Below, in pieces: positions 1 through 64,000 of a DNA stretch of 64,000 bases. The translations under genes and the position numbers were made by a program. The notes beneath the pieces were generated by a model, which was given only the letters and a program-made list of their open reading frames with translations, was not told the origin of the DNA and did not search any database. Each line of letters starts with the position of its first letter. Positions within the stretch are counted from its first letter, which is position 1. The stretch is taken from the NCBI GenBank assembly GCA_024711125.1, contig JANJTM010000031.1, positions 34,059-98,058 of the forward strand, given 5' to 3'. This DNA is from Rhodothermales bacterium (GTDB lineage: Bacteria > Bacteroidota > Rhodothermia > Rhodothermales > UBA10348).

Positions 1-21
1 CCCGGTGCCAAGGCTCCCACG

Positions 22-1110
22 ATGCCGCCGGGAGCCAAGGCGCCCACCCTCCCTCCGGGGGCCCGTCCGCCGGCCGGTCCTCCGAAGCCCGGGGCCTCCG
101 GCGATGGTGCCGGTGCCGTATCCCGGCAGGACTTCGCCAGTGACCAGGACGTGCGCTGGTGCCCGGGTTGCGGCGATTACGCCATCCTCGCCACCGTGCA
201 GCGCCTGATGCCCGAACTGGGCATTCCGCGCGAGAACATCGTGTTCATCAGCGGGATCGGCTGTTCGAGCCGGTTCCCCTACTACATGAACACGTACGGG
301 ATGCACACCATCCACGGGCGCGCCCCCACGATCGCGACCGGGCTCAAGGCCAGCCGGCCCGAGCTCGACATCTGGGTGGTCACGGGCGACGGCGACGGCC
401 TGTCGATCGGCGGAAACCACATGATCCACCTGATGCGGCGCAACGTGAACCTGCAGGTGCTGCTCTTCAACAACCAGATCTACGGGTTGACGAAGGGGCA
501 GTACAGCCCGACCTCCGAGGCCGGCAAGATCACGAAGAGTTCGCCGTACGGCGCGATCGACCACCCGTTCAATCCGATCGCGCTCGTGCTGGGCGCCGAC
601 GCGTCGTTCGTCGGACGGTCGATGGACCGCGACCCCAAGCACATGAAGGAGATGCTCAAGCGCGCGCACGGCCACCGGGGCGCGTCGTTCCTCGAAATCT
701 ACCAGAACTGCAACATCTTCAACGACGGGGCCTTCTTCCAGTACACCGAGAAGGACACCAAGCCCGAGCGCGCGATCTTCATCGAGCATGGCAAGCCGCT
801 CGTCTACTCGGGCGGAACGAAGGGTCTGCGCCTCGAGGGATTCCACCTCGAAACGGTCGACCTGGATGGCGGGGCGTGGTCCGCGTCGGACTGCCTGGTC
901 TACGACGAAACCAGCTACGAGCTGGCCTCGATCGTCGGCCGCCTGTTCCGACGTGACGACATGCCGCAGCCCTTCGGCGTGTTCTACGCGAAGGAGCGCA
1001 CGACGTACGAGGACGCACTGCACGCGCAGATCGCCGAGATCCGCGGCAAGGCGGGCAAGGGCCGGCTGGAGGACCTGCTGCACGCCGGGGACACCTGGGA
1101 GGTGGCCTGA
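22..1110 (+). CDS. korB: 2-oxoglutarate:ferredoxin oxidoreductase beta (TPP-binding) subunit; the frame is open to the window edge, so the true start may lie upstream
   Basis: Translation has [46 protein letters not shown] and [15 protein letters not shown], the OFOR-beta motif set. The N-terminal leader is Pro/Gly-rich. Confidence 0.85.
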
Positions 1111-1193
1111 CGGGCGTATTGCGACCACGGGCTCGTTTCCGTATCTTTCCCGGCTCTGAATCCTCGCACGACCGGCTCTCTCGGCCGACTCCC

Positions 1194-1400
1194 ATGAAGA
1201 AGGACATCCATCCCAACTATCACTTCGTGACGGTTCGGCTGGCCGACGGCACCACCGCCACCATGCGCTCCACCATGGACGGCAAGGAGTACTCGTCGGA
1301 AGTCGACTCGACGAACCATCCGTTCTACACGGGCCGTCGCCAGTACGTCGATACGGCGGGCCGCGTGGAGAAGTTCATGCGCCGCTACGGCAAGCAGTGA
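1194..1400 (+). CDS. rpmE: 50S ribosomal protein L31
   Basis: [14 protein letters not shown]...[25 protein letters not shown] is a canonical L31. I chose the ATG at 1194 inside the longer 1119 ORF. Confidence 0.9.
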
Positions 1401-1421
1401 TCCGGTTCGCGCACGCGACGG

Positions 1422-1459
1422 GAAGGGCGGTCCGCGCTGCGGGTCGCCCTTCGTCATTT
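1422..1459 (+). terminator. Putative intrinsic terminator after rpmE
   Basis: GAAGGGCG (1422-1429) pairs with CGCCCTTC (1445-1452) and is followed by GTCATTT. Confidence 0.4.
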
Positions 1460-1467
1460 ACGGGGGT

Positions 1468-2796
1468 ATGAATCCGTTGAACGTCGTAGAGACCATCATC
1501 GCCAAGCGGGACGGGCGAACGCTTGCCCCCGGCACGATCACGCGGCTCGTCGAGCGCTTCACGGCAGGCGAGGTCCCGGACTACCAGGTCAGCGCATTCC
1601 TGATGGCCGCGTTCCTTCGGGGTCTCGACGCGGAGGAAACGGCCGAACTCGTCCGCGCGATGCTGCACTCGGGTACGGTGCTCGATCTTTCGGACCTGCC
1701 GGGCGGCAAGGTCGACAAGCACTCCACGGGAGGAGTCGGGGACGGGACGTCCCTGGTGATCGGGCCGCTCGCTGCCGCCTGCGGCGTGGTCGTCCCGATG
1801 ATATCGGGCCGCGGCCTCGGGCATACCGGGGGCACGCTCGACAAGCTCGAGTCGATTCCCGGGTTCCGCACCGACCTCGACCTGGGGCGTTTCCGGTCCC
1901 AGCTAGAGCGCCTCGGGGTCGCCATGATCGGACAGACGGCCGAACTGGCTCCGGCCGACCGCCGGCTCTACGCCCTGCGCGACGTGACCGGGACGGTCGA
2001 GAGCATCCCGCTGATCGCGGCCTCGATCATGAGCAAGAAGCTCGCCGAGGGCCTCGACGGGCTGGTCCTCGACGTCAAGTTCGGGGGCGGGGCCTTCATG
2101 CGCGACGTGGAGGACGCGCGCCGACTTGCCGAGACCCTGGTGGAGGTGGGTGAGGACAACGGATGCCGCAGCGTGGCGCTCCTCACGTCGATGGAGGCGC
2201 CACTCGGTCTCGCGGCGGGAAACTGGTGCGAGGTGGCTCAGGCGGTCGACTGTCTGCGTGGCGGGGGGCCGGACGACTTCCGCGAACTTACCCTGGCGCT
2301 GACCACCGAGATGATCGTGATGGCCGGGGTGGAACCGGACACGGACCGTGCCCGGACACGGGCAGCGCGCGCCCTTGCCGACGGCAGTGCTTTCGAGCGC
2401 TTCCTCCAGGTCGTCGAAGCCCAGGGCGGCGACCCCCGATCCCTCGAGTCCCCGTGGGAGCGCACCGGATTCGCTCCGGTCATCGAGGTTCGCAGCGAGA
2501 CCGAAGGAGTCGTCACAGCCGTCGATGCCCGCGCCGTGGGGCGTATCTGTGTCGACCTGGGAGCCGGCCGTACGCGCCTGGACGACAGGATCGACGAGTT
2601 GGCGGGCGTGGTGCTCAACAAAAAGCCGGGTGATCTCGTAGCATGGGACGAGGTGCTCGCCCGGATCCACGCATCCCGGCCCGAGCGCGCCGCCGAGGTC
2701 GCCCGGTCCCTCCGGGATGCCATCGCGATCGGCGACGCCGCACGGGCCGAACCGCTGATCGCCGGCCGCTACGCCGCGGGCCGCTGGTCGGCCTGA
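1468..2796 (+). CDS. deoA: Thymidine/pyrimidine-nucleoside phosphorylase
   Basis: VPDYQVSAFLMAAFLRGL, KVDKHSTGGVGDGTSL and ISGRGLGHTGGTLDKLESIPGF are family signatures. Confidence 0.85.
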   Translation: MNPLNVVETIIAKRDGRTLAPGTITRLVERFTAGEVPDYQVSAFLMAAFLRGLDAEETAELVRAMLHSGTVLDLSDLPGGKVDKHSTGGVGDGTSLVIGPLAAACGVVVPMISGRGLGHTGGTLDKLESIPGFRTDLDLGRFRSQLERLGVAMIGQTAELAPADRRLYALRDVTGTVESIPLIAASIMSKKLAEGLDGLVLDVKFGGGAFMRDVEDARRLAETLVEVGEDNGCRSVALLTSMEAPLGLAAGNWCEVAQAVDCLRGGGPDDFRELTLALTTEMIVMAGVEPDTDRARTRAARALADGSAFERFLQVVEAQGGDPRSLESPWERTGFAPVIEVRSETEGVVTAVDARAVGRICVDLGAGRTRLDDRIDELAGVVLNKKPGDLVAWDEVLARIHASRPERAAEVARSLRDAIAIGDAARAEPLIAGRYAAGRWSA

Positions 2797-2887
2797 GGTG
2801 TCCGGATCCGCGGGCGATCCCCTCGATGTCCCGTTAGTATATTCACTCGCTACCGGCGGAAGCCTTCCCCACCAAAGCGCGACGGTT

Positions 2888-3652
2888 ATGTCACTCTGGG
2901 CACGATTCAAGCGGCTCATGCGCTCGATCTTCGGCGGTGCCATCTCGGCACTCGAGGATCCGAAGCTGATTCTCGAGCAGAACATCCGGGAACTGAACGA
3001 CCAGGTCCCGAAGATGAACGAGAACATCGCGACGGTGAAGGCCAACGTGATGCTCCTCCAGAAGGAGGTACGCAAGTACGAGACCGAAATCGCCGACCTC
3101 ACGTCGAAGATCAAGGCGGGTATCCAGGCCGGTCGGGACGACATCGCCGAGACCTACGCGCTCCGGCTGGACACGGCGCGCGAGTCGTTGGAGCGCACGC
3201 GGGAGCAGCTCAAGTACGCCACGGCCGCCTACGACAAGGCGCTCCAGGTGAAGAAGGCCTTCATGCGCGAGAAGGAGCGCAAGATCGCCGAGGCCAAGGA
3301 AGCCCTGCGCGCGCACGAGCGTGCCAAGTGGCAGGCGAAGGTCGCGGATACGCTGGAGAGCTTCGAGGTGGCCGGCATGGACGCCACCCACGACGAGATG
3401 CTGAACCGGTTGCAGGAGCAGACGGCCCGCAACGAGGCGCGAATGGAGATGGCGCTCGACTCGATCGATACGCAGGCCATGCGCATCGAGGAAGACGCGC
3501 AGAAGATCCGCGCTTCGGAACTCGTCAAGCAGTTCAAGCTCGAGATGGGCGTCGGCGACACCGGCCCGGCCCAGGCCGAACCGGCTATCGACCTGTCCGA
3601 GTCGGAGCAGGAAGGAAAGACCATCGGTCGCCAGCGTTCGAAGAACGAATAG
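2888..3652 (+). CDS. pspA: PspA/IM30 (Vipp1) family membrane-stress protein
   Basis: MSLWARFKRLMRSIFGGAISALEDPKLILEQNIRELNDQ aligns with the PspA N-terminus and is followed by a long coiled coil. The ATG at 2888 is preferred over the GTG at 2798. Confidence 0.8.
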   Translation: MSLWARFKRLMRSIFGGAISALEDPKLILEQNIRELNDQVPKMNENIATVKANVMLLQKEVRKYETEIADLTSKIKAGIQAGRDDIAETYALRLDTARESLERTREQLKYATAAYDKALQVKKAFMREKERKIAEAKEALRAHERAKWQAKVADTLESFEVAGMDATHDEMLNRLQEQTARNEARMEMALDSIDTQAMRIEEDAQKIRASELVKQFKLEMGVGDTGPAQAEPAIDLSESEQEGKTIGRQRSKNE

Positions 3653-3658
3653 CCTGCC

Positions 3659-4126
3659 ATGACCCCCGAGGAATACCAGCGCCTCAAGGAGGCTGAAAAG
3701 GAGCACCTGCGCAAGCTGAAGGAGCTCAAGAGCGCCGTGCGGCAGCTGGAGCGACAGAAGAAGGTCACTCGGGCCATCACGGACATCACCGACACGCCGC
3801 GCACGCTGCTGGACCAGAATGCCGAACTCGTCGAGCAACTGGCGATGGAAGCGGCACGGTCCGAGGCCAAGCTCGACATCGCCCTCGAGACGGCCGCGGA
3901 GCGGGAGGCGGCACCGTCTTCGTCACCCCAGCCTCCGATCGGCGAGGCTGAAGCCGAGGAGGAAATGCGCAGGCTGCGAGCGCAACAGCTCCTTCGGCAG
4001 CTGCGCGAAGAAACGGCGCCGACGTCGGTCCCCGCTCCCCCCGCCGCCTCTCCGCCCGCGAAGTCGGGGTCCGACGAGGGCCGGCGCGACCTCCCGGAGA
4101 AGACGATCGGAAGGATGAAACCCTGA
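3659..4126 (+). CDS. Hypothetical coiled-coil protein with a Pro/Ala-rich tail, 6 nt downstream of pspA
   Basis: The N-terminal half is heptad-like and charged. The C-terminus EKTIGRMKP echoes the PspA C-terminus GKTIGRQR. Confidence 0.55.
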   Translation: MTPEEYQRLKEAEKEHLRKLKELKSAVRQLERQKKVTRAITDITDTPRTLLDQNAELVEQLAMEAARSEAKLDIALETAAEREAAPSSSPQPPIGEAEAEEEMRRLRAQQLLRQLREETAPTSVPAPPAASPPAKSGSDEGRRDLPEKTIGRMKP

Positions 4127-4169
4127 TCGGCACCAGGCCGACCCCGCGCCACGGCGAACCCCGTCCACG

Positions 4170-5030
4170 ATGTCCGACCCGGAAATCAACTACAACAAGG
4201 AAGCGTTCCTGCACCCCTGGAACCTGACCTTCCTGATCGTCGCGATGCTGTCGGCTTTCGCGGTGGGGCTTCTCGGCGTTCCGGGCACCTTCGAGACGGT
4301 GTTGTTGTTCGCCGCCGCGCTGGAACTGTTGTACCTCGGGTACCTGCCACGGCAGGAGCGTTTCCGCAAGGCCGTGCGGGCCCGCAGGGCGGCGGAGCAT
4401 TCGAAGCCGCCGTCGCAGAAGGAGCTGTTCCAGCTGCTCACCAAGTACAGCCAGCGACGCTATGCCCGGCTCAAGAAATTCGAGAAGGAGATCCGGTCCA
4501 ACTACCGGAAGTTGAGCTACGCTTCTCAGGGCATGCTTGACAGCCACCTGACGAAGATCAACGGATTGCTCGAATCCTACCTCAGCCTGCTGTACCAGAA
4601 GGAACGGTACGAGTACACGACCAGCTCCACGGTGGAGGCCGACGTGATCCGCGCGATGCAGGGGCTTCGGGAGGACATGGCCGACGATACGCCGAGGGTG
4701 CGCGCGATCAAGGCGCGCCGCCTGCGCATCCTCGAGCAGCGGCTGGAACGCTCGAAGAAGGCCGCCGAGAACATGGAAATCATCGAGGCGCAGCTGGCCA
4801 CGGTCGAGGATGTCGTGATGTACATCCACGAGCAGTCGCTCACACTGCGCAATCCCGAAGAGATCACGTTCCAACTGGACACGCTGCTCTCGGAACTCGA
4901 AGAGACCCAGGCCTCGGTCGAGGCGGTCGAGGAGGTCTTCGCCCGACAGGGAGACCTGCTCGAGGACATGGACGCCTTCGATCTCGGCGGGACCGAGGAA
5001 GAAAAGACCAAGACCAGGGATCGCGCCTGA
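4170..5030 (+). CDS. Hypothetical membrane protein (two N-terminal TM helices plus a long helical cytosolic domain)
   Basis: Hydrophobic stretches LTFLIVAMLSAFAVGLLGV and VLLFAAALELLYLGYL are followed by a coiled-coil-like region. The C-terminus is EEKTKTRDRA. Confidence 0.6.
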   Translation: MSDPEINYNKEAFLHPWNLTFLIVAMLSAFAVGLLGVPGTFETVLLFAAALELLYLGYLPRQERFRKAVRARRAAEHSKPPSQKELFQLLTKYSQRRYARLKKFEKEIRSNYRKLSYASQGMLDSHLTKINGLLESYLSLLYQKERYEYTTSSTVEADVIRAMQGLREDMADDTPRVRAIKARRLRILEQRLERSKKAAENMEIIEAQLATVEDVVMYIHEQSLTLRNPEEITFQLDTLLSELEETQASVEAVEEVFARQGDLLEDMDAFDLGGTEEEKTKTRDRA

Positions 5031-5043
5031 TCCCGCCGCGCCC

Positions 5044-5826
5044 ATGACGTTCGAAACGCTGCTGGTTGACGTGGCGACCGACGGGGTCGCCGTCGTCACC
5101 GTCAATCGCCCCGACAAGCTCAACGCGCTCGATCGCCGGACGCTCGACGAGCTCGACACGTGTTTTTCGGCCCTGGCCGAGGATACGCGCGTGCGCGGGG
5201 TGATCCTGACCGGGGCCGGGGAGAAGAGCTTCGTTGCCGGGGCCGACATCTCGCAGTTCACCCGCCTCGATGCCCGTACGGCAACCGCGTTCGCGCGGCA
5301 TGGCCAGTCGGTATTCGACCGGATCGAGCGCCTCGGCAAGCCCGTCATCGCCGCGGTCAACGGATTCGCGCTGGGCGGCGGCTGTGAACTCGCCCTCGCG
5401 TGCCACCTGCGTGTCGCCTCGGAGAATGCGCGCTTCGGACAACCGGAGGTGGGCCTGGGTCTGCTTCCGGGGTACGGCGGCACGCAGCGCCTGCCCCGAA
5501 TCGTCGGTCGGGGCATCGCGCTCGAATTGATCCTTACCGGGAGCCATATCCCGGCCTCCCGGGCCTACGAAATCGGGCTCGTCAACCGGGTCGTCGCCGC
5601 CGATCGCCTCATGGACGAGACCCGCTCACTGCTCCAGTCGATCCTGAAGCAGGCGCCGATCGCCGTCGAACTTTCGATCGACGCCGTCATGAACGCCGAT
5701 CTGCCGCTCGAGCAGGGTCTGGCGGTCGAAGCGCTCGCTTTCGGACAGGCGTTCGCAACCGAAGACCTGAGAGAAGGCGTGACGGCGTTCCTCGAGCGGC
5801 GGAAGCCGGTCTTCCGCGGTTGCTGA
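5044..5826 (+). CDS. Enoyl-CoA hydratase/isomerase (crotonase) family
   Basis: VNRPDKLNALD, GAGEKSFVAGADI and AAVNGFALGGGCELALACHLRVAS...FGQPEVGLGLLPGYGGTQRL. Confidence 0.85.
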   Translation: MTFETLLVDVATDGVAVVTVNRPDKLNALDRRTLDELDTCFSALAEDTRVRGVILTGAGEKSFVAGADISQFTRLDARTATAFARHGQSVFDRIERLGKPVIAAVNGFALGGGCELALACHLRVASENARFGQPEVGLGLLPGYGGTQRLPRIVGRGIALELILTGSHIPASRAYEIGLVNRVVAADRLMDETRSLLQSILKQAPIAVELSIDAVMNADLPLEQGLAVEALAFGQAFATEDLREGVTAFLERRKPVFRGC

Positions 5827-5855
5827 TCGACGCGCAGGCTCCTTGCGGCCCGCGA

Positions 5856-6431
5856 TCAGGTACCGGGCTGCGAGGCGAACTGGCGTACGAGGCGCACGTG
5901 GAGTACGAGACGGGCAACGAGGCCGAGGCGGGCAAGCCGTGCATCCGGCATTTCGGAGAGCCCGGGCGGGCTCACACGGCCCATCCATAACGCCATCTTG
6001 TCGGCCAGCATCCGTTCTCCGGGGAGCTGGCCGGGGGCGAGGTGGGCGGTGTAGAAGGCCATCTTGCGCCCGAGCCGCTCGTAGACGGCCTCGGCCTCAT
6101 CCGGTGGAGCCGTCGCGCCGCGATCCAGCATCTCGCCGGCGACGTGGTAGTCCCGCCAGGTGAACGGCAGGTCGAGCAGCAGCCTCTCGCCTTCGGTCCC
6201 CAGTTCCGCGCGGTCCCCGAGTCCGAAGGCGGCGGCCCGCGCCGCGGCGGTGGCGACCAGGCATAACGTCTCTTCGGCCACGAGGTCGGCGCGGGCGTCG
6301 GGTACCCCGTCGAGGACGGCCGCCGCAAGATCCTGGGCCGTCGTGATCGTTCCGATCGAGGCGAAAGCGACCAGTGAGGCGAGGTGGCGCCGGTCGGCCG
6401 CCACAACCGGATCCGAGCTTTCCGGAGTCAC
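5856..6431 (-). CDS. Hypothetical protein, 4-nt overlap with the floA stop
   Basis: 191-aa ORF translationally coupled to floA. I recognise no motif. Confidence 0.5.
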
Positions 6432-7414
6432 TCGGCCCGCTTGGTTTCCTGCCCACCGATCGCGTCCCGCATGCGGGTATCGGCCTGGACGTTCTTCAGG
6501 TTGTAGTAGTCCATGACACCGAGGTTGCCGCTGCGGAAGGCTTCGGCGATGGCGAGCGGCACCTGGGCCTCGGCCTCGACGACCTTTGCACGCTGCTCCT
6601 CGACCGCGGCCCGCATCTCCTGTTCGCGCGCGACGGCCGACGCGCGGCGTTCCTCGGCCTTGGCCCGCGCGATCTTGAGATCGGCTTCGGCCTGGTCGGT
6701 CTGGAGCTTGGCCCCGATGTTCTCGCCCACGTCCACGTCGGCGATGTCGATCGAGAGGATTTCGAACGCGGTGCCCGAATCGAGCCCCTTGGCGAGCACG
6801 ACCTTCGAGATCGAGTCCGGGTTCTCGAGCACGGCCTTGTGGGTCTCGCTCGAGCCGATGGTCGAAACGATGCCCTCTCCGACGCGGGCGATGATGGTCT
6901 CTTCGCCCGCGCCGCCGACCAGGCGCTCGATGTTGGCCCGCACCGTGACCCGGGCGATGGCGCGCACCTGGATGCCGTCCTTCGCCACCGCGGAAACGGC
7001 GGGCGTCTCGATGACCTTCGGGTTGACCGACACCTGGACGGCTTCGAAAACGTCACGGCCGGCGAGGTCGATGGCGGTCGCGCGCTCGAACGACAGGTCG
7101 ATGTTCGCCTTGTCTGCCGAAATCAGCGCGTTGACCACCTTCTGCACGGCGCCGCCGGCGAGGTAGTGGGCCTCGAGCTGGGGGGCCTCCAGGTAGATGC
7201 CCGCCTTGTGCGCCGTGATGAGCGGCTTGACGATGATCGCGGGCGAGACCTTTCGCAGGCGCATTCCGACGAGGTCGCGCACGAGCTTGACGCGCACCCC
7301 GGAGAAGAATGCCGTGATCCAGAGACCCACGGGGATGAAGTACAGGAATACGATCAGGCCCAGGAGTACGAGGCCGATCACGAGCAAGCCGGTCGCGGTA
7401 AGCAGGGGTTCCAT
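6428..7414 (-). CDS. floA: Flotillin-like protein FloA (YqfA/UPF0365)
   Basis: Near full-length resemblance to Bacillus FloA, for example [31 protein letters not shown] and [28 protein letters not shown]. The start MEPLL was chosen inside the longer ORF. Confidence 0.85.
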
Positions 7415-7428
7415 CGGTGGGGTCCGGT

Positions 7429-7920
7429 TCAGAGGTCTCCCTTGCGGTAGTCGCCGCTGCGTCCGCCGGTCTTGGCGACCAGGTGGATGTCGTCGATGCG
7501 GATCGACTTGGAGACCGATTTGCACATGTCGTAAATGGTGAGAGCCGCGATGGAAACGGCCGTGAGCGCCTCCATCTCGACCCCGGTCGGGCCCTGGCTC
7601 TTGGCGAAGGCCCGGATTTCGACGGACGTCGATGCGTCGTCGAGCATGAGTTCGACGTCCACGCCGCGCAGGCTCACGTCGTGGCAGAGCGGAATCAGGC
7701 GACTGGTCTGCTTGGCGCCCTGGATCCCCGCGATCTGTGCCGTCAACAGGACGTCGCCCTTCTTGACCCGGTTTTCGCGGATCAGGCGGGCAGCCTCCTC
7801 CCCGACGACGACCCGTCCGGTCGCTACCGCCGTTCGCAGCGTCTCGGCTTTTTCCGAGATGTCGACCATGCGCACGCCCCCCCTCGGGTCCAGGTGCGTA
7901 AGCTCGGGAAGGTCAACCAT
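7429..7920 (-). CDS. moaC: Cyclic pyranopterin monophosphate synthase MoaC
   Basis: [45 protein letters not shown] and [24 protein letters not shown]. The ATG at 7920 gives 163 aa. Confidence 0.9.
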
Positions 7921-7974
7921 GGGGTTCGGGTTCTTGGGTCGGGCGGTATACGCCCGATCGGCGGCAACGTTCTT

Positions 7975-8488
7975 GGGCGTGTTCACACTCCGGGTCCTCG
8001 TTCTTTTGCGACGCGCGTGATGCGATACGGCGAGCCGAAGAAGGACCTCGGCCGGCGCGCGATCGAGGGTCTGCGTCCGTACGGCCTCGAGTTGACAGCC
8101 GAATTCGGGGTCGGGGAGGAGGGGCTTCGGGGAGCGTCGGCCTGGTGGGGCGCCATTTCCTGCTCTCGGCGCGACGAAGTGGAAAATCGCCGCAGATTCC
8201 ACTTCCGCGCCCGAAGAATGGCCTCGGAAGTGGAATTTCGCCTCCTGTTCCACTTCCCTGACGAGGTCGTTCGCAACAGCACCACGAAAAGTCCGGCAGG
8301 CCCCGGGACGGGCAGCGTGGTGTAGCAGGCGTGCGCCGCGTGACTCCGGGGCCCGCCCATGGCCGGGAAGGGCTCCGCGCGGGTTCGAGTCCGCCCCCAG
8401 ATGGAACTTGGGGACGATTCCGCTTCGATCGGACCCCTGCAAGCAGGACGTGCCGGACCGGACGTCAACCGAGAGTGTGAACACGCCC
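7975..8488. repeat. Structured intergenic repeat element, copy 1 (MITE/REP-like), bounded by perfect 16-bp inverted repeats
   Basis: GGGCGTGTTCACACTC (7975-7990) is the exact reverse complement of GAGTGTGAACACGCCC (8473-8488). Internal hairpins lie at 8176-8205 and 8226-8257. Its right 77 nt are about 80 percent identical to 61772-61848. Confidence 0.65.
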
Positions 8489-8505
8489 CAGGAAACGACC
8501 GGGGC

Positions 8506-9525
8506 TCATCCACCGATGAGAATCATCGGACGCTCCGTATTCCGCGCGATCAGGTCCATGCCGTCATGGGAGGCCTTCTTTCGGGCGAGACCCTCGCGGA
8601 TGCGGTCCAGGACGGCCTCGTCATCCGAACCTTCGCGCAGCGCATCACGAAGCGAGACACCCGCCGACGCGAAGAGGCACGTCATCAGGCGGCCGTCGGC
8701 CGTCACGCGGAGCCTGTTGCAGCCCGAGCAGAAAGCGTCGGTCATCGACGAAATGAAACCCACCGTACCGGGGGCACCGGGTACGCGCCACTCGTGGCTC
8801 GTCGAGTGGGGCCCGTCGTCGAGTTTCTCGAGGTCCGGGAACGCGGAGCGGACCCGCTCGAGCAGTTCGGCCTGGGGAACCAGCGCGTCGCGATTCCAGC
8901 CGTTGCCCTCGAACGGCATGTACTCGATGAACCGGACGGACACGGGTTCGCGGGTCGACCACCGCACGAAATCGAGGATCTCGTCGTCGTTCACCCCGCG
9001 CATCACGACGGCGTTGACCTTCAGCGGACGGTAGCCGGCAGTGATGGAGGCCCGGATGGCAGACAGCACCGTGTCGAGTCCGGGGCGGCGGGTCATGTCA
9101 CGGAAGCGATCGGCCCGTAGCGTGTCCAGGCTGACGTTGATCTCGGTCAACATGCCCGCTTTGAGGCGCGGGAGCAGGGGTTCGAGCAGCAACCCGTTCG
9201 TCGTAAGCGCCAGGCGCCGGAGGCCGGGCAGGGCGCCGAGCGCTTCGACCAGTTCCTCGACGTCCTTGCGTACCAGCGGTTCGCCGCCCGTGAGGCGGAT
9301 CTTGCGCACGCCGGCAGAGACGAAAAGCCCGGCCAGCCGCACGATCTCCTCGTAGGTCAGCAGTTCGGCCCTGGGCCTCAGGGCGACGCCCTCGGCGGGC
9401 ATGCAGTAGACGCACCGCAGGTTGCATCGCTCCGTGAGGGAGACCCGCAGGTAGTCGTGCACGCGCCCGAACGCATCGACGAGCGGCGGTCGTCGCGGAT
9501 GAGGATCGGGTGGAGCGGCGGGCAT
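8506..9525 (-). CDS. moaA: GTP 3',8-cyclase MoaA (radical SAM)
   Basis: YLRVSLTERCNLRCVYCMP radical-SAM motif, GVRKIRLTGGEPL, and a C-terminal Cys cluster CSGCNRLRVTADG. Confidence 0.9.
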   Translation of the reverse strand: MPAAPPDPHPRRPPLVDAFGRVHDYLRVSLTERCNLRCVYCMPAEGVALRPRAELLTYEEIVRLAGLFVSAGVRKIRLTGGEPLVRKDVEELVEALGALPGLRRLALTTNGLLLEPLLPRLKAGMLTEINVSLDTLRADRFRDMTRRPGLDTVLSAIRASITAGYRPLKVNAVVMRGVNDDEILDFVRWSTREPVSVRFIEYMPFEGNGWNRDALVPQAELLERVRSAFPDLEKLDDGPHSTSHEWRVPGAPGTVGFISSMTDAFCSGCNRLRVTADGRLMTCLFASAGVSLRDALREGSDDEAVLDRIREGLARKKASHDGMDLIARNTERPMILIGG

Positions 9526-9567
9526 GGCGCGCGGGGATCGTCGGACCGTGGATCCGGGAAGCGGGTC

Positions 9568-11217
9568 TCACTCGACCCGGTAGACCGGAACTCCTCCCAA
9601 CCACGTCGACAGCACCCGGGTTTCGAGGATCGCCGGCGGGGCGACCGTCATCACGTCGCTCGACAGCACCACGAAGTCAGCCCACTTGCCGGGAGAGAGG
9701 GAACCGAGGTCGTTCTCCTGGAAAGCGGCCCACGCCGCGTCGATCGTGAAACCGCGCAGGGCCTCCTCCCGGGTCAGGACCTGGTCCGCGTACCAGCCGC
9801 CCTCGGGCCAGTGCCGGGAATCCTGCCGGGTCACGGCCGAGTGGAGCCCCAGCAGCGGATCCACCCTTTCCACCGGGAAGTCGCTCCCGAGGGCCAGGCG
9901 CACGCCCGAGTCGAGCAGGGTTCGCCAGGCATACGCCCCGCGTACGCGTCCCCGTCCCAGCCGGTCTTCCGCCCAGTACATGTCGCTCGTGGCGTGCGTA
10001 GGCTGGACCGAGGCCACGATGCCCAGTGCGGCCATCCGGGCGAAATCGGAGGCATCGAGCACCTGGGTATGTTCGTTGCGGTGGCGACCGTCGGGCCGGA
10101 CGCCCACGGCCTCGTAGACGTCGATCAGCACCCGGTTCGCACTGTCTCCGATGGCGTGCGTATTGACCTGGTAGCCGCAGTCCACGGCGCGGCGCACGAG
10201 ATCCTCGAACTCGGGAGGACCCGTGCGCAGCAACCCCCGGTTGCCCGGGTCGTCGCTGTAGTCCCGGAGCAGGGCTGCGCCCCGGCTGCCGAGCGCGCCA
10301 TCAAGGTAGAGTTTGACCGAGCGCACGGTCAGGACGTCCCGGTAGCCCAGGAGCGGAGCCCCGCAGTAGGCGTCGAACGAAGGTCCCGGCTCGGTCATCG
10401 CATAGAGTCGCAGGGAAAGCCGTCCCTCGTCGGCGAACCGGCGAAAGCGGTCGATGTCCTCGAGCGAGGACCCGGCCTCATGCACGCCCGTCAGGCCGAA
10501 CCTCGCGGCTTCGGCCAGCGCAGACGCGAAGGCCTGGTCGGCGAGTTCGGCGGGAACGGGTGGGACGTGCGCCGATACGAGGGCTTCGGCGTCGTCGATG
10601 AAGACGCCGGTGGGCTCACCCGACGCGTCGCGGAGGATCTTTCCGCCCGGAGGGTCGGTCGCCTCCCGGATCGCTTCCTCGCCTGCCGCCCGGATCGCCG
10701 CCGAATTTGCCCACATGGCGTGCCCGTCGATGCGCTCGAGCCAGACCGGGGTGTCCGGGAACGCGGCGTCCAGGTCTGCGCGGGTCGGGAATTCCCGGTC
10801 GGGCCAGTCGTTCTGGTCCCATCCGCGCCCGAGGATCCATGCGCCGTCGGGCAGCGTCGCGGCGTGCCGACGTAGGCGTTCGATGATCTCGGCAACCGAG
10901 CCCGTACCGACGAGATCGGCCGAGAGGTGCATCTGCGCAAGGTTGCGCAGGTGGGCGTGCGCGTCGATGAGACCGGGAATCACGGCGTGTCCGCCGAGGT
11001 CCTCGCGGCGGGCGGCCGGGTAGGCGGCCAGGATCGAATCGACGTCCCCGACGGCGAGGATCCGTCCGGCGCTCACCGCCATGGCTTCGACCGTCGGACG
11101 GGACGGGTCCACCGTGTGGATCGTCGCGTTGTGGAATACCACGGTTTCGACGACCGGGTCGGCCGGTCGTCCGCATGCCGCGGACACGAGGAGAAGGAGT
11201 GAGGTGAGCTTCTTCAT
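9568..11217 (-). CDS. Amidohydrolase-3 (YtcJ-like) metal-dependent hydrolase, lipoprotein/secreted
   Basis: [16 protein letters not shown] signal, [12 protein letters not shown] metal-binding motif, and HAIGD and GSDFPVE motifs. The start was chosen at the signal peptide inside the 730-aa ORF. Confidence 0.8.
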
Positions 11218-11672
11218 GAGGCAGTGTCGTTTCGGCGTTCGACCCAGAGCGTCACCGGGCCGTCGTTGACGAGGGAGACGTCCATCATCGCTCCGAAGAC
11301 CCCGTTGCCGACGGGACGTCCCAAGAGCGTCGAGAGCACAGACGAAAAGCGTTCGTACAGCGGCTCGGCCAGCTCCGGGCGGGCCGAGTCCACGAAGGAG
11401 GGCCTGTTGCCCTTTCGCGAATCCCCGTACAGCGTGAACTGGGAGACGACCAGCGCTTCGCCCCCGCATTCCTGGAGCGACCGGTTCATCAGGCCTTCGT
11501 CGTCCCGGAAGATGCGGAGCTGGGACACCTTTCGCGCCAGCCCGTCGGCTTCGGCCGCCGTGTCGGTGCGGTGCACGCCCAGCAGGATCAGAAGGCCGGG
11601 CCCGATTTCGGACACGGTGCGGCCGTTCACCGAGACCGAGGCGCGGGAGACCCGCTGCACCAGGGCTACCAT
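11214..11672 (-). CDS. dtd: D-aminoacyl-tRNA deacylase
   Basis: [15 protein letters not shown]...[10 protein letters not shown]...[17 protein letters not shown]...VNDGPVT is a canonical Dtd. Confidence 0.9.
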
Positions 11673-12283
11673 GCGCTCGGTCCCTCCGGCGGGAACAACC
11701 ACGCGGCGAACGCCGCGAGCGCCCGGCCCCGGTGGCTGATGGCGTTCTTCTCGCGGGCATCCAGCTCGGCGAAAGAACGTTCGAACCCGAGCGGGCGGAA
11801 GAGCGCGTCGTAGCCGAACCCGCCGCTTCCGCGCTCCGATTCGAGGATCACGCCTTCGCAGGCCCCCTCGAACGTGCGGCGCCGGGTGCCGTCCACGAAG
11901 GCGATGACGCAGCGGAAGCGGGCGGTCCGCTCGGTGCGGCCCGCCAACTCCTCGAGCAGGAGCCGCCGGTTGGCGACCGGATCGGCGGCCTCGCCGGCGT
12001 ACCGGGCCGAGCGCACGCCCGGTCTTCCGCCCAGCGCGTCGACCTCGAGGCCCGTGTCGTCGGCGATCGTGGCCAGCCCGGTAAGCGCGTGAAGGGCGTC
12101 GGCCTTGAGCAGGGCGTTGCCCTCGAGCGTCGGCTCGTGCTCCTCCACGTCCGGCGCCCCGGGCACGTCGTCCACCGACAGCACGGTCACGGGATGCCCG
12201 GCCAGGATCTGGCGGATCTCGGCCAGCTTGCCGGCGTTGCGCGTGGCGACGAGCAGGCGGAAGGGGGCTGGGTGCGGGTCCAT
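11666..12283 (-). CDS. rdgB: dITP/XTP pyrophosphatase (RdgB/HAM1); an alternative start lies at 12319
   Basis: [51 protein letters not shown] and GFGYDALF. Confidence 0.85.
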
Positions 12284-12337
12284 GGACCCGAAGCTATCGA
12301 ATCCGGGGTTCGCGGACAACGCTCGTTCTCGAGATGG

Positions 12338-12366
12338 TTGCCATCGCGAACGTGGCGCCGTATATT
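12338..12366 (+). promoter_or_regulatory. Putative sigma70-type promoter of rpsU
   Basis: TTGCCA (12338-12343), a 17-nt spacer, then TATATT (12361-12366), about 40 nt upstream of the GTG start. AGGAA lies 7 nt before the start. Confidence 0.4.
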
Positions 12367-12404
12367 TCAGGGCTTGACTATAACCAGTCCTTCAGGAACA
12401 GCCC

Positions 12405-12599
12405 GTGCCCGTAGGTATCAAGGTCCGCGACAACGAGTCGATCGACCGCGCGCTTCGCCGCTTCAAGCGCGCCGTCAACAGAAGCCGCGTGCTTCGCATC
12501 TTCCGCGCGAACATGGCTTTCACGAAGCCGAGCGAAGAGCGCCGTCTTGCCCGCGAGAAGGCCGCCCGCAACGCCCGGAAGCGTAGCCGGTACTATTGA
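12405..12599 (+). CDS. rpsU: 30S ribosomal protein S21
   Basis: PVGIKVRDNESIDRALRRFKRAVNRS...KPSEERRLAREKAARNARKR; GTG start. Confidence 0.9.
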   Translation: MPVGIKVRDNESIDRALRRFKRAVNRSRVLRIFRANMAFTKPSEERRLAREKAARNARKRSRYY

Positions 12600-12638
12600 G
12601 AGCGGATCGACCGGTAGCCATCCGGTCGCCACGAATGG

Positions 12639-12676
12639 AAAGGGGTGACGCCGCCGGCGCCACCCCTTTGTCGTTT
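12639..12676 (+). terminator. Intrinsic terminator after rpsU
   Basis: AAAGGGGTG (12639-12647) pairs with CACCCCTTT (12661-12669) and is followed by GTCGTTT. Confidence 0.5.
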
Positions 12677-12694
12677 GGTGCGGAAGCATCCCTG

Positions 12695-12725
12695 CGGTGG
12701 GCGGGGCGCGAAGCCCCGCCCACCG
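12695..12725. terminator. 13-bp perfect GC hairpin between the convergent rpsU and sucA genes
   Basis: CGGTGGGCGGGGC, loop GCGAA, GCCCCGCCCACCG, 8 nt from the sucA stop codon. Confidence 0.5.
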
Positions 12726-12732
12726 TGTCCGC

Positions 12733-15700
12733 TCACACCACGGCCGCCGCGATGAGGGTCTCCTGCTCCGCCTGGTGTACGTGCTGGCTGCCGGAAGCGG
12801 GACTGGCCGAGGCGGGACGCCCGGCGTAGCGGGCCCGGTGACGGCAATCGCCGCGCAGGTCCTCGAGCACATCGTCGAGCCGCTGGCGCACGTAGGACCA
12901 GGCACCCATGTTGGCCGGCTCCTCCTGCATCCAGACCACCTCGACCGACGCGGGCATGCGGGCGATCTCGGCGCGAACCGCGTCGGCCGGGAACGGATAC
13001 AGCTGCTCGATCCGCGTGAGGGCCACCTTTCCGGTGCGGCCGGGAAGCGCGTTCCTGGCGTGCAACGCCTCGTAGTAGACCTTTCCGCTGCAGAAGACCA
13101 GGCGTTCGACCCCCGCCGGGTCCACCGTGGCGTCGGGCAGGATCTCCCGGAAGGAACCCTCGGTGAAGTCCTCGGGCGCCGACACGGCATCCGGATGCCG
13201 GAGCAGGGACTTCGGTGCCATCACGACGAGCGGCTTGCGCAACGCGCCGTGCACCTGGCGCCGCAGCGCGTGGAAGTAGTTCGCCGGCGTCGACAGGTTC
13301 GCCACGATCATGTTGTTCTCGGCACAGAGCTGGAGGAAGCGCTCCAGGCGTGCCGACGAGTGCTCGGGGCCCTGGCCCTCGAAGCCGTGCGGGAGCAGCA
13401 GGACAAGGTTGGAGGTCTGTCCCCACTTCTCCTCGGCCGCCGACAGGAACTGGTCGTAGACGATCTGGGCACCGTTCGAGAAGTCGCCGAACTGGGCCTC
13501 CCAGATGACCAGCGCGTTGTCGACGGCGACCGAGTACCCGTACTCGAAACCGCAGGCCGCGTACTCCGACAGGAAACTGTCGTAGATCCAGAGGTGAGCC
13601 TGGCCGTCACCGATGTGATTCAGGGGCGTATAGCCGGCCCCGGTCTCCTGGTCGTAGACGACGGCGTGCCGGTGGCTGAACGTGCCGCGGCGGGAGTCCT
13701 GGCCGGATATGCGCACGCGTTTGCCTTCCTGCAGCAGCGTGCCGAAAGCGAGGGCCTCGGCGAATCCCCAGTCGATGCGCCGGTCCTCGTGCCAGGTCCG
13801 CGTGCGACGCTCGAACTGGCGGAGGAGCTTCCGGTGCACGGCGAAATCGGACGGGAAGGTCGACAGGGCGCGCAGCACGGGTTCCACGGCCTCGGGGCTG
13901 ACGCGCGTCTCGACTGCAGGGATGCCCTCGGGCTTCGGCCGGCGGGTCGGAATGCTGCCGGCGGGCGCCGCCTCGCCGGACAGCTCGCGCGTCCGGTCGA
14001 AGGCCTCCTGCAGCCGTCCGCGGAAATCCTCGAGGATGGTCTCGGCCTCCTCCGGAGTGACATCTCCGCGCCGGAGGAGCAGTTCGGTGTACAGCTTGCG
14101 CACCGAACGCTTGGCTTCGATCCGCTTGTAGAGCAGCGGCTGGGTATAGGTCGGCTCGTCCCCCTCGTTGTGCCCGCGCACCCGGTAACAGAGGAGGTCG
14201 ATGACCACGTCCTTGTTGAACTCCTGCCGGTAGGCGAACGCGAGGCGCGCCACGCGCACGCAGGCGTCCGGGTCGTCTCCGTTGACGTGGAAGATCGGCG
14301 CCTGGATCATGCGCGCCACGTCGGTGGCGTACTGCGACGACCGGGCTTCGTCGGGGCTGGTCGTGAAGCCGATCTGGTTGTTCACGATCAGGTGGATCGT
14401 TCCGCCTACCCGGTAGCCCGGCAGCTGGCTGAGGTTCAGGGTCTCGGCCACGACACCCTGGCCGGCGAACGCCGCGTCACCGTGCACCAGGATCGGGACC
14501 ACCGTGTCGTGCCAGTCTCCGTCCGGCGCGACCAGGCCCTGTTCGCGCAGCGACTCCTGGCGTGCCCGCACCATGCCCTCGACGACCGGGTTGACGGCTT
14601 CGAGATGGCTCGGGTTGGAGGCCATCATGAGTCGGACCCGCCTGCCGTCCGGCGAGACATGCTCTCCCTTCGCGCCGAGGTGGTACTTGACGTCGCCCGA
14701 GCCCTGGTAGGACGTCGGGTCGATGTTTCCCTCGAACTCCGAAAAGATGACCTCGTAGGGCTTGTTCAGGATGTTCGCGAGCACGTTGAGTCGCCCGCGG
14801 TGCGCCATTCCGATCACGACCTCGTCCACGCCGCGCTCGGCCGCGTCGGTCAGGATCATGTCGAGCACCGGGATCATGGTCTCGGCGCCCTCGAGCGAGA
14901 ATCGCTTGTGCCCGATATACTTGGTATGGAGGAAGTTCTCGAACGCCTCGGCCGCGTTCAGCTTCTCGAGCATGCGTCGGCGCGCCGCCTCGGACAGGCC
15001 CTCCGCGCCCGCGTTCGGCTCGATGTGGGAGACGATCCACTCCTTCTCGCCCGGATCCGAGATGTGCATGAACTCCACGCCCACCTTGCGGGTGTAGGTT
15101 CTGCGCAGGATCTCCAGGATCTCGCGGAGCGGAAGCAGGCCGTGCGGCCCGAAGTCCCCGGTGACGAACTTGCGGTCGAGGTCCCAGATCGTCAGGCCGT
15201 ACTTCGCCGGATCCAGTTCGGGGTGGTAGCTCCAGTCGTAGCCGAGCGGGTTGACGTCGGCCTGGAGGTGTCCCCGCACGCGGAAGGCACGGATGAGCTG
15301 CAGCACCTGGGCCTGCTTCTCGATCATCTCGAGACCGCTCTCGCCAGAGACGCCCGACGGGGTCGAGTCGGACTGCAGCACGTACGGCGGGTACGGGATG
15401 CCGAGATCGGCGAACACCTCCTCGTAGAAGCCGTGTCGACCGAGGAGCAGTTCCTCCACGTGCTGGAGGAACGCGCCGCTCTCGGCGCCCTGGATCACGC
15501 GGTGATCGTACGTCGACGTGATCGTCATGACCTGCGAGATGCCGGTCCGGGCGATCATTTCGGGCGGAAACGCGAAGTACTCGGTCGGGTAGCCGATCGA
15601 ACCGACCCCCACGATCACACCCTGTCCCGGCATCAGTCGGGGGACCGAGAGGTCGGTCCCGATCATGCCGGGGTTGGTGATCGAGGCGTTCGTGCCCTCG

Positions 15701-16410
15701 AAGTCCGAAACCTCCAGCCGGTTCTCTCGGGCGCGGCGCACGATGTCGTTGTAGATGCCGAGGAACTGCACGAACCGCATGCGGTCGGCGTGCTTGACGT
15801 TCGGCACCAGCAGCGTGCGTTTGCCCTTGCGCTCCACGTCGATGGCCAGGCCGAGGTTGACCCCGTCCGGGATCACGTGCTGGGGCGTGGTGCCCTCGAC
15901 GCGGTAGGTCGTGATCATGTTCGGGAACGCCTTGAGGCCCCGAACGATGGCCCACGCCACGAGATGGGTGAAGGAAACCTTGTCTCCGCCCGTGTCCTTC
16001 TGGAAGTCGTTGATGAGGAGGCGGTTCTCGGCCATGAGCTTGACCGGGACCGTGCGTACCGACGTGGCGGTCGGCACGGCGAGGCTCGCCTCCATGTTCT
16101 CGACGATGCGCGCTGCGGGACCGCGGATCGGGCGGACCTCGGCGCCGGCCGGAATCGGCGGCTGCGGCCGGTCGACCGGTGGCGGCGGGGCGCCGTCGCC
16201 CTCGGTCCCCGGCGCGACCACGGCGGGCGGGGGAGCGGCCGGGTGGACCGCGGTCGGAACGGGACGCGCCTCGGCCGCCGCGAGGAATGCGGCGTCTGGC
16301 TTGAAGTCGGCGAAGAACTCGCGCCAGGTCGCGCTGACGCTATCCGGGTTCTCGAGGTACTGCCGGTAAAGCTCCTCGATGAACCCGGTATTGAAACCGG
16401 GGTGGTTCAC
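12733..16410 (-). CDS. sucA: 2-oxoglutarate dehydrogenase E1 of the long Kgd/OdhA type, with an N-terminal E2-like acyltransferase domain
   Basis: 1225 aa. The N-terminus is FIEELYRQYLENPDSVSATWREFF. It is followed by an E2-catalytic-like block (SFTHLVAWAIVRGL...NPGMIGT...) and then the E1 TPP region (HGDAAFAGQGVV, MAHRGRLNVL). Confidence 0.9.
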   Translation of the reverse strand: MNHPGFNTGFIEELYRQYLENPDSVSATWREFFADFKPDAAFLAAAEARPVPTAVHPAAPPPAVVAPGTEGDGAPPPPVDRPQPPIPAGAEVRPIRGPAARIVENMEASLAVPTATSVRTVPVKLMAENRLLINDFQKDTGGDKVSFTHLVAWAIVRGLKAFPNMITTYRVEGTTPQHVIPDGVNLGLAIDVERKGKRTLLVPNVKHADRMRFVQFLGIYNDIVRRARENRLEVSDFEGTNASITNPGMIGTDLSVPRLMPGQGVIVGVGSIGYPTEYFAFPPEMIARTGISQVMTITSTYDHRVIQGAESGAFLQHVEELLLGRHGFYEEVFADLGIPYPPYVLQSDSTPSGVSGESGLEMIEKQAQVLQLIRAFRVRGHLQADVNPLGYDWSYHPELDPAKYGLTIWDLDRKFVTGDFGPHGLLPLREILEILRRTYTRKVGVEFMHISDPGEKEWIVSHIEPNAGAEGLSEAARRRMLEKLNAAEAFENFLHTKYIGHKRFSLEGAETMIPVLDMILTDAAERGVDEVVIGMAHRGRLNVLANILNKPYEVIFSEFEGNIDPTSYQGSGDVKYHLGAKGEHVSPDGRRVRLMMASNPSHLEAVNPVVEGMVRARQESLREQGLVAPDGDWHDTVVPILVHGDAAFAGQGVVAETLNLSQLPGYRVGGTIHLIVNNQIGFTTSPDEARSSQYATDVARMIQAPIFHVNGDDPDACVRVARLAFAYRQEFNKDVVIDLLCYRVRGHNEGDEPTYTQPLLYKRIEAKRSVRKLYTELLLRRGDVTPEEAETILEDFRGRLQEAFDRTRELSGEAAPAGSIPTRRPKPEGIPAVETRVSPEAVEPVLRALSTFPSDFAVHRKLLRQFERRTRTWHEDRRIDWGFAEALAFGTLLQEGKRVRISGQDSRRGTFSHRHAVVYDQETGAGYTPLNHIGDGQAHLWIYDSFLSEYAACGFEYGYSVAVDNALVIWEAQFGDFSNGAQIVYDQFLSAAEEKWGQTSNLVLLLPHGFEGQGPEHSSARLERFLQLCAENNMIVANLSTPANYFHALRRQVHGALRKPLVVMAPKSLLRHPDAVSAPEDFTEGSFREILPDATVDPAGVERLVFCSGKVYYEALHARNALPGRTGKVALTRIEQLYPFPADAVRAEIARMPASVEVVWMQEEPANMGAWSYVRQRLDDVLEDLRGDCRHRARYAGRPASASPASGSQHVHQAEQETLIAAAVV

Positions 16411-16523
16411 GGGTGACGGGTCCGGATGGACGTAGAAAGGCGGATGTGAACGTAAGGCAGTGCGCCCTGGTTCTTCGTCGGTCGGATCCGAAGGGCGTTA
16501 CGCGGCCTTTCGGCGCGGGCCGA

Positions 16524-17498
16524 TCAGATCCAGCCGCGGGAGCGGTACCACGCGATAGTGTCTGCCACCCCCTGCTCCAGGGGCGTCGAGGGGCGATAAG
16601 CGAGGTCGCGCCCTGCCGCGGCCGATGAACACATGGTGCAGGTGAACCGGATTTCCCGGGCCTTCTCGCGATTGAGCGGAGGATACCGGCCGAAGAGGCC
16701 CCCCGCGAATTCCGTCACGGCCCCGAGGGGTTGGACCAGCGCCGGCGGAATCGGCAGGGTCAGAACCCGCCGGCCGAGGGCGGCCGCCGCCGCGTCCCGG
16801 ATCTCGTGCCACGTATACTGCCGCTCCCCGCCGAGGAAGTACGTGCGCGAAACCGCATTCGGGTTCACGGCGGCGTCTGCCATGCCTTCGACCAGGTCAC
16901 TCACGTGCACCAGGCTCAGGGCGGGCACGTCGCCCCTTCCCACGACCGGGCATACCCCACGGGCGACCGAGCGGAAAAACGTCAGGATGTCGGTCTCGCG
17001 GGGTCCGTAGACCGCAGGCGGGCGCACCACGGTGAGCGGAAGGCGATCGAACCACGGAACGAGCGCGCGCTCCATCTCGGCCTTCGACCGGCCGTACAGG
17101 GAAATCGGGCGCAGGGGAGTCGATTCGTCGGCGACCGGCGTGTCGCTGCGCCCCACCGCGGCCAGGCTGGACGTAACGACCATGCGCGGGGGCGTCGTCC
17201 GTGCCGCGGCCGCTTCCACCAGCCGGACCGTCGCGTCCACATTGGCCGCCCGGTACTCGTCCCACGATCGCGACTTCGTGAGACCCGCAACGTGATGGAT
17301 TTCGTCGGCCCGGGCGACGGATGCGGCCACGCTCGAAGGGTCGTCCAGCGACCCTCGCACGAAGGTCACGGGGAGGCCTTCCAGCCATTTCGCCTCGCTG
17401 CGCACCAGGCAGGTCACCTCGTAACCCCTCGACAGCAGCCTCTCGACGAGATGGCTCCCGACGAAACCGGTTCCACCCGTGACGAACGCGTTCGGCAT
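16524..17498 (-). CDS. NAD-dependent epimerase/dehydratase (extended SDR)
   Basis: AFVTGGTGFVGSHLVERLLSRGYEV Rossmann motif and YGRSK catalytic motif. Confidence 0.8.
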   Translation of the reverse strand: MPNAFVTGGTGFVGSHLVERLLSRGYEVTCLVRSEAKWLEGLPVTFVRGSLDDPSSVAASVARADEIHHVAGLTKSRSWDEYRAANVDATVRLVEAAAARTTPPRMVVTSSLAAVGRSDTPVADESTPLRPISLYGRSKAEMERALVPWFDRLPLTVVRPPAVYGPRETDILTFFRSVARGVCPVVGRGDVPALSLVHVSDLVEGMADAAVNPNAVSRTYFLGGERQYTWHEIRDAAAAALGRRVLTLPIPPALVQPLGAVTEFAGGLFGRYPPLNREKAREIRFTCTMCSSAAAGRDLAYRPSTPLEQGVADTIAWYRSRGWI

Positions 17499-17513
17499 GA
17501 TCGCAGGAGAGCG

Positions 17514-18914
17514 TCAGGCCCGGGCCGTGAGGCGAGCCACGTTCTCGATGTGGAAGGTGTGCGGAAACAGATCGACCGGCTGCATCTCGTCGATCGTGTA
17601 GGCTTCGACGAGCGCCTCGAGATCCCTGGCCTGGGTCAGCGGGTTGCAGCTGACGTATACGAGGCGTTCGGGTCGGAGGGCGGCGATCTGCGCGACGACC
17701 TTCGGGTGCATTCCGGCCCGGGGCGGGTCGACGATGAGCACGTCGGGGCGACCGTGCCGCTCGACGAACGAGCGGTTGAACAGGCGCAGCATGTCGCCCG
17801 TCTCGAACGTCACGTTCTCGACGCCGTTCGCGGCCGCGTTGGCGCGTGCATTCTCGACGGCCTGTTCGATGAGTTCGACGCCCACCACGTGGCGAACGGC
17901 ATCGGCGACGTAGAGCGAAATCGTGCCGGCCCCGCAGTAGAGGTCATACACGAGATCCGTGGGCCGGAACCGGGCAAACTCGCGTGCCACGGAATAGAGA
18001 CGCTCGGCCTGCGTCGTATTGGTCTGGAAGAAGGCGTTGGGTCCGATCTCGAAGAGGTGCCGTCCGATGCGGTCCCTGATGACCCCCGGGCCGAAGATCG
18101 TGTGCAGGCTCTCTCCGAAAGCGGTCTGCGACATTCCCGAGTGTACGCCGTTGATCAGCGTGGTGACCTCGGGAAAGCGCTCCCGCAGGAACGCCGCGAG
18201 CGCGGCCATGCGTTCCTCGTCGAGATAGCTCGTCACGAGGTTCACCATGAGCTCACCCGTATGGCGTGCCTGGCGGATCACGAGGTGGCGCAGGTAGCCC
18301 GAGTGGGTCTTGAGGTTCCAGGCGGGCCAGGATGACCCGCGGGCGAAGTCGCGCACTCCGTTCACGATGCGGGCCGACAGCTCGCTCTGGAGGTGGCACT
18401 CGGCGAGGTCGATCACCTTGTTGAAATGTCCCGGCGCGTGAAGTCCGAGGGCGAAAGAGAGGTCGAACCGTTCTCCCGAGGCGATCTCCGCCTGCGTCAG
18501 CCACCGGTCGGCGCTGAAGGAGAACTCCATCTTGTTGCGGTAGAAGTAGGTTTCCTCGGTTCCCAGGGTAGGGTGCACCGGGATGTCGGCTATGCCGGGA
18601 AACGCGCGGAACGCGTCGCTGACGGTCTGCCGTTTCGCGTCGAGCTGTGCCGAGTATTCGACATGTTGCCACTTGCAGCCTCCGCACGCGCCGAAGTAGG
18701 CGCAGCGCGGCTCGGTGCGCAGCGGGCTGGGTTCCAGGAGGGCGTCCACCCGGCTTTCGCCGAAATTCTTTCGGGCGCGCACGAGGGTGACCCGCATGCG
18801 GTCGCCCGGAACGCCCCCGGGGACGAATACGATATACCCGTCGGCGCGCGCAATCGACATGCCGCGGTCGGCGAATTTCTCTACGGTGACCTCGAGGGTC
18901 GTTCCCTTGTTCAT
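17514..18914 (-). CDS. rlmD: 23S rRNA (uracil-C5)-methyltransferase, RlmD/RumA family
   Basis: N-terminal TRAM domain, CAYFGACGGCKWQH Fe-S cluster, and DLYCGAGTISL, VDPPRAG and YVSCNP motifs. Confidence 0.85.
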   Translation of the reverse strand: MNKGTTLEVTVEKFADRGMSIARADGYIVFVPGGVPGDRMRVTLVRARKNFGESRVDALLEPSPLRTEPRCAYFGACGGCKWQHVEYSAQLDAKRQTVSDAFRAFPGIADIPVHPTLGTEETYFYRNKMEFSFSADRWLTQAEIASGERFDLSFALGLHAPGHFNKVIDLAECHLQSELSARIVNGVRDFARGSSWPAWNLKTHSGYLRHLVIRQARHTGELMVNLVTSYLDEERMAALAAFLRERFPEVTTLINGVHSGMSQTAFGESLHTIFGPGVIRDRIGRHLFEIGPNAFFQTNTTQAERLYSVAREFARFRPTDLVYDLYCGAGTISLYVADAVRHVVGVELIEQAVENARANAAANGVENVTFETGDMLRLFNRSFVERHGRPDVLIVDPPRAGMHPKVVAQIAALRPERLVYVSCNPLTQARDLEALVEAYTIDEMQPVDLFPHTFHIENVARLTARA

Positions 18915-18937
18915 GCCGAGTGGGGTCCTGGGACCCG

Positions 18938-21394
18938 TCAGAAGGTGTGGCCGATGCCGAAATGGACTACCGGGTCCTTGAAGCCGTCGGGAAGGATAAC
19001 CCCCTGCCGCAGCGGATCGTGCACCTTGTACGCGAAATCAAGCCGAAGGATCAGGTAGTCCCAGGCCAGGCGCAAGCCGACGCCCGTACCCGCACCCAGC
19101 TCCTTCCAGAAGCGGTCGGCACGGAATCGACCGTCGGCAAGTCCCGGGTTGCGTGGCCCCGACCAGACGTTCCCCGCGTCTGCGAAGAGTGCGAGTTCCC
19201 AGTTGGCCGCCATGAGGTTGCGTATGACGGTCCTGCGGAATTCGACCGAGGCTTCGAGCTTGACTTCCCCGCCCAGCAGGTTGGTCGTCCCGGTCGTCAC
19301 CGAATCGGCAAGAAAGCTCGCCGAGCCCGGGCCGAGTTCGCGAAGGCCCCAGGCTCTCACGCTCGCCGCGCCGCCCGAGTAGAACCGGCGGTCGAACGGC
19401 ACGACGTCGGCGTCGCCCGTGGGATGGGCGACGCCCACGAACGCTTTCCATGCCAGCACCGATCCGGCATCCAGCCGGCGGAACTGTCGCACGTCGGCGA
19501 CGAACCGCACGTATTGCCTGTAGATCAGGCGGGATCCGTCGTCGCCCGCGCCGAAGAACGGCAGCCCCGGCAGGCTTCCCTCGATCGTGCCCGGGGTGAA
19601 GACCCAGCGGTCCGCGGCGTAGGGCAGGTTGCCCCCGATTTCGAGGGACGCCTCGCGCGCATGCCCTTCGTCCCGCTTGAAAGGGTCGAGGCGTGCCGAA
19701 CGCATCGTATAGCGGAGGGCATTGTTCACCTGCGGCTCGGTGTAGTCCTCGACGATCTGGCCTCGCTGGACCGGGTCGTCCACGGATCGCAGGATGTCAT
19801 CCAGGAAGGTCCCGCTGAAGCCGGCCAGGGTGTCCGGGTTCGAGACGCTCACGTCGACGAGGTCGACGAGCGAAACGAGTGTCGGCGAGTGACCCATCTC
19901 GAGACGGTACCGGGCCGAGCCTCGACCGCGAAGCACGAGTTTCAACGCGTCACGCCGGGCCGCGAGCAGCGTGACCGATGCCTCGGTGCGGGCATCGTAC
20001 AGGTCGAGGCGGCGCTCCAGGCCGGTGAACGGGAATACGAGGTACGGAAACGCCAGCGTTCCCGATACGTCCCACTGGGCCGATGTGAAGCCTCCTGAAC
20101 CGGTCAGATCGGCGGCGACCGTTCCGGTGGAGGACAGGCGGAAGGCCTCTCCCTCACCGAAGACGTTCAGGTTGGAGTAGGTGACCCCGAGCCCGGTGCC
20201 GATCTCGTTGTCCGAATCGGCGAGCGCACCCGATCGCTGCAGCATGAAGGACTGGAACCGGATCCGGTGGCGGGGCCTGGTCTGGAGTTCGAACCGGTGA
20301 GGGACCCGGAGCGCACCCTCCACCCTCGCAGAATCCCCGAGAAGAGAGACGAAGTCGGTGAAAGCGAAGACGCCGGTGTTGTCCAGGCGTCGTTTCGTCG
20401 TCGAAAGCAGGTCCTGGTCGAATCGATCACCGGGGCGGAATGCGAGGGCGCGACGGAACAAGCCGGCCCCGACCCTGCGCTCTCCCTCGAAGCGCACGGT
20501 CAACAGGCCACCGGCGGCGCCGTCGTTCCGGGTTTCGATGCGGAAGGAGTCGACGCGGGCCGGGACCCCGGGCTCGGGTCCCCGGACGACGGTCTCCACG
20601 TCCCCGAACCGGAAAGTCGGGCCGGGGCGCACGTTGAACACGATGTCGAAGGAATCGGGCCGGGCCGGCACCACCACGGCGAGGATCGAGTCCCGCGTCA
20701 CGGCCGCGAACCCGGCATGACGCAGGAACGACAGGATCCTGCGCCCTTCCTCGAGGAGGAGAGGCTCGGAGTACCGTCGGCCCGATGGGCGGAAGGACAG
20801 CGAAGCGGGATCTGAAACGCGTACCGATCCGGGAGCGCCGACCCCGGTCGGTCCCGGATCCGAAGGCACGTCGGTCAGCAGCGTGCCCCCGAGGAAGGCA
20901 CGGCGATCCCCCTCCGGAAGCACGGCCAACCCGTCATAGCGAACCGAACGGATGTACGTCGGGCGCCCGGGGTCCAGTACGAACCGCACGGCGAGCCTGC
21001 CTTTCGTCGACAGCGTATCGACTCGGGCATCCACGCGGGCGCCACGGAATCCTTCCTGGAGGAAGAAGAGGCGCAGCCGTTCCACGTCGGCGGCCAGGAC
21101 GGCCGGATCCAGGTGGGCTGGCGGTTCCCCGGTCGTGCGGAGACCGCGGCCGAGGGACCCGGGCACGGACTCGCCCAGCCGGTGCAGCCAGAGCCACCAG
21201 GTGACGCCGGGGATGCCCAGCAGCCTGCGGTTCGGACGCGTGCGCACGTTGACGCGCAATTGGGCGTCCGCGAAGACACGGGGACCCTCGAACGTCACCT
21301 CCACTACCCGGTCGCGCGGGGTACCCGACTGGCCCGACGCGACGCCCGGCACCAGGATCAGGAGGCAGACGACCGCGATCCGAAGCGCGCGCAA
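18938..21394 (-). CDS. Omp85/BamA-family outer-membrane protein (POTRA repeats plus D15 barrel); the TTG start is inferred
   Basis: The C-terminal barrel ends in HFGIGHTF. The TTG at 21394 gives the signal peptide MRALRIAVVCLLILVPGVASGQ and avoids overlap with the upstream ORF. Confidence 0.7.
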   Translation of the reverse strand: MRALRIAVVCLLILVPGVASGQSGTPRDRVVEVTFEGPRVFADAQLRVNVRTRPNRRLLGIPGVTWWLWLHRLGESVPGSLGRGLRTTGEPPAHLDPAVLAADVERLRLFFLQEGFRGARVDARVDTLSTKGRLAVRFVLDPGRPTYIRSVRYDGLAVLPEGDRRAFLGGTLLTDVPSDPGPTGVGAPGSVRVSDPASLSFRPSGRRYSEPLLLEEGRRILSFLRHAGFAAVTRDSILAVVVPARPDSFDIVFNVRPGPTFRFGDVETVVRGPEPGVPARVDSFRIETRNDGAAGGLLTVRFEGERRVGAGLFRRALAFRPGDRFDQDLLSTTKRRLDNTGVFAFTDFVSLLGDSARVEGALRVPHRFELQTRPRHRIRFQSFMLQRSGALADSDNEIGTGLGVTYSNLNVFGEGEAFRLSSTGTVAADLTGSGGFTSAQWDVSGTLAFPYLVFPFTGLERRLDLYDARTEASVTLLAARRDALKLVLRGRGSARYRLEMGHSPTLVSLVDLVDVSVSNPDTLAGFSGTFLDDILRSVDDPVQRGQIVEDYTEPQVNNALRYTMRSARLDPFKRDEGHAREASLEIGGNLPYAADRWVFTPGTIEGSLPGLPFFGAGDDGSRLIYRQYVRFVADVRQFRRLDAGSVLAWKAFVGVAHPTGDADVVPFDRRFYSGGAASVRAWGLRELGPGSASFLADSVTTGTTNLLGGEVKLEASVEFRRTVIRNLMAANWELALFADAGNVWSGPRNPGLADGRFRADRFWKELGAGTGVGLRLAWDYLILRLDFAYKVHDPLRQGVILPDGFKDPVVHFGIGHTF

Positions 21395-21404
21395 CGCGTC
21401 CGGA

Positions 21405-21623
21405 CTATTCGTCCTCGTAGTAGAAGTCGTCGTCGCCCGTGGGATAATCGGGCCACACCTCTTCGATGCTCTCGTACGGTTCGCCGTCGTCCTCCATCTG
21501 GCGGAGATTCTCGACGACTTCGAACGGTGCACCCGTCCTCTCGGCATAGTCGATCAGCTCGAGACGGGTAGCCGGCCAGGGCGCGTCTTCGAGATAGGAG
21601 GCCAGTTCCAGGGTCCAGTACAT
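21405..21623 (-). CDS. Small DUF2795-like protein
   Basis: YLEDAPWPATRLELIDYAERTGAPFEVVENLRQM fits the DUF2795 pattern as I remember it. The tail is acidic. Confidence 0.55.
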   Translation of the reverse strand: MYWTLELASYLEDAPWPATRLELIDYAERTGAPFEVVENLRQMEDDGEPYESIEEVWPDYPTGDDDFYYEDE

Positions 21624-21657
21624 ATCAGCTTCGCGCGGGTCGGGTTGCGCTGCCGGG

Positions 21658-21686
21658 ACGATAGACCAAGACGCGGGAAAAAGCAA
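21658..21686 (-). promoter_or_regulatory. Putative sigma70-type promoter for the DUF2795/Omp85 unit
   Basis: On the minus strand: TTGCTT, a 17-nt spacer, then TATCGT, about 35 nt upstream of the 21623 start. Confidence 0.3.
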
Positions 21687-21753
21687 GCCACGAAAATCCG
21701 CCGAAATGCGCGAAAAAAAGCGCTTTGATGCGGACCAGCTCTTGCGAAACCCG

Positions 21754-22731
21754 TCAGTCGAACGAAGTGGTGGAGGCTTCGCTTTCGGCCAGGAGCTTCT
21801 GGTACTCGGCCGGGGTCATGCTCGGAGCGAAGAAATGGATCGGGTTGAGCGACCTCCCCTGGCCGTCGAGCACCTCGTAATGCAGGTGCGGAGCCTTGCT
21901 GAGGCCGGAATTGCCGCTGTAGGCGATGAGCTGACCGCGCTTGACCCGCTGACCCTGTTTGAGTCCGTCTGCCGCCTTGGTGAGGTGCGCGTACAGGGTC
22001 ACGTAGCCTGAAGCCGGGTGCTGGATCTTCACGTAATTGCCGAAGCCGTTCCCGCGGTTGATCTCGAGCACGATGCCGTCGGCCGACGAGACCACGGGGG
22101 TTCCGCGCGGCACGTGGATGTCGATGCCTTCGTGCATGCGACGGATGCCGAGGATCGGGTGGTTCCGCATGCCGAACCCGGAAACCACCCTGCCGTCGGC
22201 CGGGAGGATGGCGGGAAGCTGGTCCAACCGCTCGGCGTGCTCACCGGCGAGCCGGGTCAGTTCGCGGTAGCTGTCGCGCTGGAGCCCGAGCTGCCGCTCG
22301 AGCCGGTCGAGCTGGCGCGAGGACGACCGGAGCAGCGACGCGGCCGAAGCGCTGAAACGGTCGAATTCGGCGTAGGGGTCGGTACCGCCCACGCCCGCCT
22401 GGCGGATGTCGGACGGAATCGGATCGGTCTCGAGCAGCGTGCGGTACAGGTCCTGATCGGTCTCCGAGAGCTGCGCAAGCTCGGCAGACACGGTCTCCAT
22501 CCGGCGGCTCACCTGCGCCAGCTGTCGTTGAAGCGCCTGGTTCTCCGACCGGAGCGCGAGTTCCTCCGGCGTCTGGACCATGCGGTCCATGCCCCACGTG
22601 AGCAGGCTTCCGACCAGAACGCCGACGGCGACGATCGCGGCCACGTGGAGGCGGAGGCGGCGCTTGCGCCCCTTCAGCTCAACGAAGGAGCAGCTCTCGT
22701 GGTCGTAATAGTAGAAGCGGTTGCTCGCCAT
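21754..22731 (-). CDS. M23 family metallopeptidase with an N-terminal TM helix and coiled coil
   Basis: HEGIDIHVPRGTPV, GNYVKIQHPASGYVTLYAHL and GNSGLSKAPHLHYEV. Confidence 0.85.
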   Translation of the reverse strand: MASNRFYYYDHESCSFVELKGRKRRLRLHVAAIVAVGVLVGSLLTWGMDRMVQTPEELALRSENQALQRQLAQVSRRMETVSAELAQLSETDQDLYRTLLETDPIPSDIRQAGVGGTDPYAEFDRFSASAASLLRSSSRQLDRLERQLGLQRDSYRELTRLAGEHAERLDQLPAILPADGRVVSGFGMRNHPILGIRRMHEGIDIHVPRGTPVVSSADGIVLEINRGNGFGNYVKIQHPASGYVTLYAHLTKAADGLKQGQRVKRGQLIAYSGNSGLSKAPHLHYEVLDGQGRSLNPIHFFAPSMTPAEYQKLLAESEASTTSFD

Positions 22732-22964
22732 TCCGGGCGTCTGGTCGGGGCGCCGCGGCGCGGCGGCAACGTTCAGTCGGATATCGGTCGGTAGCGGAAG
22801 AGGCTAAAACCGTCGAGGAGCCGTCGGGCGGAGACCGGTTGCCCGGGACCGGTCGCCCGAAGGGCAAAGAAAACGCCGGGGCGGGAGAAAAGGATTCCCT
22901 GAATTAAAAAAAATTCAGAAGAAGCGAAGAAGAACCGTAAGCTCAACGGGCGCAATGACCTGGG

Positions 22965-23408
22965 TCAGCCGGGGCCGATGCCGAGGTTGCGGGTGTCGCC
23001 GTCATCGTCGGGTATGATGGCCTCGGCTTCGATCTCGACCAGCATGGCCGGATCGATCAAGCGGCTGACCTGGACCATGGTCGTCGCGGGCCGGATGGTC
23101 CCGAACACCTCGCCGTGGGCGTGCGCGACGTCGGGCCACCGGTCGATGTCGATTACGTAGATGCGCGTACGCACGACATGCGCCATCGACGCGCCCGCCG
23201 CCGACAAGGCGCGCTCGATGTTGCGCAGGACCTGGAGGGTCTGCATGTACGGGTTGCCGATGCCGACCAGGTTTCCTTCGACGTCGGTCGCGGTCGTGCC
23301 CGAGACGTGGACGTGCCTTCCGACGCGGACCGCACGGGAGTAGCCGACCAGGGGCTCCCATCGGGTGCCGGTGCTGATATTCGTTCTCGTCACTGCGGTA
23401 CGGGTCAT
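22965..23408 (-). CDS. RidA/YjgF/L-PSP family protein
   Basis: YSRAVRVGRHVHVSGTTA...NPYMQTLQVLRNIERALSAAGASMAHVVRTRIYV...VSRL. Confidence 0.85.
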   Translation of the reverse strand: MTRTAVTRTNISTGTRWEPLVGYSRAVRVGRHVHVSGTTATDVEGNLVGIGNPYMQTLQVLRNIERALSAAGASMAHVVRTRIYVIDIDRWPDVAHAHGEVFGTIRPATTMVQVSRLIDPAMLVEIEAEAIIPDDDGDTRNLGIGPG

Positions 23409-23458
23409 CCTCCGGACAAAGGTACGGCGTCCGGACCGGGGCCGCGTCGTCTGCCGTC

Positions 23459-24586
23459 TCAGGCAGGCAGCAGAGGTGCGGGAGCCCGCCGCAGGACCAC
23501 GATCGAGAGGTCGTCGCTGGCCGGGGCGTCTCCGACGAAGTCAGCGACGGCGGCGAGGATGCGGACGCCTACGTCGCGGGACGAGCGGCCGTGGGCTCCG
23601 GCAAGGGCCAGGCGCACCCTGTCGTCGCCGAAGAACCGACCCTCCTCGTCCCGGGCCTCGGTGACGCCGTCCGAGACGACGACCACCGCGTCGCCGGGCT
23701 CCAGCGCCAGTTCGGTCTCCGAGAAACGGGCCGAGGCCGAGAGTCCGATCGCCGGAGAACCCTTGGAGAGCGGTGAGGGGCCGTCGGCACGGATCACCCA
23801 CGGCGGCAGGTGTCCGGCATTCATCACCCTGACGATCGCGGCGTTGCGCTCGGTTTCCATGAGCACCAGCGACGCGAACTTTCCGGGCAGGCCGTCGCGG
23901 TGGAAGATCTCGTTCACGCGGGCGCCCACTTCGGCCAGCGAGCGGCAGGAAGGGGCGATCGCCCGGACGGTGGCCTGCAGGCGCGCCATGAACAGCGCGG
24001 CGGGAAGCCCCTTTCCGGCCACGTCGCCCAACGCGACCGAGAATCGCCGCGCGTCGAGGTCCTGGAAATCGACGAGGTCGCCGCCCACGTCGTTCGCCGG
24101 CTCGGTGTGCAGCCAAAGGTCCCAGCCCTCGAAAGACGGGCTCTTCTGCGGCATCAGCGCGATCTGCACCGCCCGGCCGGCAGCGAGCTCGTCGTGCGCC
24201 AGCAGCTTGTCCTTCAGTTCGAGACCGAGGACGAACAGCGAAAGGAAGAAGCCCAGGAGCAGGTTTCCCGTGCTCGCGTCGTTGAAGAATCCCGCGCCGT
24301 CCAGGGCGAGGAATGCCCCGAATCCGAGGATCATCCGTCGGACGGGCGTCAGTTTCAGGAAGAGGCTCTTCACGAGAAGCCACGACGACGTGAACCACCG
24401 CTGCAGCGGGCCCATGGCCGCGAGTCGCTTCCGCTCCTCCTCGTCCAGGTAGAAATCCCACGTCTCCCGCAGGTCCTTCCGGATCGTCTGGGGCAGGTCG
24501 CCATCCTTCAGGTCGCGAAACACCGATTCGGCCATGCGGGCCGATCGTTCGTAGACCTCGTCAATTCGGGACTGTTTTCCGGTCAT
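23459..24586 (-). CDS. Membrane-anchored PP2C/SpoIIE-family serine phosphatase
   Basis: Hydrophobic N-terminal half, then VGGDLVDF, LGDVAGKGLPAALFMA, NAGHLPP and VVVSDGVTEA. Confidence 0.8.
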   Translation of the reverse strand: MTGKQSRIDEVYERSARMAESVFRDLKDGDLPQTIRKDLRETWDFYLDEEERKRLAAMGPLQRWFTSSWLLVKSLFLKLTPVRRMILGFGAFLALDGAGFFNDASTGNLLLGFFLSLFVLGLELKDKLLAHDELAAGRAVQIALMPQKSPSFEGWDLWLHTEPANDVGGDLVDFQDLDARRFSVALGDVAGKGLPAALFMARLQATVRAIAPSCRSLAEVGARVNEIFHRDGLPGKFASLVLMETERNAAIVRVMNAGHLPPWVIRADGPSPLSKGSPAIGLSASARFSETELALEPGDAVVVVSDGVTEARDEEGRFFGDDRVRLALAGAHGRSSRDVGVRILAAVADFVGDAPASDDLSIVVLRRAPAPLLPA

Positions 24587-24746
24587 GGCTCCAACGGCTT
24601 CCTCACATCGTACGATGGTGGGGGCCTTCGGGGTTCATCGTCCGTCTTTACCTTGCGCCGCGCGTGCCCGGGGTCCCGGGGAATCCCGCTCCCCGCGTCC
24701 GACCCCGGATTCCGGCCGCCGCAACCAACCCGCGACCCCGAACCGC

Positions 24747-26168
24747 ATGGACTGGATCGTTCTGCTCCCGCCCGTCGTGGCCATCGTCCTGGCCCTGTGG
24801 ACCAAGGAGGTGTACCTCTCGCTGTTCACCGGACTGCTGCTCGGCACGACCATCCTGGCCGGAGGTAACCCCGTGCTGGGGCTGCGGGAGCTGGTCGAGC
24901 AGCTGGTGACGGTCTTCCAGGACCGCGGCAATACGCGCATCGTGTTCTTCTGCCTGCTCGTCGGCGGGCTCATGGCGCTCGTACAGGCGTCGGGCGGAGT
25001 GCAGGGGTTCATCGCGTGGGCCCAGCGCCGGGGCTGGGGGACGTCGCGTCGGGGAGCCGAGGTGCTGGCGTGGGTGGTCGGCGTGCTCGTGTTCGTCGAA
25101 TCGTCCATCACCTGTCTCGTGGTGGGCGCGGTCAGCCGCCCGTTTTTCGACCGGCTTCGGATTCCGCGCGAAAAGCTTGCCTGGTACTGCGACTCCACGA
25201 GCGCGCCCGTCTGCATGACCATCCCGCTCAACGGGTGGGGGGCGTACATCCTGGGGTTGCTCGCCGCGCAGGGGATCACCGAGGGAGCCGTCGGCCTGCT
25301 CGTCGGCGGGCTCGCCTACAATTTCTACAGCTGGCTGGTCATTCTCTTCAGCCTCTTCCTCGCCGTGACCGGTTGGTCGTTCGGAAGCATGGGGGCGGCC
25401 GAGCGGAGGGCCCGGGAGCGGGGCGAACTGCTGCGGCCCGGCGCCGTGCCCATGATGGCCGAAGACGTGGTGGAACTGAAGCCCGTTTCCGGCGCGCCCG
25501 GGCACGCGCGCGACCTCATCGTCCCGATCCTCGTGATGGTCGGCATGATCTTCGTCGGACTCTGGATCACGGGCGAAGGCGACCTCATGAAGGGTTCGGG
25601 CTCCACCGCGGTCCTGTGGGCGGTCGGAACGGCCATTTTCGCCGCGGTGGCGCTCTACGCGGTGCCGCGCAACGGACGCCGCGTGATGTCGCCGGTCGAG
25701 GCCACGGGCATCGTGCTCAAGGGCTCGTCGGGGCTCGTCGGCGTGACGATCCTCATCATTTTCGCGTTCGCGCTCGGACAGGTCTCGCGCGACCTCGGCA
25801 TGGGTCCGTACGTCGTTGGTCTCATCGGGGACGACGCGCCCACCTGGTTCATACCGGGCCTGGTCTTCCTCGTGACGTGCTTCGTCTCGTTCACGCTCGG
25901 CTCGTCATGGACGGCATTCGCCGTCGTGCTGCCGATCGCGCTTCCCCTCGCCGAGGGGCTCGGAATCCCGTCGGCATTGGCCCTCGGGGCCGTGCTGTCC
26001 GGCGGAGTGTTCGGTGACCACGCCTCTCCCCTGTCCGATACGACGATCATCTCCTCGATGTCGGCGGCCAGCGACCACATGGACCACACGAGAACCCAGC
26101 TCCCGTACGCGCTGCTGATGGCCGGAGTGGCCCTGGTCGGATATCTCCTGGCGGGCGCCCTCGCCTGA
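24747..26168 (+). CDS. NhaC-family Na+/H+ antiporter
   Basis: Polytopic membrane protein starting MDWIVLLPPVVAIVLALWTKEVYLSLFTG, with a GDHASPLSDTTI motif. The ATG at 24747 was chosen inside the longer ORF. Confidence 0.8.
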   Translation: MDWIVLLPPVVAIVLALWTKEVYLSLFTGLLLGTTILAGGNPVLGLRELVEQLVTVFQDRGNTRIVFFCLLVGGLMALVQASGGVQGFIAWAQRRGWGTSRRGAEVLAWVVGVLVFVESSITCLVVGAVSRPFFDRLRIPREKLAWYCDSTSAPVCMTIPLNGWGAYILGLLAAQGITEGAVGLLVGGLAYNFYSWLVILFSLFLAVTGWSFGSMGAAERRARERGELLRPGAVPMMAEDVVELKPVSGAPGHARDLIVPILVMVGMIFVGLWITGEGDLMKGSGSTAVLWAVGTAIFAAVALYAVPRNGRRVMSPVEATGIVLKGSSGLVGVTILIIFAFALGQVSRDLGMGPYVVGLIGDDAPTWFIPGLVFLVTCFVSFTLGSSWTAFAVVLPIALPLAEGLGIPSALALGAVLSGGVFGDHASPLSDTTIISSMSAASDHMDHTRTQLPYALLMAGVALVGYLLAGALA

Positions 26169-26293
26169 GCCGGCCGGACGCGGAACCCGGTCGCCCCGAT
26201 GCCGTTCCGAAAGCGCTTCCAGCGAAATTTCGCCGGCGCCGACGGTCCGGCGCCCGGTCCGTTGCGCTGCCCCCACGGAACGCCCCAGCCCGC

Positions 26294-27103
26294 ATGATCG
26301 CCGACCCCGAACCTGCCTCGGCCTACGACAAGGCCGCTGCCCATGACATCGACCCGAGGTGCGTCCCGCAGCGGCTCGACCACGAGCCGCCGGTGGGGGA
26401 CGCCATCCCGTACCCGGACTATCCCGCGCAGGACCACGCGAACTGGCGGTTCCTGTTCGAGCGCCAGATGGCGCTACTGCCGGGCCGGGCGGGGGACGCG
26501 TTCACGAGCGGCGTCGATCGGCTGGGCATGACCCCGGACCGCATTCCCTCGCTCGCATCGATGAGCAGGCGCATGCAGGACGCGTCGGACTGGCGCATCG
26601 CGCGCATCCCGGGGCTGGTTCACGAGCAGGATTTCTTCGCGCTGCTCGCCCGTCGGCTCTTTCCGTCGACCGACTACATCCGGGGAGCCGATGAACTCGA
26701 CTACACGCCCGCCCCCGACTGTTTCCACGACATGTTCGGGCACATGCCGATGCTTACCGAGCGCGCGTTCGCCGATTTCTACGCACTGTTCGGCCGGGCC
26801 GCGCTCGGGGCGACGGGGAAGGATCGCACGAGCCTCGAGCGCCTGCACTGGTTCACGGTCGAGTTCGGTCTCGTACGACAGGGAGACGGCCTCCGCATCT
26901 TCGGAGCGGGCATCCTCTCCTCGAAGAACGAGGTGACGCACGCCCTGTCAGATGCGGTGGACGTCCTTCCGTTCGACCCGGACAGGGTCGTGGAACAGGA
27001 TTACGACGTCTGGCACCTGCAGCCGACGCTCTTCGCCCTCGATTCGTTCGAGCAGCTCGTCGACGGCTTCTCCTCGTGGGCAAAGCGCCGCCGTCTGCTC
27101 TAG
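26294..27103 (+). CDS. phhA: Phenylalanine-4-hydroxylase
   Basis: PDCFHDMFGHMPML iron-binding His pair, HWFTVEFGL, and IFGAGILSS. Confidence 0.9.
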   Translation: MIADPEPASAYDKAAAHDIDPRCVPQRLDHEPPVGDAIPYPDYPAQDHANWRFLFERQMALLPGRAGDAFTSGVDRLGMTPDRIPSLASMSRRMQDASDWRIARIPGLVHEQDFFALLARRLFPSTDYIRGADELDYTPAPDCFHDMFGHMPMLTERAFADFYALFGRAALGATGKDRTSLERLHWFTVEFGLVRQGDGLRIFGAGILSSKNEVTHALSDAVDVLPFDPDRVVEQDYDVWHLQPTLFALDSFEQLVDGFSSWAKRRRLL

Positions 27104-27380
27104 CGCGTGTTCACGCCCTACCCGCGACTCCATTCGGCAGCGGTGTGGCCTTCGACACGCAGGCTGCCGGATCTGCGCGGTGCGGGAGGCGGGCCGGGCG
27201 CCGGCCGGGTCAACTCTCGCTTCCGAACAGGCCCGAAGGGTGGACTTGTGCACTATCGGGGCCAGATAGTGCACAATTGCACCCGCCGGCGACCGTCGCG
27301 GTCGATTACCGGGCCGGCTTCCCCTGCAGTCTTCCGACCGGACTGCTGGGTTCCGATCCGGGCCCGGCGTGAACACGCCC
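27103..27380. repeat. Structured intergenic repeat element, copy 3
   Basis: GCGCGTGTTCACGCC (27103-27117) versus GGCGTGAACACGCCC (27366-27380) is a 14/15 inverted repeat. An internal 10-bp perfect hairpin GTGCACTATC-N7-GATAGTGCAC lies at 27248-27274. It shares TCCGATCCGG...GGCGTGAACACGCCC with copy 2. Confidence 0.6.
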
Positions 27381-27402
27381 CGGGGCATCGGGGCCGCATC
27401 GC

Positions 27403-29463
27403 TCAGGACACCTGGTCCTGTCCCGACGGCGGGGCGTACACGGTCTCTATGTAGTCCACGATCATCCGGTAGGCGCTGAACCGGTACGAGAGGCCCTTCA
27501 TGGCGCTTCGCATCCGCGCCACCCAGGCTGTCGGAATGCCGCGATCGTCCCGGTCGTAGAACATCGGGATGACCTCGTCCCGGAGGGTACGGTACAGGAA
27601 CGCGGCGTCCTCTGGGTCTTGGACCGCGGGGTCCTTGTACTCGTGCGAGGCCTCGTGGCCGATCGCCCAGCCGTTGGTCCCGTCGAAGCCCTCGGGCCAC
27701 CATCCGTCGAGGATGGACAGGTTGAGCCCGGCATGGATGGCCACCTTCTGGCCGGACGTACCGCTGGCCTCGTAGGGACGACGCGGGGTGTTGAGCCACA
27801 CGTCGCAGCCCGAGACCAGCATGCGGCCGACCTCCATGTTGTAGTTCTCCAGGAACACGAGACGCCCCTCGAACCGCGGGTCCCTGGTCATCTCGAAGAT
27901 GGTGTGGATGAACTTCTGGCCCTCGACGTCGGCCGGATGCGCCTTGCCTGCGTACACGATCTGGACCGGACGCCCGGGCTGGCGGAAAAGATCGATCGTG
28001 CGCTGCAGGTCATGGAAAAGCAGCGGAGCCCGCTTGTAGGTCGCGAATCGCCGGGCGAATCCGATGGTGAGGGCGTTCGGATCGAGGCGTGGCGATTGCG
28101 GCAGCGTCTGGTAGCGCACATGCTCGACCACGTATTCGACGAGCGCCGCGCGAAGGCGGGTGCGGTACTCCCAGAGCGCCTGGTCGGGAATGGCGTCGAT
28201 GCGGTCCCAGACGCGGCCCTCGGAGCGCTTTCCGACCCAGTCGGCGCCGAGGTGCTCCCGCAGGAAGGCCCGTGCGTGGGGTGCCGCCCAGGTGGGCAGG
28301 TGCACGCCGTTGGTGACGTGGCCGATCGGGACCTCTTCGACGTTCCGGTGCGGGAAGAGATGGTGCCACTGGCGGCGCGACACCTCTCCGTTGAGCCTGG
28401 AGACGCCGTTCGCCGAACGGGCGAGCTTCAGGCCGAGCACGGTCATGGTGAACGCCTCGGTCATGTCGTGGGGATTGACGCGCCCCCAGGCCAGGAGGTC
28501 GTGTTCCGAAAGCCCGATCTGCTCGCGGAAACGGGCCATCTGCTCGAGGAACAGGGCCGGCTCGAACCGGTCGTGCCCGGCCGGCACCGGGGTATGGGTC
28601 GTGAAGACCGACCGGGAGCGCACCCAATCCTCCGGAGGGATGGACCAGTCTCCGGACTGGCGCCGCTCGGCCAGCAGTTCGAGCGTGACGAACGCGCAGT
28701 GCCCTTCGTTCATATGGTACACGTCGACCGGAAGGCCCAACGCGCGCAACAGGCGGACCCCGCCGATGCCGAGTGCGATCTCCTGCTGGATGCGGGTGCG
28801 GCGATCGCCCTGGTAGAGGCGCCGCGTCAGGAACCGCACCTCGTACGGGTTGGCGTCGAAGTCGGCGTCGAGCAGCAGCAGTTCGCAGCGGCCGACCCGA
28901 AGTCGCCAGGCGCGCAGGTGGAGCGGCGTCCAGCCGAGGTGTACGGTGACGACCACCGGCTCCCCGTCCTTGCCCAGCACCGGCTCGACCGGGTGCCGCG
29001 TGGCGTCGATCGACGGGTACTCGTCCTGCTGCCAGCCGTTGGCGTCGAAATACTGCTTGAAGTAGCCGTCGCGGAGGAAGAGGCCGATCGCCGTGAGCGG
29101 CAGACCGGCGTCGCTGGCGGCCTTGACGTGGTCGCCCGCCAGGATGCCGAGTCCTCCGGAGTAGAGCGGAAGGCTCTCGTGCAGGCCGAACTCCATGCAG
29201 AAATAGGCCGTGCGCGGGGATCGGGCGAAGGGTCCGGGTTCGTCCATGTACGCGCGGAAGGCCGCGTGGACGGAATCGACCTCTGCCCGGAACGAGGCGT
29301 CCTCGAGAAGGGCGGGGTCGGCGAGGCGCAACGCCGCCACCGGGCTGTTGGCGGCGCCCGTGAACGCGCCGGGATTCAGCCGACGGAATAGATCGACGGC
29401 CTCGGGGTGCCAGCTCCACCACAGGTTGGAGGCGACGGCCTCCAATTGCTCCCGCACGTCCAT
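27403..29463 (-). CDS. glgP: Alpha-glucan (glycogen/maltodextrin) phosphorylase, GT35, ~700-aa type
   Basis: NLWWSWHPEAVDLFRRLNP, GGLGILAGDH and YAGKAHPADVEGQ. The ATG at 29463 was chosen inside the longer ORF. Confidence 0.85.
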   Translation of the reverse strand: MDVREQLEAVASNLWWSWHPEAVDLFRRLNPGAFTGAANSPVAALRLADPALLEDASFRAEVDSVHAAFRAYMDEPGPFARSPRTAYFCMEFGLHESLPLYSGGLGILAGDHVKAASDAGLPLTAIGLFLRDGYFKQYFDANGWQQDEYPSIDATRHPVEPVLGKDGEPVVVTVHLGWTPLHLRAWRLRVGRCELLLLDADFDANPYEVRFLTRRLYQGDRRTRIQQEIALGIGGVRLLRALGLPVDVYHMNEGHCAFVTLELLAERRQSGDWSIPPEDWVRSRSVFTTHTPVPAGHDRFEPALFLEQMARFREQIGLSEHDLLAWGRVNPHDMTEAFTMTVLGLKLARSANGVSRLNGEVSRRQWHHLFPHRNVEEVPIGHVTNGVHLPTWAAPHARAFLREHLGADWVGKRSEGRVWDRIDAIPDQALWEYRTRLRAALVEYVVEHVRYQTLPQSPRLDPNALTIGFARRFATYKRAPLLFHDLQRTIDLFRQPGRPVQIVYAGKAHPADVEGQKFIHTIFEMTRDPRFEGRLVFLENYNMEVGRMLVSGCDVWLNTPRRPYEASGTSGQKVAIHAGLNLSILDGWWPEGFDGTNGWAIGHEASHEYKDPAVQDPEDAAFLYRTLRDEVIPMFYDRDDRGIPTAWVARMRSAMKGLSYRFSAYRMIVDYIETVYAPPSGQDQVS

Positions 29464-29600
29464 GAAATCGATATCGCGAAAGTGAACGGTCCTACCGGTC
29501 CGGGGCCTGGGCCGGCTCCTGGAACCGGAACCGCCGGCGCGTACCGGGATACAGCCTCTCAATATACAATGGGCTCGACCCTCTGCTGTCGACCGCCGCC

Positions 29601-30548
29601 TTGCACCGCACCCGCCCGCCCTCCACTCCCGGTACCGAACCCGGGGATCCGGCCGCGTCGCCGGAAGCCCCGTGCCGGGTTTCGTCCGGTTCCACCGTGG
29701 GCGACCTGGTGGAAGAGGCGGGTCGGCTGCTGCGCGAGGCCGGCATAGATACCTTCCGCCTCGAATCGGCGTGGCTCGTGGAACACGTCACCGGACGGTC
29801 CCGGGCCGCCCAGTTGGCCCGACCCGAATCGGGCGTTCCGGACGAGGCGGTCCTCGCGCTTCGTGCCCTCGCGGCCCGACGCGCCGGACGTGAGCCCCTG
29901 CAGTACGTGCTCGGCGCCGCGGTATTCCGCGGCCGGACGTTCACGGTGTCCCCGGCGGTCCTGATCCCGAGACCCGAGACCGAGACGCTCGTCGAGGTCG
30001 CCCTGGAGGGCCTCGGGGACCGTCGGCGCGTACTGGACGTGGGAACGGGAAGCGGATGCATCGCGGTGACGATCGCGCTGGAACGACCGGACTGCGAGGT
30101 ATCGGCCTGCGACCTGAGCGACGCGGCGCTCGACGTCGCGCGGACCAACGCCGATCGCATGGGCGCGCGCGTCCGTTTCTTCGGAAGCGACGCCTTGAGC
30201 AGCGGTTTCGCGCTGGAGGCCGGGGGCCCGTACGACCTGGTCGTATCCAATCCGCCCTACATTCCGCACCCGGACGCCCCCGGACTGCAGCCCGAGGTGG
30301 TGGGTCACGAGCCGCACCTGGCCCTGTTCTCCGGGTCGGATCCCCTGCGATTCCACCGGGCGCTCGCCCGTGCGGCGGTCGACGGTCTGGTGTCGCCCGG
30401 CGGGTGCCTGGTGTGCGAGCTGCACGACGGAACCGGGCCCGAGGCCGCACGGGACTGGAAGGCCGCGGGTCTGGCCGGAATCCGCGTGCTGCCCGACGTT
30501 TCGGGACGGGAGCGTTTCGTCTGCGGACGGGTACCCCTTAAGGAGTGA
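29601..30548 (+). CDS. prmC: Release-factor glutamine N5-methyltransferase PrmC/HemK; an alternative GTG start lies at 29697
   Basis: LQYVLGAAVFRGRTFTVSPAVLIPRPETE, DVGTGSGCIA and VSNPPY. Confidence 0.85.
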   Translation: MHRTRPPSTPGTEPGDPAASPEAPCRVSSGSTVGDLVEEAGRLLREAGIDTFRLESAWLVEHVTGRSRAAQLARPESGVPDEAVLALRALAARRAGREPLQYVLGAAVFRGRTFTVSPAVLIPRPETETLVEVALEGLGDRRRVLDVGTGSGCIAVTIALERPDCEVSACDLSDAALDVARTNADRMGARVRFFGSDALSSGFALEAGGPYDLVVSNPPYIPHPDAPGLQPEVVGHEPHLALFSGSDPLRFHRALARAAVDGLVSPGGCLVCELHDGTGPEAARDWKAAGLAGIRVLPDVSGRERFVCGRVPLKE

Positions 30549-30608
30549 AGGACCCGGACGATGCTGCGGAGGTATGACCCGACCGAACGACTCCGTGCGC
30601 CCCGCTCC

Positions 30609-31241
30609 ATGGTTTTGCGGAACCTGATCATAGCGTGCCTGGCACTGGCCGGGACCGGCTGCGCCGGCACCCGCGAGGTCGCCGCTCCCGTCGACTCGGG
30701 CAGCGAGACCGTGACGTTCCTGTCTTCGGCGACGAAGGAGGAGGTCATGGACGACGCGACGGCGGCCCTCGTCTCGAGCGATTTCACGATCACGCTCGCG
30801 AACGAGCGGCTCGGGCTGCTGCAGACCGACTACGCGTCGGTGGCGGCGGTCGAGCGGGCGTACGGCGATTCCACGAGTTCCCACCCCGCGCTGCGGGACC
30901 TGTACGTTCGGCTCACGGTGAACACCGAATCCCGGGGCGAGGACCAGGTGGTCCAGTTCAAGGGCAGCTTCCAGCGGATCGGGCCCGGTTCGGCGCCCGA
31001 CCGGCTCATCGGCCTGTACTGGATGGAGCGCCTGGCCGAGGATGTGGCACGGAGGGGCGGCGGCGAGTACGCGCCGCGGGTTTCCGGCGAGATCTACGCC
31101 CGGGCGCTCGAGAATACGGTGGTACCGGACGCGCGCCGGAACACCTCGCGGGTCGGTCAGTCGATGCGGGCCGTGGGCATCGTCGCAGCCGTCCTCTTCG
31201 CGGCGACGCTCCTTGCCGGGGTCTTCACCCCGGGCGTCTGA
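30609..31241 (+). CDS. Hypothetical lipoprotein with a C-terminal TM helix
   Basis: MVLRNLIIACLALAGTGCAG lipobox; C-terminal AVGIVAAVLFAATLLAGVF. Confidence 0.5.
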   Translation: MVLRNLIIACLALAGTGCAGTREVAAPVDSGSETVTFLSSATKEEVMDDATAALVSSDFTITLANERLGLLQTDYASVAAVERAYGDSTSSHPALRDLYVRLTVNTESRGEDQVVQFKGSFQRIGPGSAPDRLIGLYWMERLAEDVARRGGGEYAPRVSGEIYARALENTVVPDARRNTSRVGQSMRAVGIVAAVLFAATLLAGVFTPGV

Positions 31242-31250
31242 AGCCCGGGC

Positions 31251-31787
31251 CTATCGACCCGGTTTGGTCGCCTTCGGAGCCTGCGCGGCCGAGTACTCCT
31301 CGTAGGTCTGCGTCATGTACGCGTCGCTGCCGATGAAGCGCAGCACTCCGAGGAAGGTCTCCAGGTCGTGGAATCCGGGCAGCCTCGTGATGTACGTGCC
31401 GTCGGACTGCAGGAAAACCGTGGTCGGAGTGCCCGTGGCTCCGAAACCGACCGAAAGATCGGCCGACGACAGGGTATAGCCGGCGTACGAGATCGTATCG
31501 GTCTTGAGGTCGATGTCGAGGCGTACCGTCTCGAAGTGCTTTTCGAGGTAGGCCATCAACTCGGGCTGCGGGTACACCTCCCGCTGCATGCGCGCGCACC
31601 ATCCGCAACGCCCGGACCAGATGTCGACGAGGACCTTCTTCTTGCTCGCCCGGGCACGCTCCAGCCCGTCCGGAAGCCGGATCCACTCGGGACCGGGGCC
31701 CGTCGGGGCGTCGAGGGTCTGCGCCGAGGCGGGGGCCGACAGCAGCAACGCGAAGGCGAGGATCGTGAACCGGATGGAGCGCTTCAT
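31251..31787 (-). CDS. Secreted thioredoxin-fold protein (CGWC)
   Basis: MKRSIRFTILAFALLLSAPASAQ signal; VLVDIWSGRCGWCARM thioredoxin-like active site. Confidence 0.7.
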   Translation of the reverse strand: MKRSIRFTILAFALLLSAPASAQTLDAPTGPGPEWIRLPDGLERARASKKKVLVDIWSGRCGWCARMQREVYPQPELMAYLEKHFETVRLDIDLKTDTISYAGYTLSSADLSVGFGATGTPTTVFLQSDGTYITRLPGFHDLETFLGVLRFIGSDAYMTQTYEEYSAAQAPKATKPGR

Positions 31788-31822
31788 GGAATGACGTGGA
31801 GCGGGTCGAAGGCTGCCGCGGA

Positions 31823-32962
31823 CTACGGCAGCGCGGGCTTTCCGGCCAGGGCCGACATGCGCCGCGAGAACACGTGAGATGCGTTCGACCAGTCGAAAGT
31901 TTCGGAGGCGGCGAGAGCGTTCCTTCGCCAGGCGGCGTGACGGCCGTCCACCCGGGCCATGGATTCCAGGGCCCCGGCGAGGGCCGACTCGTCCCGGGGA
32001 TCGACCAGCGCGCCCACCGAATGAAGCGTCACGATGCGCGAGATCTCCGGAAGAGGGCTGGCGAGTACCGGGAGCCCGGCGGCCAGGTAGTCGAAGAGCT
32101 TGTTCGGAAGAGCGTACCGGTGGTTCAGACAGGAATCCTCGAGCAGCGTGACGCCGGCCCCGGCCGCCGCGATCACGGCGCGGATGCGCTCGGGCGGTAC
32201 CGGATCGACGAAATGGACGGGAGCGCCGAGCGAGCGGGCCAGGTTTTCCAGGGCGCCGCGTCCCGGTCCGTACCCCAGGAATACCACGGCGGCACCCTCG
32301 AGCCCGCGCGCCGCGCGGACCAGGGATTCGCCCCCGCGACCCGCCCGCATCTGCCCGAGGTGTACGAAGAGAAACGTGGCGGGGGACAGGCCGGTCGCGC
32401 GGAACAGGTGATCGTCCGGCTCGACGGGTCCGGCGACCGGAGCGTTCCACTGCACGACGGGCCGCTCGATGGAGTAGCGGTCCCGCAGCGTGTCGGCAAT
32501 CGCGTCGCTGACGGTGAAGACGGCGTCGGCGCGGCGGATGGGTCCGGCTTCGAAAGCCCGCCAAAACGCGCGCGCCCACGGACGTCCCTCGGTCGCGGCC
32601 ACGTGGGTATAGAGTTCCCTCGCGTCGTAGCTGAGTCGGGCCTTGGCGCGTCGCGACGCCGCCGCGAGAGCCCGGAGCACGTAGAGATCCGAGGCGTGGT
32701 ACACGCTCGCCGGCCTGGCCGACGCGGCGGCGGCGAAGGCGCGGTGCACGTCGCGGAAGAAACGCGGCCCCCCGGACTCCTGCACGGGCACCTCGACGAG
32801 TTCGACCCCGGGCGGCAGCCGGCTTCGCAGCGAGCCCGCGGGAAGCGCGAGCAGGGTCGTCGTCAGGCCCGCCTCGGAAAGCGCATGCAGTTGGCGCAGG
32901 GCCCTGACGTTGCGATGCACGTCGCCCGTCATCGCGAAGAGCACGTCGGAGGCTGCGGACAT
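31823..32962 (-). CDS. Glycosyltransferase family 1 (GT4-type)
   Basis: The C-terminal half has the ALPNKLFDYLAAGLPVLAS pattern typical of GT1. The start MSAASDV was chosen inside the 874-aa ORF. Confidence 0.75.
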   Translation of the reverse strand: MSAASDVLFAMTGDVHRNVRALRQLHALSEAGLTTTLLALPAGSLRSRLPPGVELVEVPVQESGGPRFFRDVHRAFAAAASARPASVYHASDLYVLRALAAASRRAKARLSYDARELYTHVAATEGRPWARAFWRAFEAGPIRRADAVFTVSDAIADTLRDRYSIERPVVQWNAPVAGPVEPDDHLFRATGLSPATFLFVHLGQMRAGRGGESLVRAARGLEGAAVVFLGYGPGRGALENLARSLGAPVHFVDPVPPERIRAVIAAAGAGVTLLEDSCLNHRYALPNKLFDYLAAGLPVLASPLPEISRIVTLHSVGALVDPRDESALAGALESMARVDGRHAAWRRNALAASETFDWSNASHVFSRRMSALAGKPALP

Positions 32963-33032
32963 GGTCGGGGATCTGACGATCGTGCAAACCCCGTGAAGCC
33001 CTCTTGGATTCCGACGGGATCCATTTTGGCGC

Positions 33033-33061
33033 TTGACCGGAATATCGGCCGATTGTACCAT
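33033..33061 (+). promoter_or_regulatory. Putative sigma70-type promoter of the LacI/starch locus
   Basis: TTGACC (33033-33038), a 17-nt spacer, then TACCAT (33056-33061). Confidence 0.4.
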
Positions 33062-33071
33062 TCCGACCCCG

Positions 33072-33085
33072 TGTAAGCGCTTACA
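33072..33085. promoter_or_regulatory. LacI/GalR-type operator (perfect 14-bp palindrome)
   Basis: TGTAAGCGCTTACA matches the TGnAAnCGnTTnCA consensus. It lies 10 nt after the -10 box and 6 nt before the lacI-family start codon. Confidence 0.65.
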
Positions 33086-33091
33086 TGCGAG

Positions 33092-34180
33092 GTGCAGGCG
33101 CTTTCGGGGCGCTTTCGCAATCCGCTCCTGGGCGTCACCATCTACGATATCGCGAGCGCGGCCGGTGTCTCCATCGCCACCGTGTCCCGGGTTTTCAACG
33201 GGCATCCGCGCGTTTCGTGCGCCGCGCGCGACCAGGTCATGGAAGTGGCCGACCGGTTGGGGTATCAACCGCACGTCTCGGCGCGCAGCCTGGCGCGCCG
33301 GCGCGCGAACGTGGTCGCGGCCGTGATCCCGATGCTCACCAACCTGTTCTTCGTGGACGTGCTGCGCGGATTGCAGGACCGCATGGCCGAGAGCGAGTTC
33401 GACCTCCTGGTCTTCTCGGCTCGAACGCTCGACGAAGTGGACGTGCAGCTCGACCGCGCGCTCGCGCGCGGCCGCGCCGCCGGTGTGCTGGTCTTTTCCA
33501 CGCCGTTGGCCGACGCCCGCGCCCGGAGGCTCGGGCACACGTCCCAACCGGTCGTGCTCGTGGATTCGGTGCATCCCGACTTCGATTCGGTTTCGACCGA
33601 CAACGTGGAGGGCGGCCGTCTCGCGGCGCGCCACCTGCTGGAAACCGGGGCGCGTCGGCTTGCGCTCCTCATGGCGCATCCGGATTCTATCCCCGCTTCC
33701 GATCGGAAACAGGGGTTCACCGAGGTGCTCGACACGGCCGGGCTCGACGCGGACTCCCTGCGTATCGTGCACGCGAGCGATCCGCTGCACCACGGCTACA
33801 GCGAAGCGGCGGGGTACGACGCGATGAAGAGGCTGCTCCACGCGGGGGATCGTCCCGACGCGGTCTTCGCGACCAGCGACGTGCAGGCTCTCGGGGCGCT
33901 CGAAGCCCTGGCCACTGCCGGCCTCGGGGTGCCCGATGACATGCGGCTCATGGGGTTCGACGACATCATGCTCAGTCGCCACGTCGGGCTCACGACCGTC
34001 AGGCAGCCCATGTACGAACTCGGTCGACTGGCCGCCGAGCGCCTCGTCACTCGCATCGACGACCCCGACCGCGAACCGGCGCACACCGTGCTGTCGCCCC
34101 GCCTGGTCGTGCGCGGCACGACGGTCGATACGACGGTCGCGCGGTCGCTGCGCAGGATCCAACCCGTAGCCGTGTCGTGA
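33092..34180 (+). CDS. LacI-family transcriptional regulator
   Basis: VTIYDIASAAGVSIATVSRVFNGHPRVS HTH, followed by a periplasmic-binding-protein-like sugar domain. Confidence 0.85.
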   Translation: MQALSGRFRNPLLGVTIYDIASAAGVSIATVSRVFNGHPRVSCAARDQVMEVADRLGYQPHVSARSLARRRANVVAAVIPMLTNLFFVDVLRGLQDRMAESEFDLLVFSARTLDEVDVQLDRALARGRAAGVLVFSTPLADARARRLGHTSQPVVLVDSVHPDFDSVSTDNVEGGRLAARHLLETGARRLALLMAHPDSIPASDRKQGFTEVLDTAGLDADSLRIVHASDPLHHGYSEAAGYDAMKRLLHAGDRPDAVFATSDVQALGALEALATAGLGVPDDMRLMGFDDIMLSRHVGLTTVRQPMYELGRLAAERLVTRIDDPDREPAHTVLSPRLVVRGTTVDTTVARSLRRIQPVAVS

Positions 34181-35838
34181 GGCTGCGCCGCTCCATACCG
34201 CCCGTGTTCGCCATGCTGGCGTTCCTGGCCTGCGGCAGCGGCGACGATCCGGTGCTCGTGACCGTCGAAGGGCAGCCGATCCGATGGAGCGAATACCGGG
34301 ACGCCTACATAGACTACCTCGCCGGGACCGGCCTCGAGGACGAACCGTCCCGCCGGCGCGGATTCCTGGAGCGCCTGGTCTCGATGCGCCTCGTCGTGCT
34401 CGAGGGCCGGGACGCCGGCCTCGCCTCCACCCCGGAATTCGCGTCATTCGAGGAGAAGGCGGCCCGCAGGCTGCTTGTCGACGCGTTCCTCGCCGACGCG
34501 GCGTTCGATACCCTCACCGCATCCCGCGAGGAGCTCGAGGCCATGTTCGTACGGGTGAACACCCGCATCACGGCCCGGCACCTGTATGCGAACTCGGCCG
34601 AGGAAGCGGCGGCGCTCAAACGGCGGCTGGATTCCGGCGAGACGTTCGAATCGTTGGCGCGAGAGGTCTTCGTCGATTCGACGCTGGCAGCGGGCGGCGG
34701 GTCGGTCGGGACGTTCGGCTTCGACGAGATGGACCCGTCCTTCGAGGACGCGGCGTACGCGCTGCCCGTAGGCGCGGTGTCCGATCCGGTGCGCACGGCA
34801 CAGGGTTGGTCCGTGATCCGCGTCGACGACCGGTCGGTGAACCCGTTGCTGACGGCTCAGGAATTCGCCGAACGGCTTCCGGAACTCAGCCGCTACGTCG
34901 TCGAGCGCCGTCGGAGCACGGTGCGCAGGGAGTGGTCTGACCGCCTGGTCGCCGAACTCGCTCCGCGGCTGGAACCGGCGACCGCGGCCGGGCTGCTCGA
35001 CCGCATTGCGGGCGTCGGACCTTCCGAAGCCGGGCCCGGGGACGAAGCCGTGCTGGTGCGCTTCCGCGCAGGGGGAGCCGATCGCACGTGGAACGTGGCC
35101 GAATTCCGGCGGCAGGCCGAGTTGGCGTCGGATCGCCAACGGGCCTCGGTGACGGACGCGCGCAGCCTCGAGGCGTTCGTCGTCGGCCTGCTCGTGCGCG
35201 AGGAAATGGCCCGCAGGGCCCTGGACCGCGATCTCGACGAGACGCCCCGGTACCGGCGCGCGCTGGCCACGGCGATCGAGGAATGGCTCTACGAGCGTTC
35301 CTTTGCCCGGTTGGCGGCCAGGGTCCCGGTGCCCGAGGACAGCGTGACGGCCTATTTCGACCGGCATCGCGACGAATTCACGCTTCCGCGGGCCGTGCGG
35401 GTTCGCGAGATCGCAAGCGCCACGAAGCGCACGGCCGATTCGCTGCGAGCTGCACTGGGCGCCGCCGAATTCGGCGAACTGGCCCGCCGCCATTCCGTCC
35501 GGGCCACGGCCGGCGTCGGGGGCGACCTGGGCTGGCTCACGGACGACGACCTGGGCCCGTGGGCCCGAGCGGCGTTCTCGGCGGATCCGGGCGAAGTCCT
35601 CGGACCGCTGGAGATGCGCGGGCAGTACCTTCTGCTGGAAATCGGCGAGCGGCGCGATGCGCGGCCGGCCGATTTCGACGACGTCAAGAATGCCATCAAC
35701 GAGCAGCTCGCCCGGGAGTCGCAGCGCGACTTCCTGCGGGAGCACGTGACCCTGCTGCGCGAGCGGTACGAGGTCCGGTATGCCGAGAAGGGACCGGAGT
35801 CCTACCCGCTCGTCGCGGAAACCCATCGAACATCCTGA
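34177..35838 (+). CDS. Lipoprotein peptidyl-prolyl isomerase with two parvulin (PpiC) domains, SurA/PpiD-like
   Basis: AMLAFLACGSG lipobox. Parvulin blocks are ARHLY...GGGSVGTFGFDEMDPSFEDAA...GWSVIRV and GGDLGWLTDDDLGPW...GQYLLLEI. It overlaps the lacI stop by 4 nt. Confidence 0.8.
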   Translation: MRLRRSIPPVFAMLAFLACGSGDDPVLVTVEGQPIRWSEYRDAYIDYLAGTGLEDEPSRRRGFLERLVSMRLVVLEGRDAGLASTPEFASFEEKAARRLLVDAFLADAAFDTLTASREELEAMFVRVNTRITARHLYANSAEEAAALKRRLDSGETFESLAREVFVDSTLAAGGGSVGTFGFDEMDPSFEDAAYALPVGAVSDPVRTAQGWSVIRVDDRSVNPLLTAQEFAERLPELSRYVVERRRSTVRREWSDRLVAELAPRLEPATAAGLLDRIAGVGPSEAGPGDEAVLVRFRAGGADRTWNVAEFRRQAELASDRQRASVTDARSLEAFVVGLLVREEMARRALDRDLDETPRYRRALATAIEEWLYERSFARLAARVPVPEDSVTAYFDRHRDEFTLPRAVRVREIASATKRTADSLRAALGAAEFGELARRHSVRATAGVGGDLGWLTDDDLGPWARAAFSADPGEVLGPLEMRGQYLLLEIGERRDARPADFDDVKNAINEQLARESQRDFLREHVTLLRERYEVRYAEKGPESYPLVAETHRTS

Positions 35839-35845
35839 TTCTTCC

Positions 35846-38680
35846 ATGCGAAAGCTCTCGTCCGCATTGTTCCTCGTCGCGGCCCTGACGGCCGGGGGAT
35901 CCTATGCCCAGACGGGCAAGATCGCCGGCCGCGTCACCGATGCGGCGACCGGCGAATCGCTGCCGGGCGTCAACGTCGTGATCGAGGGGACCCTCCAGGG
36001 CACCTCCACCAACCTGGACGGCGAGTACGTCATCATCGGCGTGCGTCCCGGCGTGTACACCGTCCAGGCGTCGTTCATCGGCTACCAGACCAAGCGGGTC
36101 GAGGGCGTGCAGGTGAACCTCGACCTTACCGCGACGATCGATATCTCGCTCGGTGAGGAAGTCATCATGGGCGAGGAGATCGTGGTCACGGCCGAGGCGG
36201 TAACCGTACGCAGGGACGTCACGAGTTCCGAAGCCCGCGTGACGGCAGAGACGCTCGAGCGTCTGCCCGTCACCGAACTCGGCCAGGTGCTCGAGGTCCA
36301 GGCCGGCATCACGACGCGGGGGGGGCTGCACATCCGCGGCGGACGATCGAGCGAAGTCGTGTTCATGGTGGACGGCGTGCCCGTGACGGACTCGTACGAC
36401 GGTTCGACGGCCGTGCAGCTCGAGAACGACGGCATCGAGGAGTTGCAGGTGATCTCGGGCACCTTCAACGCCGAGTACGGCAACGCGATGTCGGGCATCA
36501 TCAACGTCGTGACCAAGGAAGGACGCGGCGACCGGTATGCCGGTTCGGTGCAGCTGTACACGGGTGCCTACGCGGTGGGTTCGGGCGGCGGGGAGGACTT
36601 CCTGCGGGGCCTGAACGCGGCCGAGCAGACGAAGGCGGGCATCCAGTACCGCGACGTCGATCCCTACTCGTACCTCCCGGTGCGTCCCAACCACTTCTAC
36701 AATGCCCAGATGGCCCTCGAGGGCCCGATCGCCGGCGACAAGCTGACCTTCTTCGCGCTGGGGCGCTACTTCCGCAACGACGGATGGCTGTACGGCGCGC
36801 GCATCTACGACGCGCTCGGCCGCGCCGCGGACTCGAGCCTCGTCCCGATGAACAATTTCGAGCGCCTGTCCTGGCAGGCGAACGTGCGGTACCGGCTCAA
36901 CCGGAGCATGATCCTGAACCTGATCACCCTCGGGCAGTCCGGCGAGTCGCGCGACTACAGCCTGTTCCGGCGGTGGGCGCCCGACGGGCGTGGCTACAAT
37001 TTCAACCGCGGGCGCGACGTCAAGCTCAAGCTGACCCACCTGCTGAGCGCCACGACGTTCTACACGATCGACCTGGCGTCCTTCCGTGCGAACTACGAAT
37101 CGTACCTGTACGAGGACCCCTTCGACAGCCGCTACAACGACTTCAACATCGTGACGCCCGACTCGGTCGAGGTACGTCCGGGCGAATGGGAGACCGTGGT
37201 CACCGGCGGCGGGCGGTACGGGCGGGGTGGCACCGACACCGGGCGTTTCGATCGCCAGACGACGTCGTACCTGCTCAAGGGGGACGTCTCGAGCCAGATC
37301 GGCCGGAGCCACCTGGTCAAGGCCGGCTTCCAGCTCAAGATCGACGACATGAACCTGACCGGGTACGGGCTGCAGCAGGCGATCGACCCGGAGACCGGGG
37401 CGGTGGCCGTGCCCTTCCGCCCCGCGATCCCCGATTCGACCACCTCGAACTTCACGCACTTCTCGGGCTTCAGCCCGATCACGCTCAGCGCGTATGCGCA
37501 GGACAAGATCGAGTTCGAGAACTTCATCGTGAACGCCGGGCTGCGCTTCGACTGGTTCGACTCGCGCGCGCAGATGCCGGCCGATCCGAGCGATCCCAAC
37601 ATCTACAACCCGTTCAAGCTGCTCAACCGGTACCGCGACACCAACGGCAACGGCACGATCGACGAGTCGGAGGAAGTCGATTCGAACCGCAAGACGGTGG
37701 CCGAACGGGAGGCCTACTGGTGGGACAAGCCGACGGCCAAGTCGCAGATCTCGCCGCGCCTCGGCGTCGCCTACCCGATCACCGAGCAGGGTGTCGTGCA
37801 CTTCTCGTACGGCATCTTCTTCCAGATTCCGACCATCAACCAGATGTCGGACAACTTCGGGTACAAGATCGCCGCGCAGTCGGGTTCGTACGGGCCGTTC
37901 GGAAATCCCGACCTGGACGCCCAGAAGACGACGATGTACGAGATCGGCTTCAAGCAGGGCTTCGGCGACTTCGTGCTCGACGTGACGGGTTACTACCGCG
38001 ACGTGCGCTCGTGGGTATCGACGTCGACGCCGATCGTGACCGAGCTTCCGGGCATCACGTACGTGGTGTACACGAACCGCGACTACGCGAACACCCGGGG
38101 CATCACGGCCAGCTTCAAGCGCAACTACCGGGACGGCTGGGGCTTCGACCTGAGCTACACCTACCAGGTGGTCGAGGGCTCGAATTCGAACCCGGCCGAC
38201 GAGTTCTTCTCGCTGCTCGCCAACAACCAGCCCACGCTCGCGCTGCTTCCGCTCAACTGGGACCAGCGTCACAAGCTGGCGGGTGCGATGTACTTCGGTA
38301 GCGACGATTGGGGCGGATCGGTCCGTTTCCGCGTAGCCAGCGGGTTCCCGTATACGCCGACCTTCACCCAGGCCGCGCTCACGGGCAACGACGTTCAGCC
38401 CGAGTTTCCGAGCAATTCGCGCCGTATCCCCGGCACGTACGAATTCGACCTGAACCTGTACAGGCAGTTCGATTTCGGATTCCTGAAGCCGCGCCTCTTC
38501 GTCGAGGTGTTCAACCTGCTCGACACGCGCAACGTCACGGGCGTATTCGCCGACACCGGCGAGCCGGACGTCACGCTCGAACAGCGCCGGCTCGGGCTCT
38601 TCGACGCCGGGTTCTACGTGCGTCCGGAGCACTACGTGGAACCCCGCCGCATCCAGGCGGGCATCGACTTCCGCTTCTGA
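35846..38680 (+). CDS. TonB-dependent receptor, SusC-like (CarboxypepD_reg domain, plug and barrel)
   Basis: Signal MRKLSSALFLVAALTAGGSYAQ, GKIAGRVTDAATGESLPGVNVVIEGT...GVYTVQASFIGY, plug-like IRGGRSSEVVFMVDGVPV, and a terminal GIDFRF. Confidence 0.85.
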   Translation: MRKLSSALFLVAALTAGGSYAQTGKIAGRVTDAATGESLPGVNVVIEGTLQGTSTNLDGEYVIIGVRPGVYTVQASFIGYQTKRVEGVQVNLDLTATIDISLGEEVIMGEEIVVTAEAVTVRRDVTSSEARVTAETLERLPVTELGQVLEVQAGITTRGGLHIRGGRSSEVVFMVDGVPVTDSYDGSTAVQLENDGIEELQVISGTFNAEYGNAMSGIINVVTKEGRGDRYAGSVQLYTGAYAVGSGGGEDFLRGLNAAEQTKAGIQYRDVDPYSYLPVRPNHFYNAQMALEGPIAGDKLTFFALGRYFRNDGWLYGARIYDALGRAADSSLVPMNNFERLSWQANVRYRLNRSMILNLITLGQSGESRDYSLFRRWAPDGRGYNFNRGRDVKLKLTHLLSATTFYTIDLASFRANYESYLYEDPFDSRYNDFNIVTPDSVEVRPGEWETVVTGGGRYGRGGTDTGRFDRQTTSYLLKGDVSSQIGRSHLVKAGFQLKIDDMNLTGYGLQQAIDPETGAVAVPFRPAIPDSTTSNFTHFSGFSPITLSAYAQDKIEFENFIVNAGLRFDWFDSRAQMPADPSDPNIYNPFKLLNRYRDTNGNGTIDESEEVDSNRKTVAEREAYWWDKPTAKSQISPRLGVAYPITEQGVVHFSYGIFFQIPTINQMSDNFGYKIAAQSGSYGPFGNPDLDAQKTTMYEIGFKQGFGDFVLDVTGYYRDVRSWVSTSTPIVTELPGITYVVYTNRDYANTRGITASFKRNYRDGWGFDLSYTYQVVEGSNSNPADEFFSLLANNQPTLALLPLNWDQRHKLAGAMYFGSDDWGGSVRFRVASGFPYTPTFTQAALTGNDVQPEFPSNSRRIPGTYEFDLNLYRQFDFGFLKPRLFVEVFNLLDTRNVTGVFADTGEPDVTLEQRRLGLFDAGFYVRPEHYVEPRRIQAGIDFRF

Positions 38681-38723
38681 CCCGATCCACCCCGAACCCC
38701 GACCGGGTTAGCGAACCAACGGT

Positions 38724-41700
38724 ATGAACCAGCGATTCTCCCCCCGTATCGCCGTCCAGGTGGCCCTTTTCGGCCTTTTCCTGGCGAGCGCCGGCACGGT
38801 GAGCGCCCAGGGCGTCATCGACCGGAACCACGTTCCGAGCAAGGAGCGCATCGACCCGTTCGAGCGCCGCAAGGACAACGTCGACGCCAACAACGTGCGC
38901 GCGACGATCACCAACTACGCGCAGACGGCCGAGTCCGGAACCCCGGGCGACTACCTCTACGAGTGGCCCAAGAACACGAACCGGACCTACATCGCGCTCA
39001 CGCAGCTCTGGGTCGGCGCGCGGGCCGTCGATACGCGGGGCGACACGCTGTGGGTCGTCGACGTGGCGGATTTCCGCAACAATCCCGTCAACGAGAACGT
39101 GTCGTGGAAATTCGACCCGATCAAGGGGTACGTGAATCCGGCGGGTTCGGCGTTCGGCATCGCGCAGTCGGACGAACCGACCTCCTGGCCCCAGTCGTGG
39201 CCCGACAAGGCGACCGACGTCGTGGATCCCGGGTGGGCGGGTTCGTGGAACGGGTTCTTCGGGAAGAACAACTTCAACGCCGATCAGGAATTCTTCTACA
39301 AGGTCGGTGACGACCAGTACGACCGCTATCCGACGTTTTTCCCCGACTCGACGGATCTCACCCGCAAGGGCATGGGCCTGATCGCCGAGGTCCGGACCCT
39401 GGCGTGGAGCCAGATCCTGATCGACGACGTCGTATTCCATATCCACGGCATCAAGAACGACGGCACGGCGGCGCTTCCGCAGGTCGGGTTCTCGATGTGG
39501 CTGGCCGACCTGGTCGGCGGCGATTCGCAGGACGACATCCCGTTCTTCGACCTGCTCGAGGACGTGGCGTTCATGACCGACGCCGACGGGATCGGCGACG
39601 AGACGTTCGGTGCGGACCGCGTCGGGCAGGCGGTGTTCGCGTTCCTCGAGACCCCGGGGAACGCCGTCGACCGCATCGACAACGACGCCGACGGATCGAC
39701 CGCGCCCGAGTGCGTTCCGTCGATCGGCGAGTGCAACAGCCCGATCGTGCCCGAGGGCTTCCTGATCGGCGAGAACCCGACGAACGGCGTGGACGACAAC
39801 GGGAACGGGCTCATCGACGAGAACCAGACGCACACGGCGTTCGTGGGCGAGCAGGCCGTCAACATCGGCGTGGGTTACGCGGACTACATCGACAACGACC
39901 GGGACGGCGAGCAGGGAGGCCCCGTCGTGACGGCCGACATGCTGGCCGCGGCCTCGTCGGACGCGTTCTTCCGCTGGCCCCCGAACCCGGGATCGGACAA
40001 TATCTCGAAACGGGCCAACGGCCGGCCGATCGTTCACCTGATCGGCGTCGAACAGGACGACCTCGGTCTTCCGTTCCGCGACAACATCGACAACGACGAC
40101 TCGTGCGTCGCGCCGACGGCGGCGTATCCCTACCTGTCGGAATCCCGGTCGCCGACCGTGACGCAGGAGATCGTCAACGCGGCCGCCGCCGACCCCTACC
40201 GGCGCTACCGCGTGCCCGGTACCAACGTCGTACTGTACGACGTCGGCCCCGAGGACCTGGGCAAGTGCTACGCCGACGGGCGCGACAACGACGGCGACGG
40301 CGCGGTCGACGAAGGCATCGACGAGGGCTTCGACGAGATGATCGACGAAAGCCGGGCCGACGGAATCGACAACGACGGCGACTGGAATCCGCTCCAGAGC
40401 GACACGGGCCTCGACGGCGTTCCGTTCACGGGCGACCCGGGCGACGGCGACGGCGTGCCGACCACGGGCGCGGGCACGGGCTTCCCGGGCGAACGCAACA
40501 TCGACGTGACCGACATCTCGGAATCGGACCAGATCGGCATCACGAACGTGCAGATCTTCCCGGCCTTCTCGCTCAACTTCAATACGCAGTCTGACCGGTA
40601 CCTCTTCAACACGTTCATGCGGCCGGGTGACTTCGACGCCGACATCCCGGCGCCGGGCGAGAACGACATCACCGTGTCGTCGGCCCTCTTTCCGCTCGAA
40701 CCGGGCCAGACCGAGCGCATCTCGCTCGCCATCGGCCTGGGCGGAAGCCGCGACGAGGTGCTGCAGTCGCGCCAGTACGCGCTGCAGGCGTACCTGGAGG
40801 ACTACCAGTTCGCGCAGGCTCCGATCACGCCGGAGCTTTCGGCGGTGGCCGGCGACGGCCGGGTGACGCTCTACTGGGATTCGGACGCCGAGGAATCGTA
40901 CGACCAGTTCCTCGCGGGACTCGGTCGCGACCCGAACGACTTCGAGGGCTACCGCGTCTACCGCGCGACCGACCCGGCATTCCTCGACGCGCTCACGATC
41001 ACCGACGGGTTCGGCAATACGCTGCTCCGCAGTCCTATCGCCCAGTTCGACAAGATCAACGCGCACTCGGGTTTCCACCCGGTCGACATCAACGGCGTCA
41101 AGTTCTTCCTCGGAACGAACCGGCGCGACACGGCGCTCGGCGAGGACGCGTACGGACTCGTGCACTCGTTCGTCGATACCACGGTGACCAACGGCATCAC
41201 GTATTACTACGCGGTCACCGCGTACGACTACGGATCGGTGATCGACAACATCCCGCCGACAGAAACGCCGATCCGCATCCAGCGGCAACCCGACGGATCC
41301 ATCGTCCCCGGGCGCAACGTCGCCGTGGTGACGCCGACCCCGGCCACGGCCGGCATGGTGGCGGCCGACATTCCCGAGGGAATCCAGCGTACGAAGGGGG
41401 CGACATCCAGCCGCATCGGCTACCGCATCATCGACCCGACGGTCATCGACGACGGCCGGCGCTATCGCATCACGTTCGAGGACACGCTCAAGCCGTCGGG
41501 CAACCGGAACGTTCCCGACACCCTGACCACGAAGAACTTCTCGCTGCACGACGTGGCAAGCGGCGAAACCCTCATCGAACGCTCCACGGCGTTCGGCACG
41601 AACGAGGAGTTCCCGGTGTTCGACCGGTTCGGGGACCCGCTCGGGTTCAACCTCTCGTTCTTCCTCGAGCCGTTCATCCTGCTCAACCGCACGGCCTCGG

Positions 41701-42596
41701 TGTGGAACGGCGACGCGGCGTCGAACATCTACCCGGTGACCCTCGAGCCGTACCTCTCGGCGGGCTTCCTGACGGGCCTTCGCAATCCGACCGACTATCG
41801 CGTCAAGGTCGTAGGCCCGGGCCAGGGACAGTCGGTCCAGATCCAGGTGGCGCGCCGCCTGACCCTGCCGGCCCGCCCGACCAACGTCCAGGTGTTCAGG
41901 GTGCACCCGGACGGCACCGAGGAGCCGGTCGAATACGCGTTCTGGGACCTCACCGGCCCCGATTTCACGTCGCCGACCGCGACCACGCCGGCTTCGTGGT
42001 CGGCGTCGCCGACCCTCGGCGAGAGCGACCTGCTGGTGCTCTACGAAGTCCCGGTGGGTGCGACCGACAACGTCAAGAAGGTCACGTGGCGCATCGGGCT
42101 CAACTTCGTGTTCCGTGACAACCGGGATCCGCAGGAGGGAGACGTGATCGACATCGTCACGCGCAAGCCGTTCCTGTCCACCGACGAGTTCGAGTTCACG
42201 GTGCGCGCGCCGTATACCGACGCGGCGCTGGCCGACTCGCTGATGGAACGCATACGGGTCGTTCCGAACCCGTACGTGGCCACGAACAGCTTCGAGCCGC
42301 TGAATCCCTTCACCACGGGACGCGGGCCTCGGGTCATCAAGTTCATCAACCTTCCGCCCGACGCCACGGTGCGCATCTTCACGGTCGCCGGCCGGCTCGT
42401 GCGGACCCTGCGGAGGGACTACGGGGCCAACGACATCCCCGAGGATCCCTACGCCGCCCTCAACCTGATGAACGGTACCCTGGACTGGAACCTCGAGAGC
42501 GAGGAGGGGCTGACCGTTTCGTACGGGGTCTACCTGTACCACGTCGACGCGCCCGGAATCGGCGAGAAGACCGGCACCTTCGCGATCATCAAGTAG
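38724..42596 (+). CDS. 1290-aa secreted protein of unknown function: acidic DxDxDG-type loops, an FN3-like module and a C-terminal T9SS-CTD-like beta-sandwich
   Basis: Signal VALFGLFLASAGTVSAQ. Acidic loops include DNDADGS, DDNGNGLIDEN, DNDRDGEQG, DNDGDGAVDEG and DNDGDWN. The FN3-like module reads VTLYWDSD...GYRVYRATDP...YYYAVTAYD. The C-terminus is VVPNPY...VRIFTVAGRLVRTL...GVYLYHV...GTFAIIK. Confidence 0.8.
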   Translation: MNQRFSPRIAVQVALFGLFLASAGTVSAQGVIDRNHVPSKERIDPFERRKDNVDANNVRATITNYAQTAESGTPGDYLYEWPKNTNRTYIALTQLWVGARAVDTRGDTLWVVDVADFRNNPVNENVSWKFDPIKGYVNPAGSAFGIAQSDEPTSWPQSWPDKATDVVDPGWAGSWNGFFGKNNFNADQEFFYKVGDDQYDRYPTFFPDSTDLTRKGMGLIAEVRTLAWSQILIDDVVFHIHGIKNDGTAALPQVGFSMWLADLVGGDSQDDIPFFDLLEDVAFMTDADGIGDETFGADRVGQAVFAFLETPGNAVDRIDNDADGSTAPECVPSIGECNSPIVPEGFLIGENPTNGVDDNGNGLIDENQTHTAFVGEQAVNIGVGYADYIDNDRDGEQGGPVVTADMLAAASSDAFFRWPPNPGSDNISKRANGRPIVHLIGVEQDDLGLPFRDNIDNDDSCVAPTAAYPYLSESRSPTVTQEIVNAAAADPYRRYRVPGTNVVLYDVGPEDLGKCYADGRDNDGDGAVDEGIDEGFDEMIDESRADGIDNDGDWNPLQSDTGLDGVPFTGDPGDGDGVPTTGAGTGFPGERNIDVTDISESDQIGITNVQIFPAFSLNFNTQSDRYLFNTFMRPGDFDADIPAPGENDITVSSALFPLEPGQTERISLAIGLGGSRDEVLQSRQYALQAYLEDYQFAQAPITPELSAVAGDGRVTLYWDSDAEESYDQFLAGLGRDPNDFEGYRVYRATDPAFLDALTITDGFGNTLLRSPIAQFDKINAHSGFHPVDINGVKFFLGTNRRDTALGEDAYGLVHSFVDTTVTNGITYYYAVTAYDYGSVIDNIPPTETPIRIQRQPDGSIVPGRNVAVVTPTPATAGMVAADIPEGIQRTKGATSSRIGYRIIDPTVIDDGRRYRITFEDTLKPSGNRNVPDTLTTKNFSLHDVASGETLIERSTAFGTNEEFPVFDRFGDPLGFNLSFFLEPFILLNRTASVWNGDAASNIYPVTLEPYLSAGFLTGLRNPTDYRVKVVGPGQGQSVQIQVARRLTLPARPTNVQVFRVHPDGTEEPVEYAFWDLTGPDFTSPTATTPASWSASPTLGESDLLVLYEVPVGATDNVKKVTWRIGLNFVFRDNRDPQEGDVIDIVTRKPFLSTDEFEFTVRAPYTDAALADSLMERIRVVPNPYVATNSFEPLNPFTTGRGPRVIKFINLPPDATVRIFTVAGRLVRTLRRDYGANDIPEDPYAALNLMNGTLDWNLESEEGLTVSYGVYLYHVDAPGIGEKTGTFAIIK

Positions 42597-42616
42597 CCCG
42601 GACAGGTAGAGCTGCC

Positions 42617-43657
42617 ATGAAGACATCAACCATCACGCTCTCGGCCCTGGCCCTGCTCGTCGCGACCGCGACGCCGGCCGCGGCCCAGTTCGAGGCTGCG
42701 ACCCGTACGGTGACGAAACGGGGCACGACGGCGGCCGAGTTCCTCTCGATCCCGGTCGGCGCGCGCGCCACCGCCATGGGCAACGCGGTCACGGCGGTGA
42801 TCGACGATCCCTCGGCCGTGTACTGGAATCCGGCGGGCCTGACCCACGTCCAGGGAGGGGCCCTGACGGTCGACTACGCGCAGTGGCTGGCCGGCATCGA
42901 CATGAACTTCATCTCGGTGGTGATGCCGATGTCGGGCGGAAAGCTGGCGCTCGGCATCACGTCCATGCGTACGCCCGAGATGGAGGTGACGACGGTGGAA
43001 CAGCAGAACGGCACGGGCGAGACCTTCGACGCCGCGTCGTATGCTTTCTCCCTCACGTACGCGCGGGCGCTCACCGACCGGTTCTCGATCGGCGGATCGG
43101 TCAAGCGAGTGCAGGAGCGCATCTGGAACTCGTCGGCCTCGGGGACCGGTTTCGACGTCGGAACGCAGTTCGTGACGCCGTTCTACGGCATCCGTCTCGG
43201 CGCCGCGATCACCAATTTCGGATCCAAGCTGCGCATGACCGGGGACGACCTGCTCGTGCGCGTGGACGTGGATCCGGTCAATCGCGGCAACAACGAATCG
43301 AACCGCGCGTTGCTTCGAACGGACGCTTTCGACCTCCCGTTGACCATGCGCATCGGATTGGCCGGCGAGGTGTTCCAGGGACCGCAGTCGCGCCTGACGG
43401 TCGCGGTCGAGGCCCTGAACCCCAACAACAGCGAGCAGTACCTGAACGTGGGCGCCGAGCTGGGCCTGCTGGGCGATCTCGTCCAGTTGCGCGGCGGGTA
43501 CAGCGAACTGCTGCTGGACGATTCGGTCCGGGGCTTGACGTTGGGCGCGGGCCTGCGTTACCGTTTCGCCCCGCTCGCTTTCTCGTTCGACTACGCGTTC
43601 GAACAGCAGGAGTATTTTGCGGATGTCAACCGCCTAACCCTTTCGGTCAGTTTCTGA
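42617..43657 (+). CDS. PorV/PorQ-family (FadL-like) outer-membrane beta-barrel
   Basis: Signal ...ATATPAAAQ. AEFLSIPVGARATAMGNAVTAVIDDPSAVYWNPAGL is the family N-terminal motif as I remember it. The rest is an alternating beta-strand pattern ending LTLSVSF. Confidence 0.7.
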   Translation: MKTSTITLSALALLVATATPAAAQFEAATRTVTKRGTTAAEFLSIPVGARATAMGNAVTAVIDDPSAVYWNPAGLTHVQGGALTVDYAQWLAGIDMNFISVVMPMSGGKLALGITSMRTPEMEVTTVEQQNGTGETFDAASYAFSLTYARALTDRFSIGGSVKRVQERIWNSSASGTGFDVGTQFVTPFYGIRLGAAITNFGSKLRMTGDDLLVRVDVDPVNRGNNESNRALLRTDAFDLPLTMRIGLAGEVFQGPQSRLTVAVEALNPNNSEQYLNVGAELGLLGDLVQLRGGYSELLLDDSVRGLTLGAGLRYRFAPLAFSFDYAFEQQEYFADVNRLTLSVSF

Positions 43658-43711
43658 CGGAAAACCAGGCCCGGCGAACAGGCGTATGCCCGCCAGCCGG
43701 ACTCAACCCAT

Positions 43712-43736
43712 CCACCACCACCACCACCACACACAC
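43712..43736 (+). repeat. (CCA)6 followed by (AC)4 microsatellite in the 5' leader of the CBM-protein gene
   Basis: CCACCACCACCACCACCACACACAC read directly. It ends 1 nt before the AAGAGGAG Shine-Dalgarno (43738-43745). Confidence 0.9.
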
Positions 43737-43752
43737 CAAGAGGAGCTGATCC

Positions 43753-45798
43753 ATGCATACCTCTACGAAACTGGCGCGCTGGGCCATGGTGGCGTTCGTC
43801 GTGCTGGGAGTGACCTCGACTGCCAGTGCGCAGCGCACGGTCACCCTCAAGCTCAACACCGCCACCCTGCCCGACACGCTCGACGCGCTGGACGAGATCC
43901 AGATCCGCGGCGCGATCGGCGGCGCCGCCCCGGGCGCCCTGCCCGGCGGCAACGTCATCGACTGGGGCTCCGGGACGACCCTCCGGGCCACCAACCAGGG
44001 CGGCGACTACTGGGAGGCCGTCTTCCAGATCCCCGATGCCCAGGAGCTGAAGTACAAGTTCTACTCCCAGCGTGCCGAGTCTGACGGCGTAGGCGGATGG
44101 GAGGACGGAAGCGACCATACGATCGCCGCCGGCACCGGCAACTTCGACGGCGGCCTGCACTACTTCGAGAAGGGCGCCGACAAGGCGTACAACTGGTCGC
44201 CGTTCGACAGCGCGACCCGGCCGGCCAACACGGTGGGCGTGCACTTCCGCGTCTACATGTGCTCGGTCGACGGCAAGGGCAACGGCTACGATCCCAACGA
44301 CACGACGCAGATCATCGGCGTTCGCGGCGCTCCGGAGCCGGGCGTGCTCGACTGGGGGCAGACGAAGGTCGAACTGAAGCAGGAGTCCTCGGAGAAGGGC
44401 AAGCCGGGCTACGACATGTGGTCGGGCGTTGCCTACTACCCGGCGGCTTCGGCCGGCCAGCGCCAGATGTACAAGTTCGTCATCCATGACGGCGGCAACG
44501 TGGGCTGGGAAAACGGCAACCTGCCGGGCGACCGCTCCTTCGTCGTTCCGGCGCAGGACACGACGCTGCACTGGCAGTACTTCGGCAATACGGCGGCCCG
44601 CACCTGCGGCCTGCCCCCGCAGCTCGCGACGGTGATCTTCTCGGTCGACCTCGCGCCGCTGCAGGACGTCGGCCTCTTCGACAAGTCGCGCGGCGACACC
44701 CTCCAGGTGCGCGGCGGCTTCAACGGCTGGGGCTGCTCGAACCCCGACCGCTGCCTCCTCCTGCCCTTCCCGGGCACGTCGATCTACGAGGCGGCCGTGG
44801 CACTCGAGGCGTTCCCCGAGTCGATATACGCCTACAAGTACTACATCGAGTTCAACGACGAGAACTTCCGAGCCGCGTTCGGGGCCGCTCCTCCGAACGG
44901 GTGGGAAGAGCCGGTGACGACGACGGGCGCCGACCGCACGTTCGTTTTCGAAGGCAACCCGGCCCGCGAGCAGTTCCTCGGCGATACGCGCTTCAACGAC
45001 GTGTACGAGGGCAACATCATGCTGGGCGGAGAATCCACCCAGGTGACGTTCACCGTCGACATGACGCCCGCGCTGACCGCCGCCGAGCCGTTCGTTCCGG
45101 GTACGCACAGCGTGTTCATCGACTTCACGGGTGACGGCACCTGGGCGTTCCTCGCGGGCATTCCGCGTACGAACGACGGTGTCGGCTTCCGCATCGACGA
45201 TACGTTCACGCTGACGCGCCAGGGCACGACGAACATCTACAAGGGCACCTTCAACCTGCAGGGCCCGAACTACGCCGTGCTCCAGTACAAGTACTCGTAC
45301 GGCGCTGCGGGCTCGGGCGTGTTCAACACCGAGGTCGGCGGTACCACGGCGCAGATCGGCCGTCGCCGCACGCGCTACGTGCAGCCGAACGCCGACGGTT
45401 CGTGGCCGGCGACGTTCTCGATCGTGCCGGAGACGTTCCAGCCCACCGGGCGCCTTCCGTATGACGCGTGCAACCCGGGCTTCGATTCGAACTGCTTCGT
45501 GAACGTGGCAAGCGAGCGCGGCGGCGAAGTGCCGACCTCGGTCACGCTGGCGCAGAACTTCCCGAACCCGTTCAACCCGACGACCTCCCTCGAGTACACC
45601 GTCGATCGCACGACCGACGTCAAGCTCCAGGTCGTCGACCTGCTCGGCCGCGTCGTGGCGACCCTCGTCGACGCCAAGCAGCAGGCGAACACCTACCGCG
45701 TGACCTTCGACGCGTCGAAGCTCGCGAGCGGCACGTACCTGTACCGCCTCGAGACGCCGCACCAGACGATCACGAAGACGATGGTGCTCATCAAGTAA
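43753..45798 (+). CDS. Secreted protein with four tandem CBM-like beta-sandwich modules and a T9SS type-A C-terminal sorting domain
   Basis: Four repeats share the pattern V.F.V ... RG...W ... YKF/YKY ... WE..DR. The C-terminus is LAQNFPNPFNPTTSLEYTV...LLGRVVATLVD...LASGTYLYRLET...MVLIK. Confidence 0.8.
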   Translation: MHTSTKLARWAMVAFVVLGVTSTASAQRTVTLKLNTATLPDTLDALDEIQIRGAIGGAAPGALPGGNVIDWGSGTTLRATNQGGDYWEAVFQIPDAQELKYKFYSQRAESDGVGGWEDGSDHTIAAGTGNFDGGLHYFEKGADKAYNWSPFDSATRPANTVGVHFRVYMCSVDGKGNGYDPNDTTQIIGVRGAPEPGVLDWGQTKVELKQESSEKGKPGYDMWSGVAYYPAASAGQRQMYKFVIHDGGNVGWENGNLPGDRSFVVPAQDTTLHWQYFGNTAARTCGLPPQLATVIFSVDLAPLQDVGLFDKSRGDTLQVRGGFNGWGCSNPDRCLLLPFPGTSIYEAAVALEAFPESIYAYKYYIEFNDENFRAAFGAAPPNGWEEPVTTTGADRTFVFEGNPAREQFLGDTRFNDVYEGNIMLGGESTQVTFTVDMTPALTAAEPFVPGTHSVFIDFTGDGTWAFLAGIPRTNDGVGFRIDDTFTLTRQGTTNIYKGTFNLQGPNYAVLQYKYSYGAAGSGVFNTEVGGTTAQIGRRRTRYVQPNADGSWPATFSIVPETFQPTGRLPYDACNPGFDSNCFVNVASERGGEVPTSVTLAQNFPNPFNPTTSLEYTVDRTTDVKLQVVDLLGRVVATLVDAKQQANTYRVTFDASKLASGTYLYRLETPHQTITKTMVLIK

Positions 45799-45830
45799 GC
45801 GCCTTCGTCCCCATCGCCTGACGAAATGCG

Positions 45831-45880
45831 CCGGGGCCGGTGCGCGCCGCAGGGCGCGTGCCGGCCCCGGTCGCTTTTCG
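45831..45880 (+). terminator. Strong intrinsic terminator or attenuator between the CBM gene and the amylase gene
   Basis: 18-bp stem CCGGGGCCGGTGCGCGCC / GGCGCGTGCCGGCCCCGG (two G-U pairs) with loop GCAG, followed by TCGCTTTTCG. Confidence 0.6.
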
Positions 45881-45902
45881 GGGCAATCCGCTTCTCCTTC
45901 GC

Positions 45903-48900
45903 ATGGCCCGGTTCTACACCCTCCCGCTGATCCTCCTGCTGTCGGCGCTGCCTGCGCAGGCGCAGACGCTGAACGTCACCTTCCGCTACCTTCCGACCGG
46001 CGTGGTGGAGCGGGCGTTCGTGCCCGGACAGATCGTGGGCCAGTCCGGCTCCTTCACGAACTGGGGGCAGCCGTACAACGCGTCGAACTGTATCGCCGCG
46101 GGCAACGTGTCGGAGATGCAGTTCGTGCGCTTCCAGAATTACTGGGCAAAGACGTTCGCCCTGCCGCTCGGGGCCCGTCTCGAGTACAAGATCCAGGTCC
46201 ACCGCAACACGTCGGGCACGCAGTGCACCTGGCTGTCGGACCCGCTCAATCCGCTGACCAACCCGTCGAACAACTCCAATTCGGTCCTCGACGTCGTCGA
46301 CCCGATGGTATTCCAGCCGGCGGAAGAACCCGGCGCCTCGGTGGGCCTCGTCGGTCACTTCTCGGCCGGGCTCTTCTCGACGCAGCCGATCACCGCGATC
46401 ACCTACACCGTGAACGGCGTCGTGCGCACCGACGGGCTCACGCACTTCGACGCGGCGACCGGCGTCTTCCGCTACCGACTCGACCGGGAGGTGCGCAGCG
46501 GCGCGCAGTTCATCGTGGAGGCCACGGATGCGGGGGGGCGCACGATGCGGGCCGAGATCGGAACGCTCCAGCCTCCCATCGCGTGGCTGACCGGGCCGTT
46601 CACCGCGTTCACCGAAACGGCGACGCTGCGGGCGAGCGTCACCCGGCTGGACGGTTCGGTCGATCCGTCCGTCACCGAAGCGACCGTCTACGCGTTCGGG
46701 AATGCGATCGGCACCGCGCCGGTCACGAACGGGGCCATCACGGCCGAAGTGCCGCTCGTCGTGGGGCCCAACGTGTTCGCGCTCGAAGCGACCGTCGAGG
46801 GCGCGACCTACCGGACGGCCGATCTCCAGGTCGTACGGCGCACGCATCCGCTCCAGGCCTTCCTCGTCGACCCGGCGGTGTCGGGCACCGGGTTCGCCTT
46901 CACGATCGACCTCGTGCCGACGGGCGCCGGGCCGTCCCCGGACGCGACCTTCACCGTGGACGAGCGGCTGTCGACCACCACCGTATCCGGATTCGCGGCC
47001 GCCGGCCTGCAAGCCACCGGAACTGCCGCCGGACCGGGCGAGATCTTCGTCGACGTCGCGATCACCGCGGGAGCCCTGACCGACCGCCAGCGCGTCGCGG
47101 TCCTCGTGGGGGACGACGGCACGGCGCGCACGATGGCATGGGCTGAAAACGCGGCTTGGACGAAGAAGGCCGTCGTCTACGAGGTGTTTCCGCTCACCTT
47201 CGGACCGCGGGCTGCGGGCACGCCGGCGAGCCCCGGACCTCGGCTCGACCAGATCACCGCCGAGCTGGATTACATCGCGGCGATGGGCTTCAACACGATC
47301 TGGTTCATGCCCATCATGCACAACCAGTCGATGGACCCGGTCTCGGGCGGGTACAACATCAAGGATTTCTACACGGTCGACCCCACGATCGGGACGAACG
47401 ACGACTTCCGGGCGCTCGTCGACCGAGCCCACGAGCTGGGCCTCCGCGTGATCCTCGACTGGACGCCCAACCACGTCTCCCCGGTGCACCCGTGGGTGCA
47501 GAGCCTGCGCGAGGGCGGGCCGTTCGCCTCCTACCTCCAGACGACGCCATCCAGCCACGCCCGCGGACTCGACGGCCGCGGGGCCAACCTGCCCGAGATC
47601 TGGCAGACCGAGGGCGGCGCCAATTTCTACCGCAAGTACGACGGGTTCGGCGACCTCGCCAACCTCGACTGGGACGACGACGGGCTGCAGGCCGAGATGC
47701 TGGACGTGGTCGCGTACTGGATGAACGAGTTCGCGATCGACGGCTGGCGGTTCGACGTGTACTGGGGCCCGTGGCGGCGGTACGGTCCCGAGCGGTTCGG
47801 ACGTCCGATCCGCGAGCTCGTCAAGCGCATCCGGCCCGACGCGTGGCTGCTCGGCGAGATCGAGGGCACCGGCGGCGGCACCGAGGTCTACTATGCCGAC
47901 GACGATTTCGGAACCCCGGTCGAAGGCGGTCTCGACGCGGCGTACGACTGGACCTTCTATTTCAGCGGCATCCGCGGGTCGTACGCCGACCTCTCCGGGT
48001 ATCATTCGCGCATCGCGAACGGCAACTTCTGGCCGGGTCCGAACGCCCGCTTCTTCCGGTTCCTCGAGAACCACGACGAGCCGCGTATCGCGTGGGTGCA
48101 CCAGACGAACCTCGATCGCACCAAACCGCTCGCCGGCATGCTGCTCACCACGACCGGCGTGCCGATGGTCTACGCCGGCCAGGAAGTCGCGTTCGGAACG
48201 GGCAGCGACTACGACCAACGGGCGGTGGTGGACTGGAATACGCCCCGCAACGGGGAGTTCGCGGCGATGTACCAGCGGCTTGCCCACGTGCGCACGCGCT
48301 TTCCGGCGTTCTGGACGCAGCGCGTGACGTCGATCTACCAGGGCGTGGCCGTGCGCCAGGACCGCGTCTACGCCTACGTCCGGCCGTATCCGGAAGAGAA
48401 TGCCGTCGTGGCCGTCAACTTCGAGAACAGGCCGGTCACGGTCACCATCAACCCGAAGGCCGCCCTCGACTGGTCGACGGACGGCCCCATCCCGTACTAC
48501 GACGTCTTCGCCGACACCGTGCGGGCGTACGTAGGAGCCTTCACGATCACGGTGCCGGCGTACGAAACCGTGGTCTACATCACGTCCTCGGCACCCGGGT
48601 ACACGGCACCCACGTTGCCCGCATTGCCGTACGGCGCCGTCTACACCGGCGTCGAAGAGGGCGGGGAGCCCGGCGAACTGCCCCGGTCGGTGGATTTGGG
48701 AGCGGCCTGGCCCAATCCGTTCAACCCGGTGACACGCCTGGCCTTCGAACTTCCGGCGTCCGGTCCCGTCCGCCTGGACGTGTTCGACGCCGTCGGGCGC
48801 CGGGTAGCCACCCTGGCCGACGGCCTCCATCCGGCCGGCCGTCACGAGGCCGTGTTCGATGCGTCGAGCCTGCCGTCCGGGGTCTATTTCGCGCGCCTGC

Positions 48901-48947
48901 AGGCCGGGGCCGAGGTGCGCACCCGTAGCCTGGTCCTCGTCAAATGA
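45903..48947 (+). CDS. GH13 alpha-amylase-family enzyme with an N-terminal CBM48/E-set-like domain and a T9SS sorting domain
   Basis: GSFTNWG...EYKIQV...WLSDPLNP (glycogen-binding-like); GFNTIWFMPI, ILDWTPNHV, IDGWRFDV, LGEIEG and FLENHDEPR (GH13 regions I-IV); C-terminal WPNPFNPVTRLAFEL...SGVYFARL...LVLVK. Confidence 0.85.
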   Translation: MARFYTLPLILLLSALPAQAQTLNVTFRYLPTGVVERAFVPGQIVGQSGSFTNWGQPYNASNCIAAGNVSEMQFVRFQNYWAKTFALPLGARLEYKIQVHRNTSGTQCTWLSDPLNPLTNPSNNSNSVLDVVDPMVFQPAEEPGASVGLVGHFSAGLFSTQPITAITYTVNGVVRTDGLTHFDAATGVFRYRLDREVRSGAQFIVEATDAGGRTMRAEIGTLQPPIAWLTGPFTAFTETATLRASVTRLDGSVDPSVTEATVYAFGNAIGTAPVTNGAITAEVPLVVGPNVFALEATVEGATYRTADLQVVRRTHPLQAFLVDPAVSGTGFAFTIDLVPTGAGPSPDATFTVDERLSTTTVSGFAAAGLQATGTAAGPGEIFVDVAITAGALTDRQRVAVLVGDDGTARTMAWAENAAWTKKAVVYEVFPLTFGPRAAGTPASPGPRLDQITAELDYIAAMGFNTIWFMPIMHNQSMDPVSGGYNIKDFYTVDPTIGTNDDFRALVDRAHELGLRVILDWTPNHVSPVHPWVQSLREGGPFASYLQTTPSSHARGLDGRGANLPEIWQTEGGANFYRKYDGFGDLANLDWDDDGLQAEMLDVVAYWMNEFAIDGWRFDVYWGPWRRYGPERFGRPIRELVKRIRPDAWLLGEIEGTGGGTEVYYADDDFGTPVEGGLDAAYDWTFYFSGIRGSYADLSGYHSRIANGNFWPGPNARFFRFLENHDEPRIAWVHQTNLDRTKPLAGMLLTTTGVPMVYAGQEVAFGTGSDYDQRAVVDWNTPRNGEFAAMYQRLAHVRTRFPAFWTQRVTSIYQGVAVRQDRVYAYVRPYPEENAVVAVNFENRPVTVTINPKAALDWSTDGPIPYYDVFADTVRAYVGAFTITVPAYETVVYITSSAPGYTAPTLPALPYGAVYTGVEEGGEPGELPRSVDLGAAWPNPFNPVTRLAFELPASGPVRLDVFDAVGRRVATLADGLHPAGRHEAVFDASSLPSGVYFARLQAGAEVRTRSLVLVK

Positions 48948-50857
48948 GCCTCCTGACACGCTTGCGGGCCGCGGCCGCCTCGATCGCGCTCGGCCTGGTC
49001 CTCGTTTCGTGCTCCTCGGGACAGCCGCAGCCCGTGCAACCGGACTCGACCGTGCCGTCCTGGGCAGCCGACATGATCTGGTACCAGGTCTTCCCGGAGC
49101 GATTCCGCAACGGGGACCCGACCAACGACCCCGTGCGGGAGAGCCTTCCGAACGCCGACCGGGTGCCCGCGTCGTGGGCGCCGACGCCCTGGGGCGGCGA
49201 CTGGTACGATCGCGCCGACTGGGAGCGGGAGCTGAACCCGGATTTCTACCGCGCGGTACGGCAGCGTCGGTACGGGGGCGACCTGCAGGGCGTGATCGAC
49301 CGGCTGCCCTACCTGGAGACGTTGGGCATCACCGGGATCTACTTCAATCCCATTTTCCAGGCGCGATCCGAACACAAGTACGACGGAAACCTCTTCCACC
49401 ACGTCGACCCGTATTTCGGACCGGACCCGGAGGGCGACTTCGCGAAGATCGCGGCCGAGGACTTCGCGTCGGGCGAATGGGCCTGGACCGCGGCCGATTC
49501 GCTGCTGCTCGAGGTCGTGCGGCAGGCTCACGCCCGCGGCATGCGCGTCATCCTGGACGGCGTGTTCAATCACGTGGGCCGCGACTTCCCGCCGTTCGCC
49601 GACCTGAGGGCAAAGGGACGCGATTCGAAGTACGTCGACTGGTTCAAGGTGCTGCGTTGGGACGACCCCGCGACCCCGGAGAACGAGTTCGACTGGGAGG
49701 GCTGGTGGGGCGCCAAGTCCCTGCCCGAGTTCGCGGACACGGCCGATTCGCTCGACCTCGCTCCCGGTCCGAAAGCGTACGTTTTCGCCGCGACCGCCCG
49801 GTGGATGGATCCGAACGGCGACGGCGACCCTTCAGACGGCATCGACGGGTGGCGCCTGGACGTGGCGGCCGACGTGCCCATCGGGTTCTGGGCCGACTGG
49901 AACGACCACGTGCGCCGCCTGAACCCCGACGCGTATACCGTGACCGAGATCTGGCACGAAGCCGCCGATTTCGTGGCGCAGGGCCGTTTTTCGGCCTCGA
50001 TGAACTACCACGGATTCGCGTTCCCCGTGAAGGGGTTCCTGGTGGACGACCGGATGCCGCCCACGGAGTTCGCGCGGGCGCTCGACGAGCGGCGCGCGGC
50101 GCATCCGCCCGCCGTGGCGTTCGCCATGCAGAACCTCGTCGACTCGCACGACACCGAGCGCGTCGCGTCGATGATCGTGAACGCGTCCCGGCGCCTGCCC
50201 TACCAGCGCAAGGACTCGACCGTCTGGTTCGACTACGACTGGGGTCCGCATTCGACGCCGGCCCAGGACCCGGGGTACCTGCTGCGGCCGCCGACGGCCG
50301 ACGAACGGGCCGTGCAGCGCCTCGTGGCCCTCTTCCAGATGACGTGGGTCGGGTCGCCGATGGTGTACTACGGGACGGAAGCCGGCATGTGGGGCGCCGA
50401 CGATCCGGACGACCGTTCGCCCATGGTGTGGCCGGACACCCCCTTCGAGGATCGTGCTTCGGACCCCCTGGGAAGACCGTCAAGCGCCGCACCCGTCCGG
50501 TTCGACCCCGAACTCCACGAATACTACCGCTCGGTCATTGCCCTTCGGCGCTCCCACCCGGCCTTGCGAACCGGATCGGCCGACTTCCTGCTGGCCGAGG
50601 ATGCCACGCACACGGTGGTTTTCGCGCGGACACTCGAGGAGGAGCGGCTCGTCGTGGCACTGAACCGCTCGAACGAGCCCGTCGACGTCACGCTCACCGT
50701 GGGGCTGCTCGGCCTCGGCGACGGCGAAGGCCTGTACCCGATCTTCTCGACCGCCGGAGGGCCGGGCGAAACCCCGTCCGCCGAACCCGGCTCGGTGGTC
50801 GCTTTCACGCTGGCGCCCCGCGAGGGGCGCGTCTTCCTGCGCACCGGGGTCGAGTGA
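48944..50857 (+). CDS. GH13 lipoprotein (neopullulanase/cyclomaltodextrinase-like)
   Basis: LVLVSCSSG lipobox; WYQVFPERFRNGDP, YGGDLQGVIDRLPYLETLGITGIYFNPIF, ILDGVFNHVG, IDGWRLDVA, TEIWHE and VDSHDTER. Confidence 0.85.
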   Translation: MSLLTRLRAAAASIALGLVLVSCSSGQPQPVQPDSTVPSWAADMIWYQVFPERFRNGDPTNDPVRESLPNADRVPASWAPTPWGGDWYDRADWERELNPDFYRAVRQRRYGGDLQGVIDRLPYLETLGITGIYFNPIFQARSEHKYDGNLFHHVDPYFGPDPEGDFAKIAAEDFASGEWAWTAADSLLLEVVRQAHARGMRVILDGVFNHVGRDFPPFADLRAKGRDSKYVDWFKVLRWDDPATPENEFDWEGWWGAKSLPEFADTADSLDLAPGPKAYVFAATARWMDPNGDGDPSDGIDGWRLDVAADVPIGFWADWNDHVRRLNPDAYTVTEIWHEAADFVAQGRFSASMNYHGFAFPVKGFLVDDRMPPTEFARALDERRAAHPPAVAFAMQNLVDSHDTERVASMIVNASRRLPYQRKDSTVWFDYDWGPHSTPAQDPGYLLRPPTADERAVQRLVALFQMTWVGSPMVYYGTEAGMWGADDPDDRSPMVWPDTPFEDRASDPLGRPSSAAPVRFDPELHEYYRSVIALRRSHPALRTGSADFLLAEDATHTVVFARTLEEERLVVALNRSNEPVDVTLTVGLLGLGDGEGLYPIFSTAGGPGETPSAEPGSVVAFTLAPREGRVFLRTGVE

Positions 50858-50893
50858 ACCGCCCGCCCCGCCATCCCTCCAACCGACGCCTCC

Positions 50894-52348
50894 ATGCTCG
50901 CCATCCAGCAACGGCTCACGAAGTCCTTCTTCGTCCTGCTGAGCCTTCCGGCCACCGCGATGGGATTCGCCCTCTCGGTGCAGATTTCGGCACTCAGCTG
51001 GATCCTGACGACGAAATACGGGCTCGACATCCACGACGTGGGCCTTGTCTGGGCGGCCGGTCCGATCGCCGGCATCCTCGGGCAGGTCGTGATCGGCGTC
51101 ATCTCTGACGGCGTCTGGTTCTGGGGCGGAAGGCGCCGACCCTTCATCCTGGTCGGCGGCGTTCTGGCCGCCCTCATGCTGCTCGCGCTTCCGAGCATCG
51201 ACGTGATCTCGGCGGCGATGGGGGCCGAAGGCATCCTGGGCGTCGCGATCGCCGTCGCGCTGACGCTCGATCTCGCGATCAACGTCAGCTTCAACCCGAC
51301 GCGGTCGGTGATCGCCGACGTGACCCCCGAAGGTGTCGCTCGCACCAAGGGGTACACGTGGATGCAGACGATCTCGGGCACGTTCGGCGTGCTCGCCTAC
51401 GCCATCGGCGCGATCTGGGGCAACGTTGCGCTGATCTACCTGGGCGCGGGCCTCGTGCTGCTGTTCTCGATCATACCCCCGTTCTTTATCGAGGAGCCTA
51501 AGGAGCTCGCAGGGAACGGGGGCGGAACGGCCGAGCGCAAGGCGTCGGCGGGCGAAATGCTGCGCGCGATCCGTCCGCTGTGGGGATTCCTGGCCTACGC
51601 GGTCTACGGCATGACCGTGCGCCTGTCGGGCATCGAGGTCGGCGGGTACTGGGTCGAGGGACTGTGCCTGGCGGCGACCGTCGCGCTGATGGCCGAGGCG
51701 CTGTTCGCCTCGGACGCCGGGCTGTCGAAGGAGGCCGCGGGGGCGCTCGGTTTCCGCAAGGTGCTCGCCGCGCACTCGTTCACGTGGGTCGGCGTACAGA
51801 CGATGTTCATCTACATGTTCGCGTTCGTGCAATTCCGCATGCCGGGCGTCGGGGACGACGAAATGGGTCGCGTGGTATCGATCTCGTTCCTCGTGCTGAA
51901 TGCCGTCGGAGCCTTGGTGCCGGTTCTCCTGCTCGAACCGATCACCGAGCGCATCGGGCGCGTACGTACGCACTGGGGCAGCCTCGCCCTGATGGCGGCG
52001 GCCTACGTGGGCATCCTCTTCTTCGGCTCGAGCCCGATGGCGATCTACGTGCTGATGGCGGTCGCCGGCATCGGGTGGGGAGCGATCGTGTCGCTTCCGT
52101 TCGCCATCATGTCCCAGAAGATCGACCAGGGGCGGATGGGCATGTACATGGGCCTCTTCAACCTCTCGGTCGTGCTGCCCCAGCTCGTCGCGAGCCTCGG
52201 CGTGGGCGAAGCCGTCAGCCGGACGGCCGACAAGGGCCTCATCTTCATCATCTGCGCCGCGACGCTGGCGGTCTCGGCCCTGGCCTGGACCTTCGTCAAG
52301 GACGAGGCGGGCGGCGCGACGTCGCAGGCCGCGGGCGGCGCGCATTGA
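50894..52348 (+). CDS. MFS/GPH-type sugar (maltose/sucrose-like) transporter
   Basis: About 12 hydrophobic segments, and a GVISDGVWFWGGRRRPFIL loop typical of glycoside-pentoside-hexuronide/SLC45-like carriers. Confidence 0.8.
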   Translation: MLAIQQRLTKSFFVLLSLPATAMGFALSVQISALSWILTTKYGLDIHDVGLVWAAGPIAGILGQVVIGVISDGVWFWGGRRRPFILVGGVLAALMLLALPSIDVISAAMGAEGILGVAIAVALTLDLAINVSFNPTRSVIADVTPEGVARTKGYTWMQTISGTFGVLAYAIGAIWGNVALIYLGAGLVLLFSIIPPFFIEEPKELAGNGGGTAERKASAGEMLRAIRPLWGFLAYAVYGMTVRLSGIEVGGYWVEGLCLAATVALMAEALFASDAGLSKEAAGALGFRKVLAAHSFTWVGVQTMFIYMFAFVQFRMPGVGDDEMGRVVSISFLVLNAVGALVPVLLLEPITERIGRVRTHWGSLALMAAAYVGILFFGSSPMAIYVLMAVAGIGWGAIVSLPFAIMSQKIDQGRMGMYMGLFNLSVVLPQLVASLGVGEAVSRTADKGLIFIICAATLAVSALAWTFVKDEAGGATSQAAGGAH

Positions 52349-52359
52349 TCCCGATCCCC

Positions 52360-53856
52360 ATGAAACGCTTCCTGGTTCTCGTCGCGGCCCTCTCGGCCTG
52401 CTCCCCGAAGCCCGCGCCGCAACCCCCCGCGATTCCGCCCGTGGATCCGGAGGCGGTATCGCCGCGCAACGACGCGGCGGGCACGATCGTGCACCTCTTC
52501 GAGTGGACCTGGCCCGACGTCGCCGAGGAATGCGAGGCGTTTCTCGGGCCCGCCGGCTACACCGCCGTGCAGGTGTCGCCGGTCGTCGAGAACCACGTCG
52601 TGGTGGGAAGACCCTGGTGGGAGCGGTATCAGCCCGTCTCGTACCGGCTCGACACCCGCTCCGGGGATCGGGCGGCCTTCGCCGACATGGTGTCCCGCTG
52701 CCGGGCCGCCGGGGTCGAGGTCATGGTCGACGTCATCCTCAACCACATGGCCGACGCCGACCTTCGCCACGATTCCGAGACGTTCACCGGGCGCGGCACG
52801 GCGGGCACGACCTTCGGATCCTACGACTATCCCGGGCTCTTCACGCCGGACGATTTCCACCGGTGCGGCCTCACGCCCGACGACAACATCGCCGACTGGG
52901 ACGACCCCGCGCAGGTCTGGAACTGCGAGCTGGTCGACCTCTCGGACCTCGATACGTCGCAACCCGACGTCCGGGAGAAGGTGGGCGCCTACCTGGCCGA
53001 CCTCGTGTCGCTCGGCGTGACGGAATTCCGCGTCGACACCGCCCGTCACCTGTCGCCCGAGGACCTCGAGGCGATCCTGGCGTACGCCCGCGTCCGGTAC
53101 GCCGCCCTGGAGGTCACCCACGGCGGCTGGATCGGGTACTACCTGCCCATCGCGCCCGTCATCAACTTCACGTACGGCCCCATGGTATCGCGGGTGTTCC
53201 GCGGCGAATCCCTGGCCACGCTGGGGAGCCCGGAATTCTGGGCTTCGGATCCCCACCCGACGCATTCGGCGGTGGTCTTCCTGTCGAACCACGACAACCA
53301 GCGTGGGCACGGCGTGGGAGAAGGCGTTCTGACCTTCAAGGACGGGGCGCTCTACGATCTCGCATCGGCCTACACGCTCGCGTCCGGGCGCGGCCGTCCC
53401 CGCGTGATGTCGAGCTACGCGTTCGAATCGGGCTCGCAGGGGCCTCCGACGGGCGAAGGCGAATCGATCGCGCGCGTTCACGGCGACGACGGGATCGGGT
53501 GCCGAACCGAGTGGATCTGCGAGCACCGCCGTCCGATCATCGCCGGGTTCGTCGGATTCGAGGCGGCCGTGCGGGGCGCAGCCGTGGAGCGATTTGCGGC
53601 CGAGGGCCCGGATCGGTTCGCGTTCGCGCGCGGCGCGAGCGGGTTCGCCGCCTTCAACCGTTCGGCCGAGGCGTGGCAGGTGACCCTGGACACGGGCCTG
53701 GAAGCCGGCACCTGGTGCGACGCCGCGCAGGGGCCGGCCGCGCCCGACGGATCGTGCCCGGGCGCCGAGGTCGCGGTCGACGAGGCGGGTCGCGCATCGG
53801 TCACGGTGCCGGCCCTTGGGGCCGTCGGGCTTTTCCGTCCGCGACCGGGCGCGTAG
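52360..53856 (+). CDS. GH13 alpha-amylase lipoprotein (Streptomyces/animal-type)
   Basis: LSACSPK lipobox; IVHLFEWTWPDVAEECEAFLGPAGYTAVQVSPVVEN, VDVILNHMA, EFRVDTARH and FLSNHDNQRGHG. Confidence 0.85.
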   Translation: MKRFLVLVAALSACSPKPAPQPPAIPPVDPEAVSPRNDAAGTIVHLFEWTWPDVAEECEAFLGPAGYTAVQVSPVVENHVVVGRPWWERYQPVSYRLDTRSGDRAAFADMVSRCRAAGVEVMVDVILNHMADADLRHDSETFTGRGTAGTTFGSYDYPGLFTPDDFHRCGLTPDDNIADWDDPAQVWNCELVDLSDLDTSQPDVREKVGAYLADLVSLGVTEFRVDTARHLSPEDLEAILAYARVRYAALEVTHGGWIGYYLPIAPVINFTYGPMVSRVFRGESLATLGSPEFWASDPHPTHSAVVFLSNHDNQRGHGVGEGVLTFKDGALYDLASAYTLASGRGRPRVMSSYAFESGSQGPPTGEGESIARVHGDDGIGCRTEWICEHRRPIIAGFVGFEAAVRGAAVERFAAEGPDRFAFARGASGFAAFNRSAEAWQVTLDTGLEAGTWCDAAQGPAAPDGSCPGAEVAVDEAGRASVTVPALGAVGLFRPRPGA

Positions 53857-53937
53857 GCGGGTCGGGGCCCGCCGGCGCTGCGTGAAGTCCGCGTCGCGAC
53901 GGGCGCGCGTAGTATCTTGCGGGACGATCTCCCCGCG

Positions 53938-54546
53938 ATGCCCGACGAGCACCCCATACCGATCCGTTCGAGCCTCGGCAAGTTCTGGACGCTGGCGAAC
54001 GTGCTGAGCATGTTCCGCCTGGTCATCGTGCTGCCGGCGGTCTGGCTGCTCTTCGTGGACGGACCCCTGTTCTGGGTCATGGCCCTCGTCCTGCTGGCGA
54101 TAGCGACCGACTACTTCGACGGCCGGGTCGCTCGCTGGTCCGACACGGTTTCGGCCTGGGGCAAGGTCCTGGATCCCCTCGCCGACAAGGTGGCCGGAGG
54201 GCTCGTGGTGCTGGCGCTTACCCTTCGAGGCTCGTTGCCGGCGTGGTTCCTCGCGCTCATCCTGGTGCGGGACGTGGTCATTTTCCTGGGCGGAATGGTG
54301 ATTCTCCGCATGACGACGCAGGTCCCGTCGAGCCTCTGGTCGGGTAAGGTGGCCGTCACCGCCATCGCGATCACGGTGCTCGCGGCGATCCTGAAGGCCG
54401 ACCCGGAGGTGATGCGGTTCTGTCTGTACGCGACCACGGGCCTGCTCGGGTACTCCTTCCTCCGGTACGTCGTGCGATTCATCGCCCTCGCTTCACGCAG
54501 AATGGGCGGAACGGCAGGCCTGCCCCCGGCGTCGGAGGGCGGCTGA
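53938..54546 (+). CDS. CDP-alcohol phosphatidyltransferase family protein; an alternative TTG start lies at 53917
   Basis: ATDYFDGRVARWSDTVSAWGKVLDPLADKV matches the D(x)2DG(x)2AR...G(x)3D(x)3D motif. Confidence 0.75.
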   Translation: MPDEHPIPIRSSLGKFWTLANVLSMFRLVIVLPAVWLLFVDGPLFWVMALVLLAIATDYFDGRVARWSDTVSAWGKVLDPLADKVAGGLVVLALTLRGSLPAWFLALILVRDVVIFLGGMVILRMTTQVPSSLWSGKVAVTAIAITVLAAILKADPEVMRFCLYATTGLLGYSFLRYVVRFIALASRRMGGTAGLPPASEGG

Positions 54547-54562
54547 ACCACGCCGTCTCCCC

Positions 54563-55531
54563 ATGGGCATTTTCGACCGTTTCAAGAAGGAAGAGCGCCG
54601 AGAGGCCGAACAGGCCAGCCTGGAAGCAGGCCTGGAAAAGACTCGGACGAGCCTCTTCGGCAAGCTGAATCGATTGGTCCGCGGCAAGGACCAGGTCGAT
54701 GCCGAAGTGCTGGACGAGCTCGAGGAAGCGCTCGTGACGAGCGACGTGGGGGTCAAGACCACGGTCGAGATCATCCGCCGCGTGGAGGAGCGCGTGGCCA
54801 GGGACCGTTTCGTTTCGGCGGCCGAACTGCAGGGTCTCATCCGCGACGAAATAACCGGCCTGCTCCAGGCGCACGACCGCGGCCTTCCGGCCGATTTCGA
54901 CGCTCCGCTCCCGAACCGGCCGCACGTGATCATGGTCGTCGGCGTCAACGGAGTAGGCAAGACCACCTCGATCGGAAAGATCGCGTGGCACTACCGCGAG
55001 GCCGGCAAAAGCGTGCTGCTCGGCGCCGCCGACACCTTCCGCGCCGCCGCCACGGAGCAGTTGGACATCTGGGCCGACCGGGCCGGCGTCGAGATCGTCA
55101 AGCAGGGCCACGGGGCCGATCCTGCCGCGGTCGCCTTCGATACGCTCGCCGCGGCGAAGGCCCGCGATACGGAGGTCGTGATCATCGATACGGCCGGCCG
55201 CCTCCATACGAAGGGCGGCCTGATGGACGAGCTGTCGAAGGTCAAGCGGGTCATGGAACGGCAGATCCCTGACGCTCCCCACGAGGTGCTGCTCGTTCTC
55301 GATGCTTCGACCGGGCAGAACGCGATCCGGCAGGCCGAGGAGTTCACGAAGAGCGTCGAGGTTACCGGCCTCGTGCTCACGAAGCTCGACGGCACGGCCA
55401 AGGGCGGAATCGCGATCGGGATCTCGAACGAATTCCGCATCCCGGTGAAGTACATCGGGGTCGGGGAGCGCATCGAGGATCTCCAGGTCTTCGACCGGAG
55501 GAGGTTCGTCGACGCGCTCTTTCACGGCTGA
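54563..55531 (+). CDS. ftsY: Signal-recognition-particle receptor FtsY
   Basis: VGVNGVGKTTSIGKIA, DTFRAAATEQL, DTAGRLH and TKLDGTAKGG. Confidence 0.9.
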   Translation: MGIFDRFKKEERREAEQASLEAGLEKTRTSLFGKLNRLVRGKDQVDAEVLDELEEALVTSDVGVKTTVEIIRRVEERVARDRFVSAAELQGLIRDEITGLLQAHDRGLPADFDAPLPNRPHVIMVVGVNGVGKTTSIGKIAWHYREAGKSVLLGAADTFRAAATEQLDIWADRAGVEIVKQGHGADPAAVAFDTLAAAKARDTEVVIIDTAGRLHTKGGLMDELSKVKRVMERQIPDAPHEVLLVLDASTGQNAIRQAEEFTKSVEVTGLVLTKLDGTAKGGIAIGISNEFRIPVKYIGVGERIEDLQVFDRRRFVDALFHG

Positions 55532-55708
55532 CGGGCCGGACCGGGCCGATCGGGTACGCACGGTCCCGGTTCGAACGGCGGGCTCGACCGTTCAACGACG
55601 GCAATCGACCGTCCGATTCCGGGGGCTCCCCAACGGTCCGCCGGGAGTGCGATATTGGGCCGGTTGCCGGTTGGGACCATCCGCCGGGGCGTTTCGCAGC
55701 AGGAGGCC

Positions 55709-57091
55709 ATGACGCATCGCCATCGATCCATCCGAAGGACGTCTTTCCGCCCGTTGTCGCGGCGGTGGGCATTCGTTCTCATGGGCCTGGTCTGGATGCT
55801 TTCGCCGCCGCCCTCGGTCCGTTCGCAGCCCGCGGCCGCCGTCGTACCCGAGTTCGAAGTGGATGCCGTGGCGCGACGGGGACCCGGCGAATCGCTCGCC
55901 ACCCGGGTCGACGTGTACGTTCGCATCCCGTACGAGCGGTTGCGGTTCGTCAATTCGATATCGGGGTTCACGGCCGACTACCAGGTCACCGTGGAGGCTT
56001 TGGCCCGTGAAGGGGACCGGCTGACGAGCGTTCCGGTCGAGACCCGGGTCTGGGACGGCAGCGCGCGCGTGGTGGCGTTCCGGGATACCCGGGAGGCGAA
56101 AGCCTCTGCGTTCACGACCCAGTCGCTGGCCCTGCGCCCCGGGGTATACCAGTTGTCGGTGCAGGTCGAGGACCGGAACGCGGCGCAGACCTACGTGCGG
56201 GACCTCACGATCCGGGTGCGGGATTTCAACCGGCCCACCGCCATCAGCGACCTGACCCTGGTCGACGATTACGACCGGCAGACGCTCAATTTCGTGCCCC
56301 GGACAGACGGTGTCGTATCGACCGACGAAGAACGCTTCGAGGTGTTTTTCGAGGCCTATACGGGCAGGGCCGGCAGGTACCTGCTGCGGCACACCGTCAG
56401 CCGCCTGCAGCGCGACAACGGTCCGGAAACAGCCGGACTGTCCCGTGCGATCGTCTCGTCGGCGGGGGCCGAGGTGGTGGCCACCGGGACCGACGACGTC
56501 TCGCTCGGGTCGGGACTCAGCCAGCACGTCAGCCCCATCACGCTCGACGATCCGCGGGTCGGCTCGTACGTGCTCACGATGAGCATCGAGGACGGGACCG
56601 GAGCGGTGCTCGACGAGGCGTCGGTGGCGTTCTCGGTCCGCTGGTCGGGGCTCGAAGCCGCCACCCAGAACCTGGAGCTGGCGATCAGCCAGCTCGAGTA
56701 CATCGCCAAGAAGAAGGACATCGCGTACATCCTCGAGGCGCCCACCGAGTCGGAGCGATCGGCCCGGTTCCGCGCGTTCTGGGACCGCAGGGATCCCTCG
56801 CCCGGAACGCGGCGCAACGAGATGATGGAGGAGTACTACTACCGCGTCAACTATGCGAACCGCCGGTACGGCACCTCGGAGGACGGGTGGAAGACCGACC
56901 GGGGTTTCGTGATGGTGCGGTTCGGCGAGCCCGACTACATCGAGCGCAAGCCGCACTCCTTCGATTACGAGCCGTACGAGATCTGGGTCTACCAGCGGCT
57001 CGGCCGGCAGTTCGTTTTCGTCGACAAGACCGGTTTCGGGGACTACCAGTTGCTGGTACCCGTCTGGGACGAGCGCACGCGCCTGTACTGA
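55709..57091 (+). CDS. GWxTD-domain protein (secreted); an alternative TTG start lies at 55655
   Basis: The C-terminal region is RYGTSEDGWKTDRGFVMVRFGEPDYI...YEIWVY...FVFVDKTGFGDYQLL. AGGAGG lies just upstream of the ATG at 55709. Confidence 0.75.
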   Translation: MTHRHRSIRRTSFRPLSRRWAFVLMGLVWMLSPPPSVRSQPAAAVVPEFEVDAVARRGPGESLATRVDVYVRIPYERLRFVNSISGFTADYQVTVEALAREGDRLTSVPVETRVWDGSARVVAFRDTREAKASAFTTQSLALRPGVYQLSVQVEDRNAAQTYVRDLTIRVRDFNRPTAISDLTLVDDYDRQTLNFVPRTDGVVSTDEERFEVFFEAYTGRAGRYLLRHTVSRLQRDNGPETAGLSRAIVSSAGAEVVATGTDDVSLGSGLSQHVSPITLDDPRVGSYVLTMSIEDGTGAVLDEASVAFSVRWSGLEAATQNLELAISQLEYIAKKKDIAYILEAPTESERSARFRAFWDRRDPSPGTRRNEMMEEYYYRVNYANRRYGTSEDGWKTDRGFVMVRFGEPDYIERKPHSFDYEPYEIWVYQRLGRQFVFVDKTGFGDYQLLVPVWDERTRLY

Positions 57092-57145
57092 TCGGAACGC
57101 GCGGCCGCCGGCCGCGTCAGAACGGGCTGTCTCTCCCGTCGTCGC

Positions 57146-58075
57146 ATGCGCATCGTCTACATGGGCACGCCGGACTTCGCGGTCCCGTCGCTCGAAGCCC
57201 TGTCCGAAGCCGGCTATGCCCCGGTCGCGGTCGTGACCGGTCCCGACAAGCCCCGGGGGCGTGGGCTTCAGGTCACGCCGACTCCGGTCAAGGAGGCCGC
57301 CCTTCGTCTCGGCGTACCGACGATTCTCCAACCGGAATCGGTGAGGGACCCCGGCTTCGCGGCCGACGTCCGGGCCCTGGATGCCGACCTGATCGTGGTC
57401 GTGGCGTTCCGCATCCTTCCGCCGGAGGTGTTCTCCGAGGCGCGCTTCGGCGCGTTCAACCTCCACGGATCCCTGCTTCCCCGGTGGCGGGGCGCCGCGC
57501 CGATTCACCGTGCGGTCATGGCGGGGGACGTCGAAACCGGTGTGACGACGTTCTTCCTCAAGGAGCGCGTGGACACGGGCGACATGATCCTGCAGCGACG
57601 CCTTCCCATCGGACCGGACGATACCACCGGCGAGGTCTACGAACGGTTGATGCATCTCGGAGCGGACGTCGTGGTCGAGACGGTGCGCCTCGTCGAGTCG
57701 GGTACGGTGCGCGAGATACCGCAGGACGAACGACTGGCCTGTCCGGCACCGAAGGTCTTCCGCGAGGAGGCGGGCATCGACTGGACCCGTCCTGCGGGGA
57801 GCGTGCACGACTTCGTTCGCGGCCTTTCGCCCGTACCGTGCGCCTGGACGCGGTGGGCGCAGGGCGAACTCAAGATCTATCGGACGGCGCGTGTGACCTC
57901 ACCGCCGGCCGCACCACCGGGAACGGTCGTTTCGGTATCCGACGCCGTGATCGTGGCGTGCGGAGAGGGGGCCGTTCGCCTCGTCGAAGTCCAGCCCGAG
58001 GGCCGGCGCCGCATGGATGCCGATGCCTTCGTGCGCGGCTACCGGGTACGCCCCGGGGACCGTCTCGGGGCATGA
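57146..58075 (+). CDS. fmt: Methionyl-tRNA formyltransferase
   Basis: MRIVYMGTPDFAVPSL, FNLHGSLLPRWRGAAPIHRAVMAGD, and a C-terminal EVQPEGRRRM. Confidence 0.9.
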   Translation: MRIVYMGTPDFAVPSLEALSEAGYAPVAVVTGPDKPRGRGLQVTPTPVKEAALRLGVPTILQPESVRDPGFAADVRALDADLIVVVAFRILPPEVFSEARFGAFNLHGSLLPRWRGAAPIHRAVMAGDVETGVTTFFLKERVDTGDMILQRRLPIGPDDTTGEVYERLMHLGADVVVETVRLVESGTVREIPQDERLACPAPKVFREEAGIDWTRPAGSVHDFVRGLSPVPCAWTRWAQGELKIYRTARVTSPPAAPPGTVVSVSDAVIVACGEGAVRLVEVQPEGRRRMDADAFVRGYRVRPGDRLGA

Positions 58076-58259
58076 AGATTTCCCAAATCGATCCCCTCCG
58101 GTTGGGCGCAGTTGCATTGCTGGGCATAAGCCCATAGCCTGCAAGGTTGATTCCGCGTTTTTCCGCTTTTCGCCAGCTTTTGTGCCCATCCGGTTCCCGA
58201 CCGATTCCACGGCCACGCCGTCGTCTTTCGTCCAGCCGTTCCTGCACGCGCTGAACCGG

Positions 58260-59423
58260 ATGCGTGCGCAGGAAAGGCTCAGGCCGGACCAGCTGACCGA
58301 CCGGGCCCACGCGTTGCTCTACGAGCGCCTCGGACCCGCGCGCGAGCCGGCTGAAGCGGCTTTCGCGCACGGTGCGATCGGCCTCATGGCCGACCACACG
58401 CACTATTTCGACGGCTTCGCGCTGCTGCTTTCGCTTCCGCACGGGGCCGCGGTAGCCCTGCGCGCCTCGTCGTCAGGCGAGACCCGCATCGTCAGCGACC
58501 AGGTGCCGGGCATGGTCACGATCACCGCCGCGAGCGACCTGTCACGGTTGGCCGACCCGTGCGTGAGAGTCGCCGCCGAGTGCCTGAGACGGGTCATGGA
58601 CGACAACCTGCCGGTCGAGGCAGCCGTCGTGACGAACCTGCCCCCCGTCATCGGACCCGGCAGGGACGCAGCCGTCGCGGTCGCGACCACGCGCGCGGTG
58701 CTCGCGTTGCGGGCGCTCGCCATTTCGGCGGACGACCTCGTGACGAGCGAGGTGGACGCGCTCGAGGCGGCCACCGGCGCGGCATTCAGCAACGCCTACG
58801 TCCAGGCGGCGAGCATCATCGGAGACCACGCGTTCGTGCTCGTGGACACGGCAACCCTCGAGCGCATCACGATGGACGTGCCTCCCGCGGAACGTCCGGC
58901 CTGGGCCGTGCTCGGGACCTCGCCGGTTCGCGGACTGCGCGCGTACAGCGACCACACCCGCAAGGCTCGTGCGGAAGAGGCGCTGGCCGCCCTGCTAAAC
59001 GGCGGATTCGACGAACTCACGTCGTTCCGCGACCTGCAGCACAAGGACCTCGAGCGCGCGCTGACCGCCGCTCCCAGGCGCCTGCGCCCGGTGGTCCAAT
59101 ACCTCGTCACCGAAAACGCACGGGTGCAGCGAATGGTCACCGCCGTGCGCAAGCAGGATTGGCAGATGCTCGGCGCGCTGCTGCTGATGTCCCATTCGGC
59201 CAGGCGCAGCGAGTGGCGGGCGACCGTCGATCGGACCGATTTCCTCGTCGCCGAGGCGGAACAGATGGGCCTCGAAGGGATCTACGGGGCGTGCCAGCTC
59301 GGCGAACAGCCGCACGGTGTGCTCCTGATGGGCCTGCCGATCTCGGTCGTTCCGTTCCTCGATCGCCTCCGCGAGGGTTTCGCGGCCCGATTCCGCGAAG
59401 AACTCGACGTGTTCCTACCCTAA
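58260..59423 (+). CDS. Galactokinase-like GHMP-fold protein with all kinase motifs degenerate (probable pseudokinase)
   Basis: IGLMADHTHYFDGFAL replaces NLIGEHTDYNGGFVL, LPPVIGPGRDAAVAVA replaces P.GSGLSSSAA, and YLVTENARV...LMSHSARRSEW is retained. The first ATG after the fmt stop was used as start. Confidence 0.7.
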   Translation: MRAQERLRPDQLTDRAHALLYERLGPAREPAEAAFAHGAIGLMADHTHYFDGFALLLSLPHGAAVALRASSSGETRIVSDQVPGMVTITAASDLSRLADPCVRVAAECLRRVMDDNLPVEAAVVTNLPPVIGPGRDAAVAVATTRAVLALRALAISADDLVTSEVDALEAATGAAFSNAYVQAASIIGDHAFVLVDTATLERITMDVPPAERPAWAVLGTSPVRGLRAYSDHTRKARAEEALAALLNGGFDELTSFRDLQHKDLERALTAAPRRLRPVVQYLVTENARVQRMVTAVRKQDWQMLGALLLMSHSARRSEWRATVDRTDFLVAEAEQMGLEGIYGACQLGEQPHGVLLMGLPISVVPFLDRLREGFAARFREELDVFLP

Positions 59424-59439
59424 GCCCCGTACCCCATCC

Positions 59440-60435
<996 letters not shown>

Positions 60436-60439
60436 TCCG

Positions 60440-61459
60440 ATGGCCCGGAAACCCAGCCTCTTCAAGAAGGAGTCGATCCCGGTCTCGTTCATGGTGGACC
60501 AGCTCCGGGGCACGGTCGGCGTCGACCTTCGCTCGGTGAACGACGTCGATGCCTCGACCCGGCTGGTGACCGAGAGCAACCTGCACCGGCCCGGGCTCGC
60601 GCTGGCCGGCTACCTCGAGCTCTTCACGTTCCAGCGCGTCCAGATCCTGGGCAACACCGAGTGCCGCTTCCTGCGGCACCTCGACAAACAGGCTCGTCGC
60701 GAGGCATTCGCCAAGCTCGTCGCCTTCGCGATTCCGTGCATCGTGATGACCGAGTCGAACCAGCTCGGTGCGGAACAGGTGGCGCAGGCGACCGAAGCGG
60801 GTGTGCCCGTCTACGTCACGAAGATGCCCTCGACCGACTTCATGTCGGTCCTGCAGGACTTCCTGAACGACCAGTTCGCGGTTCAGCAGTCGATCCATGG
60901 GGCGCTGATCGACGTGTACGGCATCGGCCTGCTCATCATGGGCAAACCGGGAATCGGCAAGTCGGAAGTCGCCCTCGACCTCGTCGAGCGCGGCCACCGG
61001 CTGGTCGCCGACGACGTCGTCATCGTGACCAAGAAGCAGGAATCGGTGCTCATGGGCTCGGGCACCGACCTCGTGCAGCACTTCATGGAAATCCGCGGCC
61101 TCGGCCTCGTCGATGTGCGCGCCATGTTCGGCGTGCGGGCGATCCGCTTCCAGAAGCGCGTCGAGATGGTCATCAACCTGCACCCGTGGGACGGCCACAC
61201 CGAGTACACCCGGCTCGGCATGGTCGACGAGACCTACGACATCCTCGGCGTGCAGCTTCCGCTCGTCAAGCTGCCCATCACCCCGGGCAAGAACGTCACG
61301 GTGCTCTGCGAGGTGATCGCGATGAACCACCTGCTGCGCCACTACGGGTACGACCCGGCCGAGGTGTTCGCCAAGCGTCTGTCCGAGCGCATCGCGGCCA
61401 AGAAGGGGTCGCGTGACCCGGGGCGCGGGATCGAGTATTTCGAGCACGATTACGAGTAG
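60440..61459 (+). CDS. hprK: HPr kinase/phosphorylase, full-length two-domain form
   Basis: GIGLLIMGKPGIGKSEVALDLVERGHRLVADD and MEIRGLGLVDVRAMFG. The start lies 4 nt after the moxR stop. Confidence 0.9.
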   Translation: MARKPSLFKKESIPVSFMVDQLRGTVGVDLRSVNDVDASTRLVTESNLHRPGLALAGYLELFTFQRVQILGNTECRFLRHLDKQARREAFAKLVAFAIPCIVMTESNQLGAEQVAQATEAGVPVYVTKMPSTDFMSVLQDFLNDQFAVQQSIHGALIDVYGIGLLIMGKPGIGKSEVALDLVERGHRLVADDVVIVTKKQESVLMGSGTDLVQHFMEIRGLGLVDVRAMFGVRAIRFQKRVEMVINLHPWDGHTEYTRLGMVDETYDILGVQLPLVKLPITPGKNVTVLCEVIAMNHLLRHYGYDPAEVFAKRLSERIAAKKGSRDPGRGIEYFEHDYE

Positions 61460-61496
61460 GGGTTTCGAGGGGCCTACGCGTGGCGCTGACCAATCC

Positions 61497-61848
61497 GGGC
61501 GTTCTCCGCTTCGCGCCGCGTTGTGGATCCGGTCAGATCGGGCGATCGCGCGGCTCAGGGTCTCTTGGGGCCGGTCCGCGCCGCATCCTCGCCTCTTTGC
61601 AGCCTCTCGCCACTTCCACGCGGTAGTTCGATTCCTACCCTAAATGGAAGTTCGGCGCCGATTTGGAGGGTGTTCTGCTTCGATATTGGCCCCAAATGGA
61701 AGTTCGGCGCCGGTTTGGAGGGTGTTCAACTTCGATTTTGGCCCCAAATGGAAGTTCGGCGCCCTTCTGAAGGACGATTCAGCTCCGATCCGGCTCCGGC
61801 GATCAGGACGTGCCGGCCCGGGCGGCACCCGCAAGCGTGAACACGCCC
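61497..61848. repeat. Structured intergenic repeat element, copy 2 (left terminus degenerate)
   Basis: The right terminus GTGAACACGCCC is at 61837-61848. Positions 61772-61848 match 8412-8488 at 62/77 positions in an ungapped hand count. The left end GGGCGTTCTCCGC (61497-61509) resembles GGGCGTGTTCACACTCCGG with an internal deletion. Confidence 0.6.
61642..61763 (+). repeat. 52-nt tandem direct repeat, 2.3 copies, inside element copy 2
   Basis: Units 61642-61693 and 61694-61745 differ at 4 of 52 positions. A third partial unit (61746-61763) is identical for 18 nt. Confidence 0.9.
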
Positions 61849-61865
61849 TGACCCCTTCGCTTGCG

Positions 61866-64000
61866 TCACCCCAGCCTCCCCTCCGCGACCACCACCGCCC
61901 GCAGCGCCACCGGGCCCATCAGCCCCGACGGAAGCAGCTCCATCTCGGCGCGGAAGCGGTTCTTGATGTTCGTGCGGGCAAACTCGCCCGCGTCGGGATA
62001 GCGAAGGTCGCCGACGATGCGGTTGTGCCACACGTTCGTGACCCGGATTTCGAGTCGGTTCGTGCCGGCGTGGACCCTGTCGGTCACGTCCATCGTGTAG
62101 GGCGGGCACCAGAGAAGGCCCGTGGGCACGCCGTTGATGGCGACCTCGGCGACTTCCGCCACCCTTCCCAGGTCCAGCAATAGCACGCGGTTCGGGCCCA
62201 CGTGGTCGGCCGGCACGTCGATCGTGGTCTCGTAGACCGCCGTGCCCGAAAAGACGCGCGCGCCCTCGGGCTCCAGTTCGGTCCACGACCCCAGTGCGTC
62301 CAGGTCGATGCGATCGGGCGCTCCGCGTCCGGCCGGGAAGCGCAGGGTCCACGGACCCAAGATCGGAAGGTCGGGCGGAGGGGCCGGGGCGTCGAGCGTG
62401 GCCGAGCGTCCCCTGTTCGTCCGGACCGTGACGGAGCCACCCGTGCGGGCCTCGATGCGAACGCGCCCGGCCGAGCAGTCGAGGACTTCCAGGTCCGGGA
62501 CGACGAGGGCGGCTGCGCCGGTGTCGGAGCGCTCGATCCCGACCACGTGCTCCGTTTCGCTGTCGCGGGCAAACACCACGAAGATCGACGAGGCGGGCGC
62601 GAGGCGGATGGGAACGCGGGTCCGGCCGTCCTCGCGGCGGTAGACCGGGCAGGGCGTGACGCTTCCGTCCACCGGATTCCAGAAGGACGGCGCGGCGGCC
62701 TCGTCCACGCGGAACGAGCACTCGGCGTCCACGGGCTCGTCGGCGCTGTTGGTGACGAAGTAGACGTCCTCGTTTTCGGTGCGGCGGTGGATGTAGTCGA
62801 TCGCCGGCGAATCCGGGGATTCCACGGTGAAATCGGGCCGCACCACGAGGCTCCCCAGGATGCCGCGCAGGGGGACGTCCCCGTAGACACGGCCTTTTCC
62901 GACCGCACGCGGGATAGCCGGGTCTCCCGTCGGCCACATCCCGGATACGAGTTTCTGCACCTCGGCATCGCACTCCGGGTAGCCCTCGAGGCTGTTGGCG
63001 CGCTGCGGCGGGCGTCCGACGAGTGTCGCGCCCGCGCGCACCAGTTCGTCGAGGCGGCGCAGCACGGGCAGCGCGATGTCGTCCCGGTCGGGCATGACCA
63101 GGAAACGGTACTCCATGCCGCTCGACAGCGTGAGGAGCCCGTCCCGTACCCGCAGGTCGTTCAGGACGATGTCCCGGTTCACGTAGTCGTAGTCGTAGCC
63201 CGGCCCGAGGCTTTCGACGCGGTTGGGCATGGGGCGGCCGCAGTGCTGGCAGGTGCCCTCGGGGTGCCGCGGAACGACCTTCGGGTCGATCCGGCGCGAC
63301 GGGACGAGGCCCGGGGCGTCGTCTCCGTAGTAGAAGCACGCCTCCGCGACGAAGCGGCCCTGCCGAAGCAGGTGGCTGCACCGCGCGAGGTACTCGACCA
63401 TCGGACCGGCCTGGTCCCACCAGGTCGAGTTCACGTTGAAGTGCTCGCCCGCGTGGTAGGCGAACCCTAGCTTGCCGGCCTCGGGAGGGTTGTGGGCGAA
63501 CGTGTGGAAGACCCCCATCGTGAGGCCGGCGCAGAACGCGATGTCGTACAATCTCCGGTACTCGGCCGGGCCGTCCTTCCAGTGGCGCCAGCCCGTCAGG
63601 GCCTCGGCCGCGACGTCGGTGCGTCCGTAAATGTGCGCCGCGCTCGCGGCCTCCTTCGTGACCCAGAACTGGCTTCCATTCCAGAACTCGCCCATCGGGA
63701 TATGCGCGGAGCCGAGGGCCTGGAGCGGATCGACGCGCGGGTACCCCCCGTGTCCCGCCTCAGACAGCACCTTCATGCCCTGCCCCTCGAGCAGCGCACC
63801 CGACCGCGCGAAGTGGTTTCCGATCATCATGCGCGAGACGAGCACGCGGTAGTCGTGCAAGAACCGTTCGCGGACCTCCGGGGCGTGGATCGTCTTCCCG
63901 GCTATCTCGGGGAGGTACGGAACGGGGTCGTAGCCGAATTCCTTGCGGAAGAGCTCCTCGAACCCCGGAGTCCAGTCGGGGCGCTCCCACACCTCGAAGC
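61866..64000 (-). CDS. Large glycoside-hydrolase-like protein with a C-terminal galactose-binding-like (GH2-type sugar-binding) domain; the N-terminus is outside the window
   Basis: The frame is open to the window edge. The C-terminal FSGTAVYETTIDVP...VAINGVPTG...LEIRVTNVWHNRIVGD pattern matches jelly-roll sugar-binding domains. The CAZy family cannot be assigned by eye. Confidence 0.6.
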   Translation of the reverse strand, partial: FEVWERPDWTPGFEELFRKEFGYDPVPYLPEIAGKTIHAPEVRERFLHDYRVLVSRMMIGNHFARSGALLEGQGMKVLSEAGHGGYPRVDPLQALGSAHIPMGEFWNGSQFWVTKEAASAAHIYGRTDVAAEALTGWRHWKDGPAEYRRLYDIAFCAGLTMGVFHTFAHNPPEAGKLGFAYHAGEHFNVNSTWWDQAGPMVEYLARCSHLLRQGRFVAEACFYYGDDAPGLVPSRRIDPKVVPRHPEGTCQHCGRPMPNRVESLGPGYDYDYVNRDIVLNDLRVRDGLLTLSSGMEYRFLVMPDRDDIALPVLRRLDELVRAGATLVGRPPQRANSLEGYPECDAEVQKLVSGMWPTGDPAIPRAVGKGRVYGDVPLRGILGSLVVRPDFTVESPDSPAIDYIHRRTENEDVYFVTNSADEPVDAECSFRVDEAAAPSFWNPVDGSVTPCPVYRREDGRTRVPIRLAPASSIFVVFARDSETEHVVGIERSDTGAAALVVPDLEVLDCSAGRVRIEARTGGSVTVRTNRGRSATLDAPAPPPDLPILGPWTLRFPAGRGAPDRIDLDALGSWTELEPEGARVFSGTAVYETTIDVPADHVGPNRVLLLDLGRVAEVAEVAINGVPTGLLWCPPYTMDVTDRVHAGTNRLEIRVTNVWHNRIVGDLRYPDAGEFARTNIKNRFRAEMELLPSGLMGPVALRAVVVAEGRLG

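Follow-up and report, generated by a model that had tools for sequence, protein, structure and literature searches.

Non-coding intergenic repeats with a common end motif near gene 3' ends in a Rhodothermales bacterium: a probable and loosely knit REP/BIME-MITE-like family

Three intergenic elements and their end motif

The window (the whole stretch of DNA analysed here, 64,000 nucleotides long and taken from a Rhodothermales bacterium) carries some 40 ORFs, which are housekeeping or carbohydrate-use genes. It also encodes T9SS sorting domains and SusC-like receptors, and the closest named homologues of its MoaA, HprK and PhhA come from Rhodothermales MAGs, at 62-75% identity, which points to an uncultured Rhodothermales-like host. 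Two of the genes, moaA and moaC, lie on the same strand (Table 1) and are kept apart by a spacer of 585 nt, counted from the moaA stop codon (8506-8508) to the moaC start (7920), of which an insert of 514 nt takes up all except 71 nt. The insert, copy 1 in what follows, is bounded by perfect 16-bp terminal inverted repeats, as an earlier note on this DNA had claimed: the GGGCGTGTTCACACTC of 7975-7990 is the exact reverse complement of 8473-8488. By our own estimate, the chance expectation for a perfect 16-nt inverted pair within 585 nt is ~1e-4. The inverted repeat of copy 1 reaches 24 nt at 88%, and a private variant, ACACTC, is present at both of its ends.

Table 1. Coordinates of the genes and element parts referred to in the text (positions in the window)
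Feature	Position	Strand	Remarks
moaA	8506-9525	minus	Radical_SAM + Mob_synth_C
moaC	7429-7920	minus	
Copy 1, left terminal inverted repeat GGGCGTGTTCACACTC	7975-7990	plus	54 nt upstream of moaC start (7920, minus strand)
Copy 1, left interior	7991-8174		unique: without significant match in the window, the fetched loci or plasmids
Copy 1, two 51-nt units	8175-8257		four GGAAGTGGAA boxes in alternating orientation; nested hairpins possible (z=-5.4)
Copy 1, GC-rich hairpin	8287-8366	minus	arms 8295-8306 / 8346-8357, then TTTT (8290-8287) on the minus strand
Copy 1, single unit TTCGAGTCCGCCCCCAGATGGAACTTGGG	8384-8412		homologous to the 52-nt tandem unit of copy 3
Copy 1, 77-nt end module, common to copy 3	8412-8488	minus	holds invariant block CCGGCACGTCCTG; right terminal repeat 8473-8488 at its end
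Copy 2, left motif GCGTGTTCACGCCC	27105-27118	plus	begins 1 nt past the phhA stop (TAG 27101-27103)
Copy 2, interior	27119-27366		long imperfect foldback (z=-3.1); unrelated to copies 1 and 3
Copy 2, central perfect hairpin TTGTGCACTATC-N7-GATAGTGCACAA	27246-27276		12 bp
Copy 2, right motif (GGGCGTGTTCACGC on the minus strand)	27367-27380	minus	22 nt past the glgP stop (27403-27405)
Copy 3, patches homologous to copy 1 8230-8290 (GCCTCTCGCCACTTCC...GGTAGTTCGA)	61590-61626		
Copy 3, three tandem 52-nt units	61627-61782		strongest tandem repeat of the window (TRF score 217)
Copy 3, 77-nt end module	61772-61848	minus	80.5% identical to copy 1; motif 61837-61848 at its end

Two more spacers of the window hold DNA of this kind, one between phhA and glgP (copy 2, about 278 nt) and one between hprK and a GH106 glycoside hydrolase gene (copy 3, about 260 nt); two of the three spacers are convergent and one is unidirectional. 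All three contain the motif GGGCGTGTTCAC, whose five occurrences in the window are confined to these intergenic regions. The 11-mer GTGAACACGCC is found there as four exact copies and one with a single mismatch, and its total for the window at ≤1 mismatch is 12, as against 2.0 ± 1.6 in shuffles. In four of the five cases the motif follows a stop codon at a distance of 0-22 nt and is read on the sense strand of that gene. The distances are 17 nt for moaA (the right terminal repeat of copy 1), 22 nt for glgP, 17 nt for the GH106 gene (stop codon at 61866-61868) and 1 nt for phhA. The first three had been read correctly before; the regularity on the phhA side, where the left motif of copy 2 is on the sense strand of phhA, is missing from the earlier note. 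The five motifs are preceded by CCTG, CCCG, GTCA, TCTT and CTAG(C), and their 3' flanks also vary. The constant part is a near-palindromic end motif of 12-16 nt, GGGCGTG-TT-CAC(GCCC). Copy 2 has it as GGGCGTG-TT-CACGCCC, a 7-bp stem with a TT loop and 16 nt in total; copy 3 has a stem of 5 bp, and that of copy 1 is interrupted. No GTAG or CGTC tag is found at the motif ends, CGTC occurring solely within the distant CCGGCACGTCCTG block.

That the same termini bound two further inserts, as had been thought, is true of both ends of copy 2, which form an identical inverted core of 13 nt and reach 29 nt at 76%, but not of the left end of copy 3. On the hprK side of copy 3 there is no partner motif: 61497-61509 reads GGGCGTTCTCCGC, not GCGTGTTCAC, and forms part of another hairpin that lies downstream of hprK. 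Homology does exist between copies 1 and 3. They share 77 nt at 80.5% identity (E=3e-14), with ~105 nt plus patches in common and patchy homology spanning ~260 nt, and with the motif left out their alignment still scores 60, against 18.5 ± 2.7 for shuffles. For copy 2, both halves were without significant likeness to copies 1 or 3 once the 12-14-nt motif is set aside. To speak of copy 1 as the founding copy of a three-member structured family was an overstatement, copy 3 being single-ended and copy 2 related through the motif only. The three copies are an uneven set with mosaic interiors rather than a single homogeneous family. The feature itself stands, on solid statistics; as a family it is looser than first described.

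Behind the motif, the mosaic interior is made up of a 77-105-nt module, of 51-52-nt hairpin or tandem units whose number varies by locus (1, 2 or 3), and of unique filler. The interior of copy 1 had been described as non-coding and less GC-rich. The former agrees with the lack of any Pfam match among the ORFs that run through the elements; the latter holds at 8150-8300, where GC is 0.59, and fails elsewhere in copy 1, where it is 0.62-0.79 (0.68 for the window). The 52-nt period of the copy 3 tandem units shifts the reading frame. A 105-aa ORF of copy 3, compared with 1.84 billion representative proteins to look for spurious ORFs across other copies, gave two weak matches, which proved to be translated unrelated tandem repeats.

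The tandem units might conceivably be scars of integrative elements, that is, accreted tRNA 3'-end (att) fragments, as the T-loop-like GGTTCGAGTCC / AGTTCGATTCC would suggest. T-arm-like strings are indeed present at 8382-8392 and 61625-61635, each followed by ~12 nt, and they are tandem in copy 3. Their stems pair only if single-base indels are allowed, the neighbourhood holds neither a tRNA gene nor an integrase or foreign gene, and ARAGORN, which reports no tRNA or tmRNA in the window, is as empty as the Rfam tRNA model, relaxed ARAGORN matches falling elsewhere and looking random. A tRNA, tmRNA or att-fragment origin was rejected on the empty ARAGORN and Rfam results, and we give it almost no credence.

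Empty sites, drift and RNA structure

Without its insert, the moaA-moaC gap had been put at about 71 bp (585 minus 514), and the spacers of relatives agree with this. Empty moaA-moaC sites, which the earlier note had proposed looking for, were found in two of them, with gaps of 60 nt (L043, MoaA 76% identical) and 72 nt (L044, MoaA 69% identical). The 60-nt spacer aligns with the window's moaC-side flank (AACGT..CCGCC..CGTATAC), and the 514 nt therefore lie between segments of the ancestral spacer. Copy 2 has its empty site in a relative with a 78% identical PhhA and an 87% identical GlgP C-terminus (L049): in this relative 64 nt separate the stop codons of the convergent phhA and glgP, the motif is absent, and ~20 nt adjoining glgP align to the window. 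Since copies 1 and 2 are missing at syntenic sites whose flanking proteins are 69-78% identical, they are lineage-specific insertions. Both sit right after stop codons and leave both flanking genes undisturbed. For copy 3 an empty site is undefinable because gene order downstream of hprK varies in relatives (L045, L046, L047); the L045 spacer downstream of hprK is not homologous to the copy 3 region. In 78.6 kb of relatives' DNA the motif does not occur at ≤1 mismatch. Closer at hand is a relative with a 95% identical MoaA (L042), which has the copy 1 module at the same site. Going by these comparisons, the insertion of copy 1 would fall between two splits, the earlier one from the relatives with a 76% identical MoaA and the later one from the 95% relative.

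That the window has no transposase, and the elements no target-site duplication, had been pointed out before and held when the flanks and the ~40 ORFs were checked. No duplication was seen at any plausible boundary (the flanks are ..GTTCTT / CAGGAA.. for copy 1 and ..CTCTAG / GGGGCA.. for copy 2), the empty sites of L043 and L049 contain no duplicated segment, and a transposase, recombinase, integrase or invertase domain was found in none of the ORFs.

The empty sites also bear on the possibility that there is no larger unit than the motif, which would then be a short REP-like palindrome without a tag, or a site bound by a DNA-binding protein, that has arisen or been inserted repeatedly beside stop codons, with the DNA between motifs being local and unrelated. 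The unrelated interior of copy 2, the solitary motif of copy 3 and the ability of the copy 2 motif to form a 7-bp stem with a TT loop by itself would all fit, as would the precedent of REPs, which are known as singletons, dimers and clusters that include flanking DNA (PMC3733652). What the relatives lack, though, is not the motifs alone: copy 1 is missing with all of its 514 nt, and copy 2 with ~235 nt. With the ~260 nt of patchy homology that accompany the motif in copies 1 and 3, and the private variant at both ends of copy 1, this makes a free-standing motif decidedly unlikely.

Divergence within the copy 1 module is close to that of four-fold codon sites. Compared with L042, the window's moaA has 93.5% nucleotide identity, and 83% at four-fold degenerate sites; over its first 49 nt the module reaches 75% (37/49). 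In L042 the motif is altered to GGCGCGTATTCAC, and its right repeat arm differs from that of copy 1 at four positions (altered stretch GGCGCGTATTCACTCC). Strains with an identical MoaA show a C/T polymorphism inside the copy 1 module. The near-four-fold-site divergence, the altered motif and this polymorphism together look like neutral drift. The 13-nt block CCGGCACGTCCTG is invariant across copy 1, copy 3 and L042. The 16-nt ends of copy 1 are still identical to each other although the L042 arm differs, which hints at constraint or homogenisation over pure decay.

In a rival reading the module would be a selected RNA at gene 3' ends, in which (U/C)GGGCGUGU pairs with the invariant GCACGUCCUG to make a stem-loop just past the stop codon. 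Such a stem-loop might terminate or protect the mRNA upstream of it, or mark out an sRNA derived from the 3' UTR, and would have been copied to several genes because canonical terminators are few; the window shows no enrichment of canonical hairpin-plus-T terminators. RNAalifold predicts a 10-bp helix that joins the two most conserved blocks, the motif and CCGGCACGTCCTG, on the gene-sense strand, and since four of its pairs are G-U the helix exists on that strand only, which is also the strand of all four stop-proximal motifs. Two positions change on one side and keep the pair, and in copy 3 the helix extends to 13 bp (z=-2.4). The predicted helix has no compensatory double change, however; L042, with its mutated motif, breaks two of the pairs, the copy 1 helix is no stabler than those of shuffles (z=-0.1), and copy 2 is wholly without the partner block. 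Among folds of whole elements, only copy 2 (z=-3.1) and the plus strand of copy 1 (z=-3.3) stand out, and those of copy 3 are unremarkable (z=-0.6 and -0.4).

The GC-rich hairpin of copy 1, which is followed by TTTT on the moaA strand 150-220 nt past the moaA stop, is terminator-like with a large loop, its energy is ordinary for its composition (z=-1.3), and copy 3 has no counterpart of this segment. The shared 77-nt module has no U-tract after its helix, and an intrinsic-terminator consensus scan of 7800-8600 found nothing. Rfam 15 has nothing at gathering score in the window, the three regions giving chance-level matches only (E≥0.2). The earlier note had offered two alternatives, a MITE/REP-BIME-like element and a 3'-UTR, terminator or sRNA module. 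The second is little helped by the empty Rfam result, the lack of compensatory structure and the motif mutated in the 95% relative; set beside the near-neutral overall divergence, these make a selected RNA module unlikely. The first alternative comes out better, with its empty syntenic sites, near-neutral divergence and REP-like placement (PMC3733652).

Occurrence in public collections and breaks in assemblies

Searches of large collections yielded chance matches at most. In 185,579 species-representative genomes (GTDB), the pattern GGCGTGTTCAC-N18-28-CGGCACGTCCTG, which a looser one might outdo, has one match, in coding DNA of a Phycisphaeraceae MAG. In JGI metagenomes the pattern GCGTGTTCAC-N16-26-CCGGCACGTCC, for which a looser form might likewise do better, has 29, all coding-looking and none extending into the module. 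Two patterns run on viral contigs returned nothing, nor did copies 1 and 3 in a blastn search (distant mode) of plasmids (PLSDB). Since the representative-genome, metagenome, viral and plasmid searches, like that with the spurious ORF of copy 3, came out empty, the family seems to be narrow in distribution, and since the scans gave only chance matches its multi-copy status is known from this window only. Exact-protein look-ups of MoaC, HprK and MoxR turned up no record, so the left side of copy 1 and the whole of copy 3 could be followed in the window only.

From the moaA and phhA sides, other samples do run into the elements, and most of them stop there. Six contigs with an identical MoaA, from six runs, read 1-11 kb of upstream genes and end 105-169 nt past the moaA stop, that is, inside copy 1; the L042 contig ends 65 nt past that stop. 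Among the contigs with an identical PhhA (five listed of nine read), four of the five end at 27262, in the loop of the central hairpin of copy 2, and one crosses copy 2 and is identical to the window. Overall, 12-13 contigs from ~10 runs read kilobases through the flanks, and all but one end inside the elements. Runs with this organism include SRR18671895, SRR19748633, SRR19748635, SRR22452311/13/16/18 and SRR23136764, and the 95% relative is from SRR17843154. The known copies, being only ~80% alike, cannot collapse 31-mers and so cannot account for the assembly breaks, which suggest closer copies elsewhere, co-existing structural variants or poor coverage at hairpins.

These contigs speak to a further reading. 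The invertible promoters of Bacteroides are flipped by the Mpi master invertase, and invertons are common in Bacteroidota. Few-hundred-bp intergenic segments, 15-25-bp inverted repeats and a repeat core that is reused at several loci are features that the present elements have in common with them. If a single master invertase likewise acted on the inverted repeats here, expression of moaC and of the genes that follow it would be switched whenever copy 1 flipped. The intergenic segment enclosed by the perfect 16-bp repeat measures 482 bp and lies 54 nt upstream of moaC, the repeat core recurs in copy 2, the host belongs to a Bacteroidota-related lineage, and the arms of copy 1 are identical despite the four differences in the L042 right arm, just as recombination between arms would produce. 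The contigs go the other way: 7/7 that enter copy 1 (from moaA) and 5/5 that enter copy 2 (from phhA) are in the window's orientation and run 48-135 nt beyond the repeat rather than breaking there, which is evidence against frequent inversion, contigs reporting majority paths only. Further differences from the Bacteroides invertons are a convergent locus, copy 2, where there would be nothing to regulate, and a locus with a single repeat, copy 3. No invertase has been found in the window, and no promoter-like site in copy 1 (the scan used the sigma-70 consensus only, which may not be the host's promoter type). A set of invertible segments is, on this showing, highly unlikely.

Likeness to known repeats and a probable reading

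The placement of the motif recalls that of REP families, which follow the upstream ORF within 20 nt or so of its 3' end, occur on either side of convergent gene pairs, keep no fixed distance from the downstream ORF and may be abutted by a TAG stop (PMC3733652). REP palindromes are 20-40 nt long, with a stem of 6-13 bp, a 2-nt TY loop and G-T pairs (PMC3733652), and the superfamilies have an unpaired GTAG or CGTC tetranucleotide at one palindrome end (PMC3733652; Di Nocera et al. 2013). There are tens to hundreds of REPs per genome, and the RAYT gene is flanked by the repeat (PMC3733652). With REP, BIME and REPIN sequences the present elements share a short GC-rich palindrome with a TY-type 2-nt loop and G-T pairs, extragenic and non-coding; the closeness to where the upstream ORF ends, on either side of convergent pairs, with a varying distance to the downstream ORF and a stop codon that can abut the repeat; and inverted pairs able to fold, no target duplication and species-restricted families. 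They differ in having no GTAG/CGTC tag and a palindrome of 16 nt instead of 20-40, in that paired units are 250-480 nt apart (1-100 in REP-type pairs), and in the 77-105-nt module and 51-52-nt units that accompany the motif; no RAYT is seen in the window.

Bacterial MITEs include the Correia/NEMIS elements of Neisseria, RUP of Streptococcus pneumoniae and ERIC/IRU of enterobacteria. Their interiors may differ between subfamilies that have common ends; Correia and RUP duplicate TA or a few bp, and a missing target-site duplication is atypical for DDE-type MITEs. Likeness to MITEs lies in the size (150-550 bp), non-coding nature, terminal inverted repeats (in copies 1 and 2), foldback and intergenic location, often within an operon, and in presence or absence among close relatives. 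Unlike MITEs, the elements lack a target-site duplication, one copy is single-ended, the copies are old and divergent (~80%) rather than near-identical, and no parent IS with these ends is known for them. The third point of comparison is with the MIRUs of mycobacteria, intergenic tandem units of ~51-53 nt between co-directional genes, which lack terminal inverted repeats, run in the direction of the operon and contain small ORFs that overlap the neighbouring stop and start codons. The tandem units in spacers, of much the same length and varying in number by locus, are shared with them, but the present elements have terminal inverted repeats and no sequence similarity to MIRUs was found.

The elements are, in our judgement, probably a small, old and decaying family, restricted to one lineage, of non-coding, non-autonomous repeats of the REP/BIME-MITE kind. 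This builds on what is established, namely insertion as compared with relatives, shared ends, a shared module, non-coding status and near-neutral drift. An enzyme acting in trans and encoded elsewhere in the genome would have spread the elements, and the absent target duplication favours a duplication-free recombinase or transposase (for example of the Y1/HUH RAYT type) over a DDE enzyme. Because copies 1 and 3 are ~80% identical, the spreading burst would be placed around or before the split from the 95% relative. Copies would then have been kept only at a harmless or mildly useful spot just past a gene 3' end, where their GC-rich stems may act incidentally as 3'-end stem-loops on the upstream mRNA; a target preference near gene 3' ends is indistinguishable from a loss of all insertions except the harmless ones. 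The elements would be structurally unstable because of their internal tandem units and hairpins, and this may be why metagenome assemblies break inside them. Counted against a reading as a repeat family are the small number of copies in the window, five of the motif and two truly homologous elements, the lack of a target-site duplication, of a GTAG or CGTC tag and of a transposase or RAYT with these ends, the shortness of the palindrome, and the 250-480 nt between paired motifs.

A bolder proposal goes beyond a decaying repeat family. The end module might be a strand-specific stem-loop spread by transposition (GGGCGUGU with GCACGUCC, G-U pairs included) and set 17-22 nt past stop codons, serving 3'-end formation or mRNA protection where canonical terminators are scarce; or the inverted repeats might be the sites at which a master invertase flips segments. 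Either turn of this conjecture we consider decidedly improbable.

If the favoured reading as an old REP/BIME-MITE-like family is true, it adds an undescribed, untagged intergenic repeat family in Rhodothermales-like bacteria. The literature on Rhodothermus and Salinibacter yielded no relevant report of MITE or REP repeats, and none was found for the Rhodothermales-like group. With elements that spread without target duplication, the mobilising enzyme in the full genome becomes the interesting part, and interest would rise with an unusual enzyme of that sort or with the module shown to form mRNA 3' ends. There is a practical warning, too: assemblies of this organism break inside the elements, splitting the moaA-moaC pair.

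Flanks and interior of the elements

The string that the earlier note had taken for the left terminus of copy 3 (the copy between hprK and the GH106 gene) falls within a hairpin downstream of hprK. The hairpin, CTGACC..ATCC...GGAT..GGTCAG (window 61487-61537, + strand), lies about 28 nt 3' of the hprK stop and is probably hprK's own 3' structure. In L045, a relative's contig encoding an 88% identical HprK, the spacer 3' of hprK is 328 nt long (1552-1880) and contains GGAATTGGAATTTCGGCCCA...TGGGCCG hairpins with a faint likeness to the GGAAGTGGAATTTCGCC boxes of copy 1; at 66% over 65 nt (E=0.03), that similarity is not significant.

The moaC start is preceded, about 30 nt upstream, by a small hairpin that includes the block CGTATAC (minus strand, window 7946-7952); this block is conserved (about 1715-1721) in L043, a relative's contig whose moaA-moaC spacer has no insert. 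The block is a possible upstream signal belonging to moaC itself, and that would account for the tolerance of copy 1 in the moaA-moaC spacer.

The repeat units inside copies 1 and 3 contain strings resembling tRNA T-loops, GGTTCGAGTCC and AGTTCGATTCC (window 8382-8392 and 61625-61635). A tRNA reading of these strings was rejected, ARAGORN and the Rfam tRNA model both being negative.

Metagenome contig ends

Contigs from about ten metagenome runs (loci L001-L011 and L042) stop at the same few sites within the elements (window 8337, 8396, 8401 and 27262), each site being in or adjoining a hairpin loop. Closer repeats, strain variants and coverage loss are alternative candidate causes.

Terminators and other genes in the window

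A consensus terminator scan found fewer intrinsic terminator sites overall in the window than in shuffles. Among the canonical intrinsic terminators of the window, the clearest (45833-45878, + strand; z=-5.65) consists of a GC-rich hairpin of 22 bp with TCGCTTTTCGG after it, and is located directly 3' of the stop (45798) of the gene for a CBM20/T9SS-tail protein. T-rich tracts (TTTTTTT, TTTTTTTT), unusual in a 68% GC window, lie at 21650-21753 and 22880-22964, 3' of the stops of minus-strand M23 peptidase and RidA-like genes.

The 1254-aa protein encoded at 12733-16497 (- strand) is an OdhA/Kgd-like fusion, in which 2-oxoglutarate dehydrogenase E1 is combined with the E2 catalytic domain of a 2-oxoacid dehydrogenase acyltransferase.

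Members of the starch/maltodextrin-use cluster (window 33077-53856, + strand)
Feature	Position
LacI regulator	within 33077-53856
PPIase	within 33077-53856
TonB-dependent receptor with CarboxypepD_reg domain	within 33077-53856
1294-aa protein without Pfam match	38712-42593
CBM20 + Por_Secre_tail protein	within 33077-53856
Alpha-amylase-family proteins (n=3)	within 33077-53856
MFS transporter	within 33077-53856

Follow-up and report, generated by a model that had tools for sequence, protein, structure and literature searches.

A secreted all-beta protein and a PorV/PorQ-family barrel beside a TonB-dependent transporter: a proposed SusD-independent polysaccharide-utilisation locus in Rhodothermales

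The stretch of DNA analysed here (the window) comprises 64,000 nucleotides from a Rhodothermales bacterium and contains a complete starch locus. Three adjacent + strand genes encode a TonB-dependent transporter (TBDT) of 944 residues (35846..38680), a secreted protein of 1290 residues (38724..42596), which we call BIG and which belongs to an unnamed family with no counterpart in Pfam or NCBIfam, and an outer-membrane barrel of 346 residues (42617..43657). The transporter and BIG are separated by 43 nt and BIG and the barrel by 20 nt, exactly as described in an earlier sequence-only reading of this DNA, and the GC3 of the three genes is 0.88–0.92, a strong coding signal. That reading had also placed the trio inside a starch locus, which the surrounding CBM20, MFS, LacI and three GH13 genes, and a phosphorylase gene upstream, bear out.

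The gene order is LacI, SurA-like PPIase, trio, CBM20 protein, GH13, GH13, MFS and GH13, all on the + strand. The LacI-family regulator (33092..34180; Pfam LacI and Peripla_BP_3) has a stop codon that overlaps the start of the PPIase gene by 4 nt, and it is kept at the same position in L001, L002 and other loci. The PPIase (34177..35838) is a SurA-like periplasmic chaperone with two PPIC-type domains, matched in two stretches by Pfam Rotamase, Rotamase_2 and Rotamase_3; in the source genome it is a lipoprotein (lipobox ...AFLAC-GSGDD). Downstream of the barrel lie a CBM20 protein with a canonical T9SS C-terminal domain (CTD) (43753..45798; Pfam CBM_20 and Por_Secre_tail), likely a starch-binding surface protein, and a GH13 alpha-amylase with a T9SS CTD (45840..48947; Alpha-amylase and Por_Secre_tail), likely a surface endo-amylase. 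These are followed by a GH13 lipoprotein that is likely periplasmic (48944..50857; Alpha-amylase, DUF3459 and Malt_amylase_C; lipobox LVSC), an inner-membrane MFS sugar transporter (50894..52348; MFS_1/MFS_2) and a third GH13, also a lipoprotein (52360..53856, ATG start at 52360; Alpha-amylase and Alpha-amylase_C; lipobox LSAC). A Pfam scan of all GC3-supported open reading frames confirmed that there is no SusD/RagB gene in the window; it also holds no PorU or C25 gene, and its sole unannotated gap contains a glycosyltransferase-like gene.

The transporter contains an N-terminal extension (NTE) of the CarbopepD_reg_2/CarboxypepD_reg type (PF13715, PF13620), a Plug domain (PF07715) and a TonB_dep_Rec_b-barrel domain (PF00593), together with a signal peptide, a TonB-box-like EEIVVTA and a terminal phenylalanine. 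It had been described as SusC-like on account of its carboxypeptidase-regulatory-like N-terminus. That domain is present, but membership of SusC/RagA did not hold up, as the protein reaches 84 bits where TIGR04056 requires 368, with the match confined to the N-terminus, and SusC/RagA is absent from its sequence matches in the PDB.

BIG begins with a type-I signal peptide (aa 1–28, ...GTVSA-QG; 38724..38807) that contains no lipobox. The AlphaFold2 (AF2) model is mainly beta, with a pLDDT of 79.8. From the predicted strands and invariant columns, an N-terminal beta-sandwich module can be placed at about aa 40–330 (38841..39713); it is kept family-wide and includes invariant W155, W159, W175, W228, E189 and R224. 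Next comes an acidic region (39678..40391) in which a motif scan found six D-x-[DN]-x-[DN]-G loops, at aa 319, 357, 390, 454, 521 and 549, that putatively bind calcium. The earlier count of at least five such loops therefore stands, but no match to the TSP3 model in Pfam accompanies them, and this region is a low-confidence segment of the AF2 model. An FN3-like core at about aa 700–850 (40821..41273), recognised from conserved patterns and invariant columns, carries the family signature DFEGY[RK][IV]YR ... YYYAVTAYD, so that the predictions of a secreted protein with an FN3-like module both proved correct. Foldseek searches returned FN3 arrays and also local matches, each about 300 columns long, to beta-sandwich domains found in GH94, GH149, GH144 and dextran dextrinase; the latter had probabilities of 0.85–0.99 but E > 1e-3, and the region of BIG that they cover was not given in the output, although they may belong to the N-terminal module. 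No structural neighbour in the PDB was significant (all E > 1e-3). The absence of C25 motifs noted previously extends to the absence of any match to SusD, PorU or C25 models in Pfam or NCBIfam, and the BIG family has no invariant cysteine or histidine.

The C-terminal part of BIG (aa 880–1290) gave a confident AF2 model, and the last 115 residues (aa 1176–1290, VVPNPY ... GVYLYHV ... FAIIK; 42249..42593) form a domain with seven to eight predicted beta strands. Alignment of this domain by hhalign with the Por_Secre_tail-positive cargo CTDs of the same loci gave 93% probability and an E-value of 3.5e-7, in agreement with the suggested resemblance to a T9SS sorting domain. By its sequence the domain is a divergent homologue of T9SS sorting domains. 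The CTD of the window's BIG falls short of the Pfam type-A sorting model, and of 77 family CTDs no more than 17 match a T9SS-related model (CHU_C 9, FlgD_ig 5, Por_Secre_tail 3); one family member is named ‘T9SS type A sorting domain-containing protein’ by NCBI. No part of the protein is better conserved than the CTD, at 58% compared with 44% for the body of BIG and 41% for a cargo CTD.

The barrel, taken to be PorV/PorQ-like from its sequence, is confirmed as a member of the PorV/PorQ family by NF033709 (185 bits, cut-off 90). As an equivalog it was below the cut-off in every case tried: PorQ (101 of 220 bits), PorV2 (82 of 325), PorV (60 of 250) and BamG (15 of 250). The same pattern, within the family but below each equivalog, is repeated in all 64 family barrels.

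Searches for homologues of BIG returned 768, at least 3465 and 1601 proteins, all annotated as hypothetical, with at least 3465 clusters at 90% identity and 1127 at 50%. The family is found in Rhodothermales, Balneolales, Ignavibacteria, Calditrichota, Marinimicrobia, KSB1, WOR-3 and other lineages. We compared gene order in 80 species-level loci from at least eight lineages, with each count taken over the loci in which it could be assessed. The transporter lies directly 5' of BIG in 68 of 70 loci, the barrel adjoins BIG in 69 of 71 (the other two are artefacts) and the PPIase lies directly 5' of the transporter in 42 of 58. The CBM20-CTD gene is kept 3' of the barrel in 44 loci. The SurA-like PPIase, which was absent from the triad as first described, is a fourth conserved member of the cassette, and its lipobox is found in only about 20 of 44 loci.

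The trios of the nearer relatives of BIG sit in starch loci. Others lie in loci for dextran (L060, two GH66), beta-1,2-glucan (L059, L078 and L084, GH94 and GH144), xylan (L087, GH8/GH10/GH115/esterases; L071, GH43-CBM6), mannan (L081, GH26), rhamnosides (L085, GH78) and sulfated glycans (L076, a sulfatase with CBM9). Distant paralogous trios are usually accompanied by LacI regulators and sugar transporters, TonB-ExbBD adjoins the triad in L084, and one metagenome-assembled genome has two differently specialised triads (L059 and L060). The gene-neighbourhood census proposed earlier thus shows a triad that is widely conserved and tightly tied to genes for starch and other polymers. The absence of any recognisable carbohydrate-binding module in BIG (Pfam) and the frequency of FN3/Ig-like sandwiches in adhesins could suggest a generic envelope module, an adhesin or S-layer-like protein with its anchor that is in a starch locus by accident. 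This is very improbable given that LacI, CAZyme and sugar-transporter genes are linked to the trio in all annotated loci examined, from Rhodothermales to WOR-3, and that the transporter is invariably adjacent. As the trio marks loci for diverse sugar polymers in at least eight lineages, it looks like a widespread system, so far undescribed, that takes the place of the classic SusC/SusD of Bacteroidetes.

Two segments of BIG differ between locus types. An insert at aa 351–500 is kept in the starch orthologues and not in the paralogues, and a beta-sandwich segment at aa 1001–1100 (41724..42023) has a conservation of 0.53–0.55 among starch-locus orthologues against 0.18–0.21 among paralogues, which makes the latter a candidate specificity region. 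BIG could alternatively be an unrecognised enzyme, for instance a glycan-processing or calcium-dependent lyase or hydrolase, instead of a binding or lid protein. The acidic residues E189, D560, E590, E600, D602, E723, D776 and D818 are invariant in the family, there are the putative calcium sites, and the Foldseek matches are to sandwiches that occur beside the catalytic domains of GH94, GH149 and GH144. However, these matched domains are themselves non-catalytic and none is significant, and each locus already has its own full set of CAZymes. One conserved core is also common to chemically unrelated alpha-glucan, dextran, beta-1,2-glucan, xylan, mannan and rhamnoside loci, which is hard to reconcile with a single catalytic activity, and we therefore consider an enzymatic role improbable.

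In L022 and L029 BIG and the barrel have been duplicated jointly and have diverged in parallel. Mirror-tree correlations, which are inflated by common phylogeny, gave partial values of 0.42 for CTD and barrel given the body against 0.28 for CTD and transporter, and of 0.44 for body and transporter given the barrel against 0.27 for body and barrel given the transporter, so that divergence of the CTD follows that of the barrel best. We propose that the barrel is the cognate anchor of the BIG CTD. It might instead serve all CTD cargo of its locus as a dedicated T9SS shuttle or attachment factor, with BIG an ordinary, unpaired cargo protein displayed for glycan binding or as a scaffold. Every locus encodes canonical CTD cargo as well (among 74 neighbours, 24 match Por_Secre_tail and 8 FlgD_ig), and in L083 a further CTD protein is encoded between BIG and the barrel. 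L070 and L061 have two copies of a 100%-identical barrel beside BIGs that are 36% and 51% identical, which either weakens strict one-to-one pairing or reflects assembly artefacts. Against this, it is specifically BIG that adjoins the barrel in about 69 of 71 loci, whereas the cargo genes vary. The BIG CTD also forms a class of its own, hyper-conserved and different from the CTDs of the cargo, nothing follows its divergence as closely as the barrel does, and BIG and its barrel duplicate as a unit. A shared shuttle consequently seems unlikely.

A further alternative is that the PPIase, barrel and BIG form a dedicated BAM-like module for biogenesis of the transporter and have no part in substrate capture. 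The BAM complex of Bacteroidota includes a FadL-like barrel (BamG) that anchors surface proteins, as well as PPIases (PMC12578637), and BIG would correspond to its surface dome; here a SurA-like PPIase is a conserved part of the cassette and 4 of 64 family barrels weakly match the BamG model. The barrel of the window, however, matches PorV/PorQ at 2e-54 and BamG at only 0.013, a genome may hold several paralogous cassettes, each in a different glycan locus, and the segments of BIG that are conserved in orthologues and divergent in paralogues follow the locus type. An assembly factor would also not need a T9SS CTD, and we regard such a module as quite improbable.

The sequence-testable parts of the sequence-only interpretation all survived, and its remaining proposals, that BIG is tethered, exposed at the surface, bound to glycan and in contact with the transporter, are adopted here as inferences. 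The reading we favour, and hold to be reasonably probable, is that the trio and the upstream SurA-like PPIase make up, at the outer membrane, the core of a polysaccharide-utilisation locus that works independently of SusD and in which BIG is the proposed surface partner of the transporter. BIG would pass the inner membrane through Sec, directed by its signal peptide, and the outer membrane through the T9SS, guided by the CTD. The CTD would then stay uncleaved, not be exchanged for a lipid or LPS anchor, and remain on the cognate downstream barrel, as suggested by their adjacency, co-duplication and co-variation and by the hyper-conservation of the CTD. The CTDs of PorZ and PorU are held uncleaved by their cognate barrels, PorQ and PorV respectively (PMC10202324), and the conservation of the BIG CTD and its tracking of the barrel fit this precedent. 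The N-terminal sandwich and FN3-like core may place BIG at or over the transporter. Residues 351–500 and 1001–1100 may bind the glycan specific to the locus, and BIG would therefore act in capture or as a lid, as SusD and the surface glycan-binding proteins (SGBPs) do in Bacteroidia. In the window, going by the families of the encoded proteins, the substrate would be starch, bound and cut at the surface by the T9SS-displayed CBM20 protein and GH13 amylase. Malto-oligosaccharides would be taken up by the TonB-energised transporter, trimmed in the periplasm by the lipoprotein GH13s and carried into the cell by the MFS protein. The operon would be under LacI control, and the PPIase probably chaperones assembly of both barrels.

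Compared with the SusC/SusD (RagA/RagB) loci and ‘utilisome’ complexes, the trio shares an NTE-bearing TBDT encoded beside a surface partner (here proposed), a locus under common regulation that also encodes glycan-binding proteins of the cell surface, CAZymes for both surface and periplasm and a sugar transporter of the inner membrane, and several paralogous copies per genome with one glycan per locus. It differs in that the transporter fails TIGR04056, in that a PorV/PorQ-type barrel is obligatory and a SurA-like PPIase is usually in the operon, and in that most occurrences of the module lie outside class Bacteroidia. SusD is an alpha-helical TPR lipoprotein of about 550 residues, while BIG proteins are all-beta, 1000–1300 residues long and have a Sec signal peptide and T9SS-type CTD in place of a lipobox.

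The PorQ-PorZ and PorV-PorU pairs of the Porphyromonas gingivalis T9SS attachment complex likewise combine a 14-strand-type barrel with a large surface protein of multiple beta domains, and the uncleaved, barrel-bound CTD is a feature of these pairs. The best, though weak, neighbours of the BIG C-terminus are PorZ (NF052228, E 0.015) and PorU (6za2, E 1.2e-3). The barrel is nevertheless below the PorQ, PorV and PorV2 cut-offs, and BIG, which is neither PorZ nor PorU, has no C25 domain and no invariant cysteine or histidine. The P. gingivalis pairs are housekeeping secretion parts, whereas BIG and its barrel are multi-copy and lie in catabolic loci beside a transporter.

SprF/PorP-like barrels with type-B-CTD cargo, such as SprB of Flavobacterium johnsoniae, resemble the trio in having a dedicated adjacent barrel for one particular CTD protein, and CHU_C, weakly matched by the 9 family CTDs counted above, is a type-B model. 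The barrel here is PorV/PorQ rather than PorP/SprF, and the cargo is tied to nutrient uptake rather than gliding adhesion. BtuB-BtuG, for vitamin uptake, is one of several nutrient transporters of Bacteroides with a non-SusD surface lid, although BtuG is a lipoprotein beta-propeller, and the CUT loci of Xanthomonas are centred on a transporter and take up carbohydrate without SusD but have no dedicated surface partner; the T9SS and a second barrel play no part in either system.

A similar published arrangement is in the xylan cluster Rmar_1067-1081 of Rhodothermus marinus, in which a transporter (Rmar_1070), a hypothetical protein with a Por CTD (Rmar_1071) and a hypothetical exported protein (Rmar_1072) are found with another CTD protein and adjoin GH43-CBM6 and Xyn10A genes (PMC6987092). 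Uptake was credited to a SusC/SusD pair in the same cluster, with Rmar_1071 and Rmar_1072 left as hypothetical (PMC6987092). The gene order, as compared through the published gene table rather than by sequence, is that of our xylan-type triads L071 and L087.

The genes for a TonB-dependent transporter (TBDT, 35846-38680), a secreted protein of 1290 amino acids (BIG, 38724-42596) and a barrel of 346 amino acids (42617-43657) lie in succession on the + strand, 43 and 20 nt apart. Because the GC content of the window, which comes from an uncultured Rhodothermales bacterium, is ~67%, open reading frames were filtered by codon-position GC, and all three genes carry a coding signal (GC3 0.88-0.92) in keeping with the arrangement proposed by an earlier, sequence-only reading. 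That reading had also placed the triad inside a starch locus. We find that the locus begins with a LacI regulator (33092-34180) and a SurA-like double-PPIase lipoprotein (34177-35838, + strand, its start overlapping the LacI stop by 4 nt), and continues beyond the triad with a CBM20 protein bearing a canonical T9SS C-terminal domain (CTD; 43753-45798), a GH13 with a T9SS CTD (45840-48947), a GH13 lipoprotein (48944-50857), an MFS transporter (50894-52348) and a third GH13, also a lipoprotein (52360-53856). From LacI to the third GH13 this is a complete starch-utilisation locus, with a glucan phosphorylase gene upstream on the opposite strand, and its ten-gene order is also found in Rubrivirga marina and one Rhodothermales MAG. 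It is a PUL in the functional sense, since LacI, TBDT, CBM20-CTD, three GH13 and MFS genes are co-localised; the SusC/SusD pair of the strict PULDB definition is absent from it.

Scanning the locus for promoters and terminators gave no useful signal, terminator-like sites being fewer than in shuffled sequences. The 95-nt spacer between the barrel and CBM20 genes (43658-43752) contains a GC-rich hairpin (43669-43696) and, behind it, a low-complexity tract rich in CCA/CA that directly precedes the CBM20 gene, and could be a transcript-processing or attenuation site between the uptake genes and those of the cargo, the CTD-bearing proteins of the locus. A few kb downstream of the locus lies a gene for a GWxTD-domain protein (55655-57091, +), and a second such protein is encoded just upstream of an unrelated triad in another genome (L086:4699-6078), which may be a coincidence or a recurrent neighbour. 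Further along, an HPr kinase/phosphorylase gene (60440-61459, +) stands directly behind that of a MoxR-type AAA ATPase (59440-60435, +). This kinase is a carbon-catabolite regulator better known from Firmicutes, and finding it close to sugar-utilisation loci in this lineage may merit attention. At the right edge of the window a GH106 alpha-L-rhamnosidase gene (61866-63992, -) runs off the end and might mark where a further glycan locus begins. The large minus-strand reading frames at 12.7-21.5 kb were considered as a second triad and rejected, as they encode BamA and an OdhA-type 2-oxoglutarate dehydrogenase. The latter (12733-16410, -) is an E1 of 1225 aa with an N-terminal 2-oxoacid dehydrogenase acyltransferase (E2-like) catalytic domain, and E2-E1 fusions of this OdhA/Kgd type are best known from Actinobacteria.

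The transporter comprises, in Pfam terms, PF13715/PF13620 (CarbopepD_reg_2/CarboxypepD_reg) at aa 26-114, Plug at 123-217 and TonB_dep_Rec_b-barrel at 373-891; it starts with a signal peptide, ends in Phe and carries a TonB-box-like EEIVVTA. Its domain layout is that of SusC/RagA, in which a carboxypeptidase-regulatory-like N-terminus precedes the plug and a 22-strand barrel. Against TIGR04056 the protein scores 84.4 bits (cut-off 368), with the match confined to positions 2-221 of 981 in the model (NTE and plug), and SusC/RagA chains are absent from its PDB sequence matches at E ≤ 1e-5. The earlier description of the receptor as SusC-like therefore holds for the N-terminal architecture but not for membership of the SusC/RagA family. 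The lack of a SusD/RagB gene, which had likewise been pointed out, was borne out by a Pfam scan of every coding-looking reading frame in the window, and the unannotated gap at 31.2-33.1 kb, considered as the site of a hidden SusD, holds a glycosyltransferase-like gene. SusD-family proteins are also unseen in the Pfam-annotated homologous loci from other genomes (L001, L002 and L083-L088).

BIG has no Pfam match at E ≤ 0.1 and falls in no NCBIfam family, and its signal peptide is of type I, without a lipobox Cys. AF2 modelling gave a pLDDT of 79.8 and a pTM of 0.64 for aa 29-1175 (48-sequence alignment) and a pLDDT of 85.9 for aa 880-1290. The model is almost all beta, which excludes a SusD-like TPR fold. 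It consists of an N-terminal sandwich module (~aa 40-330), an acidic-loop region modelled partly at low confidence, a small alpha/beta unit, an FN3-like core, two or three more sandwiches and the CTD, a C-terminal beta domain. A motif scan counts six acidic, putatively calcium-binding D-x-[DN]-x-[DN]-G loops (aa 319-556), where at least five had been noted before; they are largely conserved in the family and give no TSP_3 Pfam match. BIG shows none of the features that define SusD/RagB (a SusD Pfam match, a lipoprotein signal, an alpha-helical TPR fold), and it matches neither SusD nor PorU/C25 models in Pfam and NCBIfam. The family alignments contain no invariant Cys or His, which excludes a C25-type protease and agrees with the absence of C25 motifs first read from the sequence. 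The PorZ model NF052228 gives 13.8 bits (E 0.015, cut-off 260) over the CTD region only. Foldseek against the PDB returned nothing at E ≤ 1e-3 for either the 1147-aa model or the C-terminal 411-aa model. Its weak neighbours (query region unspecified) are FN3 arrays, sandwich domains of GH94/GH149/GH144/dextran dextrinase, and PorU, the last being non-significant (6za2, E 1.2e-3, prob 0.33, TM 0.13). BIG might itself be an enzyme, a reading that we consider decidedly improbable. Comparison of the orthologue (A1) and paralogue (A2) alignments shows a family-wide core at aa 151-250, 551-600 and 701-850 together with the CTD, while aa 351-500 and 1001-1100 are kept in starch-locus orthologues and not in paralogues and are proposed as candidate substrate-specific segments.

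The CTD occupies the last 115 residues of BIG (aa 1176-1290), at its extreme C-terminus, and is modelled by AF2 as seven to eight beta strands. The window CTD has no Pfam match to Por_Secre_tail (PF18962/TIGR04183) at E ≤ 0.1, and among 77 family CTDs there are 3 matches to Por_Secre_tail, 5 to FlgD_ig and 9 to type-B CHU_C. Alignment by hhalign of the BIG CTD profile with the Por_Secre_tail-positive CTDs of neighbouring cargo gave 93% (E 3.5e-7), and NCBI names one family member (P0396) as a T9SS type A sorting domain protein. With the modelled strands, these results identify the C-terminus of BIG, by profile homology and predicted structure, as a divergent class of T9SS-type CTD, much as the ~115-aa T9SS-like beta-sandwich recognised earlier, T9SS export itself being predicted. 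The CTD is also the best-conserved part of BIG, with a mean pairwise identity of 58% compared with 44% for the preceding 585 aa and 41% for the CTD of the adjacent CBM20 cargo. Such conservation is expected of a permanent interface, not of a signal that is cleaved and discarded.

The likely holder of this domain, the barrel, matches the PorV/PorQ family model NF033709 over its whole length (185.3 bits, model positions 1-326 of 326, cut-off 90), so that its assignment as PorV/PorQ-like stands, and the barrels from homologous loci belong to the same family in 64/64 cases with PorQ as the nearest equivalog. It scores below the equivalog cut-offs for PorV (NF033710, 60.1/250 bits), PorQ (NF033711, 100.7/220) and PorV2 (NF052325, 82.2/325), and its match to the solved PorV of F. 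johnsoniae (6h3i_F) is marginal (E 0.032, PDB sequence search). In the T9SS the neighbour of the PorV gene is that of the PorU C25 sortase; Pfam and NCBIfam scans find no Peptidase_C25/PorU gene in the window, so the barrel lacks a PorV-type context. BIG-barrel units have been duplicated jointly and co-diverge in two loci (L022, L029). Two other loci each hold a pair of barrels that are 100% identical as proteins (L070:13767-14819 and 17629-18681; L061:4996-5910 and 13275-14351) beside BIGs that are only 36% (L070) and 51% (L061) identical, a pattern due either to MAG assembly collapse or duplication, or to a recent gene conversion confined to the barrel. In a mirror-tree test over 51 loci the CTD distances track the barrel best (controlling for the BIG body, partial r is 0.42 with the barrel and 0.28 with the TBDT), and the distances of the BIG body couple to the TBDT (0.44) more than to the barrel (0.27); as shared phylogeny inflates such correlations, this coupling is suggestive only. 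Since the locus encodes other CTD-bearing proteins, the barrel could instead be a general shuttle for the whole locus, which we consider unlikely beside a BIG CTD conserved in the manner of a permanent interface. For a lasting bond between BIG and its barrel there is a parallel in PorU and PorZ, which keep uncleaved CTDs bound by PorV and PorQ, and a review of the T9SS (PMC10202324) raises, as explicit speculation, a protective role for cognate PorV-like barrels towards CTDs.

A PPIase gene lies directly 5' of the TBDT gene in 42/58 loci. The window copy, encoded between LacI and the TBDT, is a lipoprotein with an acidic GSGDD after the Cys. Its orthologues have a lipobox in only ~20/44 cases and the acidic signature in 8, so that a family-wide role as a surface-exposed lipoprotein like BamJ/BamK was rejected. 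A gene for a dedicated chaperone within a glycan-uptake operon is unusual. At the same position upstream of the TBDT, a xylan-type and an Ignavibacteriales triad encode a 484-491-aa protein without a Pfam match (L087:5306-6760, L088:5454-6929), which may be a divergent or alternative accessory. A FadL-like subunit, BamG, and PPIases also belong to the BAM of Bacteroidota (PMC12578637), and the triad might on these grounds be a private BAM-like assembly module. The window barrel gives 14.6 bits against the BamG model NF053685 (E 0.013, cut-off 250), and 4/64 family barrels match BamG at E ≤ 1e-5, leaving this reading very unlikely in our judgement. The BamA gene of the window (Omp85/POTRA; 18938-21547, -), which bears on the same question, lies 14 kb upstream of the locus and is unlinked to the triad.

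Searches with the window BIG returned 768 matches and those with a xylan-type member 1601, and at least 3465 clusters (90% identity) came from a profile built on distant members. With clusters at 50% identity, exhaustive HMMER gave 1127 that reach E ≤ 1e-3 and 319 that reach E ≤ 1e-30. The best homologue is 88% identical, and the homologues are almost all named 'hypothetical protein' and have no precomputed Pfam domain. Scanning one genome per GTDB species recovered at least 568 relatives, and we examined synteny in the best 80 of these loci by mapping the window proteins onto six-frame reading frames. This set of 80 spans Rhodothermales, Balneolales, Ignavibacteria/Melioribacter, Calditrichota, Neomarinimicrobiota, KSB1, Kryptonium, Stahlbacteria and unclassified FCB MAGs, to which protein searches add WOR-3 and Delongbacteria. 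The TBDT gene is directly 5' of BIG in 68/70 assessable loci. The barrel gene adjoins BIG in 69/71, downstream in 67 and in the order TBDT-barrel-BIG in 2; of the other two cases, one is explained by an ORF-calling artefact and one by a frameshifted contig. In L076 and L081, one a Marinimicrobia and the other an Ignavibacteriales locus, the order is TBDT, barrel, BIG, PPIase, and the four genes thus remain together even when permuted.

Among the homologous loci, the nearer ones (L003-L050) are of the starch type and contain GH13 and CBM20-like genes. When 74 genes neighbouring distant BIG paralogues were surveyed with Pfam, they yielded 24 Por_Secre_tail and 8 FlgD_ig proteins, enzymes with GH13, GH66, GH94, GH144-type 'Glycoamylase' and GH63/GH78-like domains, and also CBM9, CBM20, F5/8-type-C, sodium:solute symporters and LacI regulators. 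The enzymes point to dextran in L060 (two GH66), beta-1,2-glucan in L059, L078 and L084 (GH94 with GH144/CBM30), xylan in L071 (GH43-CBM6) and L087 (GH8, GH10-CTD, CBM4_9-CTD, GH115 and glucuronoyl esterase), mannan in L081 (GH26) and alpha-glucan in L083 from WOR-3 (GH13/GH57); L085 carries a GH78, and L076 a sulfatase, a CBM9 and an AGE-family epimerase. The PUL logic is kept in these paralogous loci with other CAZymes. L059 and L060 belong to the same MAG and L088 has two triads in tandem, so that the trio behaves like the SusC/SusD pairs of Bacteroidia, as a multi-copy, locus-defining uptake module. That the triad is an incidental envelope module without glycan linkage is extremely unlikely, glycan genes being present at the starch and the paralogous loci alike.

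The model that we favour draws on features that were observed directly, namely which genes are present, in what order and how well conserved, the families to which they belong, the homology of the CTD, the types of signal peptide and the linkage to CAZymes, and we think it probable as a whole. BIG would be exported by the T9SS and its CTD would remain bound to the cognate barrel, while its conserved core would dock on the TBDT and its variable parts bind glycan, BIG thereby standing in for SusD and SGBPs. The PPIase would chaperone the barrels. At the surface, the CBM20-CTD and GH13-CTD proteins would bind starch and cleave it, and oligosaccharides would pass through the TBDT, be trimmed by the GH13 lipoproteins and enter the cell by the MFS carrier. 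The central proposal of the sequence-only reading, that the barrel may tether BIG as a SusD-independent capture partner of the receptor, is supported by all tests made at the sequence level. More tentatively, and as something plausible rather than probable, the TBDT, BIG and the PorV/PorQ-like barrel, with the SurA-like PPIase, may form a second, T9SS-dependent PUL paradigm in which tethered BIG replaces SusD. A giant beta-rich protein, tethered non-covalently to its own barrel through an uncleaved, specialised CTD, would then act as TBDT lid and capture device, the role of the SusD lipoprotein, for many glycans in non-Bacteroidia FCB lineages (Rhodothermales, Balneolales, Ignavibacteria, Calditrichota, Marinimicrobia, KSB1, WOR-3 and others).

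PUL prediction, in PULDB and in most metagenomic pipelines, relies on SusC/SusD pairs, and such detection is blind to the triad, which marks starch, dextran, beta-1,2-glucan, xylan, mannan and other glycan loci. The carriers are abundant, little-studied lineages of marine, sediment and hot-spring habitats (Marinimicrobia, Calditrichota, KSB1, Ignavibacteria and Rhodothermales), and if the model is true the triad would be a glycan-uptake marker for those phyla. It would also give a function to several thousand 'hypothetical' proteins of 1000-1300 aa without a Pfam domain, and PorV/PorQ-type barrels would gain, beyond secretion, the task of permanently tethering nutrient-capture proteins. Should the wider paradigm hold, the holding of a CTD protein by a PorV-like barrel would be a general means of surface anchoring beyond the secretion machinery, and SusC/SusD-based prediction would miss the glycan uptake of these lineages. 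The BIG family, which is large and has no name, shows a broad phylogenetic range and a consistent link to glycan loci, and it offers a natural experiment in how TonB-dependent transporters gain substrate-delivering lids, with Rubrivirga marina, Melioribacter and probably Rhodothermus as cultivable carriers.

A full-text literature search, which covered few subscription-journal papers, found no description of the module, and the genome papers of Melioribacter and Caldithrix leave it unmentioned. A published xylan cluster of R. marinus contains a TBDT, a CTD-bearing hypothetical protein and an exported hypothetical protein that the paper leaves uninterpreted (PMC6987092). Its gene order, as listed in the published table, is that of the triad, and Rmar_1071 is not among the top 120 matches listed for the xylan-type probe; we treat homology of this locus to the triad family as a lead. 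With the PorQ-PorZ pair the window module would have the tethering principle in common, but its barrel differs from PorQ, PorV and PorV2, as does BIG from PorZ and PorU. The likeness to a SusC/SusD PUL lies in the way of working, whereas the module falls outside TIGR04056 and the SusD models and its partner protein is not a lipoprotein. We class it as a TBDT-centred PUL with a putatively T9SS-tethered partner instead of SusD.

Follow-up and report, generated by a model that had tools for sequence, protein, structure and literature searches.

Pseudoenzymes are well documented in eukaryotes and poorly catalogued in bacteria. The point of reference for the protein described here is galactokinase (GalK; GALK1 in humans; EC 2.7.1.6), which is covered by the curated model TIGR00131 and by the Pfam domains PF10509, PF00288 and PF08544. 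The functional roles assigned below to its residues (Arg37, Asp46, Asp186, the Mg-binding Glu and others) are those of the GalK structure papers. Yeast Gal3p, the ligand sensor of the GAL switch, which binds a repressor partner once galactose and ATP are bound, is a retained, non-catalytic paralogue with working galactokinase paralogues in the same genome. The P-loop and nucleotide site of Gal3p are intact, and the protein is reportedly two residues short of being a kinase (Platt et al. 2000, as cited in 10.1101/032136). Galactose and ATP serve as ligands in Gal1p/Gal3p signalling (10.1101/2022.03.07.483271). XOL-1 of C. elegans has the GHMP fold, binding of ATP to it was not detected, and its sequence is only slightly similar to that of any protein from outside the nematodes (PMC11349215).

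The stretch of DNA analysed here, called the window, comprises 64,000 nucleotides from a Rhodothermales bacterium and encodes a galactokinase homologue, psGalK, that resembles each of these proteins in part. Judged by its sequence, psGalK is a new order-wide family of predicted bacterial GHMP pseudokinases. Searches of the literature for a bacterial GHMP or galactokinase pseudokinase, or for the psGalK family itself, found no paper. Public records name the family members 'galactokinase' or 'hypothetical' (for example WP_072715316.1 of Rhodothermus profundi, 'galactokinase'), and metabolic reconstructions of Rhodothermales could therefore wrongly credit the Leloir step to a protein that is almost certainly unable to perform it.

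The psGalK gene is a genuine coding sequence, as its in-frame third-position GC of 0.80-0.89 indicates. The preliminary description had placed its start at ATG 58260, which gives 387 aa and loses a conserved N-terminal helix. The most likely true start is GTG 58182, with the ATG lying 78 nt too far 3', because a helix conserved family-wide (consensus P-P-F-V-K-P-F-L-x-A-L-x-R-M) is predicted for the 26 codons upstream of the ATG, and the database form has 413 aa. The sequence strings on which that description relied (ADHTHY, PPVIGPGRDAAV, NAYVQAA, YLVTENARV and LLLMSHSARRSEW) are all present in the translation of 58260-59423. The features of the locus are collected in the table; between 55.6 and 58.1 kb, codon-position GC decided the frame and the strand.

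Features of the psGalK locus, with positions counted from the first letter of the window and residue numbers of psGalK
Feature	Position	Strand	Remarks and evidence
CDP-alcohol phosphatidyltransferase (pgsA-like)	53917-54546	+	
ftsY	54563-55531	+	
GWxTD-domain protein, 478 aa	55655-57091	+	TIGR04514, 109 bits
fmt (methionyl-tRNA formyltransferase)	57146..58075	+	NCBIfam TIGR00460, 257 bits; synteny
psGalK CDS	58182..59423	+	413 aa from the probable start GTG 58182; open reading frame, translation, GC3, family N-terminus
Remodelled galactose-signature loop, residues 60-82	58359..58427	+	column statistics, hhalign, Pfam
Former GHMP phosphate-binding loop, residues 154-165	58641..58676	+	P-P-V-I-G-P-G-R-D-A-A-V; alignments, Pfam
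Former catalytic segment, residues 199-210	58776..58811	+	GIMDQ equivalent F-S-N-A-Y-V; alignments
Most conserved family block, residues 302-345	59085..59216	+	V-T-E-N-x-R-V helix, family-specific D-W-Q, M-S-H
Former motif III, residues 366-386	59277..59339	+	GGGFGG replaced by a shorter G-E-Q-P-H-G, then G384; alignments
moxR-type AAA+ ATPase	59440..60435	+	Pfam AAA_3, E 7e-66; synteny
hprK, HPr(Ser) kinase/phosphorylase	60440..61459	+	NCBIfam TIGR00679, 357 bits; synteny

The homology of psGalK to galactokinase is far beyond chance. Its best NCBIfam match is PRK03817 (E 2.7e-25), the GalK structure 6tep in the PDB is matched at E 4.6e-11 by HMMER, and in hhalign the family aligns to 20 canonical GalKs with a probability of 100% and an E-value of 2.6e-55 over 372 columns. 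The AlphaFold model, for which 60 relatives were used, reaches a mean pLDDT of 93 and a pTM of 0.91. The top Foldseek matches of this model are all galactokinases, human GALK1 among them with a TM-score of 0.75-0.80, and the probability is 1.00 for the GalK structures of human, Pyrococcus, Lactococcus and Bifidobacterium; model and structure search thus both recover the two-lobed GHMP fold, which psGalK has in common with GalK. The galactokinase homology of the preliminary description is in this way corroborated by PRK03817, hhalign and Foldseek alike. Unlike true GalKs, psGalK falls far below every curated GalK cut-off: PRK03817, the best equivalog, scores 89.1 bits against a cut-off of 443, and TIGR00131 scores 49.4 bits against 226.65. 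The Pfam domains GalKase_gal_bdg (PF10509; 19.7 bits, cut-off 23.1) and GHMP_kinases_N (PF00288; 18.4 bits, cut-off 22.3) are likewise sub-threshold, and only one in 60 family members matches GHMP_kinases_N at E<=0.001. A further difference from GalK lies at the two ends: psGalK has the extra N-terminal helix and lacks the last ~15 residues of GalK.

The catalytic and nucleotide-binding motifs were compared column by column between 127 members of the family and the 48 other matches of a representative search, which are GalKs; four of these 48 are themselves degenerate and were dropped only for the analysis of family-specific positions, so that the percentages for motifs include them. The register was taken from three alignments (HMMER pairwise, MAFFT and hhalign), with GalK residue numbers as in human GALK1. 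In the galactose signature, Arg37 is replaced by Ala65 (the column is 91% Arg in canonical GalKs and never Arg in the family) and Asp46 by His74 (91% Asp in canonical GalKs; 75% His and <1% Asp in the family). Glu43, conserved in canonical GalKs, is Asp in psGalK, and Glu or Asp in 73% of the family, and His44 is retained as His72 (91% across the family); the full Arg37/Glu43/His44/Asp46 signature of PF10509 is not present in psGalK. The P-loop G-x-G-L-S-S-S, whose columns are each conserved at 81-93% in canonical GalKs, has become V-I-G-P-G-R-D, and psGalK lacks the longer phosphate loop P-x-G-S-G-L-S-S-S-A-A of PF00288. Across the family the Gly and Ser residues are gone from this site, and the consensus is P-x-x-C-x-D-A-Y-L-A-A-L, in a segment that is itself variable.

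The remaining motifs have fared no better. Leu194 takes the place of the Mg-binding Glu (93% Glu in canonical GalKs; Ile, Leu or Val in 87% of the family). The catalytic Asp186 (95% Asp in GalKs) corresponds to Tyr206 in both MAFFT and hhalign, with Tyr or Phe in 70% of the family, and the HMMER pairwise alignment sets it opposite an Asn two residues before Tyr206. Neither the Asp of G-I-M-D-Q nor the upstream Glu is present, and GAAFSNAYVQAAS, the segment around Asp186, contains no acidic residue at all. At the GGGFGG site psGalK has QLGEQPHG; motif III, T-G-G-G-F-G-G in GalK, reads L-G-E-Q-P-H-G here and T-G-R-G-G in the family consensus, two residues shorter than in GalK. Arg37, Asp46 and Asp186 are all absent in 125 of the 127 members, and the other two retain one each. 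A shift of register that would bring the catalytic residues back, one of the refuting conditions named in the preliminary description, was considered and rejected, since the three alignments concur and no acid lies near the position of Asp186.

Several statements of the preliminary description can be read against these columns. Its list of eroded motifs (GEHTDY, the P-loop, the Asp of GIMDQ and GGGFGG) agrees with MAFFT, hhalign and HMMER. Two of the checks that it had proposed come out in its favour, as the two Pfam domains are sub-threshold with their catalytic positions replaced, and the loss of the motifs holds family-wide in orthologues (125 of 127). The best explanation of these replacements is that psGalK would be able neither to bind the phosphates of ATP nor to transfer a phosphate.

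The signature loop, which retains His72, Thr73, Tyr75, Gly78 and Phe79, is the best-conserved stretch of the N-lobe. Over the ~370 homologous columns, psGalK has H-T-x-Y-x-x-G-F, V-T-E-N-x-R-V, S-H-x-S (S-H in the comparison of the two sets) and a conserved L-x-D, the Asp of L-V-D-T (99%), in common with true GalKs. Other positions are strongly conserved and specific to the family, namely His287 (95%), Trp327 (78%), Gln328 (98%) and Gly384 (97%), to which Met336, Glu360, the Gln-Pro-Phe after Gly384 (consensus G-Q-P-F) and the N-terminal helix are to be added. The strongest family-specific conservation falls in the C-terminal lobe. Of the residues that contact galactose, half have been exchanged, and their substitutes are conserved at 75% (His74), 60% (Tyr206) and 38% (Tyr255), which is weaker than would be expected of a precise ligand site.

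psGalK proteins form one clade within the galactokinases (SH-aLRT 100), on a long stem of 1.29 substitutions per site. Two long-branch members, P0057 and P0162, come from contigs of f21, a family in the same order. Matches to psGalK were obtained in 124 of 151 genomes of the window's order, some of the weaker ones being canonical GalKs. When 401 genomes of the phylum were searched with the family profile, no member of the family was found outside Rhodothermales: scores were >=369 bits inside the order and <=186 for canonical GalKs. A distribution wider than the order was rejected, as the loci outside it (<=186 bits) are closer to canonical GalK and have no adjoining moxR or hprK. All 40 of the 40 named loci belong to Rhodothermales or Rhodothermaceae, or to MAGs labelled only as Bacteroidota or uncultured bacterium; the cultured Roseithermus sacchariphilus is among the hosts, as is Rhodothermus profundi. 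No internal stop was found in about 100 genomes. The within-genus dN/dS of 0.11-0.20, comparable to that of fmt (0.23-0.29), is that of a functional protein rather than of a decaying gene, and psGalK combines such purifying selection with the residue loss in 125 of 127 members, as a pseudoenzyme does. As read from tree and rates, a true galactokinase gave rise to the family once, no later than in the ancestor of the Rhodothermales sampled; the family would have diverged rapidly, and purifying selection has maintained it since. It has been cleanly lost in several lineages, where its role is evidently dispensable. In genus g31 of the order, psGalK is present in some genomes and absent from others.

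Intact sugar kinases are found in the window's own genome. A GalK-type kinase is encoded on contig 71 (L001:1468-2622), and a second GHMP sugar kinase of 436 aa on contig 12 (L002:1393-2703). The contig 71 kinase has the signature G-N-H-T-D-Y, with Asn in place of Glu. In the tree it falls outside the main GalK clade, close to other R-N-H-D kinases at the unresolved base, so that its sugar may not be galactose. A dependence of psGalK on canonical GalK was rejected, as many genomes have psGalK alone and others GalK alone; in several, psGalK is the single GalK-type copy and a canonical GalK is absent.

In the window, moxR begins 16 nt past the stop codon of psGalK and hprK 4 nt past that of moxR. 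Of 20 loci drawn from many families, 18 have the three genes side by side and in one direction, and the same arrangement is seen in most of the ~90 genomes that have both genes. This trio is embedded in a longer housekeeping string that runs from the pgsA-like gene, ftsY, the GWxTD gene and fmt to an M23 peptidase and bamA. The M23 peptidase gene lies 3' of hprK in 11 of 18 loci, and a BamA-like Omp85/POTRA gene comes next in 10 of these 11 (for example L035:11466-15333 and L038:11527-15441); the continuation makes the whole ftsY-to-bamA block one of conserved housekeeping synteny. In the window itself, the place of M23 and bamA is taken by a spacer that carries repeats and by a GH106 gene of opposite orientation. 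The position of the GWxTD-domain gene between ftsY and fmt is conserved in many genomes of the order.

The juxtaposition of moxR and hprK is specific to the order Rhodothermales. HprK is present in 295 of the 401 genomes of the phylum, and in 11 outgroup loci from sister orders and other classes (L092-L103) neither MoxR nor Fmt nor psGalK was found beside it. No paper linking HprK with MoxR was found. The arrangement is broken in several ways within the order. At least seven loci from four families have a clean deletion of psGalK, so that fmt is followed directly by moxR-hprK; in at least three lineages and four genomes (G106, G008/G033 and G101) psGalK stays with fmt and moxR-hprK is elsewhere; and in G027 psGalK stays with moxR while hprK has moved. 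Family f26 (13 genomes, 96-99% complete) has neither HprK nor psGalK and only a canonical GalK. The identity of MoxR is 68-87% where psGalK is present and 69-82% where it is not. A VWA or DUF58 partner of MoxR was found neither in the flanks of the window nor as a conserved fourth gene after hprK, where the M23 peptidase and bamA stand instead. The window's genome encodes HPr and EIIA-type proteins.

Several explanations have to be weighed for a protein with these properties. psGalK is the fastest-evolving gene of its block, with 31-43% identity across the order, and it has been lost repeatedly, as a decaying relic without function might be. The canonical GalKs of the same order are equally divergent (36-39%), however, the reading frame has stayed intact in about 100 genomes under the selection described above, 60 diverse members share four invariant and 22 nearly invariant columns, and the structure is predicted with high confidence; a relic is extremely improbable on these grounds, and a decaying pseudogene was rejected on dN/dS and on retention across the order. 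An active kinase with an unconventional mode of ATP binding would be in keeping with an intact overall fold and its two lobes, yet it is very improbable given that three alignments show no P-loop, Mg-Glu, catalytic Asp or Arg, or motif III, and that the segment in place of the P-loop is variable. It has also to be considered that psGalK might have become a new enzyme, one that performs an ATP-independent (for instance isomerase- or epimerase-like) sugar chemistry through its new His and Tyr. His72 and Glu/Asp71 are retained in the cleft and have indeed been joined by His74 and Tyr206, and the signature loop is the part of the N-lobe that is best conserved. This proposal is nevertheless improbable, because the new residues are only 60-75% conserved, far under what is usual for catalytic residues, and the polar positions conserved at >=90% are solely those common to true GalKs or located in the C-lobe. 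We know of no ATP-independent enzyme of the GHMP/GalK fold.

The gene order suggests another possibility, namely that psGalK, MoxR and HprK form an order-specific module in which psGalK would be a sensor that sets the kinase/phosphorylase activity of HprK, or an adaptor of MoxR. Co-direction and adjacency, seen in 18 of 20 loci as well as in most of the ~90 genomes, speak for such a module, as do the 16 nt and 4 nt gaps, the absence of the moxR-hprK pair from 11 outgroup HprK loci, the joint absence of HprK and psGalK from family f26, and the availability of HPr and EIIA-type proteins to HprK; the adaptor version gains from the absence of a VWA or DUF58 partner near MoxR. Since the trio sits inside a longer conserved housekeeping string, its adjacency may be merely inherited, and a module is harder to reconcile with the at least seven loci in four families that retain fmt-moxR-hprK after deletion of psGalK, with the genomes in which psGalK and fmt are separated from moxR-hprK (G106, G008/G033 and G101), and with a MoxR identity that is the same with or without psGalK. 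All in all the module is possible, if unlikely. The link to moxR-hprK that the preliminary description had proposed therefore stands as far as common adjacency goes, and is weakened by the longer string and by its repeated breakage or loss.

The reading that we favour, at slightly better than even confidence, is that psGalK is a pseudoenzyme: a GalK paralogue that has kept the full fold, is kinase-dead, is maintained by selection and would act by binding. A non-catalytic role is the natural reading of a loss of motifs that is both stable and selected, and psGalK may thus work through binding rather than catalysis. The cleft with its conserved signature loop may still be able to enclose a small ligand resembling a sugar, and as acidic residues of the cleft are replaced by His and Tyr, that ligand may differ from galactose. 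In the C-lobe, His287, Trp327-Gln328, Glu360 and Gly384-Gln-Pro-Phe could make up a putative partner-binding surface, with the products of the next two genes downstream, MoxR and HprK, as candidate partners. The best reading is of a non-catalytic, possibly ligand-binding, regulatory protein with a putative partner. Within it, a speculative and distinctly doubtful version would make psGalK an order-specific metabolite sensor that passes carbohydrate status to HprK/HPr, possibly via the partner-less MoxR, in a trio of genes assembled in this order alone. If true, carbon-catabolite signalling in bacteria would have an input of a new kind, and psGalK would be, to our knowledge, the first known bacterial GHMP pseudokinase with a regulatory role.

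Non-catalytic ligand binding had been proposed in the preliminary description, with Gal3p as the model, and of this proposal the non-catalytic part fits the data well. The analogy to Gal3p appears to be only a loose one. Both are retained paralogues beside intact galactokinase-type paralogues in the same genome, so that this much of the Gal3p-like logic applies; Gal3p needs ATP, whereas the phosphate loop of psGalK is gone throughout the family, which argues against an ATP dependence of the Gal3p type. The nucleotide site of psGalK appears destroyed and half of its sugar contacts are changed, the origins of the two proteins are independent, and the flanking genes that were scanned include no Gal80-like partner of the oxidoreductase fold. 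XOL-1 would seem closer to psGalK in logic than Gal3p, as a GHMP fold without nucleotide binding; it is a developmental regulator, and psGalK too may serve in regulation and not as an enzyme. In contrast to the eukaryotic XOL-1, psGalK is bacterial and still recognisable as a galactokinase by sequence.

With one origin, in one order, in ~100 genomes, with an intact fold and under strong selection, psGalK offers a clean case of a bacterial pseudoenzyme. Genetic modification has been achieved in a strain of R. marinus (PMC5822342). Together with the cultured hosts (Roseithermus sacchariphilus and Rhodothermus), this makes the role of psGalK and any contact with HprK or MoxR directly testable.

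Degenerate relatives are also seen in other collections. GalK-like clusters of the ESM Atlas that are labelled Bacillota and Actinomycetota have the galactose-binding signature and rarely the P-loop domain, and the motifs of the metagenomic GalK-like proteins P0161, P0163 and P0168 are degenerate too; dead galactokinases may, from these examples, exist outside Rhodothermales.
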